From UHGV virus genome UHGV-0036853: a stretch of 64,000 nt of DNA, one strand, 5' to 3'. Shown here one piece after another: positions 1 through 64,000 of the stretch; within the stretch, counting starts at the first letter, position 1; every line of letters begins with the position of its first letter. The notes beneath the pieces are model-generated. The model was not told where the DNA came from and ran no database searches. It was given only the letters and a program-made list of their open reading frames with translations. Position numbers and translations under genes: made by a program. The stretch comes from a virus.

Positions 1-5
1 AAAAT

Positions 6-23
6 GATAAGTAAGTACTTATA
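6..23. repeat. motif family 1 (ATAAGTAnnTACTTAT-type imperfect palindrome)
   Basis: gataagtaagtacttat; other copies near 3528, 10137, 14851, 17794, 21315, 24750, 28978, 33761, 40675, 42641, 44555, 46064, 51355 and in the cores of palindromes A and B. Confidence 0.6.
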
Positions 24-66
24 TATTTTCAAGAGATAAAAAAGGCGTCCTGTGGACGCCTTGTGT

Positions 67-1140
67 TTACTCTTCTACTGACTCGGTGGGATTGTCTTTT
101 GATCTCCGGTCGTCGATTGCCTGTAAAGCCGCAATGATTTCAGCTAGTGGCTTCTCCCGATACATCTCGACGATCTGTGATTTGGTGTATTTCTTGTCAC
201 CAATTTCTACGCGCCCGCTGGCGTTCTTTGGCAGGTATCCTTCATCCAGCATGTACTCGACGAGCGATTCGATAACGTCGAGGCCACGAGTAGGATCGAA
301 GTAGAATTTCCAGGTGCACTTGCCATACGGTGGTGCAACTTTGTTTTTGATGCACTCTGCGCCTACGTCCTGACCGATCTTCTCTTTACCATCCTTCATC
401 ACCGATGCACCGAGACGGATGCGCACAGAAGCGTAAAACTTCGGTGAATCGCCGCCTGGTGACGTCGTAGGGTCGCCAAACATTACACCGATTTTTGTGC
501 GAACCTGATTCAAGAAGATGATGCAGGCGTTATATTTGCGTGCCCACAAAGCCAGAGTGGGGAAGTTCGCGCTCGTCGCACGAGCAAGCGCCGTATTGTC
601 GTTCATGTTTAGCTGATCTTTGTCTTTGGCAGTGCCTTCAGCCATCTTTTCGAACTTCTCGGCTTTGGAGTTCGGAACCATAGACGCAAGTGAGTCAGCC
701 ACGATACAGATAGGTGCTGATTCAGGAATAAGCTCTTCATCACGTACCAATTTAAGTATTGTGCCGATCAACTCTACAGAGTCTTCGAAGGTATCTGGCT
801 GCTTGTATACCCACTGACCGTCATCCTCATCTGCATTCAAGCCATTGGCTACCGCCAGGCCAACGTCAAAACTGTTCTCATGATCGAGGAATACCGCCAG
901 ACCATCTTGTTTCTGAGCGGAGATCATTGCTGCTGTTGCCAAAAAGGTTTTCCCCGCGCTTGGCGGGCCGAATACTTCTACGATACGACCACATGGGAAA
1001 CCGCCATCGTAACGACCGGAAATAGCTTTGTTTAACGGAGGAAAGCCTGTGTCAATCCAATGAGTTACTTTCTGAATTTCGTCGTTGCTACCGATTTTCT
1101 TTTTCAGAGCAAGTGCCAGTGCGGATTTTCCTTTTGCCAT
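67..1140 (-). CDS. RecA-family recombinase
   Basis: Walker A GPPSAGKT; FLNQVRTKIGVMFGDP and GGDSPKFYASVRIRLG align with the RecA core. Confidence 0.85.
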   Translation of the reverse strand: MAKGKSALALALKKKIGSNDEIQKVTHWIDTGFPPLNKAISGRYDGGFPCGRIVEVFGPPSAGKTFLATAAMISAQKQDGLAVFLDHENSFDVGLAVANGLNADEDDGQWVYKQPDTFEDSVELIGTILKLVRDEELIPESAPICIVADSLASMVPNSKAEKFEKMAEGTAKDKDQLNMNDNTALARATSANFPTLALWARKYNACIIFLNQVRTKIGVMFGDPTTSPGGDSPKFYASVRIRLGASVMKDGKEKIGQDVGAECIKNKVAPPYGKCTWKFYFDPTRGLDVIESLVEYMLDEGYLPKNASGRVEIGDKKYTKSQIVEMYREKPLAEIIAALQAIDDRRSKDNPTESVEE

Positions 1141-1142
1141 GA

Positions 1143-1415
1143 TCAGGCTCCTTTTGTTTTGTTGATTCGTTTTAAAGCGGCGGATTCGTCGAATACAATC
1201 GCATCGTGGTTAAGGAGTCTGGATACACGAGCGAGGATTTTTACGACCTGCTCGCTGACTAATCCAAACTCGCGATCTGTCGCTTTAATTCCGGCAGCGC
1301 CTAGAATTGACGGCAGTGCGATGACAGCGTACTCACCGTGATAAAAGACAATCTCTTTTGCCAGTTGGGTAGGGGTGGTTGTAGCGCCATTAATAATCGA
1401 TTTAAGCATTAGCAA
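1143..1415 (-). CDS. hypothetical protein
   Basis: ORF translationally coupled to flanking genes. Confidence 0.35.
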   Translation of the reverse strand: MLMLKSIINGATTTPTQLAKEIVFYHGEYAVIALPSILGAAGIKATDREFGLVSEQVVKILARVSRLLNHDAIVFDESAALKRINKTKGA

Positions 1416-2353
1416 TACCTTTCGAATGGAAGAACAAACACTTCAAGGTCTTCAAGGAACGAACGGAAATTCAGCTCGTAGCACAGTTGCTCGAATGCTT
1501 TCACGTCACGATTGCCTTTGATTGTTTCGATTTCGGTAGGCGGAAACTTCGTCTCAATCAGGTTCATTAGCGTGATGTTTCTCTTGAACGCTTCGAGCAT
1601 TCGACAGCCTGTTTTCTCGTTGAAGGCATTCTTCGCTAGTTTGTTGAAGGCGGTCTTATGACGCCCTTTATTAACCACGATTGAGCCGTCGTTGATGCCG
1701 CGTACCATCGTTGCGACACTTCCCCATTCATGCAGCAGCTCTTTCGCGCCGCCAGCACCAATGCCACCAACACCGCTAATGTTGTCCGAGTTATCGCCTT
1801 GTAATGCTTTTGCTTCCAAAAATGCGCGAGGCGTGGCGAATCCTGTCAGCTCCGCAAATTGCTCAAAATTAACCTGCTTGTTTTTGGCGTCTTCACGCAG
1901 GCTTACCCAGCTTACGTTTTCGCGAACTAACTGAAGCCAGTCGCTATCGCCTGTTAACAGATAGATGTGTTCAACGGTTGGCTGCGGTGCCATGCGGGAT
2001 ACCAGCAGCCCGGCCAGATCATCCGCTTCTGCATCTTTTGCAATGATTTGGTTAACACCAAGCGCGGTCATCATTTTGAGGATGTATGGCTTCTGGACAG
2101 CAAAGCCTTCCTTCATCTTTTTCATATCAGGATCGTCGTCGCGATTTGCTTTGTAGTCCGGGTAAAAGTCGCGACGCTTGTCACTAAATCCATCCCAAAG
2201 AATCATAGGTCGGGCATGGAGGATGGAGGCATAACGACGGACGTTCTTAACAAAGCCGAAAGCAGCCTGTACTTCCATTTCGCCGTTGTGCAATTTGTCA
2301 GATTGTTGGTGGTAATAACCCAGGCTATTGCCATCTACGAAGAGATAATTCAC
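1409..2353 (-). CDS. 5'-3' exonuclease / flap endonuclease (PIN plus H3TH)
   Basis: FVDGNSLGYY N-terminus, LLTGDSDWLQL and GVGGIGAGGAKELL motifs; start moved from track GTG 2404 to in-frame GTG 2353 behind GGAAGGA because a terminator hairpin lies at 2374-2397. Confidence 0.75.
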   Translation of the reverse strand: MNYLFVDGNSLGYYHQQSDKLHNGEMEVQAAFGFVKNVRRYASILHARPMILWDGFSDKRRDFYPDYKANRDDDPDMKKMKEGFAVQKPYILKMMTALGVNQIIAKDAEADDLAGLLVSRMAPQPTVEHIYLLTGDSDWLQLVRENVSWVSLREDAKNKQVNFEQFAELTGFATPRAFLEAKALQGDNSDNISGVGGIGAGGAKELLHEWGSVATMVRGINDGSIVVNKGRHKTAFNKLAKNAFNEKTGCRMLEAFKRNITLMNLIETKFPPTEIETIKGNRDVKAFEQLCYELNFRSFLEDLEVFVLPFERYC

Positions 2354-2413
2354 CGGTACATTCCTTCCAAAAAGTAAGGCGTCCGTAGACGCCTTACTGG
2401 TCACGTAATGGGA

Positions 2414-3436
2414 TTACAGAGAGTCCAGCTCTCTCAGTAGGTCATCCAGACCTTCGTCTTCCGTCGCAGATGCGGCTGCTACAGATGTCGTTGCGTCTGC
2501 TTCAGACTCTTTGGCTGATGCGGCAGCAGAACTTGTTTCTGATTTAAATTCAGATTCCATTGCTCGCAGAACTTCTTCATCAACCAGACTGGTTGGTTCA
2601 GAAGCTGGAGTGTGGGCGGTTGCTACAGCCGTCGCTCCTTCCGTATGACCAGTGATCGAGCCAAATCCAGGCAGTGCAGAGGCCGATGTTTTCGCTGTTG
2701 AGGAAATTGCTGGTGCCGATGCAGTGGCAGTTGGTGCAGCGATGCCAATCAGACGACCCATAGTGCGAACTGTCGCAAGAAGGCGAGTTTCATCGGCCTG
2801 ATTCACATAAGCAATCAGGTCATGTTGGTTGTTCCAGAATTTATCTTCGATATCACCTTTGAAGACTTTACGTTTTGGTGAAACGTCATATTCTGTATCG
2901 CGACCAGAGCCTGTGCGCTTAATTTGAAATGCGTAACCTTCCTCTTTGCTTAATGGATTGCCGATATCGTCAGCGATGTCTTCGGTGATTGCTTTGCAGA
3001 TATCATCGAACACAGTGGAAGGCAGTTCGATTAACTGACATTTCTCTGCATCGGAGAAATCCTCACGAGTTGAAAGAATGCCGTTTACCAGGTAGCGAGG
3101 GGTTGCACGCATTTGACCGATGCGCTCTTCCATTGCTTTGTTACCCTTGTGACGAGCGCGACCTTCCATCACCATTTCGCATAGCTGACAAGCGCGACCG
3201 TGAGTATGTTGCTCACAAATATAAGCATTGGTTGCTTCTTTACCTTCCTCGTTCTGATACTTAATGTAGTGCATACCAAAAGTCTGGAAGAACTTACCAT
3301 TCGGGTCGTCTTTATTAGGGAAGATGCGGATATAGTTGATGCCGTCTTTTAAGCGGGTCAAATCAGTGTTTTTGCCACGTTTGGCGGCAATGTCTTCACG
3401 AGTTTTGTTAAGCAAATCAAGTAATGTCTTAGACAT
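2414..3436 (-). CDS. gp32-like single-stranded DNA-binding protein
   Basis: YIRIFPNKDDPNGKFF N-terminal block, His-x17-Cys-x8-Cys-x2-Cys zinc pattern, acidic C-terminal tail. Confidence 0.55.
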   Translation of the reverse strand: MSKTLLDLLNKTREDIAAKRGKNTDLTRLKDGINYIRIFPNKDDPNGKFFQTFGMHYIKYQNEEGKEATNAYICEQHTHGRACQLCEMVMEGRARHKGNKAMEERIGQMRATPRYLVNGILSTREDFSDAEKCQLIELPSTVFDDICKAITEDIADDIGNPLSKEEGYAFQIKRTGSGRDTEYDVSPKRKVFKGDIEDKFWNNQHDLIAYVNQADETRLLATVRTMGRLIGIAAPTATASAPAISSTAKTSASALPGFGSITGHTEGATAVATAHTPASEPTSLVDEEVLRAMESEFKSETSSAAASAKESEADATTSVAAASATEDEGLDDLLRELDSL

Positions 3437-3553
3437 GTGTTTCTCCTTGTTGTGATTTGGCCGATGGCGCTATGCGCGTTGGGCTTTCGTTCATTCGTGG
3501 CTCTTTCGAGCTGTTAAATGATAGATCAGTACTTACTTATTATCTATCAAAAA

Positions 3554-3985
3554 TCAACGGGGAGTAATAAAGCGTTCAGAGCCTAATCGATCTAACTCAA
3601 CGATGGCCATCTTCGACGCCTGAACGATCATGTCTCGGCGATGCGAAAAGGCGGCGACAGCATGTTTGTATATGTCTGCGATGTGCCGTGCTTCATCCAA
3701 CTTCTGCCGTTTAGACAGATACTGTGGGTTTGTTTTAACCTTAGCGTCCAGTACAGACTCGTTGAACTTAATGCCGTTCATACTCAAGTTCTTACGCTCT
3801 GTGTCGTATAGCTTTGCTTCAACAGCTTCAAGGTTAAGTTTTGCCTCTGCGACACTTCTTTCTGCATGAGCGAGTTTTGAGCCATACTCCATTAAAAGGC
3901 GGGGTTGTCTACGCCAGACTTCCTCCAGATTGTCTCGGTCAAACTCGAGATCAGACATTATTTTCTCGTAAATATCGGTGATCAT
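3554..3985 (-). CDS. hypothetical protein
   Basis: ORF only. Confidence 0.4.
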   Translation of the reverse strand: MITDIYEKIMSDLEFDRDNLEEVWRRQPRLLMEYGSKLAHAERSVAEAKLNLEAVEAKLYDTERKNLSMNGIKFNESVLDAKVKTNPQYLSKRQKLDEARHIADIYKHAVAAFSHRRDMIVQASKMAIVELDRLGSERFITPR

Positions 3986-4361
3986 AGTGATATATCCATA
4001 CTTATTTTTACGTATTAATTATATCAAAGAAAGGAGTGTTATTTTGTTTAGGAGAGAGTTTTATTAGGGTGCAATAGGTCGAATGTTACATGGTTCAGTG
4101 AGTCGTAAACTTTTGCTTCATGGAGTGGTTTTCAACCTGACAATTTTTTTGTTAATATCAATGAGCTACTTGCATTTTGCTCCGATGATGCAACGTTAGT
4201 TATTGAGTACCGCAGGACATGTGGGAATTAACGCCTGTGGAGAGAACGGTCAGATAGGATCACTCATGGAAGCAGGAACTCTTGTTCGTTAGTACATAGA
4301 GAATGTCAATACTGAAATTGATTCGTAACTGCTCTTTTTCTATATAGTTGAGGATATTACG

Positions 4362-4694
4362 GTGAAAAAAGTATTAGGTGCTATTTTTGGTGGTTTGCTT
4401 CTTCTGCCAGTTGTAAGCAATGCAGCGGATGCACAAAAAGCCGTCGACAATAAAAAACCTGTTAACGCTTGGACCTGTGAAGATTTCTTGGCTGTGGACG
4501 AATCTTTCCAGCCTACAGTTGTAGGTTTTGCTGATGCTCTGAACAAGAAAGGCAAACCCGAAGATGCTGTTTTAGATATTCAGGGGGTTGCTACTGTAAC
4601 TCCTGCGGTCATTCAGGCTTGCACTCAGGATAAAAAAGCCAGCTTTAAAGATAAAGTTAAAGCCGAATGGGACAAAATTAAGAAAGATCTATAA
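4362..4694 (+). CDS. hdeA: acid-stress periplasmic chaperone HdeA homologue
   Basis: signal peptide MKKVLG..LLLLPVVSNAADA; near full-length match to the E. coli HdeA sequence as I recall it; GTG start. Confidence 0.85.
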   Translation: MKKVLGAIFGGLLLLPVVSNAADAQKAVDNKKPVNAWTCEDFLAVDESFQPTVVGFADALNKKGKPEDAVLDIQGVATVTPAVIQACTQDKKASFKDKVKAEWDKIKKDL

Positions 4695-4780
4695 TTCATA
4701 GAGTACGTTTTATCGTATTCTTATTGAATATTGAGCGAGTAAATCTCCTGTTAGGATGTTTTTCTTGAATGGGGTGTAAA

Positions 4781-5107
4781 ATGACAGTTTCATCTCTACG
4801 TAAGGCCATGATTTTTTTAGGTGCAGTAGCTGCTCTTTCGCTGGTGAATGCACAATCTGTGTTGGCTGCCGGTGGTTCAGCTAATGATATGACTTGTCAG
4901 GAATTTATTGACCTGAATCCAAAAGCGATGACGCCAGTTGCTTGGTGGATGCTCCATGAGAAAACAGTATATAAAGGCGGTGATACTGTAACTCTGACTG
5001 AAACGGATCAGACTCAGATTCCTGAAGTGGTTGAATACTGCAAGAAAAACCCACAAAAAAACTTGTATACCTTCAAAGATAAATTGGCAAATGTCCTGCC
5101 TAATTAA
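4781..5107 (+). CDS. hdeB: acid-stress periplasmic chaperone HdeB homologue
   Basis: SSLRKA.IF.GAVAALSLVNAQS..MTCQEFIDLNPKAMTPVAWWMLHE matches HdeB; start taken at internal ATG 4781. Confidence 0.85.
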   Translation: MTVSSLRKAMIFLGAVAALSLVNAQSVLAAGGSANDMTCQEFIDLNPKAMTPVAWWMLHEKTVYKGGDTVTLTETDQTQIPEVVEYCKKNPQKNLYTFKDKLANVLPN

Positions 5108-5113
5108 CTAATA

Positions 5114-5138
5114 AAACCCGCCAAATGGCGGGTTTTTT
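5114..5138. terminator. bidirectional intrinsic terminator
   Basis: hairpin cccgccaaatggcggg flanked by T-runs on both strands, between hdeB and the polymerase gene. Confidence 0.7.
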
Positions 5139-5139
5139 A

Positions 5140-8100
5140 CTATGTCTTAATAGTTTCTGCTACGTCGGCTAATATCGCTTCTAGTCGTTCTCCCTCTTCA
5201 GGTCTGAAGTAAAGAATGTTGGGGTTAAACCCGTAAAAGACAGTAACGTCAAGGTCTGGAAGATACTCCTTCCTGCCGACTAAATCGGATGGCTTGTTTT
5301 TGTTGTTAAACATTGCCGTTGCCCGGCTGCCACACGTCAGCACATAGGTCGGACGCACCAGATTGATCTCTTCACGCATAAAGTCGGTGAACTGGCCGAT
5401 CTCGTCTTTGGTGTAGTCCTTTTCTTTGTCTTTCACCTTTTTGCAAACGCCTGTGACATAGAGATCGCCCATGCGCAAATCCCCAGCCGTCAACAGCTTG
5501 GCCTTAAAATCGTCGTATCCGTTTTCCATAAAGTAACCGGTTCGAGCATCATTGCCGTTCGCATTGTCCAGAATGATCATGATTTTCGGCTTAATACCAA
5601 TGCTGGGGCGGATTAGTTCATCACCCAAGCCCATTTCAGCCGCCATCCGTGTCATGAGCACGTTAATCTCAGCCGAACGTTTGGGGTTCATCTCAAACGG
5701 ACGTGAGGCTTTAACTGCATCTATGACAAGGTTTCCCATCAATTCAGCCTGGTCGCGGAGGCGCTCTGGATCAGTTGCTGGCAGACTACCTGGCTCGATG
5801 GATGCAAACGCCCCTACTTTTTGCAGCGATTCGCGCACTCGACTATTACAGGCACGTTTCTCGACAGCTTCTTCGAATTGCGCAAGTGATTCGAATTTGC
5901 CGCCAACCTTTTCTCGCGCTCTCATGATGGCCAGGCAGCCATTCTCAGAACACCCTTTCACAGCAGAGAAGGGCGCATACAGCACCTGGCTACCATCTTC
6001 AAGCGTGCGGATCTCGATTCGGTTAGATGACACGTTAACGTCTGGTGGCAATACGCGAATACCATAGGTCAGCGCATCTTTAACCAGCCCCTGGTGTTTA
6101 TCTTCGCCAAGAATAGTGAGAGCAGCAGCGAAAAACTCTGCGGGATAATGAGTTTTCAACCACATAGATTGATAACTGATTAAGGAGTAAGCAACAGAGT
6201 GTGATTTGTTGAACTGGTAGGCACCATTCTTTTCGAATGCGGTCCAGATCTCCTTCGCTTTCATCTCTGATAGCCCTGGATGTGACGCTGTAACGCGTAC
6301 TGCGTTTATAGGTAGTTTTGCGCCGTACTCAAGTGCCTCTTCGACAGTTTTCAGAGTTCCGTCTTCGCATTTAAAATGTTCCGCACGGTGAATGCGCTGT
6401 GTAGTGCCATCTTCCAGCTCAACGTCTATCCAGCCAGCTTGAGCCTGAACGATGAACTTCTCGCCCATGCTCTTCATTTTTTCCATGTCTTTTTTGCCGA
6501 TCGCTTTACGAACGCCGTCAGCTTCAGCCATTGTGAAGCCAGCAAGCAATCGAGTCGCGTTCATCGTCTGTTCCTGATAGAGAATCACGCCATTTGTTTC
6601 TGCGGTAAGTTCATCAAGAACGGGGTGTAATGATTCCGGCGTCATAAAGCCTTTGGCGACAGAAACATAATCATCCAACATGCCTGACTGAATTGGTCCC
6701 GGCCGGAAGAGCGCAGTCGTAGCAACGACCGTTTTAAAGCTCATTGGCTCAATTCCACCACCTAAATCTTTAAGCAGCTTGCGCATTGGGCCTGATTCAA
6801 GCTGGAAAACACCTTGAGTGTACCCAGCAGCAAAACCATCCAGCACCTTGCGATCTTCAAGAGAAATGGCATCAAGATTGATATCTTCACCTCTGTTCTC
6901 TTTTATGTAGCGTTTTGCACTATCGAGCAAATCGAGAGTTGCTAGGCCAAGCACGTCCAGCTTAATTAGGCCCATAGCCTCGCAGTAACGCTTGTCAAAT
7001 GCGATACAACGCGCGTCACCACGTCGTTCAACCGGTGTACGTTCTGTCAGAGGAACACCTGCTACGATCATCCCTGCCGCATGTCTACCAAAGCCACGCA
7101 TAAGGCTTTGTAACTTGCAGGCTGCATTGAATGCATCAGGGTATTTTGTCGCGTATTTGTCGAGACTTGCCAGTTGTTCGCGCAGCTCCTCCAATGGAAG
7201 GCTATCATCCTCGACGTTCTTCAGTTCTTTTGATACCGCCATATCTGCGGACTCCACACCATAAATACGAGCGGTGTCACGTAGTGCAGAGGCCGCGCCC
7301 AGGTAGGTGAAGTTCGGAATGCCTGCAACGTAATCTTCGCCGTAGCGTTCATTCAGATACTCGATCACCTCATGGCGACGTGCCTGGCTGAAGTCCAAGT
7401 CCGCATCTGGCAAGTCGAGACGCTCAGGGTTGATGAAACGCTCAAACAGAAGACCGTGACGGATTGGGTCGACGTTGGTTATGCCTATGCACCACGCCAC
7501 CAGAGAACCGGCAGAGGAACCACGACCAGGCCCAACGGGAATGCCAGTTTCACGACTATGATTCATCAGATCGCGCACCATCAGGAAGTAACCACAGAAT
7601 CCCAGGCGAGTAAGCGTGTCCATTTCGTACTTTAGCCGCTCAACATAAACCCTGTTCTCAGAAGCTGGTGGTGTGTAGCCAAACTCTTTTGTGGTAAGAC
7701 GTTTACGCAGCCCTGCAACAGCCAGTTTCATCAGCGTTGCAGGTTCGTCGTCTGCCATCTTGGGCAGTGCTGGTGGCAATTCATGCCAGCGCCATGTACA
7801 GGCTTCGATAATGGCGTCCTGCGTTGTTGAGGCCATTGCAGCTGTTACCGGCACATCCATGCGAACGGAGAAGGCTTTAAGCGCCTCAAGGAGATGGCGG
7901 CGACCATTGACGGCGTTATCTCGCTGGTGGGGGATACGCAGACGATGCGGCTGGTCGATTTTGATGTTGTTCGTAACCATGTGCGCAATGTCTTTAATGT
8001 CTGCATCGTCGATCGATTCGTAATAAGCGGGATAAAACGCTACTGGCTCTATTTTCAGTGCGCTGGCGACTTTCATCGCCCGGAAGTTAATCTGGTCGTA

Positions 8101-8658
8101 GAATGGGGTAGGGTGCGGATAAACCACACTATAGAAGTTGTCTTTTCCACCCGCTGTAATCAGTGTGCTTATAATTTTTGCAAAATCGTTGCGTTGGAAC
8201 ACGCTACCGATGTCGGAAGTGAGCAGGATGATGTTGCCTTTGGCATATGTAGAAACCAACTGTTCGAGCGAGAGACGCGGTACAAAGTAGAACTGTTCTC
8301 GTGTGTTGGCCACCGTCATTAGTTCGCAGATGTCGCGATATCCTTGCTCATTTTTAATTAGAGCGGTAAACGAGTAGTTACGTCCTCGCTCTAATGATTC
8401 CATACATCCCTTAGACTCTTTAGCAAGTTTAGCCCGGTACTCGTATGTGGGATCATCAACGATATTTAGTTTCACACCACAAATAACCGCCATGTCGTCA
8501 CCAGCGGCACGTTGTAGTGGAATAACACTCGCAATATTCATGCTATCTGCTGAAATTACAGCGGTGTAGCCAGCTTCTCTGGCAATCTTCACCGCGTTTT
8601 CCGCTTTTAACGCCGACTCCCCAAGTGAGAAGTCAGTTCGAACCATCAGTGCCTTCAT
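5140..8658 (-). CDS. DNA polymerase III alpha-type (DnaE-like) replicative polymerase
   Basis: 1172 aa, N-terminal PHP-like region, polymerase-core conserved blocks. Confidence 0.85.
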   Translation of the reverse strand: MKALMVRTDFSLGESALKAENAVKIAREAGYTAVISADSMNIASVIPLQRAAGDDMAVICGVKLNIVDDPTYEYRAKLAKESKGCMESLERGRNYSFTALIKNEQGYRDICELMTVANTREQFYFVPRLSLEQLVSTYAKGNIILLTSDIGSVFQRNDFAKIISTLITAGGKDNFYSVVYPHPTPFYDQINFRAMKVASALKIEPVAFYPAYYESIDDADIKDIAHMVTNNIKIDQPHRLRIPHQRDNAVNGRRHLLEALKAFSVRMDVPVTAAMASTTQDAIIEACTWRWHELPPALPKMADDEPATLMKLAVAGLRKRLTTKEFGYTPPASENRVYVERLKYEMDTLTRLGFCGYFLMVRDLMNHSRETGIPVGPGRGSSAGSLVAWCIGITNVDPIRHGLLFERFINPERLDLPDADLDFSQARRHEVIEYLNERYGEDYVAGIPNFTYLGAASALRDTARIYGVESADMAVSKELKNVEDDSLPLEELREQLASLDKYATKYPDAFNAACKLQSLMRGFGRHAAGMIVAGVPLTERTPVERRGDARCIAFDKRYCEAMGLIKLDVLGLATLDLLDSAKRYIKENRGEDINLDAISLEDRKVLDGFAAGYTQGVFQLESGPMRKLLKDLGGGIEPMSFKTVVATTALFRPGPIQSGMLDDYVSVAKGFMTPESLHPVLDELTAETNGVILYQEQTMNATRLLAGFTMAEADGVRKAIGKKDMEKMKSMGEKFIVQAQAGWIDVELEDGTTQRIHRAEHFKCEDGTLKTVEEALEYGAKLPINAVRVTASHPGLSEMKAKEIWTAFEKNGAYQFNKSHSVAYSLISYQSMWLKTHYPAEFFAAALTILGEDKHQGLVKDALTYGIRVLPPDVNVSSNRIEIRTLEDGSQVLYAPFSAVKGCSENGCLAIMRAREKVGGKFESLAQFEEAVEKRACNSRVRESLQKVGAFASIEPGSLPATDPERLRDQAELMGNLVIDAVKASRPFEMNPKRSAEINVLMTRMAAEMGLGDELIRPSIGIKPKIMIILDNANGNDARTGYFMENGYDDFKAKLLTAGDLRMGDLYVTGVCKKVKDKEKDYTKDEIGQFTDFMREEINLVRPTYVLTCGSRATAMFNNKNKPSDLVGRKEYLPDLDVTVFYGFNPNILYFRPEEGERLEAILADVAETIKT

Positions 8659-8842
8659 GTGTTTTTACCTTTCTGGTTTTTTTGATTTTGTCATTGGGGA
8701 AGCCTACGAACTTCCCATGCATCGAAATCGCAACTTCTTTTGCTGATTGGTGACAATCGGGCTTGTCTGGACACACCAGACAAGCCTTACCAGTTTCAGA
8801 AGCAGCGATAAGAGAGCCGAAACATCCTTTACGCACGATCAA
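8633..8842 (-). CDS. small Cys-rich (zinc-ribbon-like) protein
   Basis: CLVCPDKPDCH; coupled between the AAA+ gene and the polymerase gene. Confidence 0.35.
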   Translation of the reverse strand: MIVRKGCFGSLIAASETGKACLVCPDKPDCHQSAKEVAISMHGKFVGFPNDKIKKTRKVKTHEGTDGSN

Positions 8843-10074
8843 CCAAATATTTTTTGAACAACTTCACGAGCCGCTTGTGCAGAAGCTGAAGGGAGTTTGT
8901 TAATGAAAGAACGCTCAATACCTGTCACGAAGTCGCCTCGCATCATTCCAATCTTGGCCGACAACAAAAGCTCACGAGGCCCAATCGGTTGGCTGATGTT
9001 GTGTTCTTCGTAACCATCGCGAACGATACCGGCAAACTTAACCATCTTTTCAGCGTATTCATCCACGATGCCGGCATTTATCAACATGTTGATCTCTGCC
9101 TCTTTGCTCATGTATTTCACATTTGAAACGATGCCAAAACGCGAAAAGTTCGCTGCGTTCTGGATGTTTGTCCCCTGGTACAAGCCAGTTTCATCACCAG
9201 AACCGTTTGTGTTGCCAGTGCCAATGAAAGCAAACCGTTCATGCGGAGTAATGCGACGCCATTCTGGTGTTGCCTCTTTGATGACCAACGCCTCACCTTC
9301 CAGCACAGGCTGATACACGCCAAGAATTTGTGGAAACGCAAAGTCGTATTCATCCGCGAGGTAAACCCAGCCATGCTTCATTGCGAGCGCAAGCAAGCCT
9401 GGCTCGAAATACGTAGAGCCATCACGCGCCAGAATTTGACCCGTAACATGAGCCTCTTCCATTGATGCTGTATGTTGGGCACGGATCAACGGACGATTGA
9501 GCAAAGCACATAGCTGTGTAGGCAATGACGATTTGCCTGTTCCTGCATGACCCCACAAATAGCCAGGTATGCCAAGTTCAAGCATCATGAAAATATCTTT
9601 GATCAGTTCGAAGTCGCCATATACGTAGCCTTTCTTCACTTCGGGAACGAACTCTGGAAACGGCGTATTGACGTTGACGCTAACCATGAGCGGCGTCCCA
9701 CGTTTTGTTCCGAGTTCTTCCACCGTTACGTCTAGCAGTTCGTGAGCTGCGACCAGATCTGTCTTGTACTCAACTGTGCCTATGTAGCCTGGGCTACTGG
9801 TCACGCCAGAAGATTTGGCCATTTCGCTTTTTTGCTCGGCACGTTTAGCTTGAATTGCATCCAGTGCCTTTTTCGATAGCGTTGGTTCATCTGGAAACTG
9901 CGTTGTGTACATTTTCAGTACGGTGTCAGGATCGGCATCTTTTACCGACTCAGGAATGCCTTCGCAATTACCATAGGCTACATGGGACTTAAAATAGTGA
10001 AATGATTTTCCGCACCACTTGCAAACAAGGTAATCAGAAGGATTTTTTTCATTTTGCAGTGCAGTAGTAGTCAT
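8839..10074 (-). CDS. MoxR/CobS-like AAA+ ATPase with N-terminal zinc finger
   Basis: Walker A GHAGTGKSSL, Walker B VYLADEYD, CKWCGKSFHYF N-terminus. Confidence 0.75.
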   Translation of the reverse strand: MTTTALQNEKNPSDYLVCKWCGKSFHYFKSHVAYGNCEGIPESVKDADPDTVLKMYTTQFPDEPTLSKKALDAIQAKRAEQKSEMAKSSGVTSSPGYIGTVEYKTDLVAAHELLDVTVEELGTKRGTPLMVSVNVNTPFPEFVPEVKKGYVYGDFELIKDIFMMLELGIPGYLWGHAGTGKSSLPTQLCALLNRPLIRAQHTASMEEAHVTGQILARDGSTYFEPGLLALAMKHGWVYLADEYDFAFPQILGVYQPVLEGEALVIKEATPEWRRITPHERFAFIGTGNTNGSGDETGLYQGTNIQNAANFSRFGIVSNVKYMSKEAEINMLINAGIVDEYAEKMVKFAGIVRDGYEEHNISQPIGPRELLLSAKIGMMRGDFVTGIERSFINKLPSASAQAAREVVQKIFG

Positions 10075-10169
10075 GCGTTTTTCCTTTGTTCTCTAATGAG
10101 CGTTCAACTTCTTATATAAATATATCATTAACTATCATAAGTAGTTACTTATCATTAAGGCTGTTTTAA

Positions 10170-12278
10170 TCACTTCAAAATGATACGAGATAGTTCAGTA
10201 ACTACAGATGAACCAAGACTATCAACGCTCGTTACCAGGGCATGATTTGCGTAAAATCTCTCCGGTGCGTCAGTCATTATGCCAATTGCCATCAAATCAA
10301 TGTCAGTCTGCGTTTCAATTTGCTTCGCAACCGAACGCAAATGAGCGTCAAAACCTCTCCCAACAGCCCACGGCGCGCCATCACTCAGAATAAGCATGAT
10401 CTTCCTGTCCTCCATGCGACCGGAAAATAACGATGCAAGGCTGGCTATGCTTTCACCATCCACGTTATTAAGAAGTGGGAATGTGTAGCCTACGCACCCC
10501 ATACGTGAGCGAACTTCGCGAGAATTTACCTTTTCATTCCAATTTTTGATGATAGGTAGCATTAAAGATTCAAAGCGAGAGAACTCATACTTGACAGCCT
10601 TAAGTTCTCCTGCCGCCATATGACTACCAAATGTAGTGAAGCCGGTGATAATGTTGGGAACATTTATTCGATCAAGGGCATCGGCGATGGTATATGCACT
10701 TGCAAGAGCCAATTGTATCGTTATACCACTCATTGAACCTGATAAATCAATCACTTGTTGAACACAGGCGTTAACGGCTTTAGATTCTTCTTTTTTACGA
10801 AACACGCGATCATCATTCATTGCTAATCTGTAGATACTAGAACCATGAATGCGCCCCCGACGCTGGCCCGGTATAAACTGAACTCTGTTTCTGCTTGCTA
10901 TTGCACGTTCCAGGTCTTTTGCTAGCGTCGACGAAACACCTGACGAAAGATGCTTTTCAATATATTTGTCGAAGAGCTGGTTGCCTTCAGGAACGATGCG
11001 ATAGCGGCTGATTGGATATCCTCCTAAATCAATATCGGAGAATGTTTTAATAAGCCGTTTGATATGGGCTTCTGCCTGATCAATCGAGCCGATGAAGTCG
11101 TATGAGCGATTGTATGGCCTGTATTCGCTTTTCGAGCTTTCTGTTAACTCGCTTTTAATCGTTTCGGATAGAGCATCTTCTGTCATGCCTCCGACTTCAT
11201 CTTCTATGCTATCCAGCTCCTCTAAAGCCTCTTCCAGACTCATTTTTGACGGAGTTGGAATATCTGAAGAGCCGTCTTCTGTCGTTTTTCTTTTTTCGTG
11301 GTCAGCGGTTAATGATTCTGACGCCGCGTTATCAGAAGCATCAGAATCTGATACCTCTTTATCATTTTCTGTATCATCGAATATTGTTTCTGATGATTCA
11401 GAATTATCTGAATCATCACTGTCGTTATTATCATGTTTGTGCTTACTATGTGATTCTGAGTTGATAGATTTGTGATTATCTAACGCTGAGGGTGTCTCAT
11501 GATCTTCGTTGTCTTCATTGTTTTCTCCAGAGGCATCCGTCTGGTCAGCGTCTGAAGGATCGGAAGTTTTTCCCGGAGCTGACTCCTTACCTTTGCTTTC
11601 ACTTTCAGTGTCTTTGAGGATCTTAGCTATGGTCGCAGCCACCTTTACACAATCCTCGGTGCAAGACATGTTACGCACGGCCACATCGATACCATGTTCT
11701 TTTAATAATGAAATTGGTTTCTCAATGACAGGCCAATATTCATCCATGAAATCTACGAACGGTGCTTGGCCATCCCAGGCTCTTACAACCGGACAGAGAA
11801 AGAAGTTTAGAAAAAGCGCGCGCTGATCTTTGCCACAATAAGCAATAGCCTCTGAAGCCTTTGGTTTAAAGACTTTTTCGATAATAAGGCGCTGAGTTGC
11901 CATCAGATTACGTCTTGTTCCGTTAAAGACCTGACCCATTTTTCGCTCGATGAACACGTCTTCTAAGGCATTCCATAGCGACCAGGAAGGAACGCGTCCT
12001 TTTCCTCTCATTTTGTTGGACACACGAATATCGGTAAACAAAATGTGAGCAACCTCATGATCGAGAAATCCGCGCACAGCATTCATCAATGCCGGTGTTG
12101 CGTTATCCGGGATTGATGGGATGTTTACGAGAATTGGCTCTCCATCATCGTTATAGCGTACATAAGCGTCGTCCCCTCGTTCTGCAACAGGGATGTTTTT
12201 ACCTGAAAGGAGAGCGACTACTCGTTTTACACTGTCACGGAAGTCCTGAACCTCTTTGATGGAACGTTTTTTAGACAT
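10170..12278 (-). CDS. CobT-like von Willebrand factor A (vWA) domain protein
   Basis: MIDAS motif DLSGSMSG; long acidic Ser/Asp-rich low-complexity insert (about 11200-11600). Confidence 0.7.
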   Translation of the reverse strand: MSKKRSIKEVQDFRDSVKRVVALLSGKNIPVAERGDDAYVRYNDDGEPILVNIPSIPDNATPALMNAVRGFLDHEVAHILFTDIRVSNKMRGKGRVPSWSLWNALEDVFIERKMGQVFNGTRRNLMATQRLIIEKVFKPKASEAIAYCGKDQRALFLNFFLCPVVRAWDGQAPFVDFMDEYWPVIEKPISLLKEHGIDVAVRNMSCTEDCVKVAATIAKILKDTESESKGKESAPGKTSDPSDADQTDASGENNEDNEDHETPSALDNHKSINSESHSKHKHDNNDSDDSDNSESSETIFDDTENDKEVSDSDASDNAASESLTADHEKRKTTEDGSSDIPTPSKMSLEEALEELDSIEDEVGGMTEDALSETIKSELTESSKSEYRPYNRSYDFIGSIDQAEAHIKRLIKTFSDIDLGGYPISRYRIVPEGNQLFDKYIEKHLSSGVSSTLAKDLERAIASRNRVQFIPGQRRGRIHGSSIYRLAMNDDRVFRKKEESKAVNACVQQVIDLSGSMSGITIQLALASAYTIADALDRINVPNIITGFTTFGSHMAAGELKAVKYEFSRFESLMLPIIKNWNEKVNSREVRSRMGCVGYTFPLLNNVDGESIASLASLFSGRMEDRKIMLILSDGAPWAVGRGFDAHLRSVAKQIETQTDIDLMAIGIMTDAPERFYANHALVTSVDSLGSSVVTELSRIILK

Positions 12279-12295
12279 GTCTAATCCTTTGTTAT

Positions 12296-12330
12296 GAAAA
12301 CAAATTGTTTACTAGTGTGTTTAATGTAGC
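12296..12330 (-). promoter_or_regulatory. conserved AAACAAnTTGTTT-type motif upstream of vWA gene
   Basis: motif family 2. Confidence 0.5.
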
Positions 12331-12376
12331 ACTGCGCGAACAGGGAACTAAGCCATTCGCGCAGGGAGAAGAGGGG

Positions 12377-12589
12377 TTAACAGATTCTGACGGCTAAAGA
12401 CCCGGAGCCGGTATTGAGAAGCGTGAAGCGTTTGTTGTTAAGTTCGAATATAAAGCCAGTTGTGTCATTCACACCAACCTGAATCTGCTCATTCGGTAGA
12501 TCGGTGAGGATGTCAGCTACACACTCATCAGCTAATTTCTGTACGTGTCCGATCTCAAGAGCGATTAGGCTGGAAATAGTGGTTTTCAT
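12377..12589 (-). CDS. hypothetical protein
   Basis: ORF only. Confidence 0.3.
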   Translation of the reverse strand: MKTTISSLIALEIGHVQKLADECVADILTDLPNEQIQVGVNDTTGFIFELNNKRFTLLNTGSGSLAVRIC

Positions 12590-12840
12590 TCAATCAATCC
12601 ATTCTAACTTATACTATGGTAAGGAATACTACTAAAATTTGTATCAATACTGAATACATCCATATCAGATGCAAGTTAATTTTCTTACCTATTTTGGGCT
12701 AGTTTTTCTCCATGCATGGACCTTTACTCGGTCTTACAAGTGCCTGCCGAAAAAAATGATAATAGCTTTACAACCCTAACCTTTGATGTAATATCGGTAA
12801 GCACTTACCAGAGAGAATTAAACGCGCAAAGGTTGTAACA

Positions 12841-13227
12841 ATGTCTGACAACAAGATTGAATTTATAGAAAGTCGCTATGCTGCTTTTATCGCAGGGCTG
12901 ATTGAATCCTCACCTATGAGTCAGGCCCAAATAGCCAGACTTATTGGTTATAAAAATGCCAACAACCTTTCTTTAATTAAAAGTGGCAAAATTCCTTTGC
13001 CTATCGATAAGGTTCGTCCGTTGGCGCTGGCGCTGGGTATTGAGCCAAGTCGTCTTATGATGATGGTGCTGGAAGAACGCCAACCTGAACTCGCAGCATT
13101 TTTATACAAAGAAGGCACCGCTCCTCTTAACGAGGACGAAAAACAGGTTCTTGCTGCATATAACGAGCGATTCGGTAAAGAGAAAGGCGCATCACAAAAG
13201 GTTGTTGAGGCCATAAAGTCTCTATGA
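12841..13227 (+). CDS. HTH (XRE-like) transcriptional regulator
   Basis: helix-turn-helix signature SQAQIARLIGYKNANNLSLIKSG; convergent with integrase. Confidence 0.55.
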   Translation: MSDNKIEFIESRYAAFIAGLIESSPMSQAQIARLIGYKNANNLSLIKSGKIPLPIDKVRPLALALGIEPSRLMMMVLEERQPELAAFLYKEGTAPLNEDEKQVLAAYNERFGKEKGASQKVVEAIKSL

Positions 13228-14325
13228 AAAATTTACACGAATAAGCTCTGTTGATAGACGATCTCCCTTGAATTTGTGGTCAATTTCGTCTAAATCCGGT
13301 TGCTCTACGATTGATGCGATGTACGTCGAGAAACTTTCTAAGGCGTCTCGCATCTCGTCCATATAATCGTGCCGGTCGTAGACCCGATCTATCCCCTCAA
13401 GACTGTGGTTCATGATTTTGCGTGATACCTCCTGGCTTATGCCTAATGCTGGGAAGTAACTACGCGCAGTACGGCGCAAATCTCGGGGTGTAAATGGCTC
13501 AAGCTCCATCAGTTCTGGTCTTTCCAGAATACGACGTAATGCCTGGGCTATTGCCACTTTGGACATAGGAAGGTCTTTCCCGATTTTTTTATTCGAAGGC
13601 ACGAGCCACTGGCTGTCTTTACCGTATTCGAACAACTCTTCAATGCATGTGCGCATTAATGTGCTTAAAGGCAGCGAATGCTCACGTGCTGACTTGTTTC
13701 TCTTGCCTTGATTCCAAACCCCACGCTTAAGATTGAACTCACTTTTTTTAGCCCGCAGTACTTCGTCAGGTCGTCTTGCTGATACAAGACACAGCCTGGC
13801 CGCCCATTTTGTACCAGCGCACACATTGAAGTAGTCCCATATATTCCAGAACACCCATACCTCTGCGTCGGTCAGCTTCCGCTCGCGAGGTGTGGGCTTT
13901 GCGCCACCGGCAACTTTGTTTAGTGACATATCGTTTAACGGTGACACGTCTATCATCCCCTGGAAGGCGCACCAGCTAAGGAACTGCTTCATCAGAGAGA
14001 AAACGCGGCGGCCCATAACAATTTTGCCATCCAGTATTAGTGGGTTGACCAGTTGGTTCACCATGAACCTATTAATGTCACTTACTTTTACATCGGCAAT
14101 GTGCGGCAAAACATGTATCAAAATACAATGAACAGCGATCTCTGGCCGACGTCTGGTTATCAGCAGAGATAAGCGAGTGAATAACATGAATGCGTCCGAG
14201 AATCTCATATCATTGCTAACCTGCGAGATCATAACGGCCTGCATTTGAGATGCTCTTTCGAGATACTCAATCGCCTCTTTTGAGGTGTTCTCCGCAGCGC
14301 GTGCTCTGTCAAAGCTATTTTTCAT
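13222..14325 (-). CDS. tyrosine recombinase / integrase
   Basis: C-terminal catalytic region with RDLRRTARS, NHSLEG and Y in DRHDYMD. Confidence 0.75.
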   Translation of the reverse strand: MKNSFDRARAAENTSKEAIEYLERASQMQAVMISQVSNDMRFSDAFMLFTRLSLLITRRRPEIAVHCILIHVLPHIADVKVSDINRFMVNQLVNPLILDGKIVMGRRVFSLMKQFLSWCAFQGMIDVSPLNDMSLNKVAGGAKPTPRERKLTDAEVWVFWNIWDYFNVCAGTKWAARLCLVSARRPDEVLRAKKSEFNLKRGVWNQGKRNKSAREHSLPLSTLMRTCIEELFEYGKDSQWLVPSNKKIGKDLPMSKVAIAQALRRILERPELMELEPFTPRDLRRTARSYFPALGISQEVSRKIMNHSLEGIDRVYDRHDYMDEMRDALESFSTYIASIVEQPDLDEIDHKFKGDRLSTELIRVNFS

Positions 14326-14413
14326 ATGACAATCACCGAGTTACGCCGATTCACTGTATAAGTAAACAGTATATTAGGCATAGATTCTTATAGGATCAAG
14401 AGTAAAAGTAACT

Positions 14414-14446
14414 CATTTTCACTAATGATTCCATACATAGTAGGTA
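14414..14446. promoter_or_regulatory. perfect 13-bp-arm inverted repeat, candidate operator
   Basis: aatgattccatac atagtag gtatggaatcatt; half-site copies near 17238-17254 and 18251-18267. Confidence 0.5.
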
Positions 14447-14509
14447 TGGAATCATTTAGACGTTGTTTTTTGAATTTTAAGGGAAACAGGAGTGAGTTTG
14501 GTGGGAATA

Positions 14510-14533
14510 AAAAAACGGCTCCTGTGAGCCGTT
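14510..14533 (-). terminator. intrinsic terminator downstream of glutaredoxin gene
   Basis: hairpin cggctcctgtgagccg followed by T-run on minus strand. Confidence 0.55.
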
Positions 14534-14537
14534 AAAA

Positions 14538-14783
14538 TCAGAGGGTGCTGACGTATGCAGCCAGTTCTGTGTATCCGCCAATCGGCTGGCCATCGATCAG
14601 CACCTGGGGGATAGTCTCTACCGGTTTACCAACAATTTCACTTAGTTTTTCCTTGTCGATACCGGCAGTGGTGATGTCGATGTACTCATAATCACCGTAG
14701 CCATGTCCCTTTAGTTGCTTCGCCAGCTCGACTGCACGTTTGCAGTATGAGCAGTTATCTCGTCCGTAGATAGTGATCGTCAT
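14538..14783 (-). CDS. glutaredoxin (GrxA/NrdH-like)
   Basis: CSYC active site; KPVETIPQVLIDGQPIGGY matches the glutaredoxin fold. Confidence 0.8.
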   Translation of the reverse strand: MTITIYGRDNCSYCKRAVELAKQLKGHGYGDYEYIDITTAGIDKEKLSEIVGKPVETIPQVLIDGQPIGGYTELAAYVSTL

Positions 14784-14956
14784 AACCTAACAAATACCTT
14801 TATAAATATTGATTCGAACATATCAGACTATACTACAAACAGATTTTTTTGATAAGTATGTAGTAACTTATTGATTGACTGGTAAACAATTGAAGTGATT
14901 ATGACAATAGATTACAGTAAGGATTGCCTTGAAATGTACATTTTATAGAGGTTTTA

Positions 14957-15865
14957 ATGATTGGTAAGTTGTCTGATTCTTTGATTGAAAATAAATACAA
15001 CGAATTTAGAGAAGAAATATCTTTACTTTTTGACTATTTAAATCAGATAAATGATACAACAAAGAAAAATATAAAACGTCTTCTAAAAGAAGTGGAGTAT
15101 GCACAGAATCCAGATACTATTATTAATATTAATGAAACTATTAAGATTAAGTGTGGCACAACGTTAGCTCGCCATTTATGTTCAAACCCATATACAGGTT
15201 CAACATTAGAGATAGGTAACAGCGCCATTGATTTAGAAGAAAAGATAAGATTGTGTAATGTTTTGAAGAATAAACAATATCAGTGGGTTATTACTGAAGC
15301 CTATGAGTTACTGGAAGACTATATTGAGGCAATATATGTCTATACTGTATGTGTTCGAAATGATTTCTGGTCCTCAAGTAATTTTGGTAAGGTTGAAGAT
15401 GATGACATTGGGAAAGGGGAAGTTTATTACAAATTATTAAAAGCAAAAAGTAACCCATCGAAAAAAATAATTAAAATTTTCAGAAATAAAATACCTGGCT
15501 TCAAAGAGATAGAAATAAACAACAAGATTGGTAAAAACTATCGCTTTAACATCAAGCTAATTGAACTACTAAGACATACAATAGTACACAATAGTGGACG
15601 ATTCAATGATACAGAAAAATTTATAAATAAGGTTTTAGATGAATCTGAAATAAACGGTAAGAAAAGAGTTATTGGAGAAAGAGCTGTTAGAAGTTACATT
15701 GCTAAAGTGCAAGAAGATGATATTGTAATGCTCTTAGAAAGACCATCTGAAATTTTTGGTTCTTTTGGTGGTTATTTTAACAGAGCAAAATTTTTACTAA
15801 GTGATATTTTAGAATACTCACTAATCATTAAAGAAGAACTAAAATCATATCTAGGCAATCATTAA
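14957..15865 (+). CDS. AT-rich accessory protein, possible HEPN-type (Abi-like) protein
   Basis: 302 aa, low GC by eye, Rx4H motif RHTIVH, own terminator; functional call is weak. Confidence 0.4.
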   Translation: MIGKLSDSLIENKYNEFREEISLLFDYLNQINDTTKKNIKRLLKEVEYAQNPDTIININETIKIKCGTTLARHLCSNPYTGSTLEIGNSAIDLEEKIRLCNVLKNKQYQWVITEAYELLEDYIEAIYVYTVCVRNDFWSSSNFGKVEDDDIGKGEVYYKLLKAKSNPSKKIIKIFRNKIPGFKEIEINNKIGKNYRFNIKLIELLRHTIVHNSGRFNDTEKFINKVLDESEINGKKRVIGERAVRSYIAKVQEDDIVMLLERPSEIFGSFGGYFNRAKFLLSDILEYSLIIKEELKSYLGNH

Positions 15866-15869
15866 CAAA

Positions 15870-15896
15870 AAAAGGGGCCGAAGCCCCTTTGAATTT
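15870..15896 (+). terminator. intrinsic terminator
   Basis: ggggccgaagcccc hairpin followed by T-rich tract. Confidence 0.7.
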
Positions 15897-16044
15897 TGCG
15901 CTGAAAAAAGTGTTGCTAGGATGTTAGCAAGCTATGGTTAAGAACGTCTGCCGTAATTGTCTATCACAGCGTTGAGCGGTCTGGTTTATGTTAGCGGAGT
16001 CTTAATCTGGGTGATTAAAAGGCCAAACCGCTCAACGCTGTGTC

Positions 16045-16131
16045 TGGCGGAGAGTAATGGAATCGAACCATCATCGCTTGCGCAATGGGACGGTTTTCAA
16101 GACCGCTTGAGCACCATGCTCCCTACTCTCC
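16045..16131 (-). tRNA. tRNA-Ser (anticodon UGA), long variable arm
   Basis: cloverleaf by hand: acceptor GGAGAGT/ACTCTCC, anticodon loop CTTGAAA, T-loop GGTTCGATTCC, encoded CCA. Confidence 0.7.
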
Positions 16132-16799
16132 GGCCGTTGTGGTGGCCGGTACTGAATCTCCGGCATACGGTGCAGCCAATTAGGACTACGGACGATCACC
16201 GCTCGCGAAAGGGAAGATTTGCGGCCGCATTTCCCTAACATCCAAGAAAGCTATCGCATCAGTCTGCGAATCCACCACAACGGAAAGAGCATTCACGTCT
16301 CGCGTGCCACCACGAATGGCAACTCAGAGAGTCGAACTCTGAAAATGCTCTTACCTGTTGTGTGCTGTGTCACTCCCTCCGCTATTACCTGGCTTTGCCT
16401 CGACCTTTTAGGTTGCGTCCGATGATAAACAGGGCTGTCGGAAATTTGTCTGTGACACAGCGATAAGAGAACTCGATGCATTTAAGCCAAGCCCCATATG
16501 GGAAGTTCTCTTATCTGTTGTGCGCTCCGTTTCGTGGAGCTAACGGCGGGTGAACAGGCCGCACCAGGTTGGACATATTTCAGCGTTATGCTGTTGCAAG
16601 AGAGCCAAATTGTGATGGTCGGTGCTGAACTCCGACACAGGGTTGTAGCAAGCCCCGCAAAGCGCGCACTACTGTAGTTGCGGCACATCAGCCTGTGCAT
16701 TCACCACAATGTTGAGAACACTGGTTGTCACGCTGCAACGCAACATTTATTCATAGATTGGGATATGACCCCGTTACGCCAATGTTCTCAATATTATGT

Positions 16800-16875
16800 T
16801 GGTGCCGGTTAACGGACTTGAACCGCTGACCATTCGCTTACAAAGCGACTGCTCTACCAACTGAGCTAAACCGGC
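16800..16875 (-). tRNA. tRNA-Thr (anticodon UGU)
   Basis: acceptor GCCGGTT/AACCGGC, D-arm TAGCTCAGTTGGTAGAGCA, anticodon loop TTTGTAA, T-loop GGTTCAAGTCC, CCA. Confidence 0.75.
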
Positions 16876-16879
16876 AATT

Positions 16880-16966
16880 TGGTGGGGAGTGATGGAGTCG
16901 AACCACCCGAGTCGCAATGACAGTAGATTTACAGTCTACCCCGCTACCCCTACGGACTAACTCCCC
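16880..16966 (-). tRNA. tRNA-Tyr (anticodon GUA), long variable arm
   Basis: acceptor GGGGAGT/ACTCCCC, anticodon arm GTAGA-CTGTAAA-TCTAC, T-loop GGTTCGACTCC, CCA. Confidence 0.7.
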
Positions 16967-16971
16967 TAAAT

Positions 16972-17046
16972 TGGCGATGGTGGGTGGATTCGAACCACCG
17001 ACCAGTTGGTTAACAGCCAACTGCTCTACCGCTGAGCTACACCATC
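16972..17046 (-). tRNA. tRNA-Asn (anticodon GUU)
   Basis: acceptor GATGGTG/CACCATC, anticodon arm GTTGG-CTGTTAA-CCAAC, T-loop GGTTCGAATCC, CCA. Confidence 0.7.
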
Positions 17047-17824
17047 AATTCGGCACTGCCAGTATTTATTACTCAACAGTGCCAATCGCGACGGTTTAGT
17101 TTCTGCCAGGAAACGCACCGCTACTTGCACTTTTCGTTAGTGCCAGACGCTTTCGACTTCGCTCAATAGTAGAAGGCAAACTCTTTAAGTAGATGATGTT
17201 TCTGAGGACAGCACCTACTTTGTAATTTATACAATGTGATGTATGGAATCATTTGTTGTGAAAACAGGCACCAATGGCAACAGTGGTTAAACCTACACAA
17301 CTATTCTGTCTTCACAACGTTGAGGCCACTACTCCGATTGAATGTTTGCCCAACATGTTACATATCAACGCTCGCCGGTATCTCTGTGAATAGAACCTTA
17401 GAATTGATAAAAATGTAATGGCCTCAACGTTGTGTGCTGGCTAACCATACCAGCCGGGCTACGTCGCCGCTTTTTAACCCAGTATAAACGACATAATTGA
17501 ACAAAATGACGTAACAGAATGGGCGGTCAGTGGCTAAGAATCCGGGAGTCATATGGAGTTGAAAATATACCGACCGCCCATTCTGTTACTTCATCGGAGG
17601 GAACACTCATGTTCCCTCCTGCGTTCTGCAATCACACTCGCTCAGTGTGTCCCATTTCGGTAACGAGGCTGGAAACTGACCTCGCTGGTGTTTGGCTTAT
17701 TAGGCTACTGCCAGATAGACTTCTTCGTTTGCACTTGTATTTAAGTTCAAACAGTCGCGTCTCAACGAAAACAAAGTCATCTTATACACAAAAGATAAGT
17801 AAGTAAATACTTATCAATATGTTT

Positions 17825-18115
17825 TTATTCGGTTGTGACTTTTTTGATCAAGGCCACTCTAGGACTAGGTGTTCTTGTAATGGTGGCAGTGAATCGTTTC
17901 GCTTGGATAGTAATGGTTTCGTTCTCCTTAAGTTGCCCGTAGCGAGTTTCCACCAGGGTGCCAAGACGCCACAGACCATCATCGATACGTTTATGACTAG
18001 CAAATTTAATCAGCAACAGTTTTACGACTAACTGACCTACGTAAAAGGCGAATGCGACTCCGGCCGCTAAGAAATAGGTGGCCAACCACCAGTCCCAAGA
18101 AGTTAAATTGCTCAT
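17825..18115 (-). CDS. small membrane protein (hypothetical)
   Basis: N-terminal hydrophobic helix WWLATYFLAAGVAFAFYV. Confidence 0.4.
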   Translation of the reverse strand: MSNLTSWDWWLATYFLAAGVAFAFYVGQLVVKLLLIKFASHKRIDDGLWRLGTLVETRYGQLKENETITIQAKRFTATITRTPSPRVALIKKVTTE

Positions 18116-18260
18116 TTTCTAACCTTTGTTTCATGAACTACCCGATACACACGCTTTCCGATGCACAGTGTTTTGGTTTTAAGTTCCTGCTTAATTAAGT
18201 CACGACAGATGCCGAAGCCGATAAGGAAGCCACCCATAAAAGCTAATGAGATGTATGGAA

Positions 18261-18476
18261 TCATTTTAACACTCCTGATTCTACTAATTGCTGTAGCAAT
18301 ACTTTCCCTTTATCAGTTAACTGGTAGTTGGCCGAACACTTCGTTTCAGAAACGTTTGCAACCAACCCTAACCGCTCTAACTTAGCCCGCGTTTTAGGCT
18401 TCCAGTACTCAGGGAACTCTGACCACTTACTGATTTCATGAAGCGTTTCCTTCTCCCGCTTACTTAATACGATCAT
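18261..18476 (-). CDS. hypothetical protein
   Basis: ORF only. Confidence 0.35.
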   Translation of the reverse strand: MIVLSKREKETLHEISKWSEFPEYWKPKTRAKLERLGLVANVSETKCSANYQLTDKGKVLLQQLVESGVLK

Positions 18477-18635
18477 CCTTAATCTCCTTCACTGTGTGGG
18501 TTATTTCTACAATGCGATAAATACGACCGCGTCGTTCTATAACACCGCTTTTAATGTAGTCATTGATGCAACTGGACATCACCACAATACCGATTAAAAA
18601 ACCAACCGCTAAAAATGCAATCATCCAGCCGAGCA

Positions 18636-19958
18636 TCATTCTTTATCTCCGATTCGATCTTCTGTATCGCGTAAGCAACGCGGCCATTTCAGTCGTGGGT
18701 GGCGTAAGCTGCCATCCGGCGTTTTCTCGTGACAATGAACCTCGACAATACGACCACGGTACTTCTCTTTATTGTTCCAGATCTCGTCCAGATATTTATG
18801 CTTAATGCCGCTCGCACGAACAATCACACCGTTTTCAAGTCGAATAACAATTTTTCCAAGCGTGTTGGCAAAACCAGAGTCCGGGTCGCCCGGCTCAAAG
18901 TCGATAATTTCACCATCTTCTGAATCTTCGTCTTTTAACTTCCACCAGCTGCGGGTACGTTTAAACTCGTAAACAGAGTTCGGATCTTTGCCCATCTCCC
19001 CTTCTTCGTTATCGTCCAGGCGTTTCATGAAGCGTTCGATGAAGTCTTCGTGGCTATGGATGATGTAGAACGGATGTAGGTGAATGTCTTGCGCGTAGTC
19101 TTCACTGCGATCGTTTTTGAACAACGCCACGAGAATAGCCAGGCGCTCTTTCAGCTTCATACCTGTCTTTGCATACTCTTTGGATTTAGCCTGTGCCCGC
19201 CATTCCGGTAGGAAGAAGTCGAAAACATGATAAATAGCGCCAATTGCCTGCACGTTCTTTTTGCGCAATGCAGATACGGACTGGTTAAATGAACCGGCTG
19301 TTCCTTCACCATCGAAGAAGATGTGTTTGTGGCCTGAAAGTTTGCCTAATTCGAGCATGGCTGGCTTTAGGTGATCGAGAGACGTGATTGGATTACCAGT
19401 ACGAGAAAGGAAGTTCACCTCTTCCTCGTCAACAATAACCTCGCAAATTACTCGCAAACCATCGAGCTTAAGGCTGCCAATCATCGGCCATTTTGCTTTA
19501 GGATTTGGCTTGAAGGGGTATTTGTCGCCTTTTTCTTTATACGGTGACGCCAGCTGCACCTCGAATTTCGGAATGGGATTTTCAAAAACCTTGTTGCATA
19601 GGCTAATCCCAACGCCAGCTTTCGGATCTTTTAAGAGGAAACGACGGAACACGTCCTGCCCATCGGCGCACATTGACGCCACGATAGACTCAACAGCAGC
19701 TATTGCTGCGTTCCCCGTCAGCTCGCGAGAGGCCAGCTTATTCAGTATATCAATGGCTTTTTCGTCACTTGGGACGGACTCACTAAGCGGCTCTGCCACT
19801 TTGTATTTCTTTACCCCAAAACGGATGAAAGGGTTGAGCATCAATGAAACCATGCTTTGCTCGAAGTCATCCATGTTGGCCAATGCCTCTTTTTTTGCAT
19901 TGGTTCCCATAGTTTTCATTTCGTCCAGCTTATGCTTAAGTGCGATCAACTTTTTCAT
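18636..19958 (-). CDS. ATP-dependent DNA ligase
   Basis: adenylation motif I KLDGLR; FFDGEG; basic C-terminal block. Confidence 0.8.
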   Translation of the reverse strand: MKKLIALKHKLDEMKTMGTNAKKEALANMDDFEQSMVSLMLNPFIRFGVKKYKVAEPLSESVPSDEKAIDILNKLASRELTGNAAIAAVESIVASMCADGQDVFRRFLLKDPKAGVGISLCNKVFENPIPKFEVQLASPYKEKGDKYPFKPNPKAKWPMIGSLKLDGLRVICEVIVDEEEVNFLSRTGNPITSLDHLKPAMLELGKLSGHKHIFFDGEGTAGSFNQSVSALRKKNVQAIGAIYHVFDFFLPEWRAQAKSKEYAKTGMKLKERLAILVALFKNDRSEDYAQDIHLHPFYIIHSHEDFIERFMKRLDDNEEGEMGKDPNSVYEFKRTRSWWKLKDEDSEDGEIIDFEPGDPDSGFANTLGKIVIRLENGVIVRASGIKHKYLDEIWNNKEKYRGRIVEVHCHEKTPDGSLRHPRLKWPRCLRDTEDRIGDKE

Positions 19959-20437
19959 TGTTGTTTTGCCTCCATATGTTGATCGATTTGCTCATGTGTT
20001 TCTTTTGTTGTTTCTTCAAGCAACGCCGCATACACGTCAGTGATCGCTGTTTGTGATGTGGTGCTCTTCTTAACCATGCTATTAATCGTTACACTGTCAC
20101 GTTTTCGTTTTATAGTTCTGGCTTGTTTATTCCGTTCTTCAACCTCCTTAATGAGCGCGGTCATATCTTCGAAATACAGAGATTCTCCTTTACGAATCTC
20201 TTCAACCATCATTTTTAACGCCTTGCATTTGCCTGCTTTGATAGCGGTTGCGCACGACTGGAATGAAGTTCGAGGAAGACGGTTTTCTTTGAAGGCAAGA
20301 ATGGTGTGCTGGCAAACGGAGTAGCTGCAATATGCCGACTCACCGTTTATCTTTACTTCCTCACAACGAAGTGAATAACCATTATTTCCTGAAATAGAGG
20401 GGATTTTTGACAAATCAGCTTTCACAACTACCGCCAT
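19955..20437 (-). CDS. hypothetical protein
   Basis: ORF coupled to ligase gene. Confidence 0.4.
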   Translation of the reverse strand: MAVVVKADLSKIPSISGNNGYSLRCEEVKINGESAYCSYSVCQHTILAFKENRLPRTSFQSCATAIKAGKCKALKMMVEEIRKGESLYFEDMTALIKEVEERNKQARTIKRKRDSVTINSMVKKSTTSQTAITDVYAALLEETTKETHEQIDQHMEAKQQ

Positions 20438-20492
20438 AAATAATCTTGTACTTACCTATCGTTATTTGCGTAAAAAACGACGCGCGGAGAGA

Positions 20493-21275
20493 TTACCAAC
20501 TTCCCCAGCTAACCATCTTGCGCTGATTGCTTTCTAAGCGATAGGGGACAAGAAGCTCTGTGACATGATTGGTGGCGTATGATTTAGCCTCTTGCTCTAT
20601 CATCGGTAATTCGTTAGCAATCCTGACCATCTTCCCAGCAAATTCCGCCATTACGCCATCACATGCCTTCCCAGCATCAATAACGATATGCACCAGATCC
20701 AACTGGCTTTTGCACATGTCGCAAAGAGACGCATACTCACTCTCTCTGATTACATTTACGGCATCATTAGCCCCTTTATTAAGCAAGACTTCCAACAGGT
20801 TTGTCGGGGTAACAAAATCGGCTTTAAGTGACAATGTTCTCTCACCTTTTATCGACCGTAAGTACTCTTCGTAGTTTTGCTTGTCTTCCAGCAAAACTAA
20901 GCTATGCATAGTTAGAAGTGATTCCTGAATAGCCTCTTCAATAATACTGTCGTTTGGCGCACAAAAAACGGTATTTGTGTAGATCACTTTTCCATCCATC
21001 CATGCACCAACCTGCACTTTAAGACTGAGCGGGTTTTCTTTGCTAATAAAAACAACTAATGCAGAACGCCGTGCACAAGAAGGTTCACCCCATACGTGTA
21101 ACTCAACCTTCAGATAAGGTAGCCCTGGTAGCGGGATCTCAACCAAACGAGTGGCGATATGATCCATTGCCGTTTTTACCGCTTTTTCAATGATGTCTAG
21201 TCGATTGCTCTCGCTGATTTCTAAACCAGTTTTATCAATGATGTCGCAGGCTAATTTCTGAATTTCGTCTTTCAT
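20493..21275 (-). CDS. hypothetical protein
   Basis: ORF only. Confidence 0.45.
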   Translation of the reverse strand: MKDEIQKLACDIIDKTGLEISESNRLDIIEKAVKTAMDHIATRLVEIPLPGLPYLKVELHVWGEPSCARRSALVVFISKENPLSLKVQVGAWMDGKVIYTNTVFCAPNDSIIEEAIQESLLTMHSLVLLEDKQNYEEYLRSIKGERTLSLKADFVTPTNLLEVLLNKGANDAVNVIRESEYASLCDMCKSQLDLVHIVIDAGKACDGVMAEFAGKMVRIANELPMIEQEAKSYATNHVTELLVPYRLESNQRKMVSWGSW

Positions 21276-21350
21276 ACCAACTCCTAGCTAACAGATGAAA
21301 GTATTCTTACAGAAAGATAAGTAATCATCTACTTATTTTAGCGGCACTTG

Positions 21351-22604
21351 TTACGATAGCGCCTTAATGCCCAAAACCTTGCTTTGCAACTCCAACTGTT
21401 TGGTATACGGTTTTGCCCGATAATAGGCTTTGATAATTTGTTCTGGCGTTGCACCGCCCGGGTCGAGTCCTTCCTCACCCAAACACGCAACTTTGACATT
21501 AAGACCGATACTGGTCAGTCGCCTGGCTGCGGCCATAGTGTTGCGTATAGCTTGCTTTTCACTATCCCACATCATGATCACATTACGTAACCCACGCGCC
21601 TTGAGCGTCAGGAACGCGCCTAACTGATCTTCTGCATCCTGAGTGGTGTTACCAGATAGATGCATCCCGAACGTTCCTATCGGTTCCACGTAATCACGTA
21701 ATGTTTCTTCATCAAAAATAGCTCGTTTAACCCCCATAACATCGAACGCCCCCTCACAGACAACTACAGTCTGTTTGCCGACCGCATTATGGCCGTTGTA
21801 GAGAAACTTACCTGAAGCTGGAAGCTGCATAGGAAAGAGGTAGCGGCGTTCTGCTGTACCGGTAATGTCTCGTCCCTGAAATGTCTTCATTACCCCATCC
21901 AGATCGTAAACCGGTATCAGTATTCGCATATCGAATATCTGTCCTTTAACCTGATCTGTATACGGATCTACATAAGCGTGCTTGCCTTCGACGCAGTATC
22001 GTAGGTCAAAATACTTTGCCATTTCAGGCGATATGTTTCGTTCAACCAGATAGTCTGGAAGACGGCCATCTATAGGAAGTTCGTAATGACGAGGGAGTGC
22101 AAGTGGTCCCTCTAACTCGACTGTGCTTGTAAGCACTATCTCTTCTTTCTTTGGTGCCCACCCCTGGGAAAGAAGAGCGTTCTGCACATATTCCTCGAAC
22201 TGTCGTCGTGATTTACCGCTGTAGTGCTTGAGGAAGACCAGCTTATTGAACTGAATCTCTTCGGGATGATCACCAGCGAAGCATTTGCCGACGCCACTGG
22301 TCAGATTGAAATATACCTTCCAGTTGGAGCTGCCGCATACCGGACACTCCTTGATATTCACTTCACGACCGCGAGCACTCACGCCTCCACGTCGATAAAC
22401 GATACCTTCAGTGTCCAACCATTGTTCAAAATCTAATTCGGTAATTAGCTCTTTCAGCTCGCTCACGATAATTCCACTTTTAACAGGCAATATTGTGACC
22501 AACCTAAATGTTGATATAACATAAAGGCTCATGTGTTTTTCTTTTGTGGTTTGGCAAAAGAAAAGTTGTTTCACCAATGAATCAAGCGTGGAGGTGTTCT
22601 CCAC
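21351..22604 (-). CDS. DNA primase (zinc finger plus TOPRIM)
   Basis: CPVCGSS..KCFAGDHPE zinc motif; TOPRIM VVVCEGAFDVMG. Confidence 0.75.
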   Translation of the reverse strand: MENTSTLDSLVKQLFFCQTTKEKHMSLYVISTFRLVTILPVKSGIIVSELKELITELDFEQWLDTEGIVYRRGGVSARGREVNIKECPVCGSSNWKVYFNLTSGVGKCFAGDHPEEIQFNKLVFLKHYSGKSRRQFEEYVQNALLSQGWAPKKEEIVLTSTVELEGPLALPRHYELPIDGRLPDYLVERNISPEMAKYFDLRYCVEGKHAYVDPYTDQVKGQIFDMRILIPVYDLDGVMKTFQGRDITGTAERRYLFPMQLPASGKFLYNGHNAVGKQTVVVCEGAFDVMGVKRAIFDEETLRDYVEPIGTFGMHLSGNTTQDAEDQLGAFLTLKARGLRNVIMMWDSEKQAIRNTMAAARRLTSIGLNVKVACLGEEGLDPGGATPEQIIKAYYRAKPYTKQLELQSKVLGIKALS

Positions 22605-22613
22605 GCTTATTTT

Positions 22614-23954
22614 TTAGGTAACGTCTAAGATCCGCTCAATGAAGCGCATTTGTTCGAGGTTTTGTTTAACACGAATGCTGATCCCTCCCTGCTGGTTACG
22701 TGAACCAGCAAAGTAGAGACGAGCCTCTCCTTTCGCTTCTTCTTCTTCGGTTTTGTTGATCGTTATTACCAGGTCAGCAATACGTACTTTTTCGATGTTG
22801 TCGGCGGCGTGCATCATTGTGGCAACTTCTGACGCGCCACCTTCACGGTTTGTCTGCGATGCCGTGATTCCAGCAACGTTATGTTTGTCATAAAGAGCAC
22901 GTAAATCGGTGTAGATACTACGAATGTTGGCGCGATCATCACGAAGGTCATAACTGGCACGCATCAAATCTGCGTAGTCGACAACAAGCATGTCAGGCAC
23001 CATGCCATTGGCTTTCATACTGTTAAGCATACGGTCCAGATCTGCCGGTGACATACTTCCTGACGGACGCTCAACAACCCACAAACTACCAATCCCCTTA
23101 GTGGCTCCCAACTCTGCCAACTTACGATGAACTTCATCGCGCCGTTCCACCAGCTTGGACATTTCCGTCTCCGACAATCTTGCATCAAAGCGGTCGGACA
23201 AAATGTTGGTGTGAACCTCCAGCGAGAGATACAGAACATTGTAGCCAGCAAGCGTTGCGTTTATGGAAAACTCACCCATTGCGGTCGATTTACCGGATTT
23301 AGCGAACCCCATGAAGAGCACCATTTCGCGCTTTGCCCAGCCTTTTTGGTACAGCAACCTATCGAGAAGAGGGAGTCCTGTTGTAATACTGTTTGGTACA
23401 TACTCCTCTGAAGCCTCATATTCACGCGCTTTCAATCGCTCACTTGCGGAGGTGTAGTAGTCATAGATTCCGGTCGCTTCGTTCGATCCAATCTGCTGAA
23501 CCTTGGCCATGATTGCCATCGCCCCCTGAAAGTCGCCTTTCTCTTTCAGTTCAGCAGCCTTAATCAGAGCATCATCAAACGCTACGCTTTTTGCGAAGGT
23601 TGATACCTGGTCAACCATGTACGAGGTATCGGACAATTTTTCTGCAAGGATGCGCTTAAACGCAGCAACAACATCGGCGAATAGTTCCTCACGGATAGTC
23701 TTATCGCGTTTCGCACGCTTAAGCATATCCAGAATTGCAGATGAAGAGGGCGCGCTCTTGTACATACGGTAATAGCCCGAAACCATATTAACCAATATGG
23801 CATTGGCCGCATTGGCAAATTGGCTAGGTACAACAAGATCTCCCGCACGAGTAAGAAACTCGTGATCACGACAAAAATAGGCCGTCAATCTGTTCTGAAA
23901 ATCTTCATCAAACTCTTCGGACAGCCCGCGTCCTGTATGGCAAAGTTCTGTCAT
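22614..23954 (-). CDS. DnaB-like replicative helicase
   Basis: Walker A GFAKSGKST, Walker B LVVDYADLM, RecA-fold C-terminal domain. Confidence 0.7.
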   Translation of the reverse strand: MTELCHTGRGLSEEFDEDFQNRLTAYFCRDHEFLTRAGDLVVPSQFANAANAILVNMVSGYYRMYKSAPSSSAILDMLKRAKRDKTIREELFADVVAAFKRILAEKLSDTSYMVDQVSTFAKSVAFDDALIKAAELKEKGDFQGAMAIMAKVQQIGSNEATGIYDYYTSASERLKAREYEASEEYVPNSITTGLPLLDRLLYQKGWAKREMVLFMGFAKSGKSTAMGEFSINATLAGYNVLYLSLEVHTNILSDRFDARLSETEMSKLVERRDEVHRKLAELGATKGIGSLWVVERPSGSMSPADLDRMLNSMKANGMVPDMLVVDYADLMRASYDLRDDRANIRSIYTDLRALYDKHNVAGITASQTNREGGASEVATMMHAADNIEKVRIADLVITINKTEEEEAKGEARLYFAGSRNQQGGISIRVKQNLEQMRFIERILDVT

Positions 23955-23970
23955 GTGCTTTCCTTTGTTT

Positions 23971-24002
23971 TTTAAACAAATTGTTTTCTAGTATTAGTTA
24001 AT
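23971..24002 (-). promoter_or_regulatory. motif family 2 copy upstream of DnaB-like gene
   Basis: ttaaacaaattgttttctagtattagttaatt. Confidence 0.5.
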
Positions 24003-24747
24003 TAGATAGGGGATCAATAAACCGCCGTGCTTCTTCCAGTTCTTCTGGAAAGTGGGCGGAAATAAGGCGCTCTGGAACTATTTCCATTAGCCAGATAGCG
24101 GAGAAAATTGCGCGTATGCGCTTGCTGCGGGGGATGGTGCGTAAACGCTCCAGAATCCACTCAAAATAGCTTTCCTGGATCGGGTTAAACTGCATGTCTC
24201 CCATATGCTTAAAACTAACCAGAGAGTCATCCAGACGGGTTGTTGCGCGTCTGGCTAATTTCTCTTCAAATATCTCAATCAGTTCTGGCTGCCACAAATG
24301 CTGTGGGCGAGGCAGCTTGTCCCACAGACGTCGTGCAGCTGCGGAAAGCACGGTGGAGATAAAGTAGTCGTATGAGCAGCAATAGCGGTCAGCAAACTGG
24401 CGTGCTTTCCATAGCGACGTTTTATTGGCAGTCGACAACTCCTGATAAGGCAGGCGTTTTAACCCGGTGGTGAACGGAGCTGTTTCAAAGTGTTCACGAC
24501 CGTGCGTCAGCATAATATTTGAGTACTGACGTTTGTATGCCTCCGTAAAAAGACAGGTGGCCATCAGAGGATGCATGTCGCGGTAATCAAACCACTTCGT
24601 CTCGAAGAGTTCAGCCTCGTCTTTACAGCGCGACAAGCCAATGTTTTCAGCGACCCACTTGTCCATAACAGCGGTATTCCACTCTGTCATGAAGTCGTAC
24701 TGGTCGTTGTCGATGGTATCGAAAAAGATTTGGCTCATGTGGCTCAC
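23998..24747 (-). CDS. hypothetical protein (replication-module associated)
   Basis: ORF only. Confidence 0.45.
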   Translation of the reverse strand: MSHMSQIFFDTIDNDQYDFMTEWNTAVMDKWVAENIGLSRCKDEAELFETKWFDYRDMHPLMATCLFTEAYKRQYSNIMLTHGREHFETAPFTTGLKRLPYQELSTANKTSLWKARQFADRYCCSYDYFISTVLSAAARRLWDKLPRPQHLWQPELIEIFEEKLARRATTRLDDSLVSFKHMGDMQFNPIQESYFEWILERLRTIPRSKRIRAIFSAIWLMEIVPERLISAHFPEELEEARRFIDPLSN

Positions 24748-24855
24748 CTGGTAGGTAGTTACTTACTTATCACAATGAGCGGATGATAGCGACTGGTGTC
24801 AGTTTTTGGAAGTGAAAACGGAAGGGAGTTGTTCTGGTGGGTGTCTTTTAAAAGA

Positions 24856-24910
24856 CCTGCTTCCGTATATATATTTAATAAGTTACTTATTATTTAAATA
24901 CAGAAACAGG
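24856..24910. repeat. large imperfect palindrome A with flanking conserved tail (agctgccagaccgg)
   Basis: arms cctgcttccgtatatat / atacagaaacagg around the TAAGTTACTTA core. Confidence 0.7.
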
Positions 24911-24940
24911 TTCTGATTGAAGCTGCCAGACCGGAAGTTG

Positions 24941-25300
24941 TCAGCCTTTTTTCATGAGTTCTCGCTTGATTTCATCGGTACGCATCGTTACATCGGCAGC
25001 TGTGATCGCCTCGTTAAGTTTCACGATGTCCTCGATTTCCTGCGGTGTCTTCTCCGCAAGATGGAAAATAGCAGCACGAATCACATCAGAGCGGGTGAAT
25101 TTCTCGAAGCGAGGGATGAACTTCATCATCTCCAGCAGTTCGAAGTATTCGTCTTCCAGTGACATTGTGCGGCTTTTAATTTTCTCTTTGCCACGAGTCG
25201 GGCGTCCCTGTGGTCTGACTGGTTGGCGCAAAGGAGTTGTGTTCTTAGCCGGTGCATCAGGCTCTTTGCGCTTTGCTAGGTCACCCATTTTCATGGACAT
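24941..25300 (-). CDS. small partition-associated DNA-binding protein (ParG-like, putative)
   Basis: small basic protein immediately downstream of and coupled to the ParA gene. Confidence 0.4.
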   Translation of the reverse strand: MSMKMGDLAKRKEPDAPAKNTTPLRQPVRPQGRPTRGKEKIKSRTMSLEDEYFELLEMMKFIPRFEKFTRSDVIRAAIFHLAEKTPQEIEDIVKLNEAITAADVTMRTDEIKRELMKKG

Positions 25301-25968
25301 TATTCTTCTTCCTCCAGACTCAACAGATAATCTACAAATTCTTCAAACTCGGCTTCCGCCTTTTTGTCGCGCTCGCTACCGGTCATTTCAAAGATAGAAC
25401 GACCAGACTCTTCCGCATCATCGTAGACGTTGCGGTTATATAGATTGACAGGCGCAGACTCGATGCCAAACGTCTCAACAATCTCTTTAGCCGCCAGAAT
25501 GCGAGACACTTGTGATGGCAAAGCCGGGCACTGGTTCATGACCGCGCGGACCTTCACTTTATCGTTTACATTGCGAACATTGTCGATAATAGGATCGATG
25601 TCACGTAAAGATTTCAAATCACGACGCTTAGGACGCAGCGGGATAATGATAACGTCGGCCATCAGCATCGCTTGTCGCTGAATTTCGGAGTCAAAGCCAC
25701 CAGCATCTACCACTACAAACTCAGCTCTACCCTGAAGCGATTTTAGGTGCTTAATGATGTCATCCTGAACGTATGCAAAAGGAATCAGCTCAAGATCTTC
25801 GTTCTGTCGACGGTCTTCACACCAGCTTGTTGTAGTGCGCTGAATATCTATATCAGTGATATAAACCTTCTTCTTCTTTTTGACTTTCAGGCAAACGGCA
25901 ATTTGCTGGGCAACAGTAGATTTGCCAGGCCCGCCCTTTGTGCCGCCAACCACAAAGATCTTGGTCAT
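25300..25968 (-). CDS. ParA/ParF-type partition ATPase
   Basis: deviant Walker A GGTKGGPGKST. Confidence 0.8.
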   Translation of the reverse strand: MTKIFVVGGTKGGPGKSTVAQQIAVCLKVKKKKKVYITDIDIQRTTTSWCEDRRQNEDLELIPFAYVQDDIIKHLKSLQGRAEFVVVDAGGFDSEIQRQAMLMADVIIIPLRPKRRDLKSLRDIDPIIDNVRNVNDKVKVRAVMNQCPALPSQVSRILAAKEIVETFGIESAPVNLYNRNVYDDAEESGRSIFEMTGSERDKKAEAEFEEFVDYLLSLEEEE

Positions 25969-25986
25969 TGGAGAGTTCCCTTTGCG

Positions 25987-26035
25987 TATATAATTATCGT
26001 CTGAAACAACTTGTTTTCTTATATGTGATATAGCC
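25987..26035 (-). promoter_or_regulatory. motif family 2 copy upstream of ParA gene
   Basis: gaaacaacttgttttcttatatg. Confidence 0.5.
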
Positions 26036-26105
26036 TAAATGCCTACGGCTGTGGTGTAAAGGTTTAATGATAGGTACATAGATTTGGTAAGGACTTAATA
26101 ACAAA

Positions 26106-26125
26106 AAACCCGCCGTAGCGGGTTT
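26106..26125 (-). terminator. intrinsic terminator
   Basis: cccgccgtagcggg hairpin followed by T-run on minus strand. Confidence 0.6.
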
Positions 26126-26130
26126 AGGAA

Positions 26131-26907
26131 TTAGTGGTTGGTAGACCTGGCATCAAATGTTGTAACGCCCACTTCAATGTGGCGGTCTTCTTTGGAGATG
26201 ATGGTGAGAATCTGACTAGATGGGTCTATGCTGACAGCCATAGGGTTCCAGTGACGTAACTGAGCCTCGCTGTTCAATAGCAGCGCATCCCACGGTTTGA
26301 CGCCATTCTGCCCAATACCACCTTCAACAAGGACATCTATAAATTCTTTATTTAAATTGTCATAGATTTGGACACGCCCGACCAGAAGCATACCGACCGC
26401 CCAAATTCTGGCACCGTAAACCGTCTGATGGTCATCACATACCACATGGTCATGCCAATTGAGAAGGAAATTGTAAACTCTTCTAGCAAGTCCCTTTTGT
26501 TCCTTTGAAGGGGTTACAAATGCCCCTTTGATCTGGACCCCAAGGTGAGAGCCTTTTTGTGAGCGAAACTGGAAACGTTTGTAGACGAACCTGGCAATCT
26601 GAATGCCGTCATCATCTTCTTGTTCATCACCAACTAACTCACGAACACTATGAACTATCTCTGCTTCTGAATACCCCTGCTCGTCAAGATCCATTGCATG
26701 TTCTTGAAGCCAATCTGCATCAGGGTCGCCTACAAATGATACTGTCAAACAGTAATCATAATTAGATCCCGTCAAGGACCATTCTGTGAGCCGTAAAACA
26801 GAAAAATCAGAGTTAACCATGTAGCCAACTCTGATTTTTTCTCTTGTTTCACATTCAGGGAAATCAGACAGTACTTTTGAATACTCTGCTATGAATGATG
26901 GTGACAT
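26131..26907 (-). CDS. hypothetical protein
   Basis: ORF only. Confidence 0.45.
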   Translation of the reverse strand: MSPSFIAEYSKVLSDFPECETREKIRVGYMVNSDFSVLRLTEWSLTGSNYDYCLTVSFVGDPDADWLQEHAMDLDEQGYSEAEIVHSVRELVGDEQEDDDGIQIARFVYKRFQFRSQKGSHLGVQIKGAFVTPSKEQKGLARRVYNFLLNWHDHVVCDDHQTVYGARIWAVGMLLVGRVQIYDNLNKEFIDVLVEGGIGQNGVKPWDALLLNSEAQLRHWNPMAVSIDPSSQILTIISKEDRHIEVGVTTFDARSTNH

Positions 26908-27306
26908 TTAGTTCGCTAGCCGCATATCCGTAGGTGAATCCAGTTTCGCTATTTTAACATCTACGCGGTATTTATCTTTGATAAATTTAGCTATTTTGCT
27001 TTCAATCTCATAGAAAGCATCCGGTTCACAACGCACAACATCGGGAAACTGTTTTTCTGGCTTAACAAGGAAACGTAACCGATTGTTGAGCACCATCATT
27101 TCTGCAAACAATTTGATGGTAAACTTGCCTTCTTCAACGTCACTTTTAAGGTTAACGATGAAACGCTGATCCTTAAGCATACCTGGTTTGTTCATTTCAC
27201 GAATTTGGAGCGAGTCATCCCAGTACCGCAACGGAACCGATGCGATCATCTTGGTACAGTCTCTTATCGTCTGAATAGAACGAGATGCGTTAAGTGCAGT
27301 ATGCAT
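26908..27306 (-). CDS. hypothetical protein
   Basis: ORF only. Confidence 0.45.
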   Translation of the reverse strand: MHTALNASRSIQTIRDCTKMIASVPLRYWDDSLQIREMNKPGMLKDQRFIVNLKSDVEEGKFTIKLFAEMMVLNNRLRFLVKPEKQFPDVVRCEPDAFYEIESKIAKFIKDKYRVDVKIAKLDSPTDMRLAN

Positions 27307-27480
27307 GTTTCCACCTTAGCCGGTAATAACTTTATGTCATAGCGGCGACCTTGTCGGTTTAGAGGCTACGAGTATGCGTCGATTTATTAAAACAAGGTAT
27401 GATTTACTTGACATCCATGCATCAAATCTACCTTGTGCTCTAATAATATGCAAATTTTATGTTAGAAAACGCCACTTTTG

Positions 27481-27711
27481 TTATGGCACTTTTCTGCCCC
27501 ATCCACACAATCGCTCCCCAATCATATTGTGAAAAAGCACCTCTCTTTCAGTCTCTTCGGTCATGAGATCATCACGGCTGATGTATAGCGGTGTAGCCGC
27601 ATCGCAGAAAAGCACACCAGCGGGTTGAGGCTTAATCACGCAACCACTTATTGTGCAACTCATGATGAACAGTAGAAGCATCCTTGCGCCGTAACTCATC
27701 AAGTGTTTCAT
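27481..27711 (-). CDS. putative o-spanin (Rz1-like lipoprotein)
   Basis: lipobox ISGC after MKHLMSYGARMLLLFIMS; start taken at the internal Met of track ORF 27481..27789. Confidence 0.4.
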   Translation of the reverse strand: MKHLMSYGARMLLLFIMSCTISGCVIKPQPAGVLFCDAATPLYISRDDLMTEETEREVLFHNMIGERLCGWGRKVP

Positions 27712-27883
27712 TTTTGACGTCCACTGTGCTTTGAAGTCGTTTCCTGTCTTCCTGTTTTGCCTTCTCTTCCATTGCTCGTCGCGCCGCATTTCCGCCCATC
27801 GTGTAAGCGCCGACCAGAACGAAAAGAACGGCAGCCAGCGTAATCAAAGCAACTTTTAGCTTTGTCATCAGGCTGCCTAGCAT
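27632..27883 (-). CDS. putative i-spanin (Rz-like)
   Basis: N-terminal TM helix then charged coiled-coil region; overlaps lipoprotein ORF in another frame. Confidence 0.4.
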   Translation of the reverse strand: MLGSLMTKLKVALITLAAVLFVLVGAYTMGGNAARRAMEEKAKQEDRKRLQSTVDVKNETLDELRRKDASTVHHELHNKWLRD

Positions 27884-27884
27884 A

Positions 27885-28604
27885 TTAGACCATCCCTTTC
27901 TGGTGTCTTCTCACCTGCGACCAGGCGATAAATCCAGCCACAACAATAGTGGCAATACCGAAGATGATGCGTACTGTATCCCCGCTAGAGATATGACCTT
28001 GTGCTTTATCCATAGCAGCGGAAACCTGCGGCATAACATCGGCCAGCTGCGCCAGACCAATACCTGCTGTAACAGTTGCGCCTGCTGTTTCTTTAGTTAC
28101 AGGAACAGCCTTCACGGTTTTCACCGGCTTAACGACGCCAGCTCGACGCAGACCTTCCTCAATAACTTCTGCCGCATACCAGGTGTTCAGCGTTTTTAGC
28201 GGACCTCGCCCATTCTCATGGCGAATGATTGCCTCAACCAAAGGTCGAAGAATGTCGTAATCATGCAGATCGATAATCATGTCTGCGGTTACACCAACGG
28301 CTTTAGACACCTCATTAATGTAGGCGTCAGTGTTGTTTTCATTCGGCGGTGCCCAACGTTCAATAACTTCACGAATGGTATCGATACTTGAGCCGTCTTT
28401 TGCGCGACGTTTGTCGTGGTAGGTAATTAGAGTCACCGCCAGCGCACGAATCCCCCAAACAGGGTCTTTAAACGTGCAAAAGCGCGGTTCGTCTGGATTC
28501 GCAACCAGACCTTGCCACGGTGATCCTTTATCAAGATTACCGGGGTTATTATTACGAATGCCTCTCGGAGTCTTCATCCTTGATCTCCTGTTATTGCAGT
28601 CCAT
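27885..28604 (-). CDS. lysis-cassette protein with C-terminal membrane anchor (endolysin-like, uncertain)
   Basis: position next to spanins; hydrophobic C-terminal helix; no catalytic motif recognised. Confidence 0.3.
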   Translation of the reverse strand: MDCNNRRSRMKTPRGIRNNNPGNLDKGSPWQGLVANPDEPRFCTFKDPVWGIRALAVTLITYHDKRRAKDGSSIDTIREVIERWAPPNENNTDAYINEVSKAVGVTADMIIDLHDYDILRPLVEAIIRHENGRGPLKTLNTWYAAEVIEEGLRRAGVVKPVKTVKAVPVTKETAGATVTAGIGLAQLADVMPQVSAAMDKAQGHISSGDTVRIIFGIATIVVAGFIAWSQVRRHQKGMV

Positions 28605-28926
28605 TTTTTACGCCATACGCGGCTAACCCCAAAAGCAGTGCAGTAATAATGAACGACGTTATTTTAGAAACAATGCCGCCAAAGAACCCACTGGAGATGG
28701 AATCTAACCGGTTAAGGAGCTTGTCCAGATTGGAGTGTTGAATACTATGTTGCGCCGGGGTCATATCACCAAAGTAGGTTTTCAGCTGATCATTGACCTC
28801 CTGGCCAATTTCTTCACGTAGCTCTTTACCTAATTTGCCAACAACCTCCCGAGCAACGATCGCGGCAATACGCTCAACTTGCTCTGTTGTAACGCCCGCC
28901 ATCTCGTTCGACATGTTTTCCTCCAT
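28591..28926 (-). CDS. small membrane protein (C-terminal TM)
   Basis: hydrophobic C-terminal helix ITSFIITALLLGLAAYGV. Confidence 0.35.
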   Translation of the reverse strand: MEENMSNEMAGVTTEQVERIAAIVAREVVGKLGKELREEIGQEVNDQLKTYFGDMTPAQHSIQHSNLDKLLNRLDSISSGFFGGIVSKITSFIITALLLGLAAYGVKNGLQ

Positions 28927-28995
28927 GAAAAGTCAAATCGGGATGGCGGATTTATATCACATTTCACCCTTTTGTTGTAGGTGTGTACTTACCTA

Positions 28996-29229
28996 TCATT
29001 CAGCATTGCAACGGACTGATGAGAAAGCACCTACTCCTACCCATCGCCAGTTATAGATGCTACCCGCTTTGTATAAGGTATAGTCGTTCACTTTTTTAAC
29101 AGCATATATGGGTATGACTGTCTCCTGTCCACCAATGATAGCCTCACCATAACATATAGGTGTCGGCAATTTCTGGCAGCCAGTAAGAGAGAGAACAACA
29201 GCTATTGTTAGAAATAATCTTTTCATCAT
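28996..29229 (-). CDS. small lipoprotein
   Basis: signal peptide with lipobox LTGC. Confidence 0.5.
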   Translation of the reverse strand: MMKRLFLTIAVVLSLTGCQKLPTPICYGEAIIGGQETVIPIYAVKKVNDYTLYKAGSIYNWRWVGVGAFSSVRCNAE

Positions 29230-29236
29230 TTACTCA

Positions 29237-29845
29237 TCAGTTATACAGATTTCTATTTATTACCGGTACTCTGCCATTTACGCTAAAACTATGGCCGCCA
29301 TTAAGTTGGTTTACGAATATCGAGCTAACAGTATTTCCATATGCCGCATATCCATAAACCATTGTCATGGCTCCGCCCGGTACTGGAACAGCGAACACAT
29401 TCGCATATGTTGGGATTATCGCTGGTGGGTAATCAAAAACATGCCCTCCAGAGCTGTTCCACTCCGTATTATTAAGAAAGGTAAATGAAAGTGGGATATT
29501 TGCCGTATTATAGATTTCCTCCCCTTGTGCATTGAAAAAACTCATGCCCCAAGTTTCTTTTTTGGCTATACCTTTCGAAAATACGTATATCGTGGCACTA
29601 GAGTCGCTACCCTGACCTCCGAAACTGTAAATCACCTGGTTGTTACGCACTATTCTGTTGGCTATTAATGAAACAGCTTTCGAATAGGCAACAAAAATCA
29701 TCGGTGAACGATCTGGAGATATTTGGGTGTTAAACTCTGTCCCGCCGGACAAAGAAACAACCTGCTTTCTCTGAAAAACGATAGGAGACAAAGAAGGAGA
29801 CATCCAGACCTTCCCGTCAGATCGATATATCTTGCTTCCGTACAT
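29237..29845 (-). CDS. hypothetical protein downstream of tail fibre
   Basis: ORF; start overlaps upstream stop (TAATG). Confidence 0.4.
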   Translation of the reverse strand: MYGSKIYRSDGKVWMSPSLSPIVFQRKQVVSLSGGTEFNTQISPDRSPMIFVAYSKAVSLIANRIVRNNQVIYSFGGQGSDSSATIYVFSKGIAKKETWGMSFFNAQGEEIYNTANIPLSFTFLNNTEWNSSGGHVFDYPPAIIPTYANVFAVPVPGGAMTMVYGYAAYGNTVSSIFVNQLNGGHSFSVNGRVPVINRNLYN

Positions 29846-30099
29846 TATTTTTGAAAAACCAATATGTTTAAATTACCACTAGCTCCAGACCATGAAATGG
29901 TATTTCCAGAAACCGTAAGACTTGTGTATTTCCCATTGGTTACGTCCATTATGTAATAGTCGATTCCCAATCCCGCCTCAACATCATATGTTCTACTTCC
30001 AGAACCAGAGGGAGTAAAATAATCGAGGTAATAAACAGGGGCCAACGCATCGACCATCTCCTGTCTTGATGGCGACCAAACCTGTGCACCATAGCTCAT
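29845..30099 (-). CDS. hypothetical protein downstream of tail fibre
   Basis: ORF. Confidence 0.4.
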   Translation of the reverse strand: MSYGAQVWSPSRQEMVDALAPVYYLDYFTPSGSGSRTYDVEAGLGIDYYIMDVTNGKYTSLTVSGNTISWSGASGNLNILVFQK

Positions 30100-30189
30100 A
30101 AATATATCCTTATAACTGCGGTTGTGAGGCCATATTTATCGACCTCACAACCATCTTATAAATTATCCTTATTAGAAATAATGTCTAAA

Positions 30190-33100
30190 TCAGTTGCTTG
30201 TTGCCCCAACAGTACCGGCAAATTTCAGCCATTGACCTGACGGACTTCTATTACTACGGTAGTGATAAACGAGGATTGCGTTTGTCACTCCACCGTAGTC
30301 AGCTTTATGTGACGTTGTTAAACGAATTGTATAATCACCGTTAGGTAGATTAAAAACTTCGATTATAGATTCTGCTAATTCTACAGCACCAAATCCCGTT
30401 ATATTGTTGATACTGCCAGCATTGAATCCCATAGCATCGCCAAAGCCAATCCAATAACTTTTGCTAAATGCCCCATTTGATTTAAGGTGGCTAATGAATG
30501 TGGACAAACTCATGCCCATATCCCCACCAGAAACAGAGGAAGTTCGCACAGTCATGCTTGGAAGAGAACTACTCTTCACATAGGAACTGAGAAGGTTTGT
30601 TACCTCTGTTTTCGTATAAGCATTAAGGTTAGCCGCAGTCAAAGTTATATCGGCAGAGCCATCAAACGCCACACCAGCAATTTTCCTTGCTGTCTGCAAT
30701 TTTGTGGCGGTTGCAGCATTACCAGTAGTGTTCTGATTACCGGTCGTATTCACACCAGGTAAGTTAATATTGGCTGTACCGTTAAAACTAACACCACCGA
30801 TAGTACGAGCCGTTTGTAACTTCGTGGCTGAAGCTGCGTTACCAGTCGTATTCTGATTACCCGCTATATTAACACCCGGCAAGTTAATATTGGCGGTACC
30901 ATTAAACGACACACCTCCAATTGTTCTGGCTGTCTGCAACTTCGTTGCAGAGGCTGCGTTGCCAGTAGTGTTCTGATTACCGGTGGCATTGACACCTGGA
31001 ATAGAGTCTTTGGACGTATAAACTTGCGCCCATTCAGACCAACTGGATGCATCCGTATCTCGTCGCGAACGTACATGTACAGGCGCATGAGCACCACTTG
31101 TACCGCTCCAACCTATGAACAACTCACCTTCACCAACGGCCGTTGCGCCCTTAAGATGAAGCACATTCCCGTAAGTCGAAGGGTAGCCATTGTTATATGC
31201 CTCGTACATCTGCAATCCAGTCGCAGCACCTTGTGTTGTACCGGTGAGCGCAGTAACGCGTCCTCTGGACGTAATTGTTGGTATTGAAATATTCGCAGAG
31301 CCGTTAAACGACACCCCGTTAATAGTTCTAGCAGTTTGCAACTTGGTCGCTGTGGCCGCGTTACCGGTAGTGTTCTGATTACCGGCAGCATTAACACCAG
31401 GCAAATTAATATTCGCAGTGCCATCGAAGCTAACACCACCGATGGTTCTTGCTGTCTGCAATTTAGTAGCTGTAGCAGCATTACCTGTGGTGCTTTGGTT
31501 GCCAGCTTTGTTAACTCCGGGCAAGTCGATGTTGGCAGTTCCGTTAAATGAAACGCCACCAATCGTTCTTGCCGTTTGAAGTTTTGTAGCGGTTGCGGCA
31601 TTACCAGTAGTGCTCTGATTACCTGCCGTGTTTACACCAGGCAAATTTATGTTCGCAGATCCATCGAAGGCCACGCCGCCGATAGTTCTTGCAGTCTGCA
31701 ATTTCGTGGCGGTACTCGCATTGCCATTCAATGAACCAGTTAATCCACCAGTAACAGACAACGGACCTGAAACCGTCCCTCCTGATGTTGATAATGCACC
31801 TATATCCGATGGCGTAGGTTTGTATTTTGTATTGTAGTCTCGTCGCCAGCCTGGAGAATAATCTGTCCCGTGGTTAATATAAGTAAATTGAGCGTTAGCA
31901 GTACCACCACCGCTAGATGTTGTTGGTGTGGTAACGCGGATCGTCATTGCTGACTTTATCCCCATTACCTCAATTACTGCCCCGGCAAGATGAATATTGC
32001 CACAACCAGTATCAGTAATGATTTTGTTGTTGCCATACGACCATGAGCCTTTACACATCCAGTACGGATGATTAAACGCCCCTTGAGAGTCCAACCATTC
32101 GACAAACTGTGCCGTAGTCCAGTTTCCTGCTGTTGTACTTACAGAGCCTCCAAATGCTCGCCCAGCGCCAATATTTTTCGTGAAGGTATCCTTACCTGGT
32201 ATATCAGCACCATTCTGGTTCTTCGCCAATCGGCTATTCGCATTGTCATTCGCAGCTTTAACTGCCTTTGGAGTTGCAGCCAGTGATTCGCTGGTGCTAT
32301 CGACAGCACTGCTAAGTTTCACAACACCTTTAGTTGTAAGGCTTGCGTCTTCCATCGCAACTGCACCGGCAATCTCTTCAGCACGATCAGCGGCAGCTTC
32401 TGCACGGGTCGCAGCGGATTCAGCAGCAGTTTTGCTCTGAGATGCAGCCGTCGCACTGCCTGCCGCCTCTGTTGCTTTCGTGGATGCCGTTGAAGCACTA
32501 CCCTTCGCAGCTGATGCCTGCTTGGTCGCCTCATCCTTTGAAGCAGACGCCGAGGTGGCTGATGCTGACGCAGAACTTGCAGATTCAGCAGCCGCAGTCT
32601 TAGAGGAAGCGGCATTGTCTTCTGAAGACTTTGCATTTGTTTCAGAGGTTTTCGCTGCTGATGCTGAATTTTTAGCGGCTGTAGCCTGATTCGTCGCCTC
32701 AGTCGCTTTTGCGGTAGCTGTTGCCGCTGATGACGACGCGCTTTCCGCAGATTTTCCTGCCGCAGTTGCACTTGATGAAGCACTATCCGCACTTGCTGAG
32801 GCTGCGCTTGCTGACGCTTCTGCCGCAGATTTCGAACTGTTTGCAGACGATGCACTCTGCCCGGCTGCCGTTTCAGATGCTTTTGCGTTTGTCTCTGACG
32901 CTTTTGCTGCCTTAGACGAATTTTCAGCTTCTGTTGCAAATGATGCCGCCGCGTTTGCACTCGATGAAGCGTTAGCCTCTGATGCTTTAGCCGCATCCTT
33001 AGATGCAGAGGCACTGGACGCAGATGTGGCCGCCTCCGATGCTTTAGTCGACGCTACAGATGCTGATTCTGCTGCCGCGACATATGCTGATTCTGCGTTC

Positions 33101-33717
33101 GTTTCAGATTTTTTCGCAGCAGTTGCACTCGCACTTGCAGCACTTTGTGAGGATTCCGCAGCGGATGCACTTTGAGACGCTTGAGAGGCTTTTTCTCCAG
33201 CGGTATTGGCGCTTTCTGCTGCTGCGGCAGCACTGGCCGCCGCCTCACGAGCTTTGTCGCCAGCAGCGTCAATCGCATCGGTGTTATTTTTATACCACTC
33301 AACGTTTTCGTTGTGCTCGTTGACGATCTGCATCAGCGGCTTAACGGTCACTTCTGTACCGTCTTCACGCTCGATTGTCACCTCATCCAGCGCAGTCAAC
33401 CAACTGCGCATGGACTTGGAATCAGCCGACATACGCGACATTAGCGCAGTAAAGCGCGCGCTAAACTGTGTTAAGTCGCCTTCATAGGTCGTAATGATTC
33501 GGCACGGAACTTCAGACTGAGTTTCGCCGGTATAAGGTTCTGAGAGAACAATATTCGTATCGCTTGTTACGCGCTTGATCTCATACAGCTTATTGTCGGG
33601 GCCAATGACGATCATCCCCGGCAACACACCATTAGCTGTTACGTTCCAGGCTGTCCCAACCCCAACCAGAGTATTGCTACCCTGTGTAAATGTGATAGTA
33701 CCTTCCCTGTACCACAT
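30190..33717 (-). CDS. long tail fibre protein with Ala/Ser-rich stalk and tandem repeat units
   Basis: 1175 aa; about 8 copies of GVSFNGTANINLPGVN..GNQNTTGNAA.ATKLQTARTIGG; long A/S/E-rich low-complexity region. Confidence 0.75.
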   Translation of the reverse strand: MWYREGTITFTQGSNTLVGVGTAWNVTANGVLPGMIVIGPDNKLYEIKRVTSDTNIVLSEPYTGETQSEVPCRIITTYEGDLTQFSARFTALMSRMSADSKSMRSWLTALDEVTIEREDGTEVTVKPLMQIVNEHNENVEWYKNNTDAIDAAGDKAREAAASAAAAAESANTAGEKASQASQSASAAESSQSAASASATAAKKSETNAESAYVAAAESASVASTKASEAATSASSASASKDAAKASEANASSSANAAASFATEAENSSKAAKASETNAKASETAAGQSASSANSSKSAAEASASAASASADSASSSATAAGKSAESASSSAATATAKATEATNQATAAKNSASAAKTSETNAKSSEDNAASSKTAAAESASSASASATSASASKDEATKQASAAKGSASTASTKATEAAGSATAASQSKTAAESAATRAEAAADRAEEIAGAVAMEDASLTTKGVVKLSSAVDSTSESLAATPKAVKAANDNANSRLAKNQNGADIPGKDTFTKNIGAGRAFGGSVSTTAGNWTTAQFVEWLDSQGAFNHPYWMCKGSWSYGNNKIITDTGCGNIHLAGAVIEVMGIKSAMTIRVTTPTTSSGGGTANAQFTYINHGTDYSPGWRRDYNTKYKPTPSDIGALSTSGGTVSGPLSVTGGLTGSLNGNASTATKLQTARTIGGVAFDGSANINLPGVNTAGNQSTTGNAATATKLQTARTIGGVSFNGTANIDLPGVNKAGNQSTTGNAATATKLQTARTIGGVSFDGTANINLPGVNAAGNQNTTGNAATATKLQTARTINGVSFNGSANISIPTITSRGRVTALTGTTQGAATGLQMYEAYNNGYPSTYGNVLHLKGATAVGEGELFIGWSGTSGAHAPVHVRSRRDTDASSWSEWAQVYTSKDSIPGVNATGNQNTTGNAASATKLQTARTIGGVSFNGTANINLPGVNIAGNQNTTGNAASATKLQTARTIGGVSFNGTANINLPGVNTTGNQNTTGNAATATKLQTARKIAGVAFDGSADITLTAANLNAYTKTEVTNLLSSYVKSSSLPSMTVRTSSVSGGDMGMSLSTFISHLKSNGAFSKSYWIGFGDAMGFNAGSINNITGFGAVELAESIIEVFNLPNGDYTIRLTTSHKADYGGVTNAILVYHYRSNRSPSGQWLKFAGTVGATSN
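30680..31700 (-). repeat. intragenic tandem repeats (~110 bp units) in tail fibre gene
   Basis: near-identical DNA units encoding the repeated fibre motif. Confidence 0.7.
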
Positions 33718-33809
33718 GTTGAATATGCTCCTTGATTTGGCGGGCTATCCTTGCCCGCCATTAAGTAAGTACATACTTATTTTTACCGATGTAAATATTT
33801 TTTTCTACA

Positions 33810-36800
33810 TTACAGAAGGCCAATTCTTACTCGTAGGACGTTGTTATCGTCATAAACGTCAATCCGCTGACCATTTATGACCAGTCGCCCATTACCTCCG
33901 CTATTACCGTTGATCTCAAGCGTTCCATTTTTGCCGAACCGCCATCCAGATCTACCGCTAACAAAATTGGTAGATTGCAGATCGCCTACTTTTGCATTGG
34001 TGATTGTGCCATCCTTGATATACGCACCATTCATATAGGCGATACTGTTTTCGATAACAAATGGCGTGGTGATCTTCCCGTTAACAGAGTTGACCAAACC
34101 AAATCTGTCCGCCTGCACCAAAAACTGAGAAAGACCGGTGGTGTCGATACCAAGCGCAATACCGGCAACATACTTCTGCCCTCCGCTCGTTGAAGTCTCC
34201 ATTTTCAACGTCCACGCGGTTGAGACTTTTTTGTTGGTATCAGCAATGGCCGTTGCCTGCTGTTGAATTGTCGCGGTATTTCCATCCACCTCTGCTTTCA
34301 GAGTATCGATTCGCCCACTTAGAGCATTATCTGCCTGCGTTCTCGCTGTCGTTTCAGTTGTGACCGCCGCAGAAATGTTGGCTGCTGTTTGAGACTCTAA
34401 GTTTGTGATTTGAGTCGCCAGTGCCGCATCTTGCTCTGTACGCGTTTTCGTTTCGGTTGCTACAGCCGCTTTAATATCCTCTTTGTATTGAGAGGTCAGC
34501 TTGGTGATCTGAGATGACAACGCCGAGTCAGCATCAGTTCGAGCCTGCGTTTCAACTGCAACGGCCGCACTAATATCTTTCGCAGTCTGTGCTTTTAAAC
34601 TTGAAACCTCTTTTGTTAAAGCGGTATCACCATCTGCACGAGCCGTTGTTTCTCTGGCAAGAGATGCCTCGAGATCATTAGCTTTTGCTGTAAGAGACGT
34701 AATCTGAGTGGACAATGCACTATCGGCATCAGTCCTTGCCTTTGTCTCTACAGCAACCGCTGCGGCAATATCAGTTCCGGTCTGTGCTCGCAGGCTGTTA
34801 ATTTCTCGTGAGAGCGCCTGGTCAGCACTTGCCCTGGCCTCCTGCTCCTGAGTGATGGCAGCGGATATATCACCGTCAACCTTTGACTGAAGCTGGTTTA
34901 TTTGTTTGGCTAATGCAGAGTCCCCGCTTGCTCGAGCCTCCTGCTCACTACGTATTGCAGCAGAAATATCATCATCAACCTTTGCCTGAAGTTGGGTGAT
35001 CTGACTTGCCAGAGCCGAATCTTCCGTTGCTCGGGCTTCTTGCTCTTCCTTAATAGCTGCGACGATATCGTTGCTTACTTTCGACTCAAGCTGAGTGATC
35101 TGTGTCGTCAGAGCTTCATCGGCAGATGTACGAGCCTCCTGCTCTGTACTAATCGCCGCGCTGATATCTCCTTCAAACTTAGATTGCAGCTGAGTGACAC
35201 GCTTTGCCAACGCTTCATCGCCATCGGCACGAGCGGTGGACTCTTCCAGAATACTGGCCTTAATGTCTTCGCCAATTTCTACGCGAATTTCCTCAACCTT
35301 CGTGGCCATTGCAGACATATCATCAGCAAAGGTTTTCTGTGTTGTTGCGATCTTCGCGTTATTGACCATCTGCTTGTGCTGGTCTTCATCTTGACGAAGA
35401 GCCAGGTCAATATTTGTTTTGGCTAACGCCTCAATGTTCGTAGTCAGTTCTGCACTGGCACGATCGACCTCTGCAACCGTCTTTTTCATTTCTTCAACAG
35501 CAGCGGAGCTTTCCTCTACCGTTGACTGCAACACTTCCAGTTGTTTAGCGTTTGCAGCATCGCCTTCAACACGAGCCTCGCTTTCCTTAGCAATAAGAGC
35601 TGCTGCTTCATCTCTTGCAGCCTTTATTGCCTCGACTGTATTAGCGAGAGCTTTATCGTGTTCAGATACGGTGTTTTCGATTTCAACAATTGCAGCATCA
35701 GTAGCATCAATTTTTTCAAACGCTTCATTGACCTTGTCGATCGTTGCCGAAACCTCACCTTTAAGCTCGGTTTGTGCGTTCTCCAAAGCATCGCTACGCT
35801 CGTTGAATTTTATTTCAAAATCCGCGAGGTTATCGCTGAACTGCTTATCTAATTCAGCTATATCTTCCTTAACGTCGTTTACCGACCCCTCCAAAGATTC
35901 GACGCTCTGGTTGATATGCTCATTTAACTCGTCAACTGCTTCTTGAGAGGCTTTGCTGTTGATGTCCTCAAGCAGAGCCTGACCAAGCTCAGACGATGTA
36001 ATCTTACCTTCCAGGAACGACAGTACATCGCGAGTTGTCGCCTCTGTACCCAAGTTTGAGTTCGGAGGACTTAACATGCCGCGCTTGTTCGATGCTCGAA
36101 CCCAGTAATACCACGTTTCACTATCCCCAAGACCAGCATGTGTAAAGGTGGTGCTTGCAGACTCCGCGATCAGTTTCGCCGTATCCAGATTGTTGGTCTG
36201 GGATGCGTAAACATTAATGTGATCAAGGTCTACCGAATCTGGATTAACCCAATTTAGTATCACATTACGATAGTCTCCAACGGCCGTTAATGACGTTGGT
36301 GCATCCGGCGGTGTCATTGTGCCCAGCACCTGATAAACGGTACTGATAATTTCTGTTTTTTTACCGTTGAATGAAACCGCATACAGTTGGAAGTCGTAGC
36401 GTCCATTCTCCGCGACATTAACGATTTCGTATTGCTCTTCGGTTACACGCGCCGATTGCCAGTTCGATACATTGTTTTCATCAGAACGTCGCCAACTGAT
36501 CCAATACTCTGGAGATTTCCCTTCCCATGTTGCAGTCAGTTTTACTGACAGGTTTCCCGGGCTTGAGAGATAAGTCCCTTCAGTGATTTGCAAATTAGAT
36601 GGCTTGGAGTAAGTCGGGTCCAATACCGTCGTATTCTGCGGGATAAGCGTTGCACCATTGTCGATTGCCTCATATTTAGACGGATTGTTCTCAACAGCGG
36701 TGATGTCAAAGCTACCCGGCGTTTCCCCCTGCGCGATGTTAACGATGCGAACGCGCATAGGTTCGAGATCTGGTTCTGTAATTGTCCAGACACCGTTCAA

Positions 36801-38540
36801 AACAGGCGTTTCCGCTGACGACAGGGCTTTTGAAAACGTAACCTTTGTTATGTTTTCGCCAGTTTCAAGAACATCGCGTTCAACGATTTTGCCTTCCTGA
36901 TTCAATATCCGAATAAAGCTGCCGCTTTTAGCTAACGACACAGGCGCATCGAGAGTGATGCTGTTTTTGGTAAACTCCACAATTCGACCGGAGTTACGTT
37001 TACCTGCACGATATTTGTTCTGAATCAGAACGGTTTCACCGGGCATCAGAAATGAGGCGTCTAAGCCGGCAGTAAATGTAATTACATCCGACTCCATTCT
37101 GGCGGTATACAAAAGCCACAAACCAACTCGGTGAGCCTGGCCTCGGCTTGTACATCCAAATGCTACGACTTCTGTTTTACGCTCACCATAACGGCGCATT
37201 GCGTCCTGATCTTCAACGTACTCGATGTTTTGCTTATAACCGTCCTCCTTGTTGTTGTAGGTCACGAGCGCAACGGATGGGCGATCTTTACGCGCAGAAC
37301 CTTTATAGGTAAACAGTCCATCTTTGACGTTGGAGTTGGTAAACATCATTACCGGATCTGATGGGCTATCCTGCATGATGTTAACCATGCCACCAGCCCA
37401 AAACACCATGCCGCGGAATGCACCGGCAATATCCTGAATTAATCGGTATGCGTCTTGTCGACTGGTGATCTGCGTATTGATTGCAAAGCGTTTCTCTTTA
37501 CCCCCAAAGCCATCATCGACCTCTTCGTCACAATATCGACCAATCAGGTAGAGCTGGCCGAGGTCAATCATGGATTCCGACACAAATTGCCCAAGACCAT
37601 ACCGAGTATTGGTAAGCAAATCGTAGAGAATCCACGCAGGGTTTGAAGAAGACAACAGCTTAAAAGTACCGTCCCATACGCCGACATAAGTATTGGTGTA
37701 TTCGTTGTAGTTTGACGGCACTCGAATTTTGATACCGCGCACCAAATACGAACGAGAAGGCATTGTGCTACCAAACTGCTCTGAATTGACCTTTAAGCCA
37801 ACAAGTGCAGAGTTAGGGTAGTTCATGGGTGTATCTACAATCTCACCTATGGAATCAACCCATGTGTCGTTGTAGAGGTACTGGCTACTGTTATCATCTG
37901 TAAGACGAATCACCCTAACCTTGTATGCACGACCAGGCTTAGGTAGTTTCAGCTCATAGCTACGGTAATACACTCCTGTTTTCTTTGCCGTTAGCGTGAT
38001 ATCAACGCTTTTCTCACCTTCTGCCACTACATCAGAAAATGTTGCGTCTCCGTTGGCGATCTGGAATTTGTACTTCACCGTAGTGCCATTTGTATCGCCA
38101 GAGCTTTTATCAACGCTACGTAAAGAGGGGAATTTCATGATGACACGAACGCGATCAGCTTCATCGTTATCGATTGAAACCGTAACGTCGTGTGTTTTTT
38201 TAAGCTGAATATTTACGGACTTAGGCGTTTCAACAAAATCAAAACCAGCCATTGGCGTCTGGTCTTGTGAGCCGTCACGAAAATCCCATGTAATACCGCT
38301 GAAGTTGGAAGAGCCATCTTCATTCAAGATCGGTAAATCGTCGATGAAGATCGACTTTGCGCCATTTACCAGGCCACCGATAACCCCCTCACCAAGAAGG
38401 TCGAGGATGGCTGCCATAGCACGAGAATTGACAGTATCATCAGCTTCAACCGGGGTACGGCTGGAGCTTTTACTTTTCTTGCCACCAGCACCGGCAATAA
38501 GAAGCGGTAATTTTTTCTTCTTGAACTGTTCCATGTCCAA
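33810..38540 (-). CDS. lambda J-like tail tip / host specificity protein with C-terminal coiled-coil repeat extension
   Basis: NPAWILYDLLTNTRYGLG block typical of J-family; C-terminal ~30-aa repeats DISAAV..E..ART.AD.AL. Confidence 0.8.
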   Translation of the reverse strand: MDMEQFKKKKLPLLIAGAGGKKSKSSSRTPVEADDTVNSRAMAAILDLLGEGVIGGLVNGAKSIFIDDLPILNEDGSSNFSGITWDFRDGSQDQTPMAGFDFVETPKSVNIQLKKTHDVTVSIDNDEADRVRVIMKFPSLRSVDKSSGDTNGTTVKYKFQIANGDATFSDVVAEGEKSVDITLTAKKTGVYYRSYELKLPKPGRAYKVRVIRLTDDNSSQYLYNDTWVDSIGEIVDTPMNYPNSALVGLKVNSEQFGSTMPSRSYLVRGIKIRVPSNYNEYTNTYVGVWDGTFKLLSSSNPAWILYDLLTNTRYGLGQFVSESMIDLGQLYLIGRYCDEEVDDGFGGKEKRFAINTQITSRQDAYRLIQDIAGAFRGMVFWAGGMVNIMQDSPSDPVMMFTNSNVKDGLFTYKGSARKDRPSVALVTYNNKEDGYKQNIEYVEDQDAMRRYGERKTEVVAFGCTSRGQAHRVGLWLLYTARMESDVITFTAGLDASFLMPGETVLIQNKYRAGKRNSGRIVEFTKNSITLDAPVSLAKSGSFIRILNQEGKIVERDVLETGENITKVTFSKALSSAETPVLNGVWTITEPDLEPMRVRIVNIAQGETPGSFDITAVENNPSKYEAIDNGATLIPQNTTVLDPTYSKPSNLQITEGTYLSSPGNLSVKLTATWEGKSPEYWISWRRSDENNVSNWQSARVTEEQYEIVNVAENGRYDFQLYAVSFNGKKTEIISTVYQVLGTMTPPDAPTSLTAVGDYRNVILNWVNPDSVDLDHINVYASQTNNLDTAKLIAESASTTFTHAGLGDSETWYYWVRASNKRGMLSPPNSNLGTEATTRDVLSFLEGKITSSELGQALLEDINSKASQEAVDELNEHINQSVESLEGSVNDVKEDIAELDKQFSDNLADFEIKFNERSDALENAQTELKGEVSATIDKVNEAFEKIDATDAAIVEIENTVSEHDKALANTVEAIKAARDEAAALIAKESEARVEGDAANAKQLEVLQSTVEESSAAVEEMKKTVAEVDRASAELTTNIEALAKTNIDLALRQDEDQHKQMVNNAKIATTQKTFADDMSAMATKVEEIRVEIGEDIKASILEESTARADGDEALAKRVTQLQSKFEGDISAAISTEQEARTSADEALTTQITQLESKVSNDIVAAIKEEQEARATEDSALASQITQLQAKVDDDISAAIRSEQEARASGDSALAKQINQLQSKVDGDISAAITQEQEARASADQALSREINSLRAQTGTDIAAAVAVETKARTDADSALSTQITSLTAKANDLEASLARETTARADGDTALTKEVSSLKAQTAKDISAAVAVETQARTDADSALSSQITKLTSQYKEDIKAAVATETKTRTEQDAALATQITNLESQTAANISAAVTTETTARTQADNALSGRIDTLKAEVDGNTATIQQQATAIADTNKKVSTAWTLKMETSTSGGQKYVAGIALGIDTTGLSQFLVQADRFGLVNSVNGKITTPFVIENSIAYMNGAYIKDGTITNAKVGDLQSTNFVSGRSGWRFGKNGTLEINGNSGGNGRLVINGQRIDVYDDNNVLRVRIGLL

Positions 38541-38551
38541 AAAATCCTTGA

Positions 38552-39142
38552 TTACATAAGCTGGTCGATGGTGATAGAAGAACTCACGACCTGTGAGCCA
38601 ACTAAAATTTCCTCGCCATAGATAAGCTGTACAGGGTTCCCCTGGTTTGTTGTGTTTTGAGGTCCATCAAAGTAATAAGAGTTCGAGTTATCCGCCTGCC
38701 TCACACTTTCGTTAGTGGCTTGCGGAGATATGATTTGCGCTATACCGCCCATCATCAGTGACAAACCGAGAGGCGCAAGAGCGGGCACCCATATCGAGGC
38801 AACCATTAATACTGCTCCAACAACCGTCTGAAACCATCCAAAAGCAGATCCACCACTTCCTCGCGGAACAGGGGTAATGCGGATTTTTGCAATATTGTCA
38901 GACTGCCCCATCATCTGATATTCACTCTCGTCCACAGACCACTTGTGGCCCTGTTTATTGGTGATCTGGATGTGGTATCTGTCATAGGTTTTGATATTGC
39001 GCTTCATCCATGCTTTAAACCCAGGCTTGTTGGCCTCAATTAAATCCAGAGCCTGTTTTGTATTGCGCACCTTTAGATGCCAGTGGCGGCCAAAATGTTT
39101 GGCCATAGGGCCGCCAAGCTGCACATGAACTAACTCAGACAC
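38552..39142 (-). CDS. tail assembly protein I-like
   Basis: position and hydrophobic C-terminal region. Confidence 0.6.
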   Translation of the reverse strand: MSELVHVQLGGPMAKHFGRHWHLKVRNTKQALDLIEANKPGFKAWMKRNIKTYDRYHIQITNKQGHKWSVDESEYQMMGQSDNIAKIRITPVPRGSGGSAFGWFQTVVGAVLMVASIWVPALAPLGLSLMMGGIAQIISPQATNESVRQADNSNSYYFDGPQNTTNQGNPVQLIYGEEILVGSQVVSSSITIDQLM

Positions 39143-39954
39143 GTCTCATCTCCCTTGAGCAAGTCTTTGTGACGCAAGTGATGCGTCGTATGTTTCTGAT
39201 ACATCCCGCCGTAATAAGCACGACAACTTAGGCGGTCGATCTGGTGATGAAGAATCATTCCATCACCGATATAAACCGCGCAGTGGTCAGGCATTTTCCC
39301 GTATTGGATAAAGAAGATGTCCCCACGTTGAGGCTCTGTTCCGGGTGCAAGCCGTACCAATCCTTCGTTTCGGTAGTTCTGGTCGAGAATGTCGTTATCG
39401 CCGGTGTACCATGATGGAATATGCAGGTGTGCGTTCGGGTTTAGTTCGACGTTAAACTCACGCTTCAAATAGTCCCGACACAACATCCAGCAATCGAATA
39501 CGCCAAATACATACGGTCTGCCCAGGTATGGCATTTCGAAACCATCAGGAGTGATCACATTCATCTCGCTAAAATGGAAAGGGGCATCTCCCTCAACATT
39601 CTTGCGAATAGCCAGAATCATCCACGGAACTTCCGTCGCTTCGCAGCCTGCACGATCGGCATCAGATGCTTCTGCTGATTCATCAGTATGTGAATGCCAG
39701 ATTGCGATAACATCACCCGCATCCTCTGCCGCCATAATGTCGTCAACGTGCATTACAAAAGTGTTCTGCGGGTTCTCCGAAACATTCCGCGCTTCCATAA
39801 AGCGATATTTGTCGCCATTAGTTCTAACCAGAAAGCCACACGCTTCATTAGGGTAGCGATTTATGGCGCAGAGATAGATTTGCTGCATAACGTCAGAGCC
39901 AAGCTCAGGGATTGCTTTATTACCCATACCGCGTAGCTCCAATAAATCCGCCAA
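39130..39954 (-). CDS. tail assembly protein K-like (JAMM/MPN plus NlpC/P60)
   Basis: HSHTDESAEASDADR metal motif; Cys-His peptidase-like region; true start may be internal. Confidence 0.75.
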   Translation of the reverse strand: MADLLELRGMGNKAIPELGSDVMQQIYLCAINRYPNEACGFLVRTNGDKYRFMEARNVSENPQNTFVMHVDDIMAAEDAGDVIAIWHSHTDESAEASDADRAGCEATEVPWMILAIRKNVEGDAPFHFSEMNVITPDGFEMPYLGRPYVFGVFDCWMLCRDYLKREFNVELNPNAHLHIPSWYTGDNDILDQNYRNEGLVRLAPGTEPQRGDIFFIQYGKMPDHCAVYIGDGMILHHQIDRLSCRAYYGGMYQKHTTHHLRHKDLLKGDETCLS

Positions 39955-40618
39955 AATGGATCACACCGTCGGCAAAATAATTCCGACGCGCATTACAGGC
40001 GTCATAACGTTTTGTGCAGTAATCCGCACCAGACATAGACGTCTGCTGGTTATTTTTGTCGAAATATGGACCGGTATAGCCGCATTCTGGCCCTCGGTAT
40101 TTCCACGGGCAGGTGTTTTTAATGATCTGACGATACGGCAGTTGCACCCCCATCAAATCGAACACACTGGACAATTCAAACTCGACAACCTGATGAGTTT
40201 CGAGAGTTTTCTGTTCGATAAACCACATTTCATCCGGGAAATGTTGGTTTGGATCTGCTGTTGGGTTGCCGTCTTTAAAATTAACGGCATCGAGGAAGCG
40301 AGCCAGCGTCATCTTGCGAATAATGCGGCAGCCAACAAGATCGTCGTTTGCCTGAACTTCCGCAGAGACGGTTCCGGCAAAGTTCGATACCTGAATTTTT
40401 GGACGTGGCAACGTTCCCTGGCCAGTTTTATCAAAGCCTGATGCTTTGATTGGCCACGGCTCGTATGTCACTCCTTGCCAGACGACCGGTTGCATCAGTT
40501 CGTTTGTTCCGGCGTGGAAGAATAGCTTCCCCCCTGAAGTTGTGTTCGACATATCCAGTACGAACAACTCAATGAGTGCAGAGGGAGATAAGCTCTGAAT
40601 ATCAGCTTTAATTCCCAT
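39920..40618 (-). CDS. minor tail protein L-like
   Basis: VVWQG..Y.P.PIK.SGF and C-terminal CPWKYRGPECGY cysteine cluster; start moved to ATG 40618 behind AAGGA. Confidence 0.8.
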   Translation of the reverse strand: MGIKADIQSLSPSALIELFVLDMSNTTSGGKLFFHAGTNELMQPVVWQGVTYEPWPIKASGFDKTGQGTLPRPKIQVSNFAGTVSAEVQANDDLVGCRIIRKMTLARFLDAVNFKDGNPTADPNQHFPDEMWFIEQKTLETHQVVEFELSSVFDLMGVQLPYRQIIKNTCPWKYRGPECGYTGPYFDKNNQQTSMSGADYCTKRYDACNARRNYFADGVIHFGGFIGATRYG

Positions 40619-40700
40619 TGTTTCATCCTTGAAATAAGTAGGCGCTAACATCCTGTCAGCGCCACAATGATAGTAAATTAGTACTTACTTATCCAGATAC

Positions 40701-41036
40701 TTAAGCCTCAAATACTTGTCTGAATGGAGCGGTTAATACTGCGTACCCCTGATATCGCTTGACCGTATGACTGTCACATACAACTACAATCCGTTTTCCT
40801 CTTGGATTAACCCAATAGAACGACTCAACGCCTGCTCGCTCAGTCAGGAAGTCATCGATTGCATTAATTTCGTTGTATGATCTGGTAAAGGTTAACGACC
40901 ATTCTTCTTTAATACGATTAAGACCTTGAGCTTGTCGCTGCTCGTAGTCATCACCAAAATTAAGTACCGTTACATTCGGTTTTACGCTTTTTTCAGATTC
41001 GTAATCTGGATACCAATTAAACGTTTGTCTTTCCAT
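40701..41036 (-). CDS. minor tail protein M-like
   Basis: size, position, FGDDYEQRQAQGLN block. Confidence 0.7.
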   Translation of the reverse strand: MERQTFNWYPDYESEKSVKPNVTVLNFGDDYEQRQAQGLNRIKEEWSLTFTRSYNEINAIDDFLTERAGVESFYWVNPRGKRIVVVCDSHTVKRYQGYAVLTAPFRQVFEA

Positions 41037-41078
41037 CTCACATCCTTGTGAGACTGCCCCGGTCGGGGCAGTCGATAG

Positions 41079-41828
41079 TTAGTTACGTTGAGTGTTTGGG
41101 TTGAGTGATCCGCCAGGGCGTTTCTCTTGAGCGATAGTCTCAAGCGCGATTGCTTTCATCCGTTGAGCGGCATTGTTCCATATGCTTTCTGTATCGCCGG
41201 ATTCAGTTGTGCTACCGTCACTATGGACGTTGATCTCAATTGATACCGGAGAAAGAACATTTCCTCCTCCACTCATACCATCGGTACTGAGCGTTACAGG
41301 GATTGTTCGACCATCAGGCAATGGAACATACGCCTCATTCATAGAACCTTCCCCAAACAACGCTAATTGAGGTGAGTTAGCAATACCGCCTTTCTGGTAT
41401 GCCCGGAGCGGGATCACGCCGTCTTTTCCGAATATTCCTCCATTTGCAAACTTCGGGATTGCAGGAATGCCTTTAGTTCCGTCAGCCACACTGCTGGTTG
41501 CGGTTTTAGCAGAGCTTGATGTCACGCTGTCGAAACCACCGCCAGCCCAAGCTGAAACAAGACCAGATGCAACCGTTGCTCCAAAACTCAACCACTTATT
41601 ACCAGAGCCGGAAGCATTAGCTCCAAGCATTGCAAACGCGGCAGACAGCGCGCCGGTAACAGAGCTGAGGTTCTGCATCGAGAAGATGGAGTCCTTCACG
41701 GCTTTTGTCTCGGCATCTTTGGCTTCAGTGCTATCAAATAGCCCTGATACCCAGCTACCAATCGCATTTGTTGCTGTGCCAATTGCGCTGGTGGTCTGCT
41801 GTGTTGTTTGCCCCAATCCAGTTCCCAA
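41079..41828 (-). CDS. Gly/Ser/Ala-rich structural protein resembling the C-terminal part of a tape measure protein
   Basis: FANGGIFGKDGV..EGSMNEAYVPLPDG; overlaps upstream ORF by ~130 nt in another frame. Confidence 0.4.
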   Translation of the reverse strand: MGTGLGQTTQQTTSAIGTATNAIGSWVSGLFDSTEAKDAETKAVKDSIFSMQNLSSVTGALSAAFAMLGANASGSGNKWLSFGATVASGLVSAWAGGGFDSVTSSSAKTATSSVADGTKGIPAIPKFANGGIFGKDGVIPLRAYQKGGIANSPQLALFGEGSMNEAYVPLPDGRTIPVTLSTDGMSGGGNVLSPVSIEINVHSDGSTTESGDTESIWNNAAQRMKAIALETIAQEKRPGGSLNPNTQRN

Positions 41829-42595
41829 GTAACGGTTTTATTTGTTGCTCCTGCCGGCTCGACATTTGCGGTCAGCTGAACAGTTTTGTTTGCCTCAACG
41901 GTTGTGCTATTTGGGTCGATTTCGACGCCGGTAACAGCCACAACAGGCGCAGTTACTTCCACCGTTGCAGTTGCCTTTTTGCTGCCATCTTGGGAAACGA
42001 TCTCAATCGTCGCAGTGCCAACTTCTACACCAGTAACGTTCCCGCTCTGGTCTACCGTTGCCTTATCTTCATTTTTGGAAGACCAGGTAACAGCCTTATT
42101 CGTCGCATTTGACGGCTGAACATTCGCTTTCAGACTGACTGATTTCCCTTTCTCAACAGAGGTTGAGTCTGGCGTTACCGTTACGGATTGAACGGCTACC
42201 GGATTTACGGTGACTTCCACTGAAGCGGAAAGCTGGGTTTCCTGATCAGTTGCAGTAATTTTTACTTTGCCTGGTGCTACGCCAGTTACTAATCCAGTGC
42301 CGTTAACGGTTGCAATTTGATCATTGGCTGACTTCCAGGTGAATGAACTGGCACTCTTACCCATACTAATACCTGCACTAAGTTGAACAGTTTTCCCAAC
42401 CAAAACTGACGGTGAAGCCGGGGTTATGTTTACGGATTGGGAGAGGGGAACCGCCTGCAAACAAGCAGATAGCTGACTTTGTTGCCGCTCGGTTAAAGGT
42501 TCATCGGAGATAGAATTGGTAAATCCGGCGCGACACATATGCCCCGTAAAATCCGAAAATGCCTCTTCCGTAATCTTCATCTTTTGTTCTGGCAT
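41696..42595 (-). CDS. virion protein with three bacterial Ig-like (Big_2) domains
   Basis: three repeats of the type VTV.P.S.SV..GK.V.L.A.V.P..ATNK.VTWSS. Confidence 0.6.
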   Translation of the reverse strand: MPEQKMKITEEAFSDFTGHMCRAGFTNSISDEPLTERQQSQLSACLQAVPLSQSVNITPASPSVLVGKTVQLSAGISMGKSASSFTWKSANDQIATVNGTGLVTGVAPGKVKITATDQETQLSASVEVTVNPVAVQSVTVTPDSTSVEKGKSVSLKANVQPSNATNKAVTWSSKNEDKATVDQSGNVTGVEVGTATIEIVSQDGSKKATATVEVTAPVVAVTGVEIDPNSTTVEANKTVQLTANVEPAGATNKTVTWELDWGKQHSRPPAQLAQQQMRLVAGYQGYLIALKPKMPRQKP

Positions 42596-42612
42596 TTCTT
42601 GCTCCTACAAAA

Positions 42613-42637
42613 AGGGTGGGCGTATAGCCCACCCTTA
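42613..42637 (-). terminator. intrinsic terminator after capsid gene
   Basis: gggtgggc...gcccaccc hairpin followed by TTTTTGT on minus strand. Confidence 0.7.
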
Positions 42638-42668
42638 AACTTAGATAATTACTTATCTACCGCACTGA

Positions 42669-43544
42669 TTAAATTTTTACATTGGTCAGTGCAGCGATAG
42701 CCTTATCGTGCTTATTCGCCAGAGAGCAGTACCACTTCACACGGGTACGTACTGCGTCTTTGTTCTGTACAGTACCAATGTTTTCAACAACGATACCTGC
42801 GTTATCGCCGCCATACAGACCAGTAACGCCGTTCTCTTCTGACAGATGCAAGCAGTAGATGCTTGCTTTGCCAGCATCGGTCGGGATGAAGTCGTTGATG
42901 ATGAACGGAACGCCGTTATGACACAGCATCGGACGACCGAAGTTCTCCATCATGATTTCAGACGGACCTACATTTACTGTACGCAGCAGCGCACGGTAAG
43001 CACGAAGGTGCTCTGAACGCATCATGATGCAGTCAGCACCAAGATCTTTCACCGCATCGACCAGTTCGTCGAACATAGAGAAAGTCATAGATGCACCGGC
43101 GATATCGATCTTCTGATCTGCGTGCATCAGGCGTGGAATACCGTCGAACGCTTTGTTGTTGGAGCTGGAGTCACCCAAAATCAGGTTGCGGCGGAACGCA
43201 CGAGCCAGACCTTTAACTTTCTGACGAACCTGAATAGCCAACTGGTTATTGGTGTCGGCCATAGTGGTTGCCAGGAATTTATCAACGTCTACGTCACCAG
43301 CCAGAATACGCAGTTTCGCAACGCATTCTTCGAAGGTTGCTGCACCTTCAGGGATGGTGTCGTTAACGTCGATGAAGGTAGCTTCACTCAGCGTTTTTTC
43401 ACGGTTGTACAGATATGCCTTTGAATTAATTTTCATAAAAGGCAGGATGGCAAACAGGTCATCGCGATCGATGATAGTTTCGATCACACCCTGTTCAAGT
43501 TCGTTGTTAGACAGCTTTTCAGCTTCTTCACGCAGTAATGGCAT
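42669..43544 (-). CDS. putative major capsid protein
   Basis: position after scaffold-like protein, followed by strong terminator; no direct fold evidence. Confidence 0.45.
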   Translation of the reverse strand: MPLLREEAEKLSNNELEQGVIETIIDRDDLFAILPFMKINSKAYLYNREKTLSEATFIDVNDTIPEGAATFEECVAKLRILAGDVDVDKFLATTMADTNNQLAIQVRQKVKGLARAFRRNLILGDSSSNNKAFDGIPRLMHADQKIDIAGASMTFSMFDELVDAVKDLGADCIMMRSEHLRAYRALLRTVNVGPSEIMMENFGRPMLCHNGVPFIINDFIPTDAGKASIYCLHLSEENGVTGLYGGDNAGIVVENIGTVQNKDAVRTRVKWYCSLANKHDKAIAALTNVKI

Positions 43545-43569
43545 CTATCAATTCCCTTTGATTTAGATG

Positions 43570-44457
43570 TTACTTAAGTCCAATTTTCCCCAGACCGGAG
43601 GCCAACTTATCCATAGTCGACTTGTTCTTCGGTTGGGATATTGTGTAGGTCGATTTGGAATGTGAGCCTACACCCTGCTTGGCTTCGCTACGCATCAATG
43701 CGTCAGCTTCCGGATCTGCCCGCACAATGCGTTCAATCGCGGATTCAAACGGCAACGGCTTACCTTCACCGTCAACCAGAACAGCTCGTTCTTTATGACC
43801 TGCCGGTTTGTCATAACCCACTACGCTACCGTCTTCACCCACTTCAAAATGAGAACCGTAGATCACGCGGGCTTTTGCCGGAGTCATCAGAACTTTGTCA
43901 CGTAGGAAGAGAGAGTTACTGAAGGAAGCGCCCACGGTCATCTCGACTAATTGAGATTTCAGTGATGCGTTTTCACTTTCCAGTGCTGCATAACGTTCGT
44001 CACGCTGTGCCAGCTCTGCCTGGTGTGCTTCGATCATCTGTTTTTTAACAGCATCGAACTCACCACGACGCTCCAGTTCAGCTTGCTCCGCCTCACGACG
44101 TGCGTTTTCTGCGGCCTGTTCAGCTTCTAAAAGCTGGCGAGCACGCGCCGGGTCGATATCACCGTACTGAGCAAGCTGATCGGCCAATGTGCGCTCTTTC
44201 TCTTTGCGCTTCATGTTCTCTTTCAGCAGTTCAGCACCAGCTTTCTTGGTTTTGCGAAGTTCGACCAGTAACTCTTCATGAGTCATGCCAGCGTATTCGT
44301 CATCACCCTTCGGCTGCTCTTTTTGTTCACCCTGCTTGTCAGGATCTTGTGTACTCTGCTCATTATCAGCAGCTACACCGCCAGCGCCCCCACGCTCATG
44401 CGCTTCAGCAACATCCATCAGACCACGACGGGCCAAAAGCATTTGCCACAGTTTCAT
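43570..44457 (-). CDS. putative scaffolding protein (coiled-coil, charged)
   Basis: E/A/R/Q-rich heptad region between portal and capsid genes. Confidence 0.45.
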   Translation of the reverse strand: MKLWQMLLARRGLMDVAEAHERGGAGGVAADNEQSTQDPDKQGEQKEQPKGDDEYAGMTHEELLVELRKTKKAGAELLKENMKRKEKERTLADQLAQYGDIDPARARQLLEAEQAAENARREAEQAELERRGEFDAVKKQMIEAHQAELAQRDERYAALESENASLKSQLVEMTVGASFSNSLFLRDKVLMTPAKARVIYGSHFEVGEDGSVVGYDKPAGHKERAVLVDGEGKPLPFESAIERIVRADPEADALMRSEAKQGVGSHSKSTYTISQPKNKSTMDKLASGLGKIGLK

Positions 44458-44478
44458 AAAAATTCCCTTTGTTACTTA

Positions 44479-46053
44479 TCACTCGTTCTCTTGAGTAGAT
44501 GAGTCCCCATTCCCTCGGGGTTGATCTTGCCCGCTTTCTTGGGCCACACCACGATCATAAGTAAGTACTGACTTATTTTCAAGGGTATTTAGATCATTTT
44601 TTGGCGGAAAATTCAAGAGATCTTTATCAAATTCCTTTTTCATCGCCTCAGTAATGTTCGGGAAAATCTTCTCAATAAGCATTTCCATCTGGTGACGACG
44701 TACAGAGTCCGGTGCCTGAAGTAATGACAGTTTCTCGGCAACAGAAAATTCATCTGTAAGGCCACGAATATCGAAACTTTCTGGATACGCAATTAAAGAG
44801 TGGTCTTCGTCCAGATCTACCCCCATCCATTTCGCAACCAGTAGCATGATTTGGCGTTCAGCCCTTTCCAGACGCTCTGCTTTTGTGACAAGCAAGCTAT
44901 TTACACGCTGGAAGTCATACATTTTTGCGGCACCAGATGAGTTATCGATTCCCTGTGCGTTGTCCTGCTTCGTTCGCTCACCAGCTACACCAACTGAATG
45001 GTAGATTTCGTTAATCACCGTCTTAATCGTAGTGATGATCATCTGAGCTTGTTTCGGGTCTGGTGACAGATAAAACGGCTGGTTTCCACCTTCAGAATCG
45101 TAGGTGAAGACTCGCTTTGTGCCCATTTCAAGCACTTTAGTGTGGTTTTCATCACCAGGTAAAAGCGACTGTACCGGTATAGCCAACTGGCTAAATGTCT
45201 GATCCTGAATAATGGCATCAAGGTTTGACAGATAGTTTGCAACCGCACGATCAAGATAAGCGATATCATCGATCAACGATGGGCTGAAATACGGTGATTC
45301 ACTTTCTCCAATACAATCAACAGGAAACACAGGAACTACGCCGAGATTATGCTCACCGCTATCCTCTAAAATAACTTTTGCCTGACGGCGACCTGCTCCA
45401 CCAGCGCCCTTCTTCACTTCCTCACGGAACAGATACCACTCGTTTTGTGTCCACAGACGATAACGTTGGTATTCCTGACCTGTAGAAGTAAAAGGATCTG
45501 CGTCATCACGAGCGACTTCCACAATTAACGCCCACAACATATTCCCGTCGTCGTCCCATGCCACATCCAGCATTTGCTGAGGTGAAATCCAGTAGGCGTA
45601 GGCGCGAGCATCTTTCTTTTTCTCGTCAGCTACTGACTCAACATCACCACTCATCGTGCTATCGACAACAACCCATATGCGACCGTAAATAGACGACTGC
45701 AAATCAATAGCGGCCATAAATGAGTCAATAGAGGCATTCTGGCGAGTCGCACGTTTCCAGAAATTGCGGATCTGCTCTGGTGCCTCTTCGATATTTCTAT
45801 GAATGTCTTCTTTAAAGAGATATTTGTTGATGAGGTTTACCACCTCACGAGTGTGGTTGAAGCGATAAGCACGTTCAACTCGCTCCTTAAACTCCTGATC
45901 TCCCTCTTTAAAGTAACGAAAGATATTGTCTGTAAACCAACCACGCCCGCCAGCGTAAGTGCTGGCGAGGAAGTCCCAATGTTCTTTTTTCTTTTCGTAT
46001 TCCGGGTGGCGTCGCGCCACCAGATCCTTAATTTGTTTGTCGTTCAATTCCAT
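44479..46053 (-). CDS. putative portal protein
   Basis: 524 aa directly downstream of terminase large subunit. Confidence 0.55.
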   Translation of the reverse strand: MELNDKQIKDLVARRHPEYEKKKEHWDFLASTYAGGRGWFTDNIFRYFKEGDQEFKERVERAYRFNHTREVVNLINKYLFKEDIHRNIEEAPEQIRNFWKRATRQNASIDSFMAAIDLQSSIYGRIWVVVDSTMSGDVESVADEKKKDARAYAYWISPQQMLDVAWDDDGNMLWALIVEVARDDADPFTSTGQEYQRYRLWTQNEWYLFREEVKKGAGGAGRRQAKVILEDSGEHNLGVVPVFPVDCIGESESPYFSPSLIDDIAYLDRAVANYLSNLDAIIQDQTFSQLAIPVQSLLPGDENHTKVLEMGTKRVFTYDSEGGNQPFYLSPDPKQAQMIITTIKTVINEIYHSVGVAGERTKQDNAQGIDNSSGAAKMYDFQRVNSLLVTKAERLERAERQIMLLVAKWMGVDLDEDHSLIAYPESFDIRGLTDEFSVAEKLSLLQAPDSVRRHQMEMLIEKIFPNITEAMKKEFDKDLLNFPPKNDLNTLENKSVLTYDRGVAQESGQDQPRGNGDSSTQENE

Positions 46054-46079
46054 TTGAATAACCTTAGATAATTACTTAC

Positions 46080-47336
46080 CTATCGAGAACCACCAAGAAT
46101 AACACGGTTTTTGACTGGATACCTACGATGTACTGGATAGCCCAATGCGTCTGCACTATGCTCAATGCCACCTGTCTTATCCATATCTCGTGTTCCAGGC
46201 TTGTAGATGACTTTTTCCAGTGAATCAATCAAATGCTTGCACTTCGGATCGATATACAACCGGATATCTCCAGATGCGGTCATCAGCATTCGGTTAACAG
46301 CATTAACACGATCCGCAATTGGCGGGTGCTTTTTCGAATAATCGACACGTAAGAATCCCTTCTCTTTGAAAATGTCGACGTCAGACTCCCCGCGAGCATG
46401 TTGGCGATAAGCACCTGCCGGATCTGGAAATACCGTTATCTGTGATTTCCAGCGCCAGAAGCGTCTCTCAAGCTCATCACAAACCTCTGCCGTGTTAGAG
46501 GAAAAGAGCACCAATTCATCAATTGCCCATAGCTCGCCGTTTGGCTGAGGTTGCAAAATTACGGAAGACATCGGGTCAATGTTGAAGTCCTGTCCTACCC
46601 ATATAGGCAACCGAGGGTTGAATTGAAGCGGTTTAACATGCACGTTACGATCGAACGGGTAGTAAACGCGACCGGACATGTTCTCAAAGCTGGCTAGGTA
46701 CTCCTGAGCGAACGATTTGGGGTCCATATCGTTCTTAGCAGCTTCAATTTCCGCCGTAGGTACAAACGGAGAATCGGCAGTTACAAACTGCCAGCTCTTC
46801 CACTGTCCCTTTCGTTGCAGCTCTACGTTCTGACCTATAGTCCACAGTTTGTGAAATTCCGAGAAGCCTTTTGGCGTTCCAATGATCAGTGCACCGCCGC
46901 GTGTCGATGAAAGAGTTGGTCGTAGTACCTTGTACCAGGTATCAGCCTTCATATCCTGAAATTCATCAAGCACTACAAAATGCAACGCAACGCCGCGCAG
47001 AGTGTCAGGCTTATCAGCACCTTTAAGGGCGATCTCCGAACCGTTCTTCAACACGATTGTCATCGTGGTGTCGTTCTTTTTCCTAACCCACTTACGAGGC
47101 AGAACTTCCTGTAGATCGTCCCACAAAATCTGACGAGCCATCTGATAAGTCGGGGCGACATACCAGACCCTTTGCTTTTTTTCCTTTGCAGCCGCACGAA
47201 TAATAGTTGAGATCGACAACCGGGATTTCCCCCAGCGTCGACCAGCACAAACAACTTTAAATCGATGCGGTGACTGGAAGACTTTCATCTGTCCAGAATG
47301 CAACTGCACAAGACTTAGAGAGGACGGGATTGCCAT
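46080..47336 (-). CDS. terminase large subunit
   Basis: Walker A CAGRRWGKS, Walker B FVVLDEF, C-terminal nuclease-like region. Confidence 0.8.
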   Translation of the reverse strand: MAIPSSLSLVQLHSGQMKVFQSPHRFKVVCAGRRWGKSRLSISTIIRAAAKEKKQRVWYVAPTYQMARQILWDDLQEVLPRKWVRKKNDTTMTIVLKNGSEIALKGADKPDTLRGVALHFVVLDEFQDMKADTWYKVLRPTLSSTRGGALIIGTPKGFSEFHKLWTIGQNVELQRKGQWKSWQFVTADSPFVPTAEIEAAKNDMDPKSFAQEYLASFENMSGRVYYPFDRNVHVKPLQFNPRLPIWVGQDFNIDPMSSVILQPQPNGELWAIDELVLFSSNTAEVCDELERRFWRWKSQITVFPDPAGAYRQHARGESDVDIFKEKGFLRVDYSKKHPPIADRVNAVNRMLMTASGDIRLYIDPKCKHLIDSLEKVIYKPGTRDMDKTGGIEHSADALGYPVHRRYPVKNRVILGGSR

Positions 47337-47968
47337 TATTCGTCCTCCCCTTCACTTCCATCATCTGTCGCATCAAATTCGCTTAGAGCTTCTTCTTCCA
47401 AAGTCTCAAGCAATTCGTCATCGATGATTTCAGGCTCGTCGTCTTCCTGACGTAATTTCGCCACCTGGGAAGGTGTAAGCTCACCAAATACCAAGTTCGG
47501 AATTTCTTCCTCGTCATTTTCTGCATGATCCATACCCAACGCTTTGGACGAAACTTCAAAGCATTTTGCAAGGGTATTACTTGCTCTCTGTAAGCTCTTG
47601 AGAGAATCCTCAATCGCCCCTAAAGGCTTACCCTCACGTTTGGCCGTAGTGACTTCGACCATCACCATCTGCCCCAACGCATACGCCCAGCCGTCATAAC
47701 GTGTACGACGTTCTTCTATCTTTTCCGCACGGGCTTTAGCGCGAAGCTCTGCGTCAGATTTAAGAGACTCACGAACCATCTTCCCAACAGAGTCCGCGCC
47801 TTTCTCTAATCCTCGCTTTTTGAAATGTCTGGAGAGTGTTTCACGACGAATGCCGTACTCTTCCTCCAGCTTTGAGAGTGTATATTCGCCTGACGTCCAT
47901 TTGGCTTCAGCTTCGGCCCACTCAGCTGGTGTCAGGCGAGTTTTTACCTCGTCTTTTTCGACCGTCAT
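47336..47968 (-). CDS. putative terminase small subunit
   Basis: HTH-like N-terminus, acidic C-terminal tail, coupled to large subunit. Confidence 0.45.
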   Translation of the reverse strand: MTVEKDEVKTRLTPAEWAEAEAKWTSGEYTLSKLEEEYGIRRETLSRHFKKRGLEKGADSVGKMVRESLKSDAELRAKARAEKIEERRTRYDGWAYALGQMVMVEVTTAKREGKPLGAIEDSLKSLQRASNTLAKCFEVSSKALGMDHAENDEEEIPNLVFGELTPSQVAKLRQEDDEPEIIDDELLETLEEEALSEFDATDDGSEGEDE

Positions 47969-48007
47969 AGATCCCTCTAAAACACACAGAGCGCGTCCAT
48001 GCGCTCT

Positions 48008-48066
48008 AAAACAACTTGTTTACTGCATCTGCTAACCAACTTGTTTTCTGGGGTGTTTAATTAGGT
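48008..48066 (-). promoter_or_regulatory. two motif family 2 copies upstream of terminase small subunit gene
   Basis: aaaacaacttgtttac and ccaacttgttttctgg. Confidence 0.5.
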
Positions 48067-48085
48067 CTGGGCATATCTTACTAAG

Positions 48086-48140
48086 CCTGCTTCCGTATAT
48101 ATTTAATAAGTTACTTATTATTTATATATACAGAAGCAGG
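48086..48140. repeat. large near-perfect palindrome B, second copy of element A
   Basis: arms cctgcttccgtatatat / atatatacagaagcagg around the TAAGTTACTTA core; followed by agctcccagaccg. Confidence 0.75.
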
Positions 48141-48164
48141 TCTTTAAATAAGCTCCCAGACCGA

Positions 48165-48431
48165 TTACATCACCAGTAACTTCGCTTTGGCTCGACCTAA
48201 AGTGGTTAACCCAAGAGTCCGGCGGTGATAGCGATTGTCACTGCGTTGGCGCGTATGCCCTTTCTCCACCAGCCCCTTTTTTATCAGAGCGCGAATTGAG
48301 AACTGGATACTTTGCTTGGTTGTCTTGTACGGCAAAACTTCAAGCAATTCGTCCAGATCAAGTAGATGACCTCGCTCATAACCGAGATTGAGCGTTTTGA
48401 TGATGTCCTTTTGTTTATCGGTTAACGTCAT
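48165..48431 (-). CDS. small winged-HTH-like DNA-binding protein
   Basis: SIQFSIRALIKKGLVEK helix pattern; last gene of operon. Confidence 0.35.
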   Translation of the reverse strand: MTLTDKQKDIIKTLNLGYERGHLLDLDELLEVLPYKTTKQSIQFSIRALIKKGLVEKGHTRQRSDNRYHRRTLGLTTLGRAKAKLLVM

Positions 48432-48440
48432 GGCAAATCC

Positions 48441-49331
48441 TTATGCCGGTAAAGCAATTTCTAACGGTTTATCCAAAGGTTGTTTGTCGAATGCCAGCAG
48501 TGGCAGCGTGTCAGGCAGTCGACGGCCAAAGTCAGGGTTTCGGTACACACCATACAACGGAGACGTAAAGCTCAGGTTGTGAATGTCCTTGAGCAGCTTC
48601 ACAATGCTGGCCTCGTCCACCAGACTGTCGGCAATGTCCTGAATCGTCGTGCCACGATTCCGCCCAGCTTTTGCCAGGGAACTGTTCTTGTGGTAGTCCG
48701 CCACCAGATCACGCAGTGCACGGCGACGACGAGACTCGCTCATTGCGAACAACTCTTTGACGATCGCCTCGTTATCACCCGGGTCAGAACGGAAATGGCG
48801 CTGGAATACACGCAGTGCACTTTCATAGCTCTTCGGTCGCTCAGGGCGGATGAACTTAAACCCTGCTTTCATGGCGAAGGGATTGTATTTGCTCATCGAG
48901 GACTGGATCTCAATGATTGGCCGGTCATGCATCCTGCTAACCAGGTTAATCATTCGATAAGAGACGCCTACGCCACGATACTGAGTATCCACAACTGAGC
49001 GACTGATCACCGCAAAGTTGTTATTCACGTACCGACCCCAGTACTGGTTAGCCACGGTGGTATTAGTGGTTGGTTTCAACTTAGGAAACATGCGGTGGCG
49101 AGGTGCCAACAGTAGTTTCGGGTAAGCCATAACCACGACGCCCACCAGACGGTCATCAAGTTCGCAGCGATAGTAAGTTGGCGCGAAAGGTTTGCCGTCT
49201 GTTTTGTAGTGAAGCGACTTAAGAGCGTGCCAGTCCTCTACAGTTCCCTTTGTAACAGTCATTCGCTCCAGAAAGTCCAGATGACGCGGAAACTCTTCAG
49301 GGCGGTAGCGTTTAATGATGATGTCCGTCAT
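48441..49331 (-). CDS. GNAT-family acetyltransferase-like protein
   Basis: QYRGVGVSYRMIN resembles the GNAT acetyl-CoA binding motif. Confidence 0.45.
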   Translation of the reverse strand: MTDIIIKRYRPEEFPRHLDFLERMTVTKGTVEDWHALKSLHYKTDGKPFAPTYYRCELDDRLVGVVVMAYPKLLLAPRHRMFPKLKPTTNTTVANQYWGRYVNNNFAVISRSVVDTQYRGVGVSYRMINLVSRMHDRPIIEIQSSMSKYNPFAMKAGFKFIRPERPKSYESALRVFQRHFRSDPGDNEAIVKELFAMSESRRRRALRDLVADYHKNSSLAKAGRNRGTTIQDIADSLVDEASIVKLLKDIHNLSFTSPLYGVYRNPDFGRRLPDTLPLLAFDKQPLDKPLEIALPA

Positions 49332-49993
49332 GAATGGACCTCATCGTGACTACCATTGTGATATTCCACCTTCACGCGTTCTTTGTAGTGCTTGGTGATC
49401 TGCATATCCGGGCGCAGCGCGTTCTTCAGGTCTTCGTGAGTCGTCGCCACCATTACCGTCGCACCAACCTTTCGAGCGGCACGCTGGAGGTTAGACGCCA
49501 CAACCTGAGCGGTTACACGGTCGAGAACAGCGCCGAACTCGTCAGCAGCCCACACTTTAGCGCCTGACTCAATCAGTTTGGCAATCTTGAGACGATATTT
49601 CTGGCCGTCTGACATTTCAGAAGGCTTGCGAACAAACAGATATGCATCGTTCAGACCAGCCATAGATAACAACCCAAGCGCATCACTGGTCGTTTTGCCC
49701 AACTGATCGATGACGTTAACCTCATTATCGAAGGTAAAATCATCGATGGAGGCTACAGACAGCCCTTCATCCTTCATCTGTCGTTGCAACTCGCGCAGCA
49801 CAACGGATTTGCCGGAACCGGATTGGCCGGTGATGTACACCACATCGCCCTGCTTCACTTCCAGCTCCAGATTGTCGTAAAGCGTCCACTCTTTTTCGTC
49901 CAGGCCAAGCCCGAACGACTCAGCGATTTCCAACGTGCGCGTGGTTTTATTTACGCGTGTCTGAAACGATACGTTGATGATGTATTTGCTCAT
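49328..49993 (-). CDS. stand-alone ABC-type ATPase
   Basis: Walker A GQSGSGKS, signature-like MSDGQKYR, Walker B VWAADEF, H-loop TTHE. Confidence 0.7.
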   Translation of the reverse strand: MSKYIINVSFQTRVNKTTRTLEIAESFGLGLDEKEWTLYDNLELEVKQGDVVYITGQSGSGKSVVLRELQRQMKDEGLSVASIDDFTFDNEVNVIDQLGKTTSDALGLLSMAGLNDAYLFVRKPSEMSDGQKYRLKIAKLIESGAKVWAADEFGAVLDRVTAQVVASNLQRAARKVGATVMVATTHEDLKNALRPDMQITKHYKERVKVEYHNGSHDEVHS

Positions 49994-50691
49994 GCAGCCA
50001 TCTCCCCGGAAGAGATCTTCTCCGCATATGCCACAAATGCGTCTACCCCGCTTTCTCCCGTCATTTCTTCCATGTGGGCAAGCAAATCACCAACAACAAT
50101 GGCAGAGCCAGCAGGGAGCGTTTTAAAGCCCAATACGTCGACAACACGTACTTCTTCCGCTGCAACTTCACGACTGATCTCGGTGTGTTCATCCTTCTGT
50201 CGTTTAGTTTCTTCGCCAAGATCGATAACTAGCGAGTCGGTGTCCATTTCTTCTGTCATACTGCCAACGAGAACATTCAACTCACGCTCTTCAAAGCCGA
50301 AAACCTCGATATCGTCCAGAACAAGCGACTCAAGCTCTTTCTGTAGCTTAATTGCATCGTAATCAATGCTGGCAAGTCGGTTATCTTCAAGGCGCTTCGC
50401 ACGAACCTCGTCATCACTGAGATCATCGCGAACAATAACCGGTACGCGCTCAAGTCCAGCAAAAATTGCAGCCTCACGGCGGCCGTGGCCAGTAATAATT
50501 ACGTCGTTCTTATCGACCGTAATTGGCTGGTCAAATCCGCGCTTTTTAATGGCTGCGGCTAGATCTCGGATCTGCTGTTCATCATGCTTTTTGGCATTCA
50601 TCTCATAGGGAATAAGATCTGCCGGGTCGCGATATACGATTTCAAACTTTTTGGTCATTACATACGCTCCTTGTAGTAGTCGACCAGCCAC
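49990..50691 (-). CDS. ParB/Srx-like domain protein
   Basis: ParB N-domain motif ITGHGRREAA. Confidence 0.65.
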   Translation of the reverse strand: MAGRLLQGAYVMTKKFEIVYRDPADLIPYEMNAKKHDEQQIRDLAAAIKKRGFDQPITVDKNDVIITGHGRREAAIFAGLERVPVIVRDDLSDDEVRAKRLEDNRLASIDYDAIKLQKELESLVLDDIEVFGFEERELNVLVGSMTEEMDTDSLVIDLGEETKRQKDEHTEISREVAAEEVRVVDVLGFKTLPAGSAIVVGDLLAHMEEMTGESGVDAFVAYAEKISSGEMAA

Positions 50692-51356
50692 ACCAGAGCC
50701 TCACCAGCGTTCTCCATTTCATTACCGGTGTTAATAGCCTGTTCTTTGATGATGTTTTTTATGGTTTCTGCAACACGATCTGACGCATCGAAAGTTACTT
50801 TGAAGCGCATGGTCTGATGTTCCGCACCCACACGTTCGGTTTTCTCCCGTTTGTCGGTATCGACAGGCTCATCACTACCACGAGACAACGCCTCCAGTGC
50901 TTCAAGGTCGATTGCCGCCTCTTTTGCTAAAACCATCGAGATTTCGTCGTCATACGGGGCGATTTCAGACAGTTGATAGTCAAGTTCTGACTGAATTTCT
51001 TCAATGAAGCGTTGCAATGCGATTTGGTCGTCTTCACCGTATCGCTCGTTGTCCACCAGTGACATCTGTTTAGCTACGACATCGCTAATTTTGCCCACAG
51101 AAAGCACTGGAACCGTTGAAATTCCTTGCTCAATAGCGGCACGCCAGCGATGTTCACCGCCGAGGATTTCAAAAAATCCATCTTCAAGTTCACGAGCCAA
51201 AATTGGCTTAAAAAAGCCCAATTTTTCGATAGAACCTTTCAGTTTTTCAAAATTCTGCGCACCAACCGAATTGGTGTTCCAGGTATTCGGGCGAAGGTTG
51301 GCAACATCAACCTGCAAAATCGTGATTTTTACATCCATTTTATTGCTACAATCCAC
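50658..51356 (-). CDS. ParB/Srx-like domain protein
   Basis: ParB N-domain motif ILGGEHRWRAA. Confidence 0.65.
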   Translation of the reverse strand: MDCSNKMDVKITILQVDVANLRPNTWNTNSVGAQNFEKLKGSIEKLGFFKPILARELEDGFFEILGGEHRWRAAIEQGISTVPVLSVGKISDVVAKQMSLVDNERYGEDDQIALQRFIEEIQSELDYQLSEIAPYDDEISMVLAKEAAIDLEALEALSRGSDEPVDTDKREKTERVGAEHQTMRFKVTFDASDRVAETIKNIIKEQAINTGNEMENAGEALVWLVDYYKERM

Positions 51357-51420
51357 TAAGTAATCACTTACTTATTATAATAGCCAAATAACATACAAAA
51401 GGCACTAAGGAAAGAGGTTT

Positions 51421-52980
51421 ATGACTGTTCGGATTGTATCTAACGCAGTAAATGCGCTTATTTCTGGCGCAGATGACAAGGTAAAGCAACTGGTGCAGCA
51501 AATGTTGAGCTACGAAGTCGAGACTGGCGACTGGAAGGGCACAAGCACGATGTTCAACTGGAGTAAAAACTCGTTCCCTGCTGGCTTTGCCAAGCCTGTA
51601 GCGGCGAACTTGAACAAGGCGGGCATCAAATGTGTTCATATCCGCAAAGACAAAGCCCCGGCGCTTGGTAAACCAAATCCGGCGGTTAACCCATTCCCAT
51701 ACAATCCTGATTATGCGTATCAGGATCAGACTGTGGAAACACTGGTTCGAGAGGGAATGATGATTGCGCAGATCGCTACTGGTGGCGGGAAATCTAACGT
51801 TGCCTGCAAAGCAGCTGCACGTATCGGTCGAATGACATTATTTTTAACAACCCGCTCTGTTCTGATGTTTCAAATGGCCGAAAACTTCCAGAGATCCATC
51901 GACTACCGCGCCGAAAATGGCGAACCGTGGTTAAAAGACCAAAAGGTTGGAGTCATTGGCTCGGGTGAGTTCCAGGTATCACGACATATCAACGTCGCTA
52001 CAGTTCAAACTCTTGCAAGTTTCCTCGAAGAACCACCACGCGATGCAACACCAGATAAGAAAAGCTACCACCTCAAACGTCGGGAGTTGGTGAAACGCTT
52101 CCTTTCAAGTGTCTCTCTTCTTATTCTGGAAGAGGCGCATGAGTCTTCAGGCTCAAATTTCTATGACATCGCCAGATTATGTGTGAACGCAGACTATCGT
52201 CTGGCGCTTACAGCCACGCCGTTCATGAAGGATTCGACGGAAGCCAACATGCGCCTGATGGCGGTGGCCGGGCGAATTGAAATTAAAGTCACAGAAAAGT
52301 ACCTGATTGATCGAGGCATTCTGGCAAAGCCGTACTTCCTTTATCATAAAGTTGCCTACAAGCCAGACGAGGCCAGAATCAAGGCCGAACTTGCCAACAA
52401 ACACCTAAATTTTAGAGTAGGTATGAGCACTGCCTACCAAAAGGCTTATCAGCTGGGCATCGTGTATAATTTGGGACGTAACGAGGCCATAGTACGAGAT
52501 GCATTGCTCTATAAGCAACATTCTCTCAATTGTATGACTCTGGTTCGTCTTAAACGCCACGGGCAAATCCTGATGGAAATGATGAAAGAGTCCGGCCTTA
52601 GAGTTGACTTCATCTATGGGGAATCTAACCAGGCCACAAGGCAAGCAAAGCTGAACAGTTTAGCGTCTGGAGAAATAGATGTTTTAATAGGCTCGACTAT
52701 TCTGGATGTCGGTGTTGATGTGCCAAGCGTTGGCGCGGTCATTCTTGCTGGTGGTGGGAAAGCAGAAGTTGAAATGAGGCAGCGTGTCGGTCGTGGCTTA
52801 CGAGCCAAGAAGAATCAGGCAAACGTATGTTTTATCACTGATTTTATTGACATTAGCAACAAATATCTGTTGTCTCACTCTTATGAGCGAAAACACATCA
52901 TCGACACCACACCTGGCTTTGCAGAAGGTGTATTGCCTATTGATGGCGCATTCGATTTTGGAGTTCTGAAACGAGATTAG
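51421..52980 (+). CDS. SF2 (DEAD/DEAH-like) helicase
   Basis: Walker A ATGGGKS, motif II LILEEAH, C-terminal helicase domain. Confidence 0.75.
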   Translation: MTVRIVSNAVNALISGADDKVKQLVQQMLSYEVETGDWKGTSTMFNWSKNSFPAGFAKPVAANLNKAGIKCVHIRKDKAPALGKPNPAVNPFPYNPDYAYQDQTVETLVREGMMIAQIATGGGKSNVACKAAARIGRMTLFLTTRSVLMFQMAENFQRSIDYRAENGEPWLKDQKVGVIGSGEFQVSRHINVATVQTLASFLEEPPRDATPDKKSYHLKRRELVKRFLSSVSLLILEEAHESSGSNFYDIARLCVNADYRLALTATPFMKDSTEANMRLMAVAGRIEIKVTEKYLIDRGILAKPYFLYHKVAYKPDEARIKAELANKHLNFRVGMSTAYQKAYQLGIVYNLGRNEAIVRDALLYKQHSLNCMTLVRLKRHGQILMEMMKESGLRVDFIYGESNQATRQAKLNSLASGEIDVLIGSTILDVGVDVPSVGAVILAGGGKAEVEMRQRVGRGLRAKKNQANVCFITDFIDISNKYLLSHSYERKHIIDTTPGFAEGVLPIDGAFDFGVLKRD

Positions 52981-52982
52981 TT

Positions 52983-53261
52983 ATGAGCGAAAAGAAAACA
53001 ACTTATTGTCAGGTGGCATTGTCTGATAAGGCCAATGACAAACTTGGAAAGTTTCAAATGAAACTAAAAGAAAAAAACATCAAAATGTCTAAGGCTGAAG
53101 TTATCAATACCATCCTAGAGGCGATGACGATGGCTGAGTTTGATAAAGTTTCCTCTGCCGTTGGAGTCTCTGCTAAGGCTCGTGAGAAAATCATGCGCAT
53201 CTATGAAAACTCTAATATGACAAAGGAAGACCTAGAACAAATTCTAAGCAAACTGCCATAA
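52983..53261 (+). CDS. small hypothetical protein coupled to helicase gene
   Basis: ORF. Confidence 0.4.
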   Translation: MSEKKTTYCQVALSDKANDKLGKFQMKLKEKNIKMSKAEVINTILEAMTMAEFDKVSSAVGVSAKAREKIMRIYENSNMTKEDLEQILSKLP

Positions 53262-53515
53262 CATTTCGCATTCCCTCCATCCGCCAATTCCAAGATGTGC
53301 TTACTTGTAAAAGGAGCACATCAATTGATGCGGCCTAGAGAATGAATTTAATCAAGACAAACATTGAATGATTAATAGACTACGATAGTGTCCAACAGGG
53401 CATTCTCATGTGACATTTGTCACATTTTTAACCGCATAAGTCTCCGGCTGAAAAAAGTTCTTGATTGGCTGAATGATATTTGTAGGCTTATCAATGTTTA
53501 TAGCCGGAGGTGTGA

Positions 53516-54058
53516 ATGGGTGTACTTGACATTGATAGTAATTACTTAAGTGCAAGGCGAATAAAGGAATGTGTTCATATCTATTGTAAATCAAAGCAGT
53601 CTTGTTTAGAAAAGCAGGCGTACCTAACATCTTCTCAAAAAGGAGAGCACAAACTCATCAAATATAAACTAAAGGCTTCGCGCAAAGATCGTTATGAGCA
53701 CTATATATACGTAAAGGATATTGAAGGTACCAAGACAAATTGCGGTATTATCTTTTATCCCTATGATATATCAAGACTGTTCTCCATTATGAAATCCTGT
53801 GTCGGCGTAGCTCCAGGTAAATTAGAGTTGCATTCAAACTTATACGATTACCCAAATGCTCAAAAACTGATAAACGATAGCACTTCGTCCTATGGATTTT
53901 CGTTTCTCTTTAAGAATCATCTCGCATTGAAAGATTTCATCGAAAAATACAATGAAGGAATAATATCAGGCGAATTAAATTTCAACAAAATCTGCGGAGA
54001 TATAAAAAGGGACGACCTCTTAATAGATATTTACAACAGAACCCAAGTTAACGTGTAA
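53516..54058 (+). CDS. hypothetical protein (AT-rich island)
   Basis: ORF, low GC. Confidence 0.45.
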   Translation: MGVLDIDSNYLSARRIKECVHIYCKSKQSCLEKQAYLTSSQKGEHKLIKYKLKASRKDRYEHYIYVKDIEGTKTNCGIIFYPYDISRLFSIMKSCVGVAPGKLELHSNLYDYPNAQKLINDSTSSYGFSFLFKNHLALKDFIEKYNEGIISGELNFNKICGDIKRDDLLIDIYNRTQVNV

Positions 54059-54085
54059 CCATCCATTAATCATAGCCAGACAAAT

Positions 54086-54505
54086 ATGAAAGTAACAAAC
54101 CTAATTATTTTAACACTAGCCACATCACTAATTGGGTGTTCATCTTCATCTATATCTGTTTCAAAGGCAAAGTATGCACCTCAAAGCAGAATATTTAAAT
54201 ATCAAACACCACATGAGTCTAGTCTAACAATAGTTAGAGACAAAGGGCTGGTTGGTTCTGGATGTAACGCTTCCATATTCATCAATGGAGAAACGGCAGC
54301 AAAATTGGAACCTGGTGAAAAAGCAACTTTCTATCTTAATGAAGGAGATTGGATCGTTGGGACATCAATTGAAAGTTCAGGTCTTTGCGCATTTAACCCC
54401 TCTAGGATGGAGCGAGAAATAAAACTAAAGCAAGGCGACGCGAAAACATATCGGGTTTTCACTACCTGGGATGGTACAATGGATATATTGCCAACCACTT
54501 TATAA
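54086..54505 (+). CDS. lipoprotein (AT-rich island)
   Basis: lipobox LIGC. Confidence 0.5.
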   Translation: MKVTNLIILTLATSLIGCSSSSISVSKAKYAPQSRIFKYQTPHESSLTIVRDKGLVGSGCNASIFINGETAAKLEPGEKATFYLNEGDWIVGTSIESSGLCAFNPSRMEREIKLKQGDAKTYRVFTTWDGTMDILPTTL

Positions 54506-54509
54506 TGAT

Positions 54510-55034
54510 ATGACGACGAAAGACATCACCTACGGTGTGCCAGCAGAAGTCTGGCCTCGAGATTACACTAACGTTGAAAAACTACTGATGTTCTGGCGCA
54601 GAGAACAAATTCCTGTAAGGGCCACTCTCGAAGATGGTCAGGCGTTTTGCATGTACGTTTATGGCCTCATGCCATCTCGTAACAAAGTTGACCTTTGCCC
54701 AGCCCCTTTTGACAAAGAAAATCGTATAAGGCTCCCAATTGAACGCATTAGTACAATTGAATCAGGTGTGGTTGACAGTATCGCTCACGATTTCAAAGGT
54801 CGACTAACAGTTCACCCTGATTATGTCGATAATCGGCCATCACGCCGCGATTTTTTTGCAATTTGCAACCAAGCCTACAAAGCAAACAAATCTATAAGGG
54901 TGTACATGGCGGATGGCCGTGAAATTGAGGGGGTGTCAGCAGGCGCAGATGCTTGTCAGGTTACACTACGTGTCGAGAACGGTAGAAAAATAGTTGTTTT
55001 GTTCGATTGGGTTGAACGAATTTTGCCTTTTTGA
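54510..55034 (+). CDS. hypothetical protein (AT-rich island)
   Basis: ORF; start moved to ATG after upstream stop. Confidence 0.45.
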   Translation: MTTKDITYGVPAEVWPRDYTNVEKLLMFWRREQIPVRATLEDGQAFCMYVYGLMPSRNKVDLCPAPFDKENRIRLPIERISTIESGVVDSIAHDFKGRLTVHPDYVDNRPSRRDFFAICNQAYKANKSIRVYMADGREIEGVSAGADACQVTLRVENGRKIVVLFDWVERILPF

Positions 55035-55037
55035 GTT

Positions 55038-55346
55038 ATGAAATCGATATTGTTACCACCATTATTTTTACTTTGCTCAGTTGCGGCAAATGCAATGGAC
55101 TATAAGCCTGTCATTCAGTCGCTGATGAATGACGTGTGCTCAACGTCTCAGAATGTATCAGTTTGCATGTATCAATTTTCGGCAGCCGTAAAAGCAGGAA
55201 AAGCGATAGGTGAGAATGTGGAACTGTGTAAGAAAGTGGCAAATGAAGAACGAGCAATGTTGGATTGCGAATCTAGCGAGTCATCGGCACAGTTCGTTGA
55301 TGCGCTATTTGACACCAATCGTAAGGCTGTAGAGTCTGTCCAATAA
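55038..55346 (+). CDS. small secreted Cys-containing protein
   Basis: signal peptide ending ANA. Confidence 0.5.
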   Translation: MKSILLPPLFLLCSVAANAMDYKPVIQSLMNDVCSTSQNVSVCMYQFSAAVKAGKAIGENVELCKKVANEERAMLDCESSESSAQFVDALFDTNRKAVESVQ

Positions 55347-55536
55347 ATCTATAAGGTTAATAACCGGCTAAGTCCGGTTATTATTTTTCACATCACTTCT
55401 TTATATCTATAAATCAAATAATCTAAATATATATAAGGTCGAAAGCCGTAATCGATTATTTATTTAGGGAACACCTTCGACGATCTCGCTTTTATTTCTA
55501 GGACTTTCATCCCTGCAAAAAATTTTAAAAAAACAC

Positions 55537-55564
55537 TTGCAATCTTTTTTCGCGTATCGATAAT
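55537..55564 (+). promoter_or_regulatory. sigma70-like promoter for 55630 gene
   Basis: TTGCAA, 16-bp spacer, GATAAT; strong RBS AAGGA before ATG. Confidence 0.5.
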
Positions 55565-55629
55565 TGAACTCGTCGAAAGCGAAGACGCTAACGACAATAA
55601 ATTTTAAATTTACATAAGGAAAAATTATC

Positions 55630-56280
55630 ATGGCTAACATTATCATTTCTAAAAAATCCATCATTGAAGCTGCTTCCATTGTATCCGATGAACTGCGCGA
55701 AAAAGCAGATCTGGCAACTCAAACATATAACGAACATTATAAAAATGGTACGCACACTAAAGCAGACAAAGCAAATATGCAAGCTGCGACCACTAAACTT
55801 GCTTACTTCATCAACAACGTCGTAAACGCAGTAGAAGACGAAAAATTATGCTCTGTTTTCTACTATGCGATTAAAGCAAGCAAACAAGCGCCAGAAGTAT
55901 TTTTCCGTGATGCAATGACTAATAGTTATTCACTGGAAAAACTGGTTTATCTGGTTAAATCCATTAAAGCTGGTAAATGCGTTTATTCCGTCGCTGATAT
56001 GTCAGGATCTCGTGTATTCGCTTTAATCGATATGATTAACGACGAGATCGACACGTTCACTAATGGCGCTGTTTTCGATTTAATGAATGAAGCTAAAAAA
56101 GCGTGCGAAATTAAATTGGACGCTGGCTATACTCAAGCCAACCAGTTGATCAATCTTTGCGAACGTCTCGGACTTGTTGAGAAAGTCAAAGGAGCTGGGA
56201 GCGCAAAAGCTGGTACTCAGCAATATCGCTTCATTAAAAATGATTTCTACAATTATTTAGCTGATGCTTTCAAAGCGTAA
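55630..56280 (+). CDS. hypothetical protein with own strong promoter
   Basis: 216-aa ORF. Confidence 0.55.
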   Translation: MANIIISKKSIIEAASIVSDELREKADLATQTYNEHYKNGTHTKADKANMQAATTKLAYFINNVVNAVEDEKLCSVFYYAIKASKQAPEVFFRDAMTNSYSLEKLVYLVKSIKAGKCVYSVADMSGSRVFALIDMINDEIDTFTNGAVFDLMNEAKKACEIKLDAGYTQANQLINLCERLGLVEKVKGAGSAKAGTQQYRFIKNDFYNYLADAFKA

Positions 56281-56292
56281 TTAATGGAATCA

Positions 56293-56311
56293 AGCGCCCA
56301 CTATGGGCGCT
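56293..56311 (+). terminator. hairpin, copy 1 of two identical ones
   Basis: agcgcccactatgggcgct. Confidence 0.5.
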
Positions 56312-56328
56312 TTAAAGGAGCTTTAAAA

Positions 56329-56532
56329 ATGGTCAGCTATGACAAGATCCGCGCAGAATATCGCGCAAAGTATCGCGCTTATAAACTGGAATTAATCGAT
56401 GATTTGATCGCGCAACGCGACCAATTAAATTTTACGTTTTCTGATTTGCTTAACAGCAAGCGAGATTGCAAGCGCAAACGTGAATACTTACGTTTAAGCA
56501 CATTAATCGGAAAACTTCAAAATTCTATTTAA
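56329..56532 (+). CDS. small hypothetical protein
   Basis: start after AAAGGAG. Confidence 0.45.
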   Translation: MVSYDKIRAEYRAKYRAYKLELIDDLIAQRDQLNFTFSDLLNSKRDCKRKREYLRLSTLIGKLQNSI

Positions 56533-56553
56533 TTTTTTTTAAGGAGCTTAATC

Positions 56554-56784
56554 ATGTTTGTTCTTATCGCTGGCGTTAACGTCCATAATGAATATTATGT
56601 TAATCGCATCGCTGGGATCGCTGGTTACGCTGGGCGCTCAGTCGAGCTTATAGATGAAACGACGCGCAAAATTGACTTATTGAGCGACCAGGAGCGAAAA
56701 AAAGCAGACGTGAACGACGCTGATATATTTTTAATGTTAAAAGCGTTTGTAGAAATGGGATTTGAAATCAGTTTACATAAATAA
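56554..56784 (+). CDS. small hypothetical protein
   Basis: RBS AAGGAG. Confidence 0.45.
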   Translation: MFVLIAGVNVHNEYYVNRIAGIAGYAGRSVELIDETTRKIDLLSDQERKKADVNDADIFLMLKAFVEMGFEISLHK

Positions 56785-56788
56785 AATC

Positions 56789-56815
56789 GAGCGCCCACTA
56801 TGGGCGCTTTTTTCG
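56789..56815 (+). terminator. intrinsic terminator, copy 2 of identical hairpin
   Basis: agcgcccactatgggcgct followed by TTTTTT. Confidence 0.65.
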
Positions 56816-57400
56816 TTTCCAATACTTCCACCATAACGCGCCATCATTGGCGCGTTTTTTATTGTCTTTGACTCACTCCAACAACATAAAAATAAGCGCC
56901 AAAATAACGCCATAGACGCGCTTTTATATCCTTGCCAGTACATACCCATTACTTAACGCATTAACGCGCTTAAAACGCGTTATATTGCGCTATAACGTAT
57001 GGCTAATCATTAATTTTTATTCTTGCTATGTGATCCGCGTTTATTTGTCGGCGCGGATCGGCATTTTGTGTTGTTCTGTGTCCGCTCGCGTATTATGTGC
57101 GCGTGATTTTTCACATAATCACACCACTTAATCACGTATGTGATTACGCTACGAAAGAAATCTGGATGTCTCAGGCGACGAAAGTCATCATGATTTTCCC
57201 CGCTCGCCTGTCCGACAACCGCTGGTTGGATTCCACCAGCTTCCCGATGTTTTTTCTACATAAAGGCGAATGCAGCCGTTTCCCGAAAAAATCCTGGCCG
57301 TTTCCCGTCGGCTCATGAATACGTTCCTCGCCGTTTCTGAAAATTTCCCTGCGGCAGCTGGTGGCTATAGAGAAAGGGCCGTTTCTGGCCCTCTTCTCAG

Positions 57401-57883
57401 TTACACGCCATCAAGGATGTGGATGCGGTTGCTTGTGTATACATTCAACATAAAGTTAGCGCAAAACAGTTTCCATGTATCAACGCCAGCGGTATACGTA
57501 ATGTTTTTGCATTTAATTGCATTGTTGGCGATCCGCATCCCCTGCGATACTGCTTCATCGTCGGAAAATTTGAACGACGATTGAGTTTTAATCCAGACAG
57601 AAATCTGCGTAGCGAACTCAATCAGCTTGGACTGGCAGAATCGCCCGGAGCGCACCGGAAAGACGAACGTTCCGAATCCAGAATTTACCACATACGCTTT
57701 CTCAAATACCCGCGAGTAACGACGATTGCCAATGATGTCGCGTGCAATAATGCATTTTTCTTGTGCTGACAGTTCTACCGTCTCATTGTCGCGCCATGCA
57801 CCAAGTACTCGTTTTTCAATGTCAGAGAACGTTACAGCGATATTGCCATGTGCGGGTGCGTTTACAGTAGCGATAAAATTCAT
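57401..57883 (-). CDS. hypothetical protein
   Basis: ORF with conserved upstream motif. Confidence 0.5.
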   Translation of the reverse strand: MNFIATVNAPAHGNIAVTFSDIEKRVLGAWRDNETVELSAQEKCIIARDIIGNRRYSRVFEKAYVVNSGFGTFVFPVRSGRFCQSKLIEFATQISVWIKTQSSFKFSDDEAVSQGMRIANNAIKCKNITYTAGVDTWKLFCANFMLNVYTSNRIHILDGV

Positions 57884-57900
57884 GATTAATTCCTTATAGT

Positions 57901-57950
57901 AAATAACAAATTGTTTTCTTGTTGGTGTTAATTATCGTTGTACGAATAAG
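57901..57950 (-). promoter_or_regulatory. motif family 2 copy
   Basis: aaataacaaattgttttcttgttggtgttaattatcg. Confidence 0.5.
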
Positions 57951-58087
57951 GCGTCAAAGTGGAAAGTTGCGGTAGCCGGACGGGAACAGGTGGGTTTGTC
58001 GGTTGCCTGGAGGTAAGAGGTTGGTGTTTTTAGCCTGCGGGAAACAGGATGGTCATTTAAGGCCACCAGCATTGGTGACCTTATTCT

Positions 58088-58369
58088 TCAGTGGAGCAGA
58101 CCGATGTCGATGGTATCCCCTGAATCATCCACACGGATCATCAGCATGGCGAAGGCGTTTAGTGGATAGCTTGCGTGCCATTCAGGGAAGCGGTCATCTC
58201 GCATGAAGTCGGCAATGTCGTAAACGATGCCCTCAAAGTGAAAGAATCTCGTGCTTACCTGCTCGTCATATTCCACATGATCCATTTCTTGCTGTTCTGT
58301 TTCCGGCAAGTCCAGCCATGATTCGAGTAATACATTTTGTGCTTTGGTGGTAATGGTGAAATCAGTCAT
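58088..58369 (-). CDS. small acidic protein
   Basis: start moved to ATG 58369 behind AGGA; the track N-terminus would overlap the upstream motif. Confidence 0.45.
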   Translation of the reverse strand: MTDFTITTKAQNVLLESWLDLPETEQQEMDHVEYDEQVSTRFFHFEGIVYDIADFMRDDRFPEWHASYPLNAFAMLMIRVDDSGDTIDIGLLH

Positions 58370-58388
58370 GAGCATATCCTCACTGCGT

Positions 58389-58440
58389 AAACATGTTGTT
58401 TTCTTGTTGGTGTAATTATCGCAGTGTAGATAAGGCATAA
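58389..58440 (-). promoter_or_regulatory. motif family 2 copy
   Basis: aaacatgttgttttcttgttggtgtaattatcg. Confidence 0.5.
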
Positions 58441-58704
58441 AAGAAGTTAATACAGGCTGAATACACAAGAAAGGTTCTCGAAGTTGATAGCCAGGTTTCA
58501 AACTAACCTTCGGTTATTAAAAGTCATTTAAGACCACCAATGCTGGTGGCCTTAATAATTATCGCCCGATTACGCTAAGGATCTTTTCCTCAACTGATTT
58601 GTTGTTGCGACTAAACTGCCTTGCGTATCTAATGACAGAAGAGGCGTTTCGCTTTCTGACCATTTCGGCTCTTTCCTTCAGGCGTTTCTTGAAATCGCCC
58701 ATAT

Positions 58705-59079
58705 TTACCACCAGGCGCAGAACGTCAGTCTGTTATTGTGAAAGTCGTGGTTCCTGATCAGGTCTTCCACAAGTTTTTTCAGCTTGTCCACGTCATGCCA
58801 GTAACCTTCATCGTACTCCTGACTGCCGAAGAAAAAACCTTCCCGGGTAGGCAAGTACTCTTCGCAATTACTTTCGTTTATGTGCATCAAATGAGCCTTC
58901 AGAAAACAAATGTCATTCATCGTTAATTCTAAAAGCTCACAATTTTCGACTTCACCTACGTTGCGCTCCATCCACCCAACGAGCGCATTGAACTTACGGA
59001 AGTAAGCAACCCGCTTTCTGGATGCCTCATTATTCAGATCGTTTTTTGGCTGCGTCTCAATGTAAATATCAAGCCCCAT
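58705..59079 (-). CDS. hypothetical protein
   Basis: start at ATG 59079 behind AAGGAA. Confidence 0.45.
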   Translation of the reverse strand: MGLDIYIETQPKNDLNNEASRKRVAYFRKFNALVGWMERNVGEVENCELLELTMNDICFLKAHLMHINESNCEEYLPTREGFFFGSQEYDEGYWHDVDKLKKLVEDLIRNHDFHNNRLTFCAWW

Positions 59080-59125
59080 GATGGTTTCCTTATTAAGTTG
59101 CTTCAGTGAAATCATTTTCACAAAT

Positions 59126-59160
59126 CAGATAAGGCAGAAAACAAATTGTTATCGGGTATA
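59126..59160. promoter_or_regulatory. motif family 2 copy, apparent opposite orientation
   Basis: agataaggcagaaaacaaattgttatcgg. Confidence 0.4.
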
Positions 59161-59164
59161 AGAA

Positions 59165-59187
59165 AATGGCGCGGTTTACGCGCCATT
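59165..59187 (-). terminator. intrinsic terminator
   Basis: ggcgcg..cgcgcc hairpin downstream of 59197 gene. Confidence 0.5.
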
Positions 59188-59196
59188 TAAAGAGGA

Positions 59197-59592
59197 TTAA
59201 GCGAATACGCTTTCAGGGATTAAGGTGTCAGCAGGAATGCCGGAGGTAATACGCAGACCGTACTGACCAATCCAGGTGGTGCTGGTGTTCAGGCTGGAGG
59301 TGAATACGGAATTAACCATATTCATCATGGTTTCAAACACCTCTTCATCAACCTGGCGGAAGTAGTTCTCGATTTTCAGCAGCAGCGGGTCAGTTGCATC
59401 GAGAATGGACTGGTATTGAGTCGCGTACTCGCCGCCGGAGGCATCACCTTTACGCACGATCGTACTGGCCTGTACTTCGGCACCAGTTTCGGTGTTGTAC
59501 GTAACAACGGTGATTTTTGCCACATTCTTACCTTCGGCGGTTTCAGAGGCATAGTAAACATCAACTGTCAGTTTTTCGCGTTTAACGGTCAT
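59197..59592 (-). CDS. hypothetical protein
   Basis: ORF. Confidence 0.45.
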   Translation of the reverse strand: MTVKREKLTVDVYYASETAEGKNVAKITVVTYNTETGAEVQASTIVRKGDASGGEYATQYQSILDATDPLLLKIENYFRQVDEEVFETMMNMVNSVFTSSLNTSTTWIGQYGLRITSGIPADTLIPESVFA

Positions 59593-59656
59593 TTCACTCT
59601 CCGTAGTGTCTTGGTTATTTTTCTATTTTATAGTCGTAGGTATGTACTTACAATAC

Positions 59657-59684
59657 AAAAAAGCCCCGTAATGATGGCGGGGCT
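59657..59684 (-). terminator. intrinsic terminator
   Basis: agccccgccatcattacggggct followed by TTTTTT on minus strand. Confidence 0.65.
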
Positions 59685-59718
59685 GTCGTACTGTCGACTA
59701 ATTACCACTTGCACATTA

Positions 59719-60030
59719 TCAGGCTATTGCCATCACTGATGCTCTCTGAATTTCTTGCTGGGCCACGCGGTTAACTTCCATCAAAGCCAGTTCGAGCTGA
59801 TGTTCCGGCCACATTCTTTGAAATGCCACCCAGCCTTTTCCACGCTGGCGACGAACATTCATTACATAACGAGTAAAGGTGTTTTTATCGAAAGACACCG
59901 CTGTTTCACGGAACAGACGAATAGAGGTTCCATTGGCAACGATGTCCAGCAAAGTTAATTGAGCAACCAGCGCAGGCTTCTCTTTTCTCTTCTGGTCTTT
60001 GTCCAGACCAAGAACCAATGATTTTTTCAT
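59719..60030 (-). CDS. small basic hypothetical protein
   Basis: start at ATG 60030 behind GGAG. Confidence 0.45.
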   Translation of the reverse strand: MKKSLVLGLDKDQKRKEKPALVAQLTLLDIVANGTSIRLFRETAVSFDKNTFTRYVMNVRRQRGKGWVAFQRMWPEHQLELALMEVNRVAQQEIQRASVMAIA

Positions 60031-60040
60031 CACAACTCCG

Positions 60041-60080
60041 TAAACAACTTGTTTTCTCAATGGCGTAAATAATACCAGTG
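60041..60080 (-). promoter_or_regulatory. motif family 2 copy
   Basis: taaacaacttgttttctcaatggcgtaaataata. Confidence 0.5.
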
Positions 60081-60184
60081 AGAAAACGGCTACAAAGCAT
60101 ATTGATCAGGTACATGAGCGATATGCAGGTTCTTCCCTGCGGCTACAGATGAAGTTAAGCCAGCATTGCTGGCTTTGGTTGGGT

Positions 60185-60514
60185 TTACTCGAATACTTCA
60201 AGAAACTCCTGAACATCCCAATGCTGGACAAGGTGAAGATAGACCTTAGAAATCACGTCATTCTCGCTATCGCATGTGAAGTAGTACTTCTGGCTGCGGT
60301 TGTATGTGTCCACACAAAATTCGCTCATATCCATAAAGTCAGCATCTTCACCCATGTCGCAAATCATCAAAGCAGGTGCATCATCACGAGTCATCAGCTC
60401 AAGCACCCACCGCGAATTGATCAGAGTGGAAGACCAACCTTCTAACTCATAAAACTGATCAAACTCTTTTTGAGTCAATTTCTTGATTTGGTTGATGTCG
60501 ATATGTGCAAACAT
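60185..60514 (-). CDS. small acidic protein
   Basis: start at ATG 60514 behind AAGGA; D/E-rich. Confidence 0.45.
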   Translation of the reverse strand: MFAHIDINQIKKLTQKEFDQFYELEGWSSTLINSRWVLELMTRDDAPALMICDMGEDADFMDMSEFCVDTYNRSQKYYFTCDSENDVISKVYLHLVQHWDVQEFLEVFE

Positions 60515-60526
60515 AAAGCAATCCTT

Positions 60527-60580
60527 AAACAACATGTTTTCTTATTGGTGTTATTATCGCAATAACACACAGGCGAAAAA
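60527..60580 (-). promoter_or_regulatory. motif family 2 copy
   Basis: aaacaacatgttttcttattggtgttattatcg. Confidence 0.5.
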
Positions 60581-60699
60581 GGATTTTATTCCGGTGAATG
60601 TGGTTTTGGCAGTGAGTTTTCAGGTTCAGTACCGAGTACAATTTTTACATTATTCTGATTTAGTGGCCGAAGATGGCTGGTGGGCAGAATAATCCTCTC

Positions 60700-62000
60700 C
60701 CCGAAAACCTACTGAAATCGATTGTGACCCGCTGGCTGTCTGGCACAATTACGCTGTAGCTGGGCATTCAGAGGGAATCCAGCGGTAAGTAAGTCCGCCT
60801 GCACGTGAGCGTCTCTCTCCTTCCCGCACATTACAGGTGGGCAGCCGCAACTCTCCCTCACGCTATACCGGTACGCCACCGTTCCTGAACCGGCATCGAA
60901 CCTTTTCCCGAAATCCACACAGGCAACTCGACCGTTTCCCTGAAAACCTCCAGCCGTTCCCCGAAGGCAACCCAGCCGTTTCTGTAGCGGGATGCAGCCT
61001 TTTCCCTGTATGGACCGAAGGCTGACCGTAGGGGTGTTACGGGGGATAAAATCAGGAGTTGAATAAATACGAAAAAGGAGGCGACACCCCTCCTTCCCTC
61101 CCCACTTATACATACCTGGCTTCTTCGCTATACATGTTGTGTTTTATTCGTGTTTTATCTGTCTCAACCTCTCTATAGGCGTTAATGCTCACTCCTTCCA
61201 GAGCGTTCTATACGGCGACTATTCCTGTTGGTGAATTGGGTGTGTTGTTCTCTCTGTCGGTGTAAATGGTTTCGTTCGTTTTGCGGTGGTTCTTCTGTGG
61301 GGGTGTTCTCGTCGTTTTGGTGATTGTTCTTCTCCGTGTATGGAGTAATGGCAGGTGGGCGATTCCTTTCGTTATTGTGTTTGAGTTGTTTGTCTGGAGT
61401 GCGTGAAGGGCTTTTGTAGTTATTCGTGTATTGGGTAATGGCGTTTCCCGTGATTGTTATGTTTCGTGTCTTTTGGGATTGAGAGAATCCTTGCGGTTAC
61501 AGGCTTCGTTGGGTTTTCAGTGATTCTGGTGTTCTTCGCTGTTTGGGGAATGGCGTGTCGTGGGTATCGCGCGTGTGAATGTTTTCGGATTGCCTGTGAA
61601 AGTTAGGTTGGTTGTCCGGTAGCCTGGGAAGAAGAGGTGGGTCTTTTCGGTGGCCTGCCATAAAGAGGTTGGTTGTTTTTGGGAATGGCATGTGTGTTAT
61701 TTAGTTGTTTTGTTATGCCTGAAAATAAGTTGTTTATATGGTTGTGTAACGCAACGGGAGCGATTTTGAGCGTGTGTTTTTGTTGGTAGTGTGTTGAGTT
61801 GTCTGTGGTGAAAATTGGACGCTGTGGAGCTGTCTGCTGCGTAGGATTACGGGTATAAGAAGTGATGTGTGAAAACGTCAATTTTTTAGACCAAATCGGG
61901 TGAAAGCGTTGACGTTTCGTTGATCTGTTATTCAGTTGTTTTCTTGTTTGTATAAACAACTATAACCTATTGATATTTAAGGATGTGATTGCAGGCATGG
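60700..62000. other. ~1.3-kb gene-poor, strongly G+T-skewed (plus strand) region with spaced short repeats
   Basis: TTCCCnGAAA-like repeats at 60.70-61.0 kb; four spaced GGGnAATGGC-like repeats at about 61336, 61427, 61540 and 61681. Confidence 0.5.
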
Positions 62001-62087
62001 AAGGGGAGTAGTGGCGATCAACGGATTCTTATAGAAAAGAATCAAATTGTGACCGCCATTATCAACGGTTTGAATATGTTTTCAGAT

Positions 62088-62396
62088 TTACCAGTTCCAG
62101 CACTCTAGCCCTTCAACGACTGGTGCACCACAATCAAAATGTACAGAGTCAAAGCCTACATCAAGTACCTTCTGAATGTTAGCAATCGCGCCTTCGGATA
62201 TACCATATCGACGCAAGTTGTCTTTCCAGACATCATCCTGTAACCCGGCGTGGACAATACAACCGCCGTCAATTTGCGAAACCCAATCCAGCTCATTGCT
62301 TGCGATCATGAACCGGCGAGCATCTTCCTCTGATGTATGAGATGAACTGATCAATGCCACCTGGTAGGCTTGGGTAATGTTCAACATTTCAACCAC
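62088..62396 (-). CDS. hypothetical protein (last gene before chromosome junction)
   Basis: ORF with two upstream motif copies. Confidence 0.45.
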   Translation of the reverse strand: MVEMLNITQAYQVALISSSHTSEEDARRFMIASNELDWVSQIDGGCIVHAGLQDDVWKDNLRRYGISEGAIANIQKVLDVGFDSVHFDCGAPVVEGLECWNW

Positions 62397-62400
62397 TCCG

Positions 62401-62470
62401 AAACAATTTGTTTTCTTATATGGCTTATTATCTCAATTAACAAAAGTCAGAAAACAAATTGTTTTAGGCA
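62401..62470 (-). promoter_or_regulatory. two motif family 2 copies
   Basis: aaacaatttgttttcttatatggcttattatc and agaaaacaaattgtttta. Confidence 0.5.
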
Positions 62471-62547
62471 TATGTAAATCAGAAGGGATTGCGTCTATAT
62501 GAAAATGCCCAGCGTGTTGCCGGGCATTGCGAACAGAGGTTGTTTAG

Positions 62548-64000
62548 TTACTTAACCTGGTGGCCTGGTTTAGCGCCAGCATCCGGGCTTAACAGGAAGA
62601 TATCTTTCCCGCCAGGGCCAGCAGCCATCACCATGCCTTCGGAGATACCGAAGCGCATTTTACGCGGAGCCAGGTTAGCCACCATAATGGTGTGACGACC
62701 AATCAGTGCCTGTGGGTCTGGATAAGCAGAACGGATGCCTGAGAAGACATTGCGTTTTTCACCACCGAGATCCAGTGTCAGACGCAACAGTTTGTCAGAA
62801 CCTTCAACAAACTCCGCGTTTTCAATCAGCGCCACACGCAGGTCAACTTTGGCGAAGTCGTCAAAGGTGATGGTTTCCTGAATCGGGTCGTCAGCCAGTG
62901 GGCCAGTTACCGGTGCGGCTGTGGCTTTCACTTCTTCTTTGGATGCTTCCACCAGTGCTTCCACCTGTTTCATATCGATACGGTTATACAGTGCTTTGAA
63001 CGGATTCACTTTATGGCTCAACAGCGGTTGCTGAATACCATCCCAGGTCAGTTCTGTATTCAGGAATGCTTCTGCACGTTCAGTCAGTTTCGGCAGTACC
63101 GGTTTCAGGTAAGTCATCAGCACGCGGAACAGGTTAATGCCCATAGAGCAAATCGCCTGCAGATCTGCATCGCGACCTTCCTGCTTCGCCACCACCCACG
63201 GAGCCTGTTCATCGACATAGCGGTTAGCCAGGTCAGCCAATGCCATGATTTCACGGATAGCTTTACCAAATTCGCGGCTTTCCCATGCTTCGCCAATCAC
63301 TTCAGCGGCATCAGTAAAGGTTTTGTACAGTTGCGGGTCAGCCAGTTCGCTTGCCAGCACGCCGTCAAAACGCTTGTTGATAAAGCCCGCATTACGGGAG
63401 GCCAGGTTAACCACTTTGTTCACGATATCGGCATTCACACGCTGAACGAAATCCTCCAGGTTGAGATCGATATCATCAATGCGCGAAGACAGTTTGGCGG
63501 TGTAGTAGTAACGCAGGCTGTCAGCGTCAAAATGATTCAGCCAGGTGCTGGCTTTAATAAAGGTGCCGCGAGACTTGGACATCTTCGCGCCGTTCACCGT
63601 CACATAGCCGTGAACAAACAGGTTGGTCGGCTTGCGGAAGTTGCTGCCTTCCAGCATGGCAGGCCAGAACAGGCTGTGGAAGTAAACAATATCTTTACCG
63701 ATGAAGTGGTACAGCTCGGCGGTGGAGTCTTTCTTCCAGTATTCATCGAAGCTGGTGGTATCGCCGCGCTTGTCGCACAGATTCTTGAAGGAACCCATGT
63801 AGCCAATCGGTGCGTCCAGCCAGACGTAGAAATATTTACCCGGCGCGTTCGGAATTTCAAAACCGAAGTACGGCGCATCGCGGGAGATATCCCACTGTTG
63901 CAGGCCAGATTCAAACCACTCCTGCATTTTATTTGCCACTTGCTCCTGCAACGCGCCGCTGCGGGTCCATGCCTGCAACATTTCGCTGAAAGAAGGCAGA
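62548..64000 (-). CDS. metG: methionine--tRNA ligase, C-terminal two-thirds (partial, continues past window end)
   Basis: KMSKS motif, anticodon-binding and C-terminal tRNA-binding regions read as E. coli MetRS. Confidence 0.9.

Follow-up and report, generated by a model that had tools for sequence, protein, structure and literature searches.

The small minus-strand genes of this region are organized around six transcription units built on one shared cassette, in which an extended -10 promoter is combined with either one or two copies of the 15-bp palindrome AAAACAAnTTGTTTT. An RBS, a small ORF and, in most cases, a stem-loop come next, and the cassette is conserved in E. coli, Salmonella SSU5 and Klebsiella pJN2-26. 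The window, i.e. the whole 64,000-nt stretch of DNA analysed, belongs to the SSU5/pHCM2-type phage-plasmids of E. coli, has 97% identity to phage Cyrano, and is matched by 245 E. coli plasmids together with Cyrano and related phage records. Taken as a whole, the region is on balance probably a hyperplastic accessory-gene region of such a phage-plasmid. Coordinates of all features are collected in Table 1.

Gene content of the array

The seven genes of the initial annotation (g1-g7) are all confirmed as ORFs with RBS-supported ATG starts, but an eighth ORF, g2b, whose ATG overlaps the g3 stop codon, had been overlooked. The starts of four genes had been moved inward where the longest ORF overruns the upstream motif; the overrun is real but concerns five genes (g2, g3, g5, g6 and g7), and the g1-g7 starts agree with the RefSeq/PGAP or Cyrano annotation of near-identical plasmids and with homologue alignments.

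Five genes (g1, g2, g4, g5 and g7) are shared with SSU5 and pJN2-26, the others (g3+g2b and g6) being lineage-specific. Among the core genes conservation is highest for g1, with 70-81% identity in SSU5 and Klebsiella phage-plasmids; identity to the SSU5 and pJN2-26 homologues is 63-64% for g5, 43-45% for g7 and 36-54% for g4, the last being core but fast-evolving. g3 occurs in phage-plasmids of E. coli and in some of those of Klebsiella and is absent from SSU5 and pJN2-26, and g6 is restricted to the E. coli lineage. A Pfam search of the array proteins assigned a family only to g7 (PF19419, 42.1 bits; cut-off 27) and none to the others. The strong acidity reported earlier for g2 and g6 holds, these being the two most acidic among ~72 non-overlapping ORFs of the window; g7 and g4 also fall within the five lowest pI values.

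Table 1. Positions of genes, regulatory elements and repeats in and near the array
Feature	Position	Strand	Details
FljA-like protein	54471-55034		2.4 kb beyond array 3' end; PF03614 (repressor of phase-1 flagellin), E = 1.3e-83
Second GGAAACGG cluster	57276-57386	-	four iteron-like repeats; downstream of g1
Intrinsic terminator after g1	57366-57398	-	-17.7 kcal/mol, z = -4.3
g1	57401-57883	-	160 aa, pI 9.2
g1 promoter cassette	57903-57960	-	TTGACG, GATAAT, operator 57903-57917
Three ~30-bp tandem repeats	57970-58059	-	ACCnACCTnTT...GGCnACCG; upstream of g1 promoter
Hairpin after g2	58058-58083	-	inverted copy of 58528-58555 hairpin; Chi on minus strand
g2	58088-58369	-	93 aa, pI 4.13, net charge -15; core gene
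g2 promoter cassette	58388-58445	-	TGCGATAAT + operator 58388-58402
Hairpin after g3-g2b	58528-58555	-	plus-strand sequence has Chi site GCTGGTGG (58542-58549)
g2b	58559-58702	-	47 aa, pI 11.3
g3	58705-59079	-	124 aa, pI 5.05
g3 promoter cassette	59105-59152	-	operator 59138-59152 over -35 position; extended -10 TGTGAAAAT
Intrinsic terminator after g4	59158-59188	-	-15.2 kcal/mol, z = -5.9
g4	59197-59592	-	131 aa, pI 4.5
g4 promoter	59625-59653	-	TTGTAA-17-TAAAAT, without operator
Intrinsic terminator after g5	59655-59684	-	-21.2 kcal/mol, z = -5.2; then UUUUUUGU
g5	59719-60030	-	103 aa, pI 10.5
g5 promoter cassette	60041-60095	-	TGGTATTAT + operator 60041-60055
Hairpin after g6	60157-60175	-	-12.4 kcal/mol, z = -3.2, 2/200 shuffles; without U-tract
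g6	60185-60514	-	109 aa, pI 4.29, net charge -14; PHROG 7645
g6 promoter cassette	60526-60585	-	TGCGATAAT, 12 nt, operator 60526-60540
Five iteron-like GGAAACGG repeats	60901, 60932, 60954, 60976, 60998	-	last four spaced exactly 22 bp
Hairpin with T-run	61072-61098	-	upstream (minus-strand transcription) of GGAAACGG cluster
Conserved gene-free segment	61110-62087	.	sequence features, repeats
Conserved hairpin/promoter-like block	within 61110-62087		AACGTCAACG...TTGACGTTTT
GCCATTAC-type repeats	61317-61693		three or more
Two ~30-bp repeats	61613-61679		
Operator in gene-free segment	61722-61736		
Degenerate cassette	61930-61955		within gene-free segment
g7	62088-62387	-	99 aa, pI 4.4; DUF5983 C-terminal domain (YeeW-like); PHROG 5003
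g7 downstream operator	62400-62414	-	51 bp centre-to-centre from upstream operator
g7 promoter cassette	62400-62465	-	extended -10 TGAGATAAT
g7 upstream operator	62451-62465	-	perfect AAAACAATTTGTTTT

Promoter-operator cassettes and an element-wide operator

The earlier proposal that the genes are individually promoted under one regulatory motif is borne out by the cassettes themselves and by the enrichment of the motif: motif family 2 has 28 matches against 4.8 expected (28 was reached in 0/100 shuffles), and the 15-bp palindrome with <=2 mismatches has 15 sites against 0.44 expected. A copy had been assigned to every gene; it does precede g1, g2, g3, g5, g6 and g7, but not g4, which has a different promoter with no operator, and an operator was likewise absent upstream of the g4 orthologues in SSU5 and pJN2-26. 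Within the cassette one palindrome position lies 12 nt downstream of the -10 and the other overlaps the -35, their centres being 51 bp apart; g7 has both copies, and the same 51-bp dual-operator layout recurs in SSU5 (L004 11996/11945 and 6653/6602) and pJN2-26 (L005 10034/9983). A simple sigma-70 scan did not call the cassette promoters because they are without a -35, so the transcription start sites are inferred. By established promoter geometry, operators that cover the -35 or sit near +6 to +20 would be placed for repression, as in the cassettes.

The palindrome extends well beyond the array, with ~20 sites per 106 kb across the element. Operators in the window also lie upstream of CobT (12297), DnaB (23973), an AAA ATPase (26003) and terS (48008 and 48033); in the reference plasmid, nrdB is among the genes that they precede. 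The sites make up a putative element-wide regulon, with the palindrome as its operator, that includes replication genes, nrdB and the terminase operon.

An alternative, which appears unlikely, is that the motif acts on mRNA, i.e. that an FljA-like protein binds the 5' UTR beside the Shine-Dalgarno and blocks translation of the array mRNAs, as FljA does with fliC mRNA. A gene for such a protein lies 2.4 kb beyond the array here and is conserved beside it in SSU5 and pJN2-26, FljA-type proteins are known to prevent translation of fliC mRNA (PMC2652032), and five cassettes place the motif 1-8 nt ahead of the RBS. Moreover, ACATCAAGTTGTAAT in the Salmonella/Citrobacter fliC 5' UTR, just upstream of the Shine-Dalgarno, matches 10/14 specified operator positions; however, a likeness with four mismatches would by rough estimate arise by chance in ~5-10% of cases in a 130-nt AT-rich leader. 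As an RNA hairpin the motif would have a weak A/U stem, and the second motif copy, upstream of the -10 and over the -35, is outside the transcript of its gene. The copies are also inverted at a fixed 51 bp (~five helical turns), which is in keeping with DNA looping and not with RNA recognition.

Terminators and gene turnover

Several genes had been credited with their own terminators, and six units indeed end in a hairpin, stable after g1, g2, g3-g2b, g4 and g5 (z = -4.0 to -5.9, with 0/200 shuffles folding as well) and weaker after g6. A good U-tract is present only at the g1, g4 and g5 hairpins, and no terminator was found after g7.

A duplicated TTTT(C/A)TGCCTTATC flanks the g3-g2b insert, the g2 cassette starts with TTTTATGCCTTATC, a duplicate of a segment of the g3 promoter, and g6 and an unrelated SSU5 gene in the same position have the same promoter up to the operator. 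By comparison of these lineages the cassette repeat sequence is shown to be the exact place of gene insertion or replacement. The T4 PeSL cassettes likewise have gene swaps and insertions at the cassette sequence.

Gene-free segment and repeats

Inside the array span, 60700-62087 is a 1.4-kb stretch without genes and with many conserved repeats that was absent from the initial annotation. Its 61110-61960 part, with 70% A+C on the minus strand, is the compositional extreme of the window, and an Rfam search of 61110-62087 gave no match. Cyrano ORFs annotated at the gene-free segment (CYRAN_103/104) have reads at or near the floor or background. Clusters equivalent to the GGAAACGG repeats at 60901-60998 occupy the corresponding place in SSU5 and pJN2-26, and the repeats at 57970-58059 are of the same family as those at 61613-61679 (families D3 and D5).

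Expression in the lysogen

The only public transcriptome is a published RNA-seq study of LF82, whose element is 97% identical. In these data, which are bulk RNA-seq of a lysogen under stress rather than a time course of infection or induction, and whose strand-specificity is not established, the homologues of the seven original genes have 5.7-25 normalised counts in LB against an element median of 9.8, and the g2b homologue CYRAN_109 has 58 and lies ~10-fold above g3. The array is thus at background in the lysogen, but g2b is expressed, so that not all of it is silent. In macrophage samples the array homologues rise to log2 about 5-7.8, DNA helicase and Pol III remain near log2 4.5-5, and the SOS-type LexA-like/HumD gene of the element rises too; some array units are also up in plain culture medium.

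A role of the array in the plasmid state, as lysogenic-conversion or plasmid-maintenance genes (morons, toxin-antitoxin-like genes, or partition and copy-control accessories) associated with the flanking iteron-like repeats, would account for CYRAN_109 standing about 6-fold above lysogen background. The same would hold for the extra coiled-coil gene of Cyrano, CYRAN_102, likewise above background but missing from the window. Two clusters of 22-bp-spaced GGAAACGG repeats, conserved in three lineages, bracket most of the array, DUF5983 proteins adjoin CbtA/CbeA toxin-antitoxin genes in E. coli prophages, and the repeats that flank and interleave the array could indicate a replication or partition role. 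Nevertheless such a role seems improbable: g1, g2, g3, g5, g6 and g7 are at element background like structural genes, the array operator is common to replication and terminase promoters, the plasmid initiator RepB and the annotated ParA are at least about 25 kb distant, and strictly lytic phages carry g2 relatives.

The g2 family and the acidic proteins

A profile search with g2 recovered 78 representatives of a hitherto unnamed family, with proteins of about 95 aa, that is spread more widely among phages. All the contexts examined are arrays of small ORFs without annotation; one such array precedes a T7-like RNA polymerase, and a DUF5983 protein is also encoded in one. An AlphaFold2 model of g2, from a diverse 61-sequence alignment, is confident (pLDDT 92) and had no match among solved structures, so the DNA-mimic fold that had been suggested is not supported; g6 gave no useful model because its homologues form only 10 near-identical clusters.

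The suggestion that g2 and g6 act as DNA mimics, either against type I restriction in the manner of Ocr and ArdA or against other defences that bind DNA, was based on acidity only, and is now quite improbable. Their context is of early-gene type, they lead the window in acidity, and with 93-109 aa and their charge density they would fall in the range of small DNA mimics such as Ugi and AcrIIA4. However, acidity is common in small phage early proteins of many functions, and neither protein matches Pfam (anti-restriction families included), NCBIfam, PADLOC or PDB sequences.

It is hardly credible that the array ORFs are chance reading frames between repeated regulatory elements: all are short, Pfam recognizes g7 alone and the neighbouring CYRAN_103/104 look spurious, but every one starts at an RBS-spaced ATG and matches a PHROG over its full length (E = 1e-49 to 1e-97), Salmonella/Klebsiella orthologues (36-81% amino acid identity) retain length and frame, and the g2 model is confident.

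A likely early-lytic accessory region

The small genes look like early-lytic accessory genes that are silent in the plasmid state. Such timing, as for an early accessory or host-takeover set, fits the sharing of the operator with lytic genes (replication, nucleotide metabolism, terminase), the background level in the lysogen with a rise in macrophages alongside the LexA-like/HumD gene, and the presence of the g2 family in early-type small-ORF arrays of lytic phages. The initial proposal of a host-takeover or anti-defence cluster is thereby supported in part, but the array proteins have no sequence resemblance to known anti-defence or host-takeover proteins, nor does g2 by fold, and searches against Pfam anti-restriction families, PADLOC and PDB sequences gave no matches.

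For an early-lytic accessory region, a putative dimeric DNA-binding repressor encoded by the phage-plasmid would occupy the operators in the plasmid-prophage state, and the small genes would therefore be silent during lysogeny, to be turned on with, or somewhat before, the lytic programme and upon entry into a new cell. A host takeover or counter-defence role of the array is plausible, in which the small, probably non-enzymatic and mostly acidic products would most likely bind host proteins.

Layout and gene content of the array

The array is part of a complete phage-plasmid of the SSU5/pHCM2 type, as judged from the annotation of matching records, which encode terminase, capsid and tail genes, their own replisome and a RepB initiator, as well as ParB-like proteins, tRNAs and a methionyl-tRNA synthetase. 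Among E. coli plasmids, 245 match the 5-kb span, with coverage of at least 80% in 199 and identity of 95-99% in 204, and no chromosomal match to it was found. Escherichia phage Cyrano, which is carried by strain LF82, is 97% identical over this span, and Klebsiella phage-plasmids and the Salmonella phage SSU5 match parts of it; the 2.6-kb Kpn_R1 record that covers g1-g3 is an unverified partial genome without a linked study. On the minus strand the array extends from the end of metG, whose stop codon is at 62548, to 57401, where it faces a plus-strand block head-on.

All seven genes of the initial annotation are confirmed with RBS-supported ATG starts, which match the PGAP or Cyrano annotation of near-identical elements and the alignments of homologues (see the table). 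The displacement of starts whose frames ran into the upstream motif is indeed seen, in five genes rather than the four reported, and an eighth ORF, g2b, had been overlooked. The repeated motif, a 15-bp palindrome referred to here as the operator, is real (28 matches versus 4.8 expected); in the form AAAACAAnTTGTTTT, at no more than two mismatches, it has 15 sites in the window versus 0.44 expected. It had been placed before every gene and does precede six of the seven; the exception is g4, which has an ordinary promoter (TTGTAA-17-TAAAAT) and lacks the motif also in SSU5 and in the Klebsiella phage-plasmid pJN2-26. The individual terminators are borne out as stable hairpins after six units, three of them with a good U-tract. 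In sum the feature is real, well organized and conserved, and its first description needs modest correction.

Three side features of this region may be recorded. The phage-plasmid's own methionyl-tRNA synthetase gene, which is full length and directly upstream of the array, and the three tRNAs of the window are already in the Cyrano annotation, and the synthetase homolog shows no induction under any LF82 condition. An Rfam scan of the array and its gene-free segment, at the gathering score and also at E<=1, gave no match, the three tRNAs elsewhere being the only hits. Chi (GCTGGTGG) occurs 19 times in the whole window versus 1.4 expected, a count reached by none of 100 shuffles; five copies lie in or beside the array, and two of these fall within the stems of the hairpins on either side of g2, which are inverted relative to each other.

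Positions of the array genes, repeats, operators and candidate regulators in the window
Feature	Position	Strand	Remarks
g1	57401-57883	-	
g2	58088-58369	-	
g2b	58559-58702	-	47 aa, pI 11.3; ATG overlaps g3 stop codon
g3	58705-59079	-	
g4	59197-59592	-	
g5	59719-60030	-	
g6	60185-60514	-	
g7	62088-62387	-	
Gene-free segment	60700-62087		about 1.4 kb, inside array span
Operator copy in gene-free segment	61722-61736		
Hairpin/promoter-like block in gene-free segment			conserved
GCCATTAC...ACACGGAGAAGAAC-type repeats in gene-free segment			three or more
Repeats of ~30 bp in gene-free segment			two; recur upstream of g1
A+C-rich stretch	61110-61960	-	70% A+C, window extreme
GGAAACGG iteron-like cluster 1	60901-61005		five copies, last four at exactly 22-bp spacing
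GGAAACGG iteron-like cluster 2	57276-57386		four copies, just downstream of g1
Operator, CobT-like operon	12297		
70-aa gene	12377-12589		
Divergent control region	12590-12840		between 70-aa gene and cI-like HTH gene
cI-like HTH gene	12841-13227		
Operator, DnaB-like helicase	23973		
Operator, AAA ATPase	26003		
Tandem operator pair	48008 and 48033		upstream of gene ahead of large terminase
Terminase operon leader	48008-48047	-	two operators, hairpin, RBS
92-aa regulator candidate	52983-53261	+	after UvsW-like helicase
FljA-like regulator candidate	54471-55034	+	
Chi, in or beside array	57233, 57357, 58063, 58542, 60676		
Methionyl-tRNA synthetase gene (metG)	62548-64000	-	
Three tRNAs	16803-17046	-	

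The promoter-operator cassette

Between the small ORFs of the array lie six hairpins and six cassettes in which an extended -10 promoter is combined with one or two operators. Alignment of copies taken from SSU5, pJN2-26, the window and one further E. coli plasmid (in 18 the operator lies downstream of the -10, in 14 upstream of it) yields a unit of five parts: an upstream operator TAAACAAnTTGTTTT, whose right half enters TTTTCTGCCTTTT at the -35 position; an extended -10 that reads TGnGATAAT, TGGTATTAT or TGTGAAAAT; twelve nucleotides with the consensus AACACCAACAAG; a downstream operator AAAACAAnTTGTTTA; and a gap of 1-8 nt followed by the RBS. Dual operators have their centers exactly 51 bp apart and are inverted in orientation, an arrangement found at g7 in the window, at two promoters in SSU5 and at one in pJN2-26. 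In several copies from SSU5, pJN2-26 and the reference plasmid, a 106-kb E. coli phage-plasmid, the terminator hairpin directly abuts the upstream operator.

A consensus promoter scan did not call the cassette promoters because they have no -35 hexamer, and their probable promoter function is assigned from the conserved extended -10 and the fixed geometry. In general promoter biology a protein bound at about +6 to +20, or over the -35, excludes RNA polymerase; in the same terms, the fixed five-turn operator spacing suggests cooperative binding or looping.

Distribution of the operator and candidate regulators

The operator is not confined to the array. Elsewhere in the window it is found at a CobT-like operon, a DnaB-like helicase and an AAA ATPase, and, before the gene that precedes the large terminase, in two tandem copies with a hairpin after them. 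In the leader of the terminase operon the two operators are 25 bp apart and are succeeded by the GC-rich hairpin agagcgcatggacgcgctct and then by the RBS; this hairpin may impose an extra layer of termination or antitermination on the late operon. The reference plasmid, covered by four loci, carries 19 operator sites at no more than two mismatches, nine of them in or adjoining the array and others preceding nrdB and further early-looking genes. The operator sequence is kept in all three lineages, that is in the E. coli element, SSU5 and pJN2-26. We infer that the palindrome is bound by a repressor encoded by the element itself.

One candidate for this repressor is a 92-aa protein with a weak PHROG match to "transcriptional repressor", whose N-terminus may, on our tentative reading, be a ribbon-helix-helix; an operator-like sequence, AAGAAAACAACTTATTG, lies in the first codons of its gene, and its Cyrano homolog is expressed ~12-fold above background in the lysogen. 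A second is the FljA-like protein (PF03614, "repressor of phase-1 flagellin", E = 1e-83), whose gene adjoins the array in all three lineages. Translation of fliC is blocked by proteins of the FljA type (PMC2652032), and the Salmonella/Citrobacter fliC 5' UTR has, just upstream of its Shine-Dalgarno sequence, ACATCAAGTTGTAAT, which is operator-like with four mismatches. A live rival to repression at the DNA is therefore that the FljA-like protein acts on the motif at the mRNA level, as the adjacency of ACATCAAGTTGTAAT to the fliC Shine-Dalgarno and the translational action of this protein type would suggest; however, the inverted pairs at 51 bp and the operator copies that lie ahead of the -10 favor DNA binding. 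The cI-like HTH protein, whose gene corresponds to the "putative repressor" of Cyrano, is unlikely to bind the operator, since its own divergent control region contains palindromes of the type GGTAAGCACTTACC and no 15-mer.

That control region separates the cI-like gene from a 70-aa gene whose homolog rises ~90-fold in the LF82 macrophage samples. In the same samples the increase of the CobT-like gene, which follows the next operator, is much smaller, and the unequal responses suggest two regulatory tiers.

Gene turnover at the cassette

SSU5 and pJN2-26 have orthologs of g1, g2, g4, g5 and g7, with amino-acid identities of 36-81% and the greatest divergence in g4 (36-54%) and g7 (43-45%), and g3+g2b and g6 have no counterpart in either. 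In SSU5 the g4 terminator is followed by a single dual-operator promoter that drives g2; in the window that same upstream operator drives g3-g2b, and g2 is left with the -10 and the downstream operator. The sequence TTTT(C/A)TGCCTTATC is duplicated and occurs at both g3-g2b junctions, the insert being flanked by TTTTCTGCCTTATC and TTTTATGCCTTATC. At the g6 locus the promoter and operator are common to the window and SSU5, and the genes beyond them are unrelated. The gene content thus differs between lineages, with the two insertion/replacement junctions studied located at the cassette. Variation extends to close E. coli relatives, which differ by insertions of 0.8-1.4 kb, and Cyrano and many plasmids have an extra insert of about 760 bp.

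This organization recalls the hyperplastic regions of T4-type phages, in which small unknown ORFs are bracketed by a repeated stem-loop terminator and early promoter motif, and which vary between close relatives through insertion and replacement junctions inside the repeated motif. The array has a repeated stem-loop and promoter motif between its small ORFs, its gene content differs between close relatives, and its two junctions lie inside the repeated motif. The T4-type units are the promoter-early stem-loop (PeSL) mobile regulatory cassettes, the subject of PMC2839356 and PMC4122927. Two differences set the array apart: its element is a temperate siphovirus-type phage-plasmid, whereas the PeSL hosts are T4-like myoviruses, and its unit includes a palindromic operator, which implies switchable repression rather than plain early promoters.

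The gene-free segment and iteron-like repeats

The gene-free segment is conserved in blocks across three lineages, including SSU5 and Klebsiella pJN2-26; CYRAN_103/104, which are annotated within it in Cyrano, look spurious. The two GGAAACGG clusters, 3.6 kb apart, bracket most of the array, and equivalents of both are found in SSU5 and of the internal one in pJN2-26. The GGAAACGG repeats are unlikely to be RepB iterons, as the vicinity of repB in the reference plasmid has no cluster of this kind; repB itself is ~25 kb from the gene-free segment. The segment and its repeats could possibly represent a lytic origin, a centromere, a copy-control site or a long unstructured RNA.

The array proteins

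The initial annotation recognized none of the products, and this stands insofar as no function-bearing match was found. Pfam, NCBIfam and PADLOC scans of all eight proteins returned only DUF5983 for g7; full-length PHROG matches were obtained for all array proteins, every one of "unknown function", and PDB sequence searches with all but g2b, and with profiles of g2 and g4, gave nothing significant. The exception that had been missed is g7, which corresponds to the DUF5983 (PF19419) C-terminal domain (E = 1.1e-10; 42.1 bits, above the gathering score of 27; the alignment spans positions 3-90 of the 90 in the profile). DUF5983/YeeW-type members adjoin cbtA-cbeA in E. coli prophages of the CP4-44 type, whereas g7 is the C-terminal domain only and has no CbtA/CbeA neighbors. 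The family entry describes DUF5983 as likely phage-derived, and membership in it adds no mechanism for g7.

The strong acidity reported for two products is upheld: g2 (20 D+E in 93 aa, net charge -15, pI 4.13) and g6 (22 D+E in 109 aa, net charge -14, pI 4.29) are by composition the two most acidic among 72 non-overlapping ORFs of the window, and g7 and g4 are likewise within its five lowest pI values. The two are not paralogs (hhalign probability 0.3%).

Close homologs of g2 come exclusively from elements of the SSU5 type, in E. coli, Salmonella, Klebsiella, Yersinia, Enterobacter and Cronobacter, and a profile search of 1.84 billion representatives extends the family to 78 proteins, about 90-100 aa long and alignable over their full length, for which there is no Pfam family. 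A model built from the close homologs only was discarded (pLDDT 64.6) and replaced by an AlphaFold2 model from a 61-sequence alignment (pLDDT 92), which predicts seven beta-strands and two short helices. Fold searches with this model gave no solved-structure match; in BFVD it matched uncharacterized proteins only, at TM-scores of 0.79-0.86, the named one being from an Erwinia phage. The family contexts that were opened always showed a one-directional run of small unannotated ORFs, in one case directly upstream of a T7-like RNA polymerase and in two in Casjensviridae phages. On the 62-kb ENA metagenome contig L015, which is unrelated and phage-like, a single array of small ORFs (6001-9455) contains a distant g2 homolog and, 2.4 kb from it, a DUF5983 protein of 262 aa; the g2 and g7 families may thus travel together. 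The name "ABC transporter" that g2 bears at NCBI was treated as a spurious propagated one, the protein being 93 aa long and without an ABC domain.

Homologs of g6 form ten clusters, and all that have species names are from E. coli; a multicystatin match (E = 1e-4, with no stretch passing alone) was taken as compositional. For g4 a CARF-like cyclic-oligoadenylate binder was considered and set aside, as its matches were sub-threshold (E = 0.02-0.04) and a profile of nine homologs run against structures retrieved no CARF, its top match (E = 0.48) lying on a His-tag region.

Expression in the lysogen

RNA-seq of LF82, the carrier of Cyrano, has been published (PMC9928086). In overnight LB the homologs of the seven array genes stand at 5.7-25 normalized counts, against an element median of 9.8, and structural genes are at the same level (PMC9928086). 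Macrophage samples show a ~30-fold rise of the element's SOS-type LexA-like/HumD gene; in them the array genes reach log2 values of about 5 to 7.8, and the DNA helicase, primase and Pol III remain near log2 4.5-5; ciprofloxacin induces Cyrano 39-fold (PMC9928086). The exceptions, expressed in the lysogen, are a coiled-coil gene absent from the window and the g2b homolog, the latter at 58 normalized counts in LB (PMC9928086). The g2b homolog is also ~10-fold above g3, the gene immediately upstream, which would point to an independent transcript, to a processing product that is stable, or to an antisense or small RNA. The LF82 data are bulk measurements of stressed lysogens; within that scope they agree with genes that are repressed in the plasmid state and easily derepressed.

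Relation to other known systems

The closest regulatory parallel is the C1 regulon of P1. Both are phage-plasmid systems in which a single short operator recurs ~20 times at many separate operons including replication and accessory genes, and the expected logic is that all are silent in the plasmid prophage. However, the P1 C1 operator is an asymmetric 17-mer whose consensus is unrelated to AAAACAAnTTGTTTT, whereas the operator here, a 7-1-7 palindrome, is symmetric and often occurs in pairs 51 bp apart, and no C1 homolog is annotated in the SSU5-type records examined. The array regulon is an analog of the P1 C1 regulon, not a member of it.

With the early (class I) region of the T7 group, which precedes gene 1, and with accessory early-gene arrays in other lytic phages, the array shares a unidirectional run of small, often acidic and mostly uncharacterized ORFs; one g2-family member occupies a run of this kind ahead of a T7-like RNA polymerase, and others are in early-type arrays of Casjensviridae. 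The T7 early genes form one unit with few strong promoters, unlike the array genes with their own promoters and terminators, and no homolog of Ocr or of another named T7 early protein was found among the array proteins.

In the leading region of the IncN plasmids pKM101/R46, CUP (conserved upstream) repeats accompany anti-restriction genes controlled by ArdK. By analogy the array would resemble this arrangement in having small establishment or anti-restriction genes each behind a promoter-bearing repeat and co-repressed by a regulator of the element. The CUP system differs in belonging to a conjugative plasmid leading region, in its much longer repeats and in the presence of known ard genes; as the annotation in and around the array showed neither a relaxase or oriT nor any of ard/klcA/psiB/ssb, it is unlikely to be a plasmid leading-region anti-defense island.

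The initial annotation had also likened the acidic products to DNA-mimic anti-restriction proteins. In composition g2 and g6 do have the high acidic density of mimics of the Ocr and ArdA type. Neither matches Ocr, ArdA, ArdB/KlcA or Arn in Pfam, NCBIfam, PADLOC or PDB sequence searches, nor does the g2 family profile, and the comparison with anti-restriction folds that had been proposed gave g2 no match to a solved DNA mimic. Since DNA mimics have many folds, the missing fold match lowers the idea without disposing of it.

Interpretation and significance

The array is best described as part of a putatively repressor-controlled phage-plasmid regulon with PeSL-like accessory cassettes, and both kinds of system are already known; no description of this operator, cassette or array was found in the literature. 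In the mechanism proposed, an element-encoded repressor would occupy the palindrome, so that the array would be silent in lysogeny and expressed early, and its products would act on host proteins. Host takeover or counter-defense is the most economical reading of the array, and a tentative one; it is suggested by small, acidic, fast-evolving and individually switched genes with kin in the early regions of lytic phages. The DNA-mimic version of this reading is much less probable. The most inclusive proposal, that one 15-bp operator runs the whole lytic and establishment program, that the cassette is a recombination site for gene capture and that the captured genes, including the g2 family, inhibit host defense or physiology, is on balance unlikely to hold in full.

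Phage-plasmids of the SSU5/pHCM2 type are frequent among Enterobacteriaceae of clinical and livestock origin, and they carry resistance genes, CMY-2 and dfrA51 in the case of the reference plasmid. The switch between their plasmid and phage lives is essentially uncharacterized, and the operator and cassette provide a concrete handle on it, in the form of a 15-mer for mutation, for use as a bait for the regulator and for prediction of the regulon. The array in turn offers, in a compact and conserved set, seven or eight candidate host-takeover or counter-defense proteins, among which the g2 family spans unrelated lytic phages and has a confident predicted fold that matches nothing solved. If the cassette does mediate gene capture, the PeSL principle would extend from T4-like phages to temperate phage-plasmids.

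Follow-up and report, generated by a model that had tools for sequence, protein, structure and literature searches.

Secondary immunity in temperate phages and phage-plasmids involves Rho-dependent zones or non-coding leaders, such as lambda tR1, P4 timm, N15 Pa-cA-Tc and P1 immI, and Rho itself requires an excess of C over G but not an equally strong bias of A over U. At iteron origins, for example RSF1010 oriV and the lambda ori, the iterons are followed by a GC-rich and then by an A+T-rich segment. Strong keto skew occurs in control regions of strand displacement, for example in the vertebrate mitochondrial D-loop and heavy strand.

In the window analysed here, a stretch of 64,000 nucleotides from an SSU5/Cyrano-type phage-plasmid with metG as cargo, a non-coding module at 60573..62070 recalls each of these systems in part. 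Its keto-skewed, ORF-less arm (61150..61950, read on the minus strand), which is G+T-rich on the plus strand and C/A-rich when read leftwards, resembles tR1, timm, Pa-cA-Tc and immI in the predicted untranslated, C-rich, G-poor and unstructured RNA after a repressor-controlled early promoter, and in its position, in a temperate phage or phage-plasmid, before genes of early lytic or antirepressor type, silent in the lysogen. In contrast to known Rho-loading sites, the arm is about tenfold longer, has an equally strong A over U bias and carries conserved repeated boxes; unlike in the four immunity systems, neither a small antisense RNA nor a complementary repeat was found here, and the genes downstream of the module have their own promoters.

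The left-hand part resembles the lambda ori, RSF1010 oriV, P1 oriR-incA and P4 ori-crr in its direct repeats of ~22 bp followed by GC-rich and then A+T-rich DNA, and these repeats form another cluster at a distance of a few kilobases, as in P4 crr or P1 incA. Unlike iteron origins, the module has no adjacent initiator gene or DnaA boxes, its iterons lie just downstream of terminators and differ from those of the plasmid's RepB/RepA origin, and its flank is a 0.8-kb keto-skewed arm instead of an ordinary unwinding element. The size and type of the skew (T/C ~3 and G/A ~2.5 on one strand) match those of the mitochondrial D-loop and heavy strand, and here, as in the D-loop, the skew adjoins a conserved polypurine/G-rich tract and the end of transcription; unlike in the D-loop, it is limited to 0.8 kb with sequence-level constraint on top, and strand-displacement replication is not indicated.

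Extent and conservation of the module

The module was delimited, with no strand assigned, by alignments of 11 and of 20 representatives (<93% identity to each other). It is bounded on the left by the promoter region of the minus-strand gene 60185-60535 and on the right by an abrupt border with variable cargo, where conservation collapses after ..GTGACCGCCAnTnTCAACG at 62068-62070. It is a real, protein-free control region of ~1.5 kb of hundreds of SSU5-type phage-plasmids of gut bacteria and is as strongly conserved as the genes of these phage-plasmids: 838 plasmid records across six genera match it, its length and skew persist throughout six genera, and blocks of 20-90 nt are invariant across the 20 diverged representatives. 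Within the arm, the window and SSU5 are 69% identical, compared with 47% at the four-fold degenerate sites of the neighbouring genes.

The module sits between a hot-spot of cargo exchange and a cluster of small early genes. The cargo beyond 62070 differs by lineage (metG here, DUF262 and a restriction-modification system in Klebsiella, other genes elsewhere), and the adjacent cargo gene is oriented into the module in 9 of the 12 relatives examined. IS elements are inserted in the module in several relatives, and pMT1 does not carry it at all, so the module is dispensable for plasmid maintenance. The sequence-only reading had placed the region near the end of an element, which was not borne out, since both flanks match ~110-kb circular phage-plasmids; the end of a chromosomal island was likewise rejected, because every match in E. 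coli is to a plasmid, and metG and apbC belong to the plasmid as cargo.

In public records the module is unannotated or mis-annotated as hypothetical proteins (CYRAN_103/104, SSU5_108/109 and various PGAP ORFs), and the ORFs annotated in it change strand and position from record to record. Stop codons occur in all six frames in each of the 11 homologues, indels of 1, 2, 4, 11 and 25 nt break the frames, and the variable columns are distributed over the codon phases as 80/94/86, with no codon signal. Protein coding on either strand was therefore rejected, in agreement with the initial view that the minus-strand ORFs are artefacts. A protein-based scan of genome contigs found nothing, no description of the module was found in the searchable literature, and the module, like its function, seems to be undescribed.

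Composition and sequence elements

The G+T content is 71–77% over 61150-61950, against 50.6 ± 2.9% for the window. The highest 800-nt value (0.711, at 61214) lies about 7 sd above the window mean of 0.506 (sd 0.029), and elsewhere in the entire plasmid G+T never exceeds 0.605, which makes the skew of the arm unique. Between 61120 and 61860 the plus strand contains 14.6% A, 14.0% C, 31.4% G and 39.9% T, whereas 60700-61100 is rich in C (C 31.7%, G+T 45%), and the sign of the local skew flips at ~61.1 kb, from C-rich on the left to G/T-rich on the right. The strong G+T skew first noticed over 60700-62000 is thus real, but its extent had been drawn too widely.

A G+T content of 68–74% is kept in the arm in all lineages, even though these are only 57–70% identical, and the skew is present in 46 of 46 further measurable loci. 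The substitution spectrum of the arm at deep divergence equals the expectation from composition alone; an extreme keto skew at compositional equilibrium is an unusual and testable signature. The arm was tested for 10.5-bp helical and 3-bp periodicity, and neither was found.

Read in the minus sense, the arm RNA would contain A 0.40, C 0.30, G 0.145 and U 0.156, with a C/G ratio of 2–3.6 in most 78-nt windows over ~700 nt and of 1.2–1.5 at both ends. Neither strand folds better than shuffled sequence (z −0.52 for the minus and +0.85 for the plus strand), and pairing of the minus-sense RNA is precluded by the composition itself. The Rfam covariance search gave a best E-value of 2.5, with all scores far below the gathering thresholds, and the long structured RNA considered earlier was rejected on these grounds.

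The repeats first noticed in the arm proved genuine. Boxes of the type GGKAATGGC / AGTAATGGC start at 61344, 61434, 61546 and 61681, with spacings of 90, 112 and 135 bp; four were observed against 0.006 expected, a number reached in none of 2000 dinucleotide shuffles. They correspond to the four GGGnAATGGC-like repeats of the sequence-only reading. All lie on the plus strand, as located by repeat search and alignments: box 1, TTCTTCTCCGTGTATGGAGTAATGGC (61317..61357, repeat family D1), of which ~40 nt are near-invariant in all representatives; box 2, ..GTGTATTGGGTAATGGCGTT (61407..61447); box 3, ..TTTGGGGAATGGCGTG (61519..61559); and box 4, TTTTGGGAATGGCATG (61677..61693, repeat family D4). 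A tandem pair of 31-mers, CGGTAGCCTG..AAGAGGTKGGT (61617..61678, plus strand, repeat family D6), has the invariant cores GGTAGCCTG and AGAGGT.GG (two observed, 0.007 expected).

Further to the right, an inner early-type promoter-proximal element, TGTTATTTAGTTGTTTTGTT, lies together with the conserved block TAACGCAACGGGAGCG at 61695..61762 on the minus strand (repeat family D9), a segment that also includes the operator-like palindrome AAATAAGTTGTTT (61723-61735). According to the alignments, the most conserved block, with GGGTATAAGA, occupies 61851..61945 and contains the inverted repeat GAAAACGTCAA (61871-61881) / TTGACGTTTC (61909-61918), as well as the early-type element in a second, outer copy, TGTTATTCAGTTGTTTTCTT (61926-61945). 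In this block, promoter-like sites are predicted in both directions, the leftward TTGACG-18-TATACC in all 20 representatives and a rightward one in 17 of the 20. RTCAACG sites in both orientations (61907, 61918, 62017 and 62061, within 61907..62068) form a cluster that ends at the cargo border, with four observed against 0.08 expected and none of 2000 shuffles reaching this number. The palindrome AAACAAnTTGTTT, like the iterons, the AATGGC boxes and the RTCAACG sites, is a candidate protein-binding site.

In the left part of the module, repeat search and shuffles revealed an array of six plus-strand iterons CCGTTTCCC with the core CCGTT(T)CCC (60879..61019), each an imperfect palindrome TTTCCnGAAA. 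They start at 60879, 60901, 60932, 60954, 60976 and 60998, which gives spacings of 22/31/22/22/22 bp, and the pattern CC[GT]TT[TC]C[CT][CTG] was observed six times against 0.11 expected, as in none of 2000 dinucleotide shuffles. The phasing is the same in Salmonella, Enterobacter and Citrobacter lineages and is 22, 22, 22 in Klebsiella lineages. With these six copies and one more, conserved solitary copy at 60694, CCTCTCCCCGAAAACC (60694..60709, plus strand, repeat family D3), the TTCCCnGAAA-like repeats noted at the outset are established. A promoter-like site facing right, TTGTGA-16-CACAAT (60722..60749, plus strand), was predicted by a position-weight-matrix scan and recurs at one alignment position in 14 of the 20 representatives.

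The iterons are followed by a conserved GC-rich segment of 22 bp, GACCGTAGGGGTGTTACGGGGG (61024..61045), and by an A+T-rich segment of 31 bp at 61046..61076 (24 of 31 bases A or T, 77%), which contains a conserved TTGAAT; the position of the latter is conserved in the alignment, but it is short and overlaps a hairpin. This hairpin (61075..61095, minus strand), AAGGAGG-GGUGUCG-CCUCCUU followed by U5 in this lineage, was predicted by a terminator scan. In the E. coli lineage it has the stem of 7–10 bp and the UUUUU tract of an intrinsic terminator (61095-61075, minus strand), and other lineages keep the hairpin with the U tract partly inside the stem. In the minus sense, 95.8% of the alignment cells pair and 35 of 120 cells are G.U, where the plus sense would have A.C mismatches; the hairpin is predicted to work in the minus sense only. 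It overlaps a conserved minus-sense polypurine tract (61087-61103) and the motif CACTTATAC (61103-61111).

Sequence comparison showed that the hairpin, a CCCCTC..CACTTA motif and the iterons are paralogous to a second locus outside the module (57215..57400, with plus-strand iterons at 57276, 57298 and 57332 and a hairpin) that closes the neighbouring early operon on its 3' side. In this paralogue the hairpin comes immediately after the stop codon of the minus-strand gene 57401-57883, and the paralogue is conserved in SSU5 and pMT1.

Proposed transcription buffer, possible origin and other explanations

The anatomy of the module favours an ORF-less unit that is read leftwards, in the direction of nearly all flanking genes. 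The sequence AAGAAAACAA.., which follows the −10 box of at least eight minus-strand genes, recurs in the same sense at 61936 and 61705; the early-type element copies within the module have weakened −10 boxes, and the promoters there are predictions. Our tentative preference, with somewhat less than even confidence, is that the module serves as a transcription buffer between the cargo and the early lytic genes.

A leftward unit would start at one or two degenerate copies of the early promoter/operator (~61945 and ~61735), cross the arm and stop at the hairpin 61095-61075, to which the terminator of the neighbouring early operon is paralogous, with the six phased, putatively protein-binding iterons lying past it. 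The arm RNA would be C/A-rich, G/U-poor, unfolded and untranslated, and, because of this composition and the lack of folding and translation, would be an ideal loading zone for Rho. Together, the arm, the hairpin and the bound iterons would block or buffer transcription from the variable cargo and the long upstream operon, and would so keep both the early lytic genes and the array of iterons silent in the lysogen. We infer that the arm is transcribed from its own promoters in lytic growth and that Rho is the terminating factor. The winged-helix protein encoded at 55630-56280 is only a candidate for binding the iterons or the AATGGC boxes.

Several observations are consistent with such a buffer. 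The C-rich, G-poor stretch of nascent RNA (C 0.30, G 0.145) extends over at least the ~80 nt expected of a rut site, and it is predicted to be unstructured and untranslated (z −0.52; no conserved ORF or codon phase). In E. coli LF82 with Cyrano, the leftward cargo gene CYRAN_102 has ~57 normalised counts, and CYRAN_103, inside the arm and 110 nt downstream of CYRAN_102, is at the zero-read floor in the lysogen (PMC9928086, S1 Table), these counts being from the lysogen only and possibly not strand-specific. No intrinsic terminator was predicted between CYRAN_102 and CYRAN_103.

At the same time, the buffer explains only part of the module. A purely compositional Rho-loading site would not need the conservation observed in the arm (69% vs 47%), the 0.8-kb arm far exceeds known Rho-loading sites in length, and the near-invariant boxes (AATGGC, four to six copies; the tandem 31-mer; TAACGCAACGGGAGCG) are left unexplained. 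The six iterons receive just the vague role of a roadblock, and the arm transcript was not seen in the lysogen data.

The main rival, which is possible but to be doubted, is a lytic (secondary) origin of iteron type, in which a phage initiator would bind the six iterons and the A+T-rich stretch would melt. The G+T-rich plus strand to the right would be displaced, or would serve to load the DnaB-like helicase and primase of the phage; a leftward transcript that ends at the hairpin or polypurine tract might activate or prime replication, with the RNA processed by the phage RNase HI, and the other iteron cluster, at a distance of 3.6 kb, would play the part of P4 crr or of a copy-control locus. 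Helix-phased direct repeats of 17–22 bp, of which an iteron origin has at least three, are present here in six copies, and the order of six 22-bp-phased iterons, 22 bp of GC-rich DNA and a 31-bp segment of 77% A+T, the change of skew sign at ~61.1 kb, as at origins, and the dense conserved footprints over 1.5 kb, which would fit a nucleoprotein complex, all argue for it. Moreover, since DnaE, a DnaB-like helicase, a toprim protein, RNase HI, RecA and a ligase are all phage-encoded, there must be a phage-specific origin somewhere. The dispensability of the module in the plasmid state (its absence from pMT1 and the IS insertions) is as expected of a lytic origin, and the plasmid origin lies elsewhere, with different iterons.

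Other observations speak against an origin. No initiator gene adjoins the iterons, and the flanking ORFs have no Rep-type domain; in homologue searches, structure prediction and fold search, the neighbouring 160-aa protein had no PDB fold match, and for the 216-aa protein only a generic winged helix was obtained. The stretch 60.5–62.1 kb has only two GATC sites and lacks any DnaA box within one mismatch of the consensus, and no conserved DnaA boxes, 13-mers or GATC clusters were found in the module. The iterons are imperfect palindromes, which are commoner for dimeric regulators, and their paralogue with its hairpin ends an ordinary operon, which links these repeats with transcription-unit ends. 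A 10.5-bp periodicity is absent from the arm, and we know of no bacterial or phage origin with such a skew over 0.8 kb.

The origin with iterons proposed by the sequence-only reading is thus supported only in part, by the 22-bp-phased array, the GC-rich and A+T-rich stretches and the skew flip; the iterons are not the replicon's iterons, DnaA boxes and an adjacent initiator are lacking, the paralogue stands at an operon end and pMT1 has no module. The plasmid replication origin as such was rejected for this locus: the replicon iterons TATGCTGCCAGCGGT adjoin an initiator gene annotated as RepB-family (repA in related records) ~34 kb away, and pMT1 persists without the module. An R-loop origin driven by a G-rich rightward transcript was not favoured either, since a convincing promoter is lacking where the arm begins on the left, and the hairpin works in the minus sense only.

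Two bolder proposals, unlikely even when taken together, are that the keto-skewed arm provides the loading strand in a phage origin of a new, transcription-primed kind, or that it yields a trans-acting decoy, in which an ORF-less RNA of ~0.8 kb, made from an early promoter and consisting almost entirely of C and A, would titrate Rho or another ssRNA-binding host factor. More generally, an early, unstructured C/A-rich RNA acting in trans might sequester a ssRNA-binding factor (Rho, Hfq or the FljA-like protein 54471-55034), as a host-takeover or regulatory RNA and not a passive barrier, but this is quite unlikely. It would have the same transcription-unit anatomy as the buffer, the conserved arm and its repeated boxes could be protein-binding sites on the RNA, and a nearby gene encodes a homologue of an RNA-binding-type repressor (PF03614, E 1.3e-83, with a weak Hfq-like match). 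However, GGA (CsrA), AANAANAA, Hfq (ARN)n and YC dinucleotide motifs are not enriched beyond composition in comparison with shuffles, so that a protein sponge for Hfq, CsrA or Crc, of the CsrB or CrcZ type, was rejected, the transcript was not seen in the lysogen data, and neither an Rfam family nor a structure signal was found.

A pac/cos site, another DNA-level assembly site such as a dispersed centromere or a site where the two ParB-like proteins load, or a polar barrier to forks or transcription bound by the winged-helix protein is also quite improbable. Several families of iterated sites with fixed orientation and conserved positions would suit packaging or assembly, the better iterons resemble a half-degenerate GTTTC..GAAAC palindrome, and two proteins with ParB_N domains are encoded at 49990-51356; the phage-plasmid N15 is known to have dispersed sites of this kind as its centromere. 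Against this, the terminase genes lie ~13 kb to the left, whereas pac/cos usually adjoins the small terminase gene, phage records begin at arbitrary or terminase-based coordinates, and pMT1 is stably inherited without the module, which argues against an essential centromere. The packaging-recognition region suggested earlier found no support.

It is highly improbable that the module is a decaying gene remnant or filler with the skew as a functionless mutational by-product, as the IS insertions, the loss from pMT1 and the composition-like substitution spectrum at deep divergence might suggest, given the 69% identity of the arm against 47% at neutral sites, the blocks of 20-90 nt invariant across 20 representatives, the length and skew kept in six genera, and repeats far above chance.

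Phage-plasmids of the SSU5/pHCM2/pKpn type rank with the most common extrachromosomal elements in E. coli, Salmonella, Klebsiella and Enterobacter and carry resistance and virulence cargo. Deciding between a lytic origin and a barrier before the early genes would explain how expressed cargo is tolerated beside lytic genes, and knowledge of the module's role would offer a way to cure, engineer or induce these elements; a trans-acting C/A RNA decoy, if true, would be an RNA-based device of host takeover. Additionally, a Chi octamer, GCTGGTGG (60676..60683, plus strand), is conserved in most lineages near the left edge of the module; with 19 Chi copies per 64 kb in both orientations, a special role was rejected for it, and it is probably not specific to the module.

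Genomic setting and conservation of the module

The window is a 64-kb portion of an SSU5-type phage-plasmid, and a chromosomal source is excluded. All 243 E. coli records matching 60500-62500 (90–97% identity) are plasmids of ~110 kb, with no chromosome among them; the phages Cyrano (the phage-plasmid pLF82 of E. coli LF82), CMS-2020a and PhiR41_1 also match this stretch, and SSU5 and the Klebsiella phage-plasmids do so at 68–72% identity. In the matching records metG and apbC are plasmid genes, with phage genes coming next, and the location “near the element end” proposed by the sequence-only reading was therefore wrong, the two genes having probably been mistaken for host flank. Beside the module, the plasmid thus carries as cargo a complete gene for methionyl-tRNA synthetase (metG) together with apbC (62548-64000 and beyond). 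The phage-plasmid also contains a tRNA gene cluster (~16800-17060, minus strand), annotated in the related record p009_B as Asn, Tyr, Thr and Ser, and two neighbouring ParB N-terminal domain proteins (49990-51356, minus strand) upstream of the terminase operon, where transcription diverges. Across the whole 64-kb window there are 19 copies of the Chi octamer GCTGGTGG, in both orientations; a rough estimate puts the chance expectation at about two copies, and the observed density is similar to or above that of the E. coli chromosome.

A distant search of PLSDB found the region in 838 plasmids (Klebsiella 430, Escherichia 224, Enterobacter 90, Salmonella 49, Citrobacter 25, Cronobacter 9, and others), where its annotation is nearly always missing; no Yersinia record matched. 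An exact-pattern scan added 44 viral and 3 genome contigs, and the arm, the skewed part of the module (61150-61950), was G+T-rich (0.63–0.78) in all 46 measurable loci from that scan. Two contigs filed under unrelated phyla, L063 (a Bacillota MAG contig) and L064 (a 604-nt Catenulispora contig), contain this enterobacterial sequence, most likely through contamination or mis-binning of public assemblies.

Across 20 aligned representatives (<93% mutual identity), the conserved stretch extends from the promoter of the gene 60185-60535 as far as 62070, where conservation collapses; the cargo beyond varies by lineage (metG in the window, DUF262 and a type I restriction-modification system in Klebsiella, an autotransporter, and others). 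Invariant blocks of 20–90 nt occur within this span, and arm G+T is held at 68–74% in lineages merely 57–70% identical. Between the window and SSU5, identity is 69% in the arm and 47% at the four-fold degenerate positions of four genes nearby. The arm is under constraint, even though at the deepest divergence its substitution spectrum is near the composition-only expectation, G<->T being the most frequent change. One plasmid, p1919D62 (L007), is a recombinant with an SSU5-like left part and a right part like the E. coli lineage, the switch point lying within the AGAGGTGGGT tandem repeat (window ~61665-61680).

Anatomy and coding capacity

The G+T skew reported earlier for 60700-62000 is real at 61120-61860 (A 14.6, C 14.0, G 31.4, T 39.9%) and narrower than claimed, since 60700-61100 contains 31.7% C and is not G+T-rich. 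Over 800 nt, G+T peaks at 0.711, while the window averages 0.506 (sd 0.029), and nowhere in the rest of the whole plasmid does it exceed 0.605. Both repeat families noticed in that reading are present far above chance, neither observed count being reached in any of 2000 dinucleotide shuffles: CCGTT(T)CCC occurs six times at 60879-60998 (0.11 expected), and GGKAATGGC / AGTAATGGC boxes occur four times, at 61344, 61434, 61546 and 61681 (0.006 expected). Most relatives have six AATGGC boxes with fixed spacing (52, 41, 45, 90 and 142 bp).

Taken from left to right, the anatomy comprises first iteron array B, six iterons at 60879-61019 spaced by 22, 31, 22, 22 and 22 bp, each an imperfect palindrome TTTCCnGAAA; the phasing is identical in the Salmonella, Enterobacter and Citrobacter lineages, and is 22, 22, 22 in the Klebsiella lineages. 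A GC-rich 22-bp segment and a 77% A+T 31-bp segment follow. The hairpin at 61075-61095 scores as an intrinsic terminator in the minus sense, in which 95.8% of its cells are paired (12 distinct sequences); G.U pairs, which become A.C mismatches if read in the plus sense, account for 35 of 120 cells, and covariation is modest because the purine arm pairs readily with the pyrimidine arm. The skewed arm carries a tandem pair of 31-mers (61617-61678) and a 20-mer at 61695 and 61926. The most conserved block, 61851-62070, contains the inverted repeat GAAAACGTCAA-N27-TTGACGTTTC and four RTCAACG sites (between 61907 and 62068). A position-weight-matrix scan predicted a leftward promoter, TTGACG-18-TATACC, in all 20 representatives, and rightward candidates at 60744 (14/20) and 61931 (17/20).

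The module is non-coding on both strands. Stops occur in all six frames of all 11 homologues, among which the longest ORFs switch frame and strand; lineages differ by indels of 1, 2, 4, 11 and 25 nt, and variable columns of six homologues with few mutual indels are spread 80/94/86 among the three codon phases. Public annotations conflict, with CYRAN_103/104 of Cyrano on the minus strand and SSU5_108 of SSU5 and several PGAP ORFs on the plus strand. The minus-strand ORFs are accordingly composition artefacts, as had been suspected. A long structured RNA, also suggested, was rejected: a 701-nt stretch showed no folding advantage over shuffled sequence in the minus (z = -0.52) or the plus sense (+0.85), and a permissive Rfam scan gave chance-level matches only.

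Function of the module

The plasmid replicon, a RepB/RepA gene flanked by >14 TATGCTGCCAGCGGT iterons, lies ~34 kb from the module; the stably inherited Yersinia pestis relative pMT1 has lost the arm and array B, and in several relatives the module is disrupted by IS elements. It can therefore be dispensed with in the plasmid state. The insertions in or beside it comprise IS100, another IS21-type and an IS3-type element (L065, 39700-41650; L019; L026; L004, ~4715), and module fragments persist beside DUF262 and restriction-modification cargo in large Klebsiella IncFIB plasmids.

The termination factor Rho classically acts on unfolded, untranslated C-rich RNA. Read leftwards, the arm RNA (A 0.40, C 0.30, G 0.145, U 0.156) has a C/G ratio of 2–3.6 in most 78-nt windows over ~700 nt, falling to 1.2–1.5 at both ends, and it can be neither folded nor translated. 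In published RNA-seq of LB-grown LF82 lysogens, with counts not necessarily strand-specific, the cargo gene CYRAN_102, directed leftward into the module, gave ~57 normalised counts, CYRAN_103 within the arm was at the zero-read floor and CYRAN_104 over the iterons gave ~14; metG was weakly expressed (~16) and apbC more strongly (~92) (PMC9928086, S1 Table). No intrinsic terminator was predicted between CYRAN_102 and the arm.

Module A (57215-57400) is a second copy of the arrangement of iterons, hairpin and CCCCTC..CACTTA, kept in SSU5 and pMT1. Its hairpin comes immediately after the stop codon of 57401-57883, a minus-strand gene, and terminates the early small-gene cluster; by analogy, the skewed arm stands where a leftward transcription unit would have its gene body.

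The best-supported reading, which we hold tentatively, is a transcription buffer in the form of a leftward unit that lacks ORFs. It draws on the Rho-type RNA, the cargo-border position, the strand specificity of the terminator and the silence of the arm in the lysogen even though the gene upstream is expressed. The Rho-loading arm, the hairpin and protein-bound iterons would together shield the early lytic genes. This reading leaves the conserved boxes, the A > U bias and the length unaccounted for.

The main rival, an iteron-type lytic origin, is rather unlikely. In its favour, a GC-rich and then an A+T-rich segment come after the phased iterons, the skew changes sign at 61.1 kb, footprints are dense, the phage encodes its own replisome genes, and dispensability in the plasmid state is in keeping with it; however, an adjoining initiator gene and DnaA boxes are absent, and in each of the two modules the iterons lie behind a terminator. 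A trans-acting decoy RNA, which lacks motif support, is improbable, and so, to a like degree, is a packaging or centromere-type site; functionless decay is very improbable. No description of the region was found in the literature searched, and its keto skew is unusual.

Operator-like elements and candidate binding proteins

The element ..AAGAAAACAA.. occurs twice at the right end of the arm (61936 and 61705). In at least eight minus-strand genes of the window it follows a TGnGATAAT-type -10 box and is half of the palindrome AAACAAnTTGTTT, one full copy of which lies at 61723. The window holds 13 copies of this 13-bp palindrome (12298, 23974, 26004, 48009, 48034, 57904, 58389, 59139, 60042, 60527, 61723, 62401 and 62452), mostly ~12 nt past such a -10 box within 5' leaders of minus-strand genes. 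It has the look of an operator for a phage regulator acting genome-wide, much as P1 has its dispersed C1 operators.

Between the plus-strand block and the minus-strand early genes, which are read towards each other, is a second non-coding region (56815-57400). It is kept in SSU5 and pMT1 and carries a terminator hairpin, inverted repeats, TAACGCG-type repeats and iterons identical to those of the module (57276, 57298 and 57332). The adjacent 160-aa protein (57401-57883, minus strand) is conserved family-wide, and its confidently predicted structure (pLDDT 89, pTM 0.78) had no significant fold match in a PDB search. This protein and the winged-helix protein 55630-56280 were the two outcomes of a search for an initiator; the latter is a candidate DNA binder, nothing more.

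FljA is a post-transcriptional repressor that binds the flagellin mRNA leader. The product of 54471-55034 (plus strand), annotated “transcriptional regulator”, is clearly homologous to FljA (Pfam PF03614, E 1.3e-83), also gives a weak Hfq-like match, and may recognise the palindrome-bearing leaders.

Follow-up and report, generated by a model that had tools for sequence, protein, structure and literature searches.

A plasmid-borne metG with a 3' hairpin beside a cargo-backbone joint in an SSU5-like phage-plasmid

We found that metG, which encodes methionyl-tRNA synthetase (MetRS) and lies at the right-hand end of the DNA analyzed here (64,000 nucleotides, referred to as the window), is plasmid-borne. 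Our data indicate that the window is, judging by its collinearity with circular relatives, part of an SSU5/pHCM2/pLF82-type phage-plasmid in which positions 62396-62550 form an internal intergenic region. By the same comparisons metG is inside the element, and there is no chromosome in the window. The source element would be a temperate siphovirus that persists as a circular plasmid of ~109 kb. Overall, we regard it as very likely that the region represents the interior of a phage-plasmid, with a cargo metG and its terminator hairpin, a joint, and a backbone promoter/operator module. Feature coordinates are collected in Table 1.

Table 1. Features of the metG 3' flank and the adjoining backbone, in window coordinates
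Feature	Position	Strand	Remarks
DUF5983-family gene, 99 aa	62088..62387	-	ATG at 62387-62385; Shine-Dalgarno GGAG at 62396-62399
Proximal AAACAATTTGTTT palindrome	62401..62413	.	Putative operator just downstream of the predicted transcription start
-10-like hexamer GATAAT, with TGA before it (extended -10-like)	62427..62432	-	Predicted DUF5983 promoter
Distal AAACAAATTGTTT palindrome	62452..62464	.	Putative operator; upstream of or overlapping the -35 of the predicted DUF5983 promoter
Boundary zone, phage-plasmid backbone (left) and metG-apbC cargo (right)	62465..62483	.	Homology to metG-free relatives stops
Hairpin AAUGCCCGGC-AACAC-GCUGGGCAUU, then UUCAUAUA	62504..62528	-	Probable intrinsic terminator of the metG cassette
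Spacer, metG stop to hairpin	62529..62547	-	Cargo-specific; varies among phage-plasmids (alignment)
metG (methionyl-tRNA synthetase), 3' part	62548..64000	-	1,453 nt (483 codons and the TAA stop); gene continues past the end of the window

metG and its phage-plasmid context

The whole 64-kb window is collinear with SSU5/pHCM2/pLF82-type circular phage-plasmids (~107-113 kb) at 96-98% identity. Coverage was 92-100% at this identity against many such plasmids and phage Cyrano, and positions 1-25000, 25001-50000, and 60000-64000 all led to the same records, e.g., pMRY16-002_2 (108,986 bp), again at 96-98%. The top match in the phage collection was Escherichia phage Cyrano (= pLF82; OV696614), an SSU5-like phage-plasmid of E. 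coli LF82 for which extrachromosomal circular maintenance and virion production have been reported (PMC9928086). Phage structural and replication genes were taken from the annotation of relatives rather than re-derived from window open reading frames; under positions 1-50000 this annotation lists dnaE, a DnaB-like helicase, ligase, and terminase large subunit, together with portal, tape measure, and tail proteins. The local gene order in pMRY16-002_2, Cyrano, and pMTY12368 is DUF5983 or DUF1380, metG (minus strand), apbC (plus strand), and S24 peptidase (minus strand), with further phage-plasmid genes beyond the S24 peptidase gene, and MetRS is annotated as CYRAN_100 in Cyrano. Because the window ends within metG, our account of apbC and of the right-hand boundary rests on close relatives and not on the molecule itself.

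The initial annotation had placed the metG stop, an inverted repeat, and the last copies of motif family 2 in this region, and all were found where it put them. The frame is open on the minus strand from the TAA stop at 62548-62550 to the window end, and the N-terminal 194 MetRS codons are outside the window. Pfam assigned three domains to the 483 visible codons: the catalytic domain of class I Met-tRNA synthetases (tRNA-synt_1g), the anticodon domain of MetRS (Anticodon_3), and a tRNA-binding domain at the C-terminus (tRNA_bind). The frame ends in GHQVK and the stop, as it does in K-12. Identity to K-12 is 98.7% (protein) and ~94% (DNA) for the plasmid MetRS (dN/dS 0.024) and 94.5% (protein) and ~82% (DNA) for the plasmid ApbC (dN/dS about 0.02). 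Both metG and apbC are thus under strong purifying selection (dN/dS about 0.02). With catalytic, anticodon-binding, and C-terminal tRNA-binding domains, an intact visible frame, and purifying selection, the gene has the features of a MetRS gene, and the plasmid-borne copy would be functional.

We asked where this metG and its flank occur with a megablast of positions 61500-64000 against 5,426 complete E. coli genomes. The whole query was matched in 213 genomes at 94-97% identity, and the full-length matches were, among the matches listed, on plasmids of ~109-113 kb. Every E. coli chromosome, in contrast, matched only query positions 1049-2501 (62548 inward) at ~93.5% identity. The same pattern was obtained in PLSDB and the phage collection. 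A sensitive blastn search of the 5,426 genomes placed the 152-bp interval 62396-62547 at 300 sites, all of them plasmid and none chromosomal, and the tail 62472-62547 was found at 0 of 5,424 chromosomal places. This metG is present on about 200 plasmids and is 96-98% identical to plasmid alleles and ~93.5% identical to all E. coli chromosomal metG. Since no record is identical and the closest metG match is 97.9%, the window is another variant of the metG-carrying SSU5-like phage-plasmids.

These data bear directly on the initial annotation, which had proposed an element-chromosome junction within ~80 bp of the metG stop, with the inverted repeat as a possible part of the attachment site. Such an arrangement would correspond to a genomic island or prophage integrated beside chromosomal metG, the interval being an att core and the inverted repeat a recombinase site. 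Homology to E. coli chromosomes does stop abruptly at the metG stop, which on its own resembles an insertion point and is the only feature shared with integrase-mediated islands at gene or tRNA 3' ends. Against it, the metG allele is of the plasmid type (96-98%) rather than the chromosomal type, the window is collinear with circular plasmids and a phage genome that hold metG internally, and the interval is never chromosomal in the 5,426 genomes. The two tests that the initial annotation had named were also carried out. In the comparison with the metG 3' flank of a strain lacking the element, K-12, the flank was unrelated from the first base past the stop. In the search for a duplicated core, positions 62466-62550 had no second copy in the window beyond chance matches of at most 11 nt. 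Furthermore, no repeats, direct or inverted, bracket the cassette in L001 except the promoter modules. An integration junction would have a chromosomal side, a duplicated core, and a flank that occurs on chromosomes; none of the three was found here, in contrast to integrase-mediated islands. Given the unrelated K-12 flank, the plasmid-only interval, and the lack of a repeated core, we rejected the att-site reading, which we consider highly improbable, and with it the junction: the window is collinear with phage-plasmids throughout, and neither a duplicated core in the window nor a chromosomal flank accompanies the inverted repeat.

The hairpin 3' of metG

The other possibility raised for the inverted repeat (atgcccagcgtgttgccgggcat, 62505-62527), that it is the metG terminator, gained support. 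In metG-sense RNA it forms a 10-bp stem (62519-62528 paired with 62504-62513) with a 5-nt loop, and the hairpin begins 20 nt past the metG stop. The metG-sense fold (RNA 62550-62490) has a free energy of -20.1 kcal/mol and a z-score of -4.28, and 0 of 200 shuffles were equally stable. The plus-strand fold reaches a z-score of only -1.5 because one pair turns into an A-C mismatch. The stem-loop is therefore stable, GC-rich, formed in the sense RNA, and located just past the stop, as in a rho-independent terminator.

Furthermore, the stem is conserved. All ten pairs are kept in 11 of 11 aligned phage-plasmid copies, and the sole variable pair, pair 8, is G-U in seven copies, A-U in two, and G-C in two. 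The spacer differs among the same 11 copies (CUCUGUUCG, CUCUCUUCG, CAUUCUUCA, and CAUUUUUCA). Since only one stem pair varies, the covariation statistic carries no information (313 of 500 shuffles score at least as high), and we treat conservation of the hairpin across the 11 copies as supporting evidence, not proof, of a terminator. As a separate observation, the three states of pair 8 (G-U, A-U, and G-C) were all read as pairing only in metG-sense RNA.

The 3' tail after the stem is UUUUCAUAU, in which CAUAU comes after four U residues, two of which belong to the base of the stem. Because the U-tract is interrupted in this way, the hairpin was not called by the consensus terminator scan. The interrupted U-tract and the missing call together mean that termination could be partial. 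We conclude that the hairpin is probably the intrinsic terminator of the cassette, possibly a leaky one. In this arrangement the 10-bp GC-rich hairpin and UUUUCAUAU would most likely end metG transcription and insulate the cargo from the backbone.

A useful comparison is with the native metG terminator of K-12. The K-12 flank has its own terminator, AAGGCGCUG...CAGCGCCUUUUCUUU, whose hairpin reads AAGGCGCUG-CAUCGA-CAGCGCCUU-UUCUUU. In both cases a GC-rich hairpin lies 12-22 nt past the same stop and is followed by a U-run, and the stabilities are comparable (-16.2 kcal/mol in K-12 and -20.1 kcal/mol here, with z = -4.3 for both). The sequences are unrelated, however, and the U-tract is poorer here (UUUUCAUAU versus UUUUCUUU in K-12).

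An alternative is that the hairpin does not terminate transcription and is either left over from the donor chromosome, for instance as a REP-like element or stabilizing 3' stem-loop, or a palindrome bound by protein at the DNA level. The weak U-tract and the absence of a terminator call would fit this, as would the near-invariant stem, which is also expected of a DNA-binding site. We nonetheless consider it unlikely. The commonest state of pair 8, G-U, pairs only in metG-sense RNA and becomes an A-C mismatch on the opposite strand and in a DNA cruciform, and the fold z-score is accordingly strand-specific. The hairpin also lies 20 nt past the stop and ends in UUUU, resembling the native K-12 metG terminator that it replaces. 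No other copy of the hairpin occurs in the window or in GTDB representative genomes, which argues against a dispersed REP-type repeat. A terminator thus remains our preferred reading of the hairpin.

We also considered whether the hairpin could be part of a plus-strand gene and rejected this candidate, as only spurious short open reading frames converge there. The spacer between the metG stop and the hairpin showed no similarity to the K-12 metG 3' flank or to any of the 80 Enterobacterales chromosomal metG loci listed. Within 60500-62700, an Rfam search by E-value returned only a chance miRNA match (E = 0.9) across the palindrome module, and no tandem repeats were found.

The cargo-backbone joint and the promoter/operator module

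Part of the earlier junction claim stood. Two kinds of DNA do meet within ~80 bp of the metG stop, at about 62465-62483, but they are phage-plasmid backbone and cargo. This mosaic boundary, 64-83 bp from the stop, is seen where homology to metG-free plasmids ends, including pGS04EC-1, pHCM2, and plasmids of Enterobacter, Citrobacter, and Klebsiella. For pGS04EC-1, BLAST puts the end of homology at 62464 and the MAFFT alignment puts it at about 62482; for pHCM2 and the Enterobacter and Citrobacter plasmids it lies at about 62468, and several other plasmids share only 62401-62471. In total, about 400 plasmids match some part of the 498-bp query 62050-62547.

The same position holds different genes in relatives. 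In pGS04EC-1 and pTB212 the module and the S24 peptidase gene are again present, with a DUF4145 gene between them, and in SSU5, pHCM2, and p1585m1_B the slot region holds a small open reading frame, ydfZ, and other genes. The slot, bounded by the module and by the S24 gene or its neighborhood, is therefore occupied by metG-apbC, DUF4145, or the ydfZ region in otherwise collinear relatives, as is typical of cargo. At the other end of the cassette, K-12 homology reaches as far as the apbC stop, and homology to pGS04EC-1 resumes ~30 bp later, at the S24 stop. Between the two stops is a second hairpin, GGUGGUGCA-NNN-UGCACCACC; since it is followed on the minus strand by UUUUUAU, it reads as a predicted terminator of the S24 gene. 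The cassette spans 3.3 kb and consists of a 64-76-nt tail with the metG hairpin, metG, a 157-bp divergent intergenic region, apbC, and a ~30-nt tail; metG and apbC are divergently transcribed, hairpins are present at both cassette ends, and upstream of metG only 47 nt are conserved with E. coli. By comparison with these relatives, the joint near the metG stop is one between backbone and cargo within a phage-plasmid, at a variable cargo slot. The metG-apbC cassette would sit between the S24-peptidase gene and the module, where sister plasmids carry other genes, and the minus-strand order would be metG stop, cargo-specific 64-76-nt tail, joint, and backbone promoter/operator module.

The backbone side of the joint begins with a ~71-bp module. 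It contains two palindromes 51 bp apart that bracket the GATAAT -10 element; these are exact AAACAANTTGTTT palindromes (62401-62413 and 62452-62464) and the last two copies of motif family 2. In the window, 13 matches to the palindrome with at most one mismatch were found versus 0.65 expected (maximum of 3 in shuffles), and the distal copy is invariant across the 11 phage-plasmid copies. When aligned in the sense of their downstream genes, the palindrome copies of the window share one architecture. At other copies, e.g., 57904, 58389, and 60527, the palindrome has a -10-like GATAAT, TAATTA, or TATTAT 12-13 nt upstream of it and a Shine-Dalgarno sequence with a start codon 7-25 nt downstream. 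A pair of dyad-symmetric sites with a free central base that brackets a promoter has the look of a dimeric-repressor operator pair. By this analogy we infer that the palindromes are a putative operator pair around the predicted DUF5983 promoter, which the sigma-70 scan did not call. The backbone module would then drive the next gene, DUF5983, which is the first backbone gene downstream of it (Pfam PF19419, E = 1.1e-10) and whose protein is WP_000932312.1 in the annotation of pMRY16-002_2 and pIncFIB.

The module recurs upstream of the S24 gene (86% over 36 nt, L001 12865-12900), and copies are also present in SSU5 and pHCM2. It forms a conserved island whose flanks are unrelated from plasmid to plasmid, with DUF5983 or DUF1380 on the left and metG-apbC, DUF4145, or the ydfZ region on the right.

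Origin of the cassette and comparison with known systems

We compared synonymous divergence of the two cargo genes. For metG, dS between the plasmid and K-12 (0.28) equals that between K-12 and Escherichia sp. E1V33, while K-12 and Citrobacter differ by 0.73. For apbC, dS between the plasmid and K-12 is about 1.0-1.7, like that between K-12 and Citrobacter (1.07), values near saturation at which a comparison of depth is rough. In a three-point dS estimate, again a rough one, metG and apbC diverged from the E. coli lineage at similar depths within Escherichia, and the branch of the plasmid apbC was too long by a factor of about 2.5. The long branch suggests acceleration rather than a different origin of apbC. 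Since metG and apbC have a similar split depth, we favour one capture event, from a basal donor of the Escherichia lineage, after which apbC evolved faster; the cassette would have been captured once from an Escherichia-lineage chromosome outside E. coli proper.

The difference between the two genes could also be explained if the break at the stop codon were a gene-conversion boundary, at which the open reading frame of an older and more distant cargo metG had been overwritten by an Escherichia chromosomal metG. The far greater divergence of apbC from E. coli (dS 1.0-1.7 versus 0.28) points in this direction, as does the metG-apbC intergenic region, which aligns over its full length to Citrobacter and over only 47 nt to E. 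coli. The apbC values, however, are close to saturation and allow only a rough comparison, and the three-point estimate gives both genes a similar split depth with a long apbC branch. The divergence of metG from K-12 is also spread fairly evenly over the gene, and long identical tracts are absent. Gene conversion is in our judgment quite improbable, and a single capture remains the favoured origin.

Searches for the donor gave no match. The sequence ATGCCCRGCGTGTTGCCGGGCAT had 0 exact matches in GTDB representative genomes, and in a MetRS-based scan of genome contigs, which covered at least 80 chromosomal loci with incomplete sampling of Escherichia species, the 3' tail was absent from all 80 loci listed. 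Neither the hairpin nor the MetRS-based searches found the donor chromosome or the origin of the 64-76-nt tail. We tentatively suggest, as one possibility that is rather less than probable, that the ~71-bp module (62401-62471) serves as portable homology for cargo swaps, that the cassette was installed or exchanged by recombination between module copies, and that the hairpin tail (64-76 nt) is the last piece of an unsampled basal Escherichia donor chromosome.

Phage-plasmid-borne metG is already known; it is carried in the annotation of Cyrano and has been published. As cited in a 2025 Shigella paper (PMC12452169), Tam et al. 2024 (doi 10.1101/2024.10.27.24316207) described a phage-plasmid-encoded metG in Shigella sonnei. 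The 2025 paper summarizes their findings as linking phage-plasmid metG to antimicrobial survival in epidemic Shigella sonnei, with plasmid metG expression giving rise to a subpopulation predisposed to acquiring cephalosporin resistance. The metG-carrying SSU5-like phage-plasmids thus include pLF82/Cyrano (OV696614), pMRY16-002_2, pECOH89-type plasmids, and the Shigella sonnei phage-plasmid of Tam et al. 2024. The window resembles these plasmids in gene order, in the metG-apbC cassette, and in its 96-98% identity; it differs in one stem pair and one loop base of the hairpin and in a few bases of the module.

The anatomy would be an ordinary moron-type layout in a mosaic temperate phage, i.e., a cargo gene, a hairpin, a joint, and a regulated backbone promoter. 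Like phage morons, the block is missing from sister genomes at the same position, lies between a gene end and the next promoter, and has a putative terminator hairpin at each end together with the proximal part of what would be the cassette's own native promoter region. Unlike typical morons, the cargo here is an essential housekeeping gene pair from the host lineage rather than a lysogenic-conversion gene, and apbC is transcribed against the flanking operons.

The metG cassette leaves current understanding unchallenged, and its significance is a correction of the map: metG is a second, plasmid-borne copy, and to annotate the window as a chromosomal island beside metG would be wrong. Given the link of phage-plasmid metG to antimicrobial survival, the cassette limits, the probable terminator, and the neighboring predicted promoter are useful for constructs, for copy-number assays, and for separating plasmid from chromosomal metG in short-read data. 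The 64-76-nt tail at 62472-62547 is a plasmid-only marker.

A palindrome recurring upstream of minus-strand genes

We found that the palindrome AAACAANTTGTTT is present in 13 copies within the 64-kb window, for which 0.65 copies are expected. Almost every copy immediately precedes the start of a minus-strand gene and is set between a -10 element, which resembles GATAAT or TAATTA and is 12-13 nt upstream of the palindrome, and a Shine-Dalgarno sequence and ATG directly downstream. The palindrome looks like a putative regulon-wide operator of the phage-plasmid.

Positions of the palindrome copies and of the two cargo genes, with divergence of the genes from E. coli
Feature	Location	Positions	dS	dN
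AAACAANTTGTTT palindrome	window	12298, 23974, 26004, 48009, 48034, 57904, 58389, 59139, 60042, 60527, 61723, 62401, 62452
metG	L001, outside window	9051-11084	0.28	0.007
apbC	L001, outside window	11242-12342	1.0-1.7	0.035

The putative promoter/operator module and its neighbors

The putative promoter/operator module of approximately 71 bp (within window 62393-62483) has equivalents in loci L005, L006, L007, L088, L092, and L095 and forms a conserved island between non-homologous genes. Depending on the plasmid, its left neighbor is DUF5983 or DUF1380, while metG-apbC, DUF4145, or a ydfZ region lies to its right. Since the module is conserved while the flanking genes differ between plasmids, it behaves as a mosaic joint.

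Divergence of the metG-apbC cassette

The two cargo genes, carried by the related phage-plasmid locus L001, contrast strongly in their divergence from E. coli, with apbC being the more divergent, and dN/dS is approximately 0.02 for both. The contrast points to accelerated evolution of the plasmid apbC; a separate history for metG is a less likely source. Approximately 135 nt of the metG-apbC intergenic region (L001 11085-11241) can be aligned to Citrobacter chromosomes, at 78%; in E. coli, as in Escherichia sp. E1V33, only the 47 nt adjoining metG align. The plasmid may have retained an older form of the divergent metG-apbC promoter region. Separately, record L009 (CP170191.1), labeled as the Enterobacter hormaechei strain B56 chromosome, carries metG and a partial apbC with 100% identity to their E. 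coli K-12 counterparts; this entry has probably been mislabeled or is an E. coli genome.

Skewed and low-GC stretches

Window 61000-62000 has a strong strand skew (GC skew of +0.32, AT skew of -0.35), and an Rfam search of this stretch gave no match and a search for tandem repeats found none. Within it, 61207-61945 is 72% conserved relative to SSU5 90529-91327, and relatives are annotated across the stretch with short unconserved ORFs only. The GC minimum of the window (0.31, mean of approximately 0.46) falls at 15001-16000, around a plus-strand ORF (14957-15865), and may be a further cargo gene.
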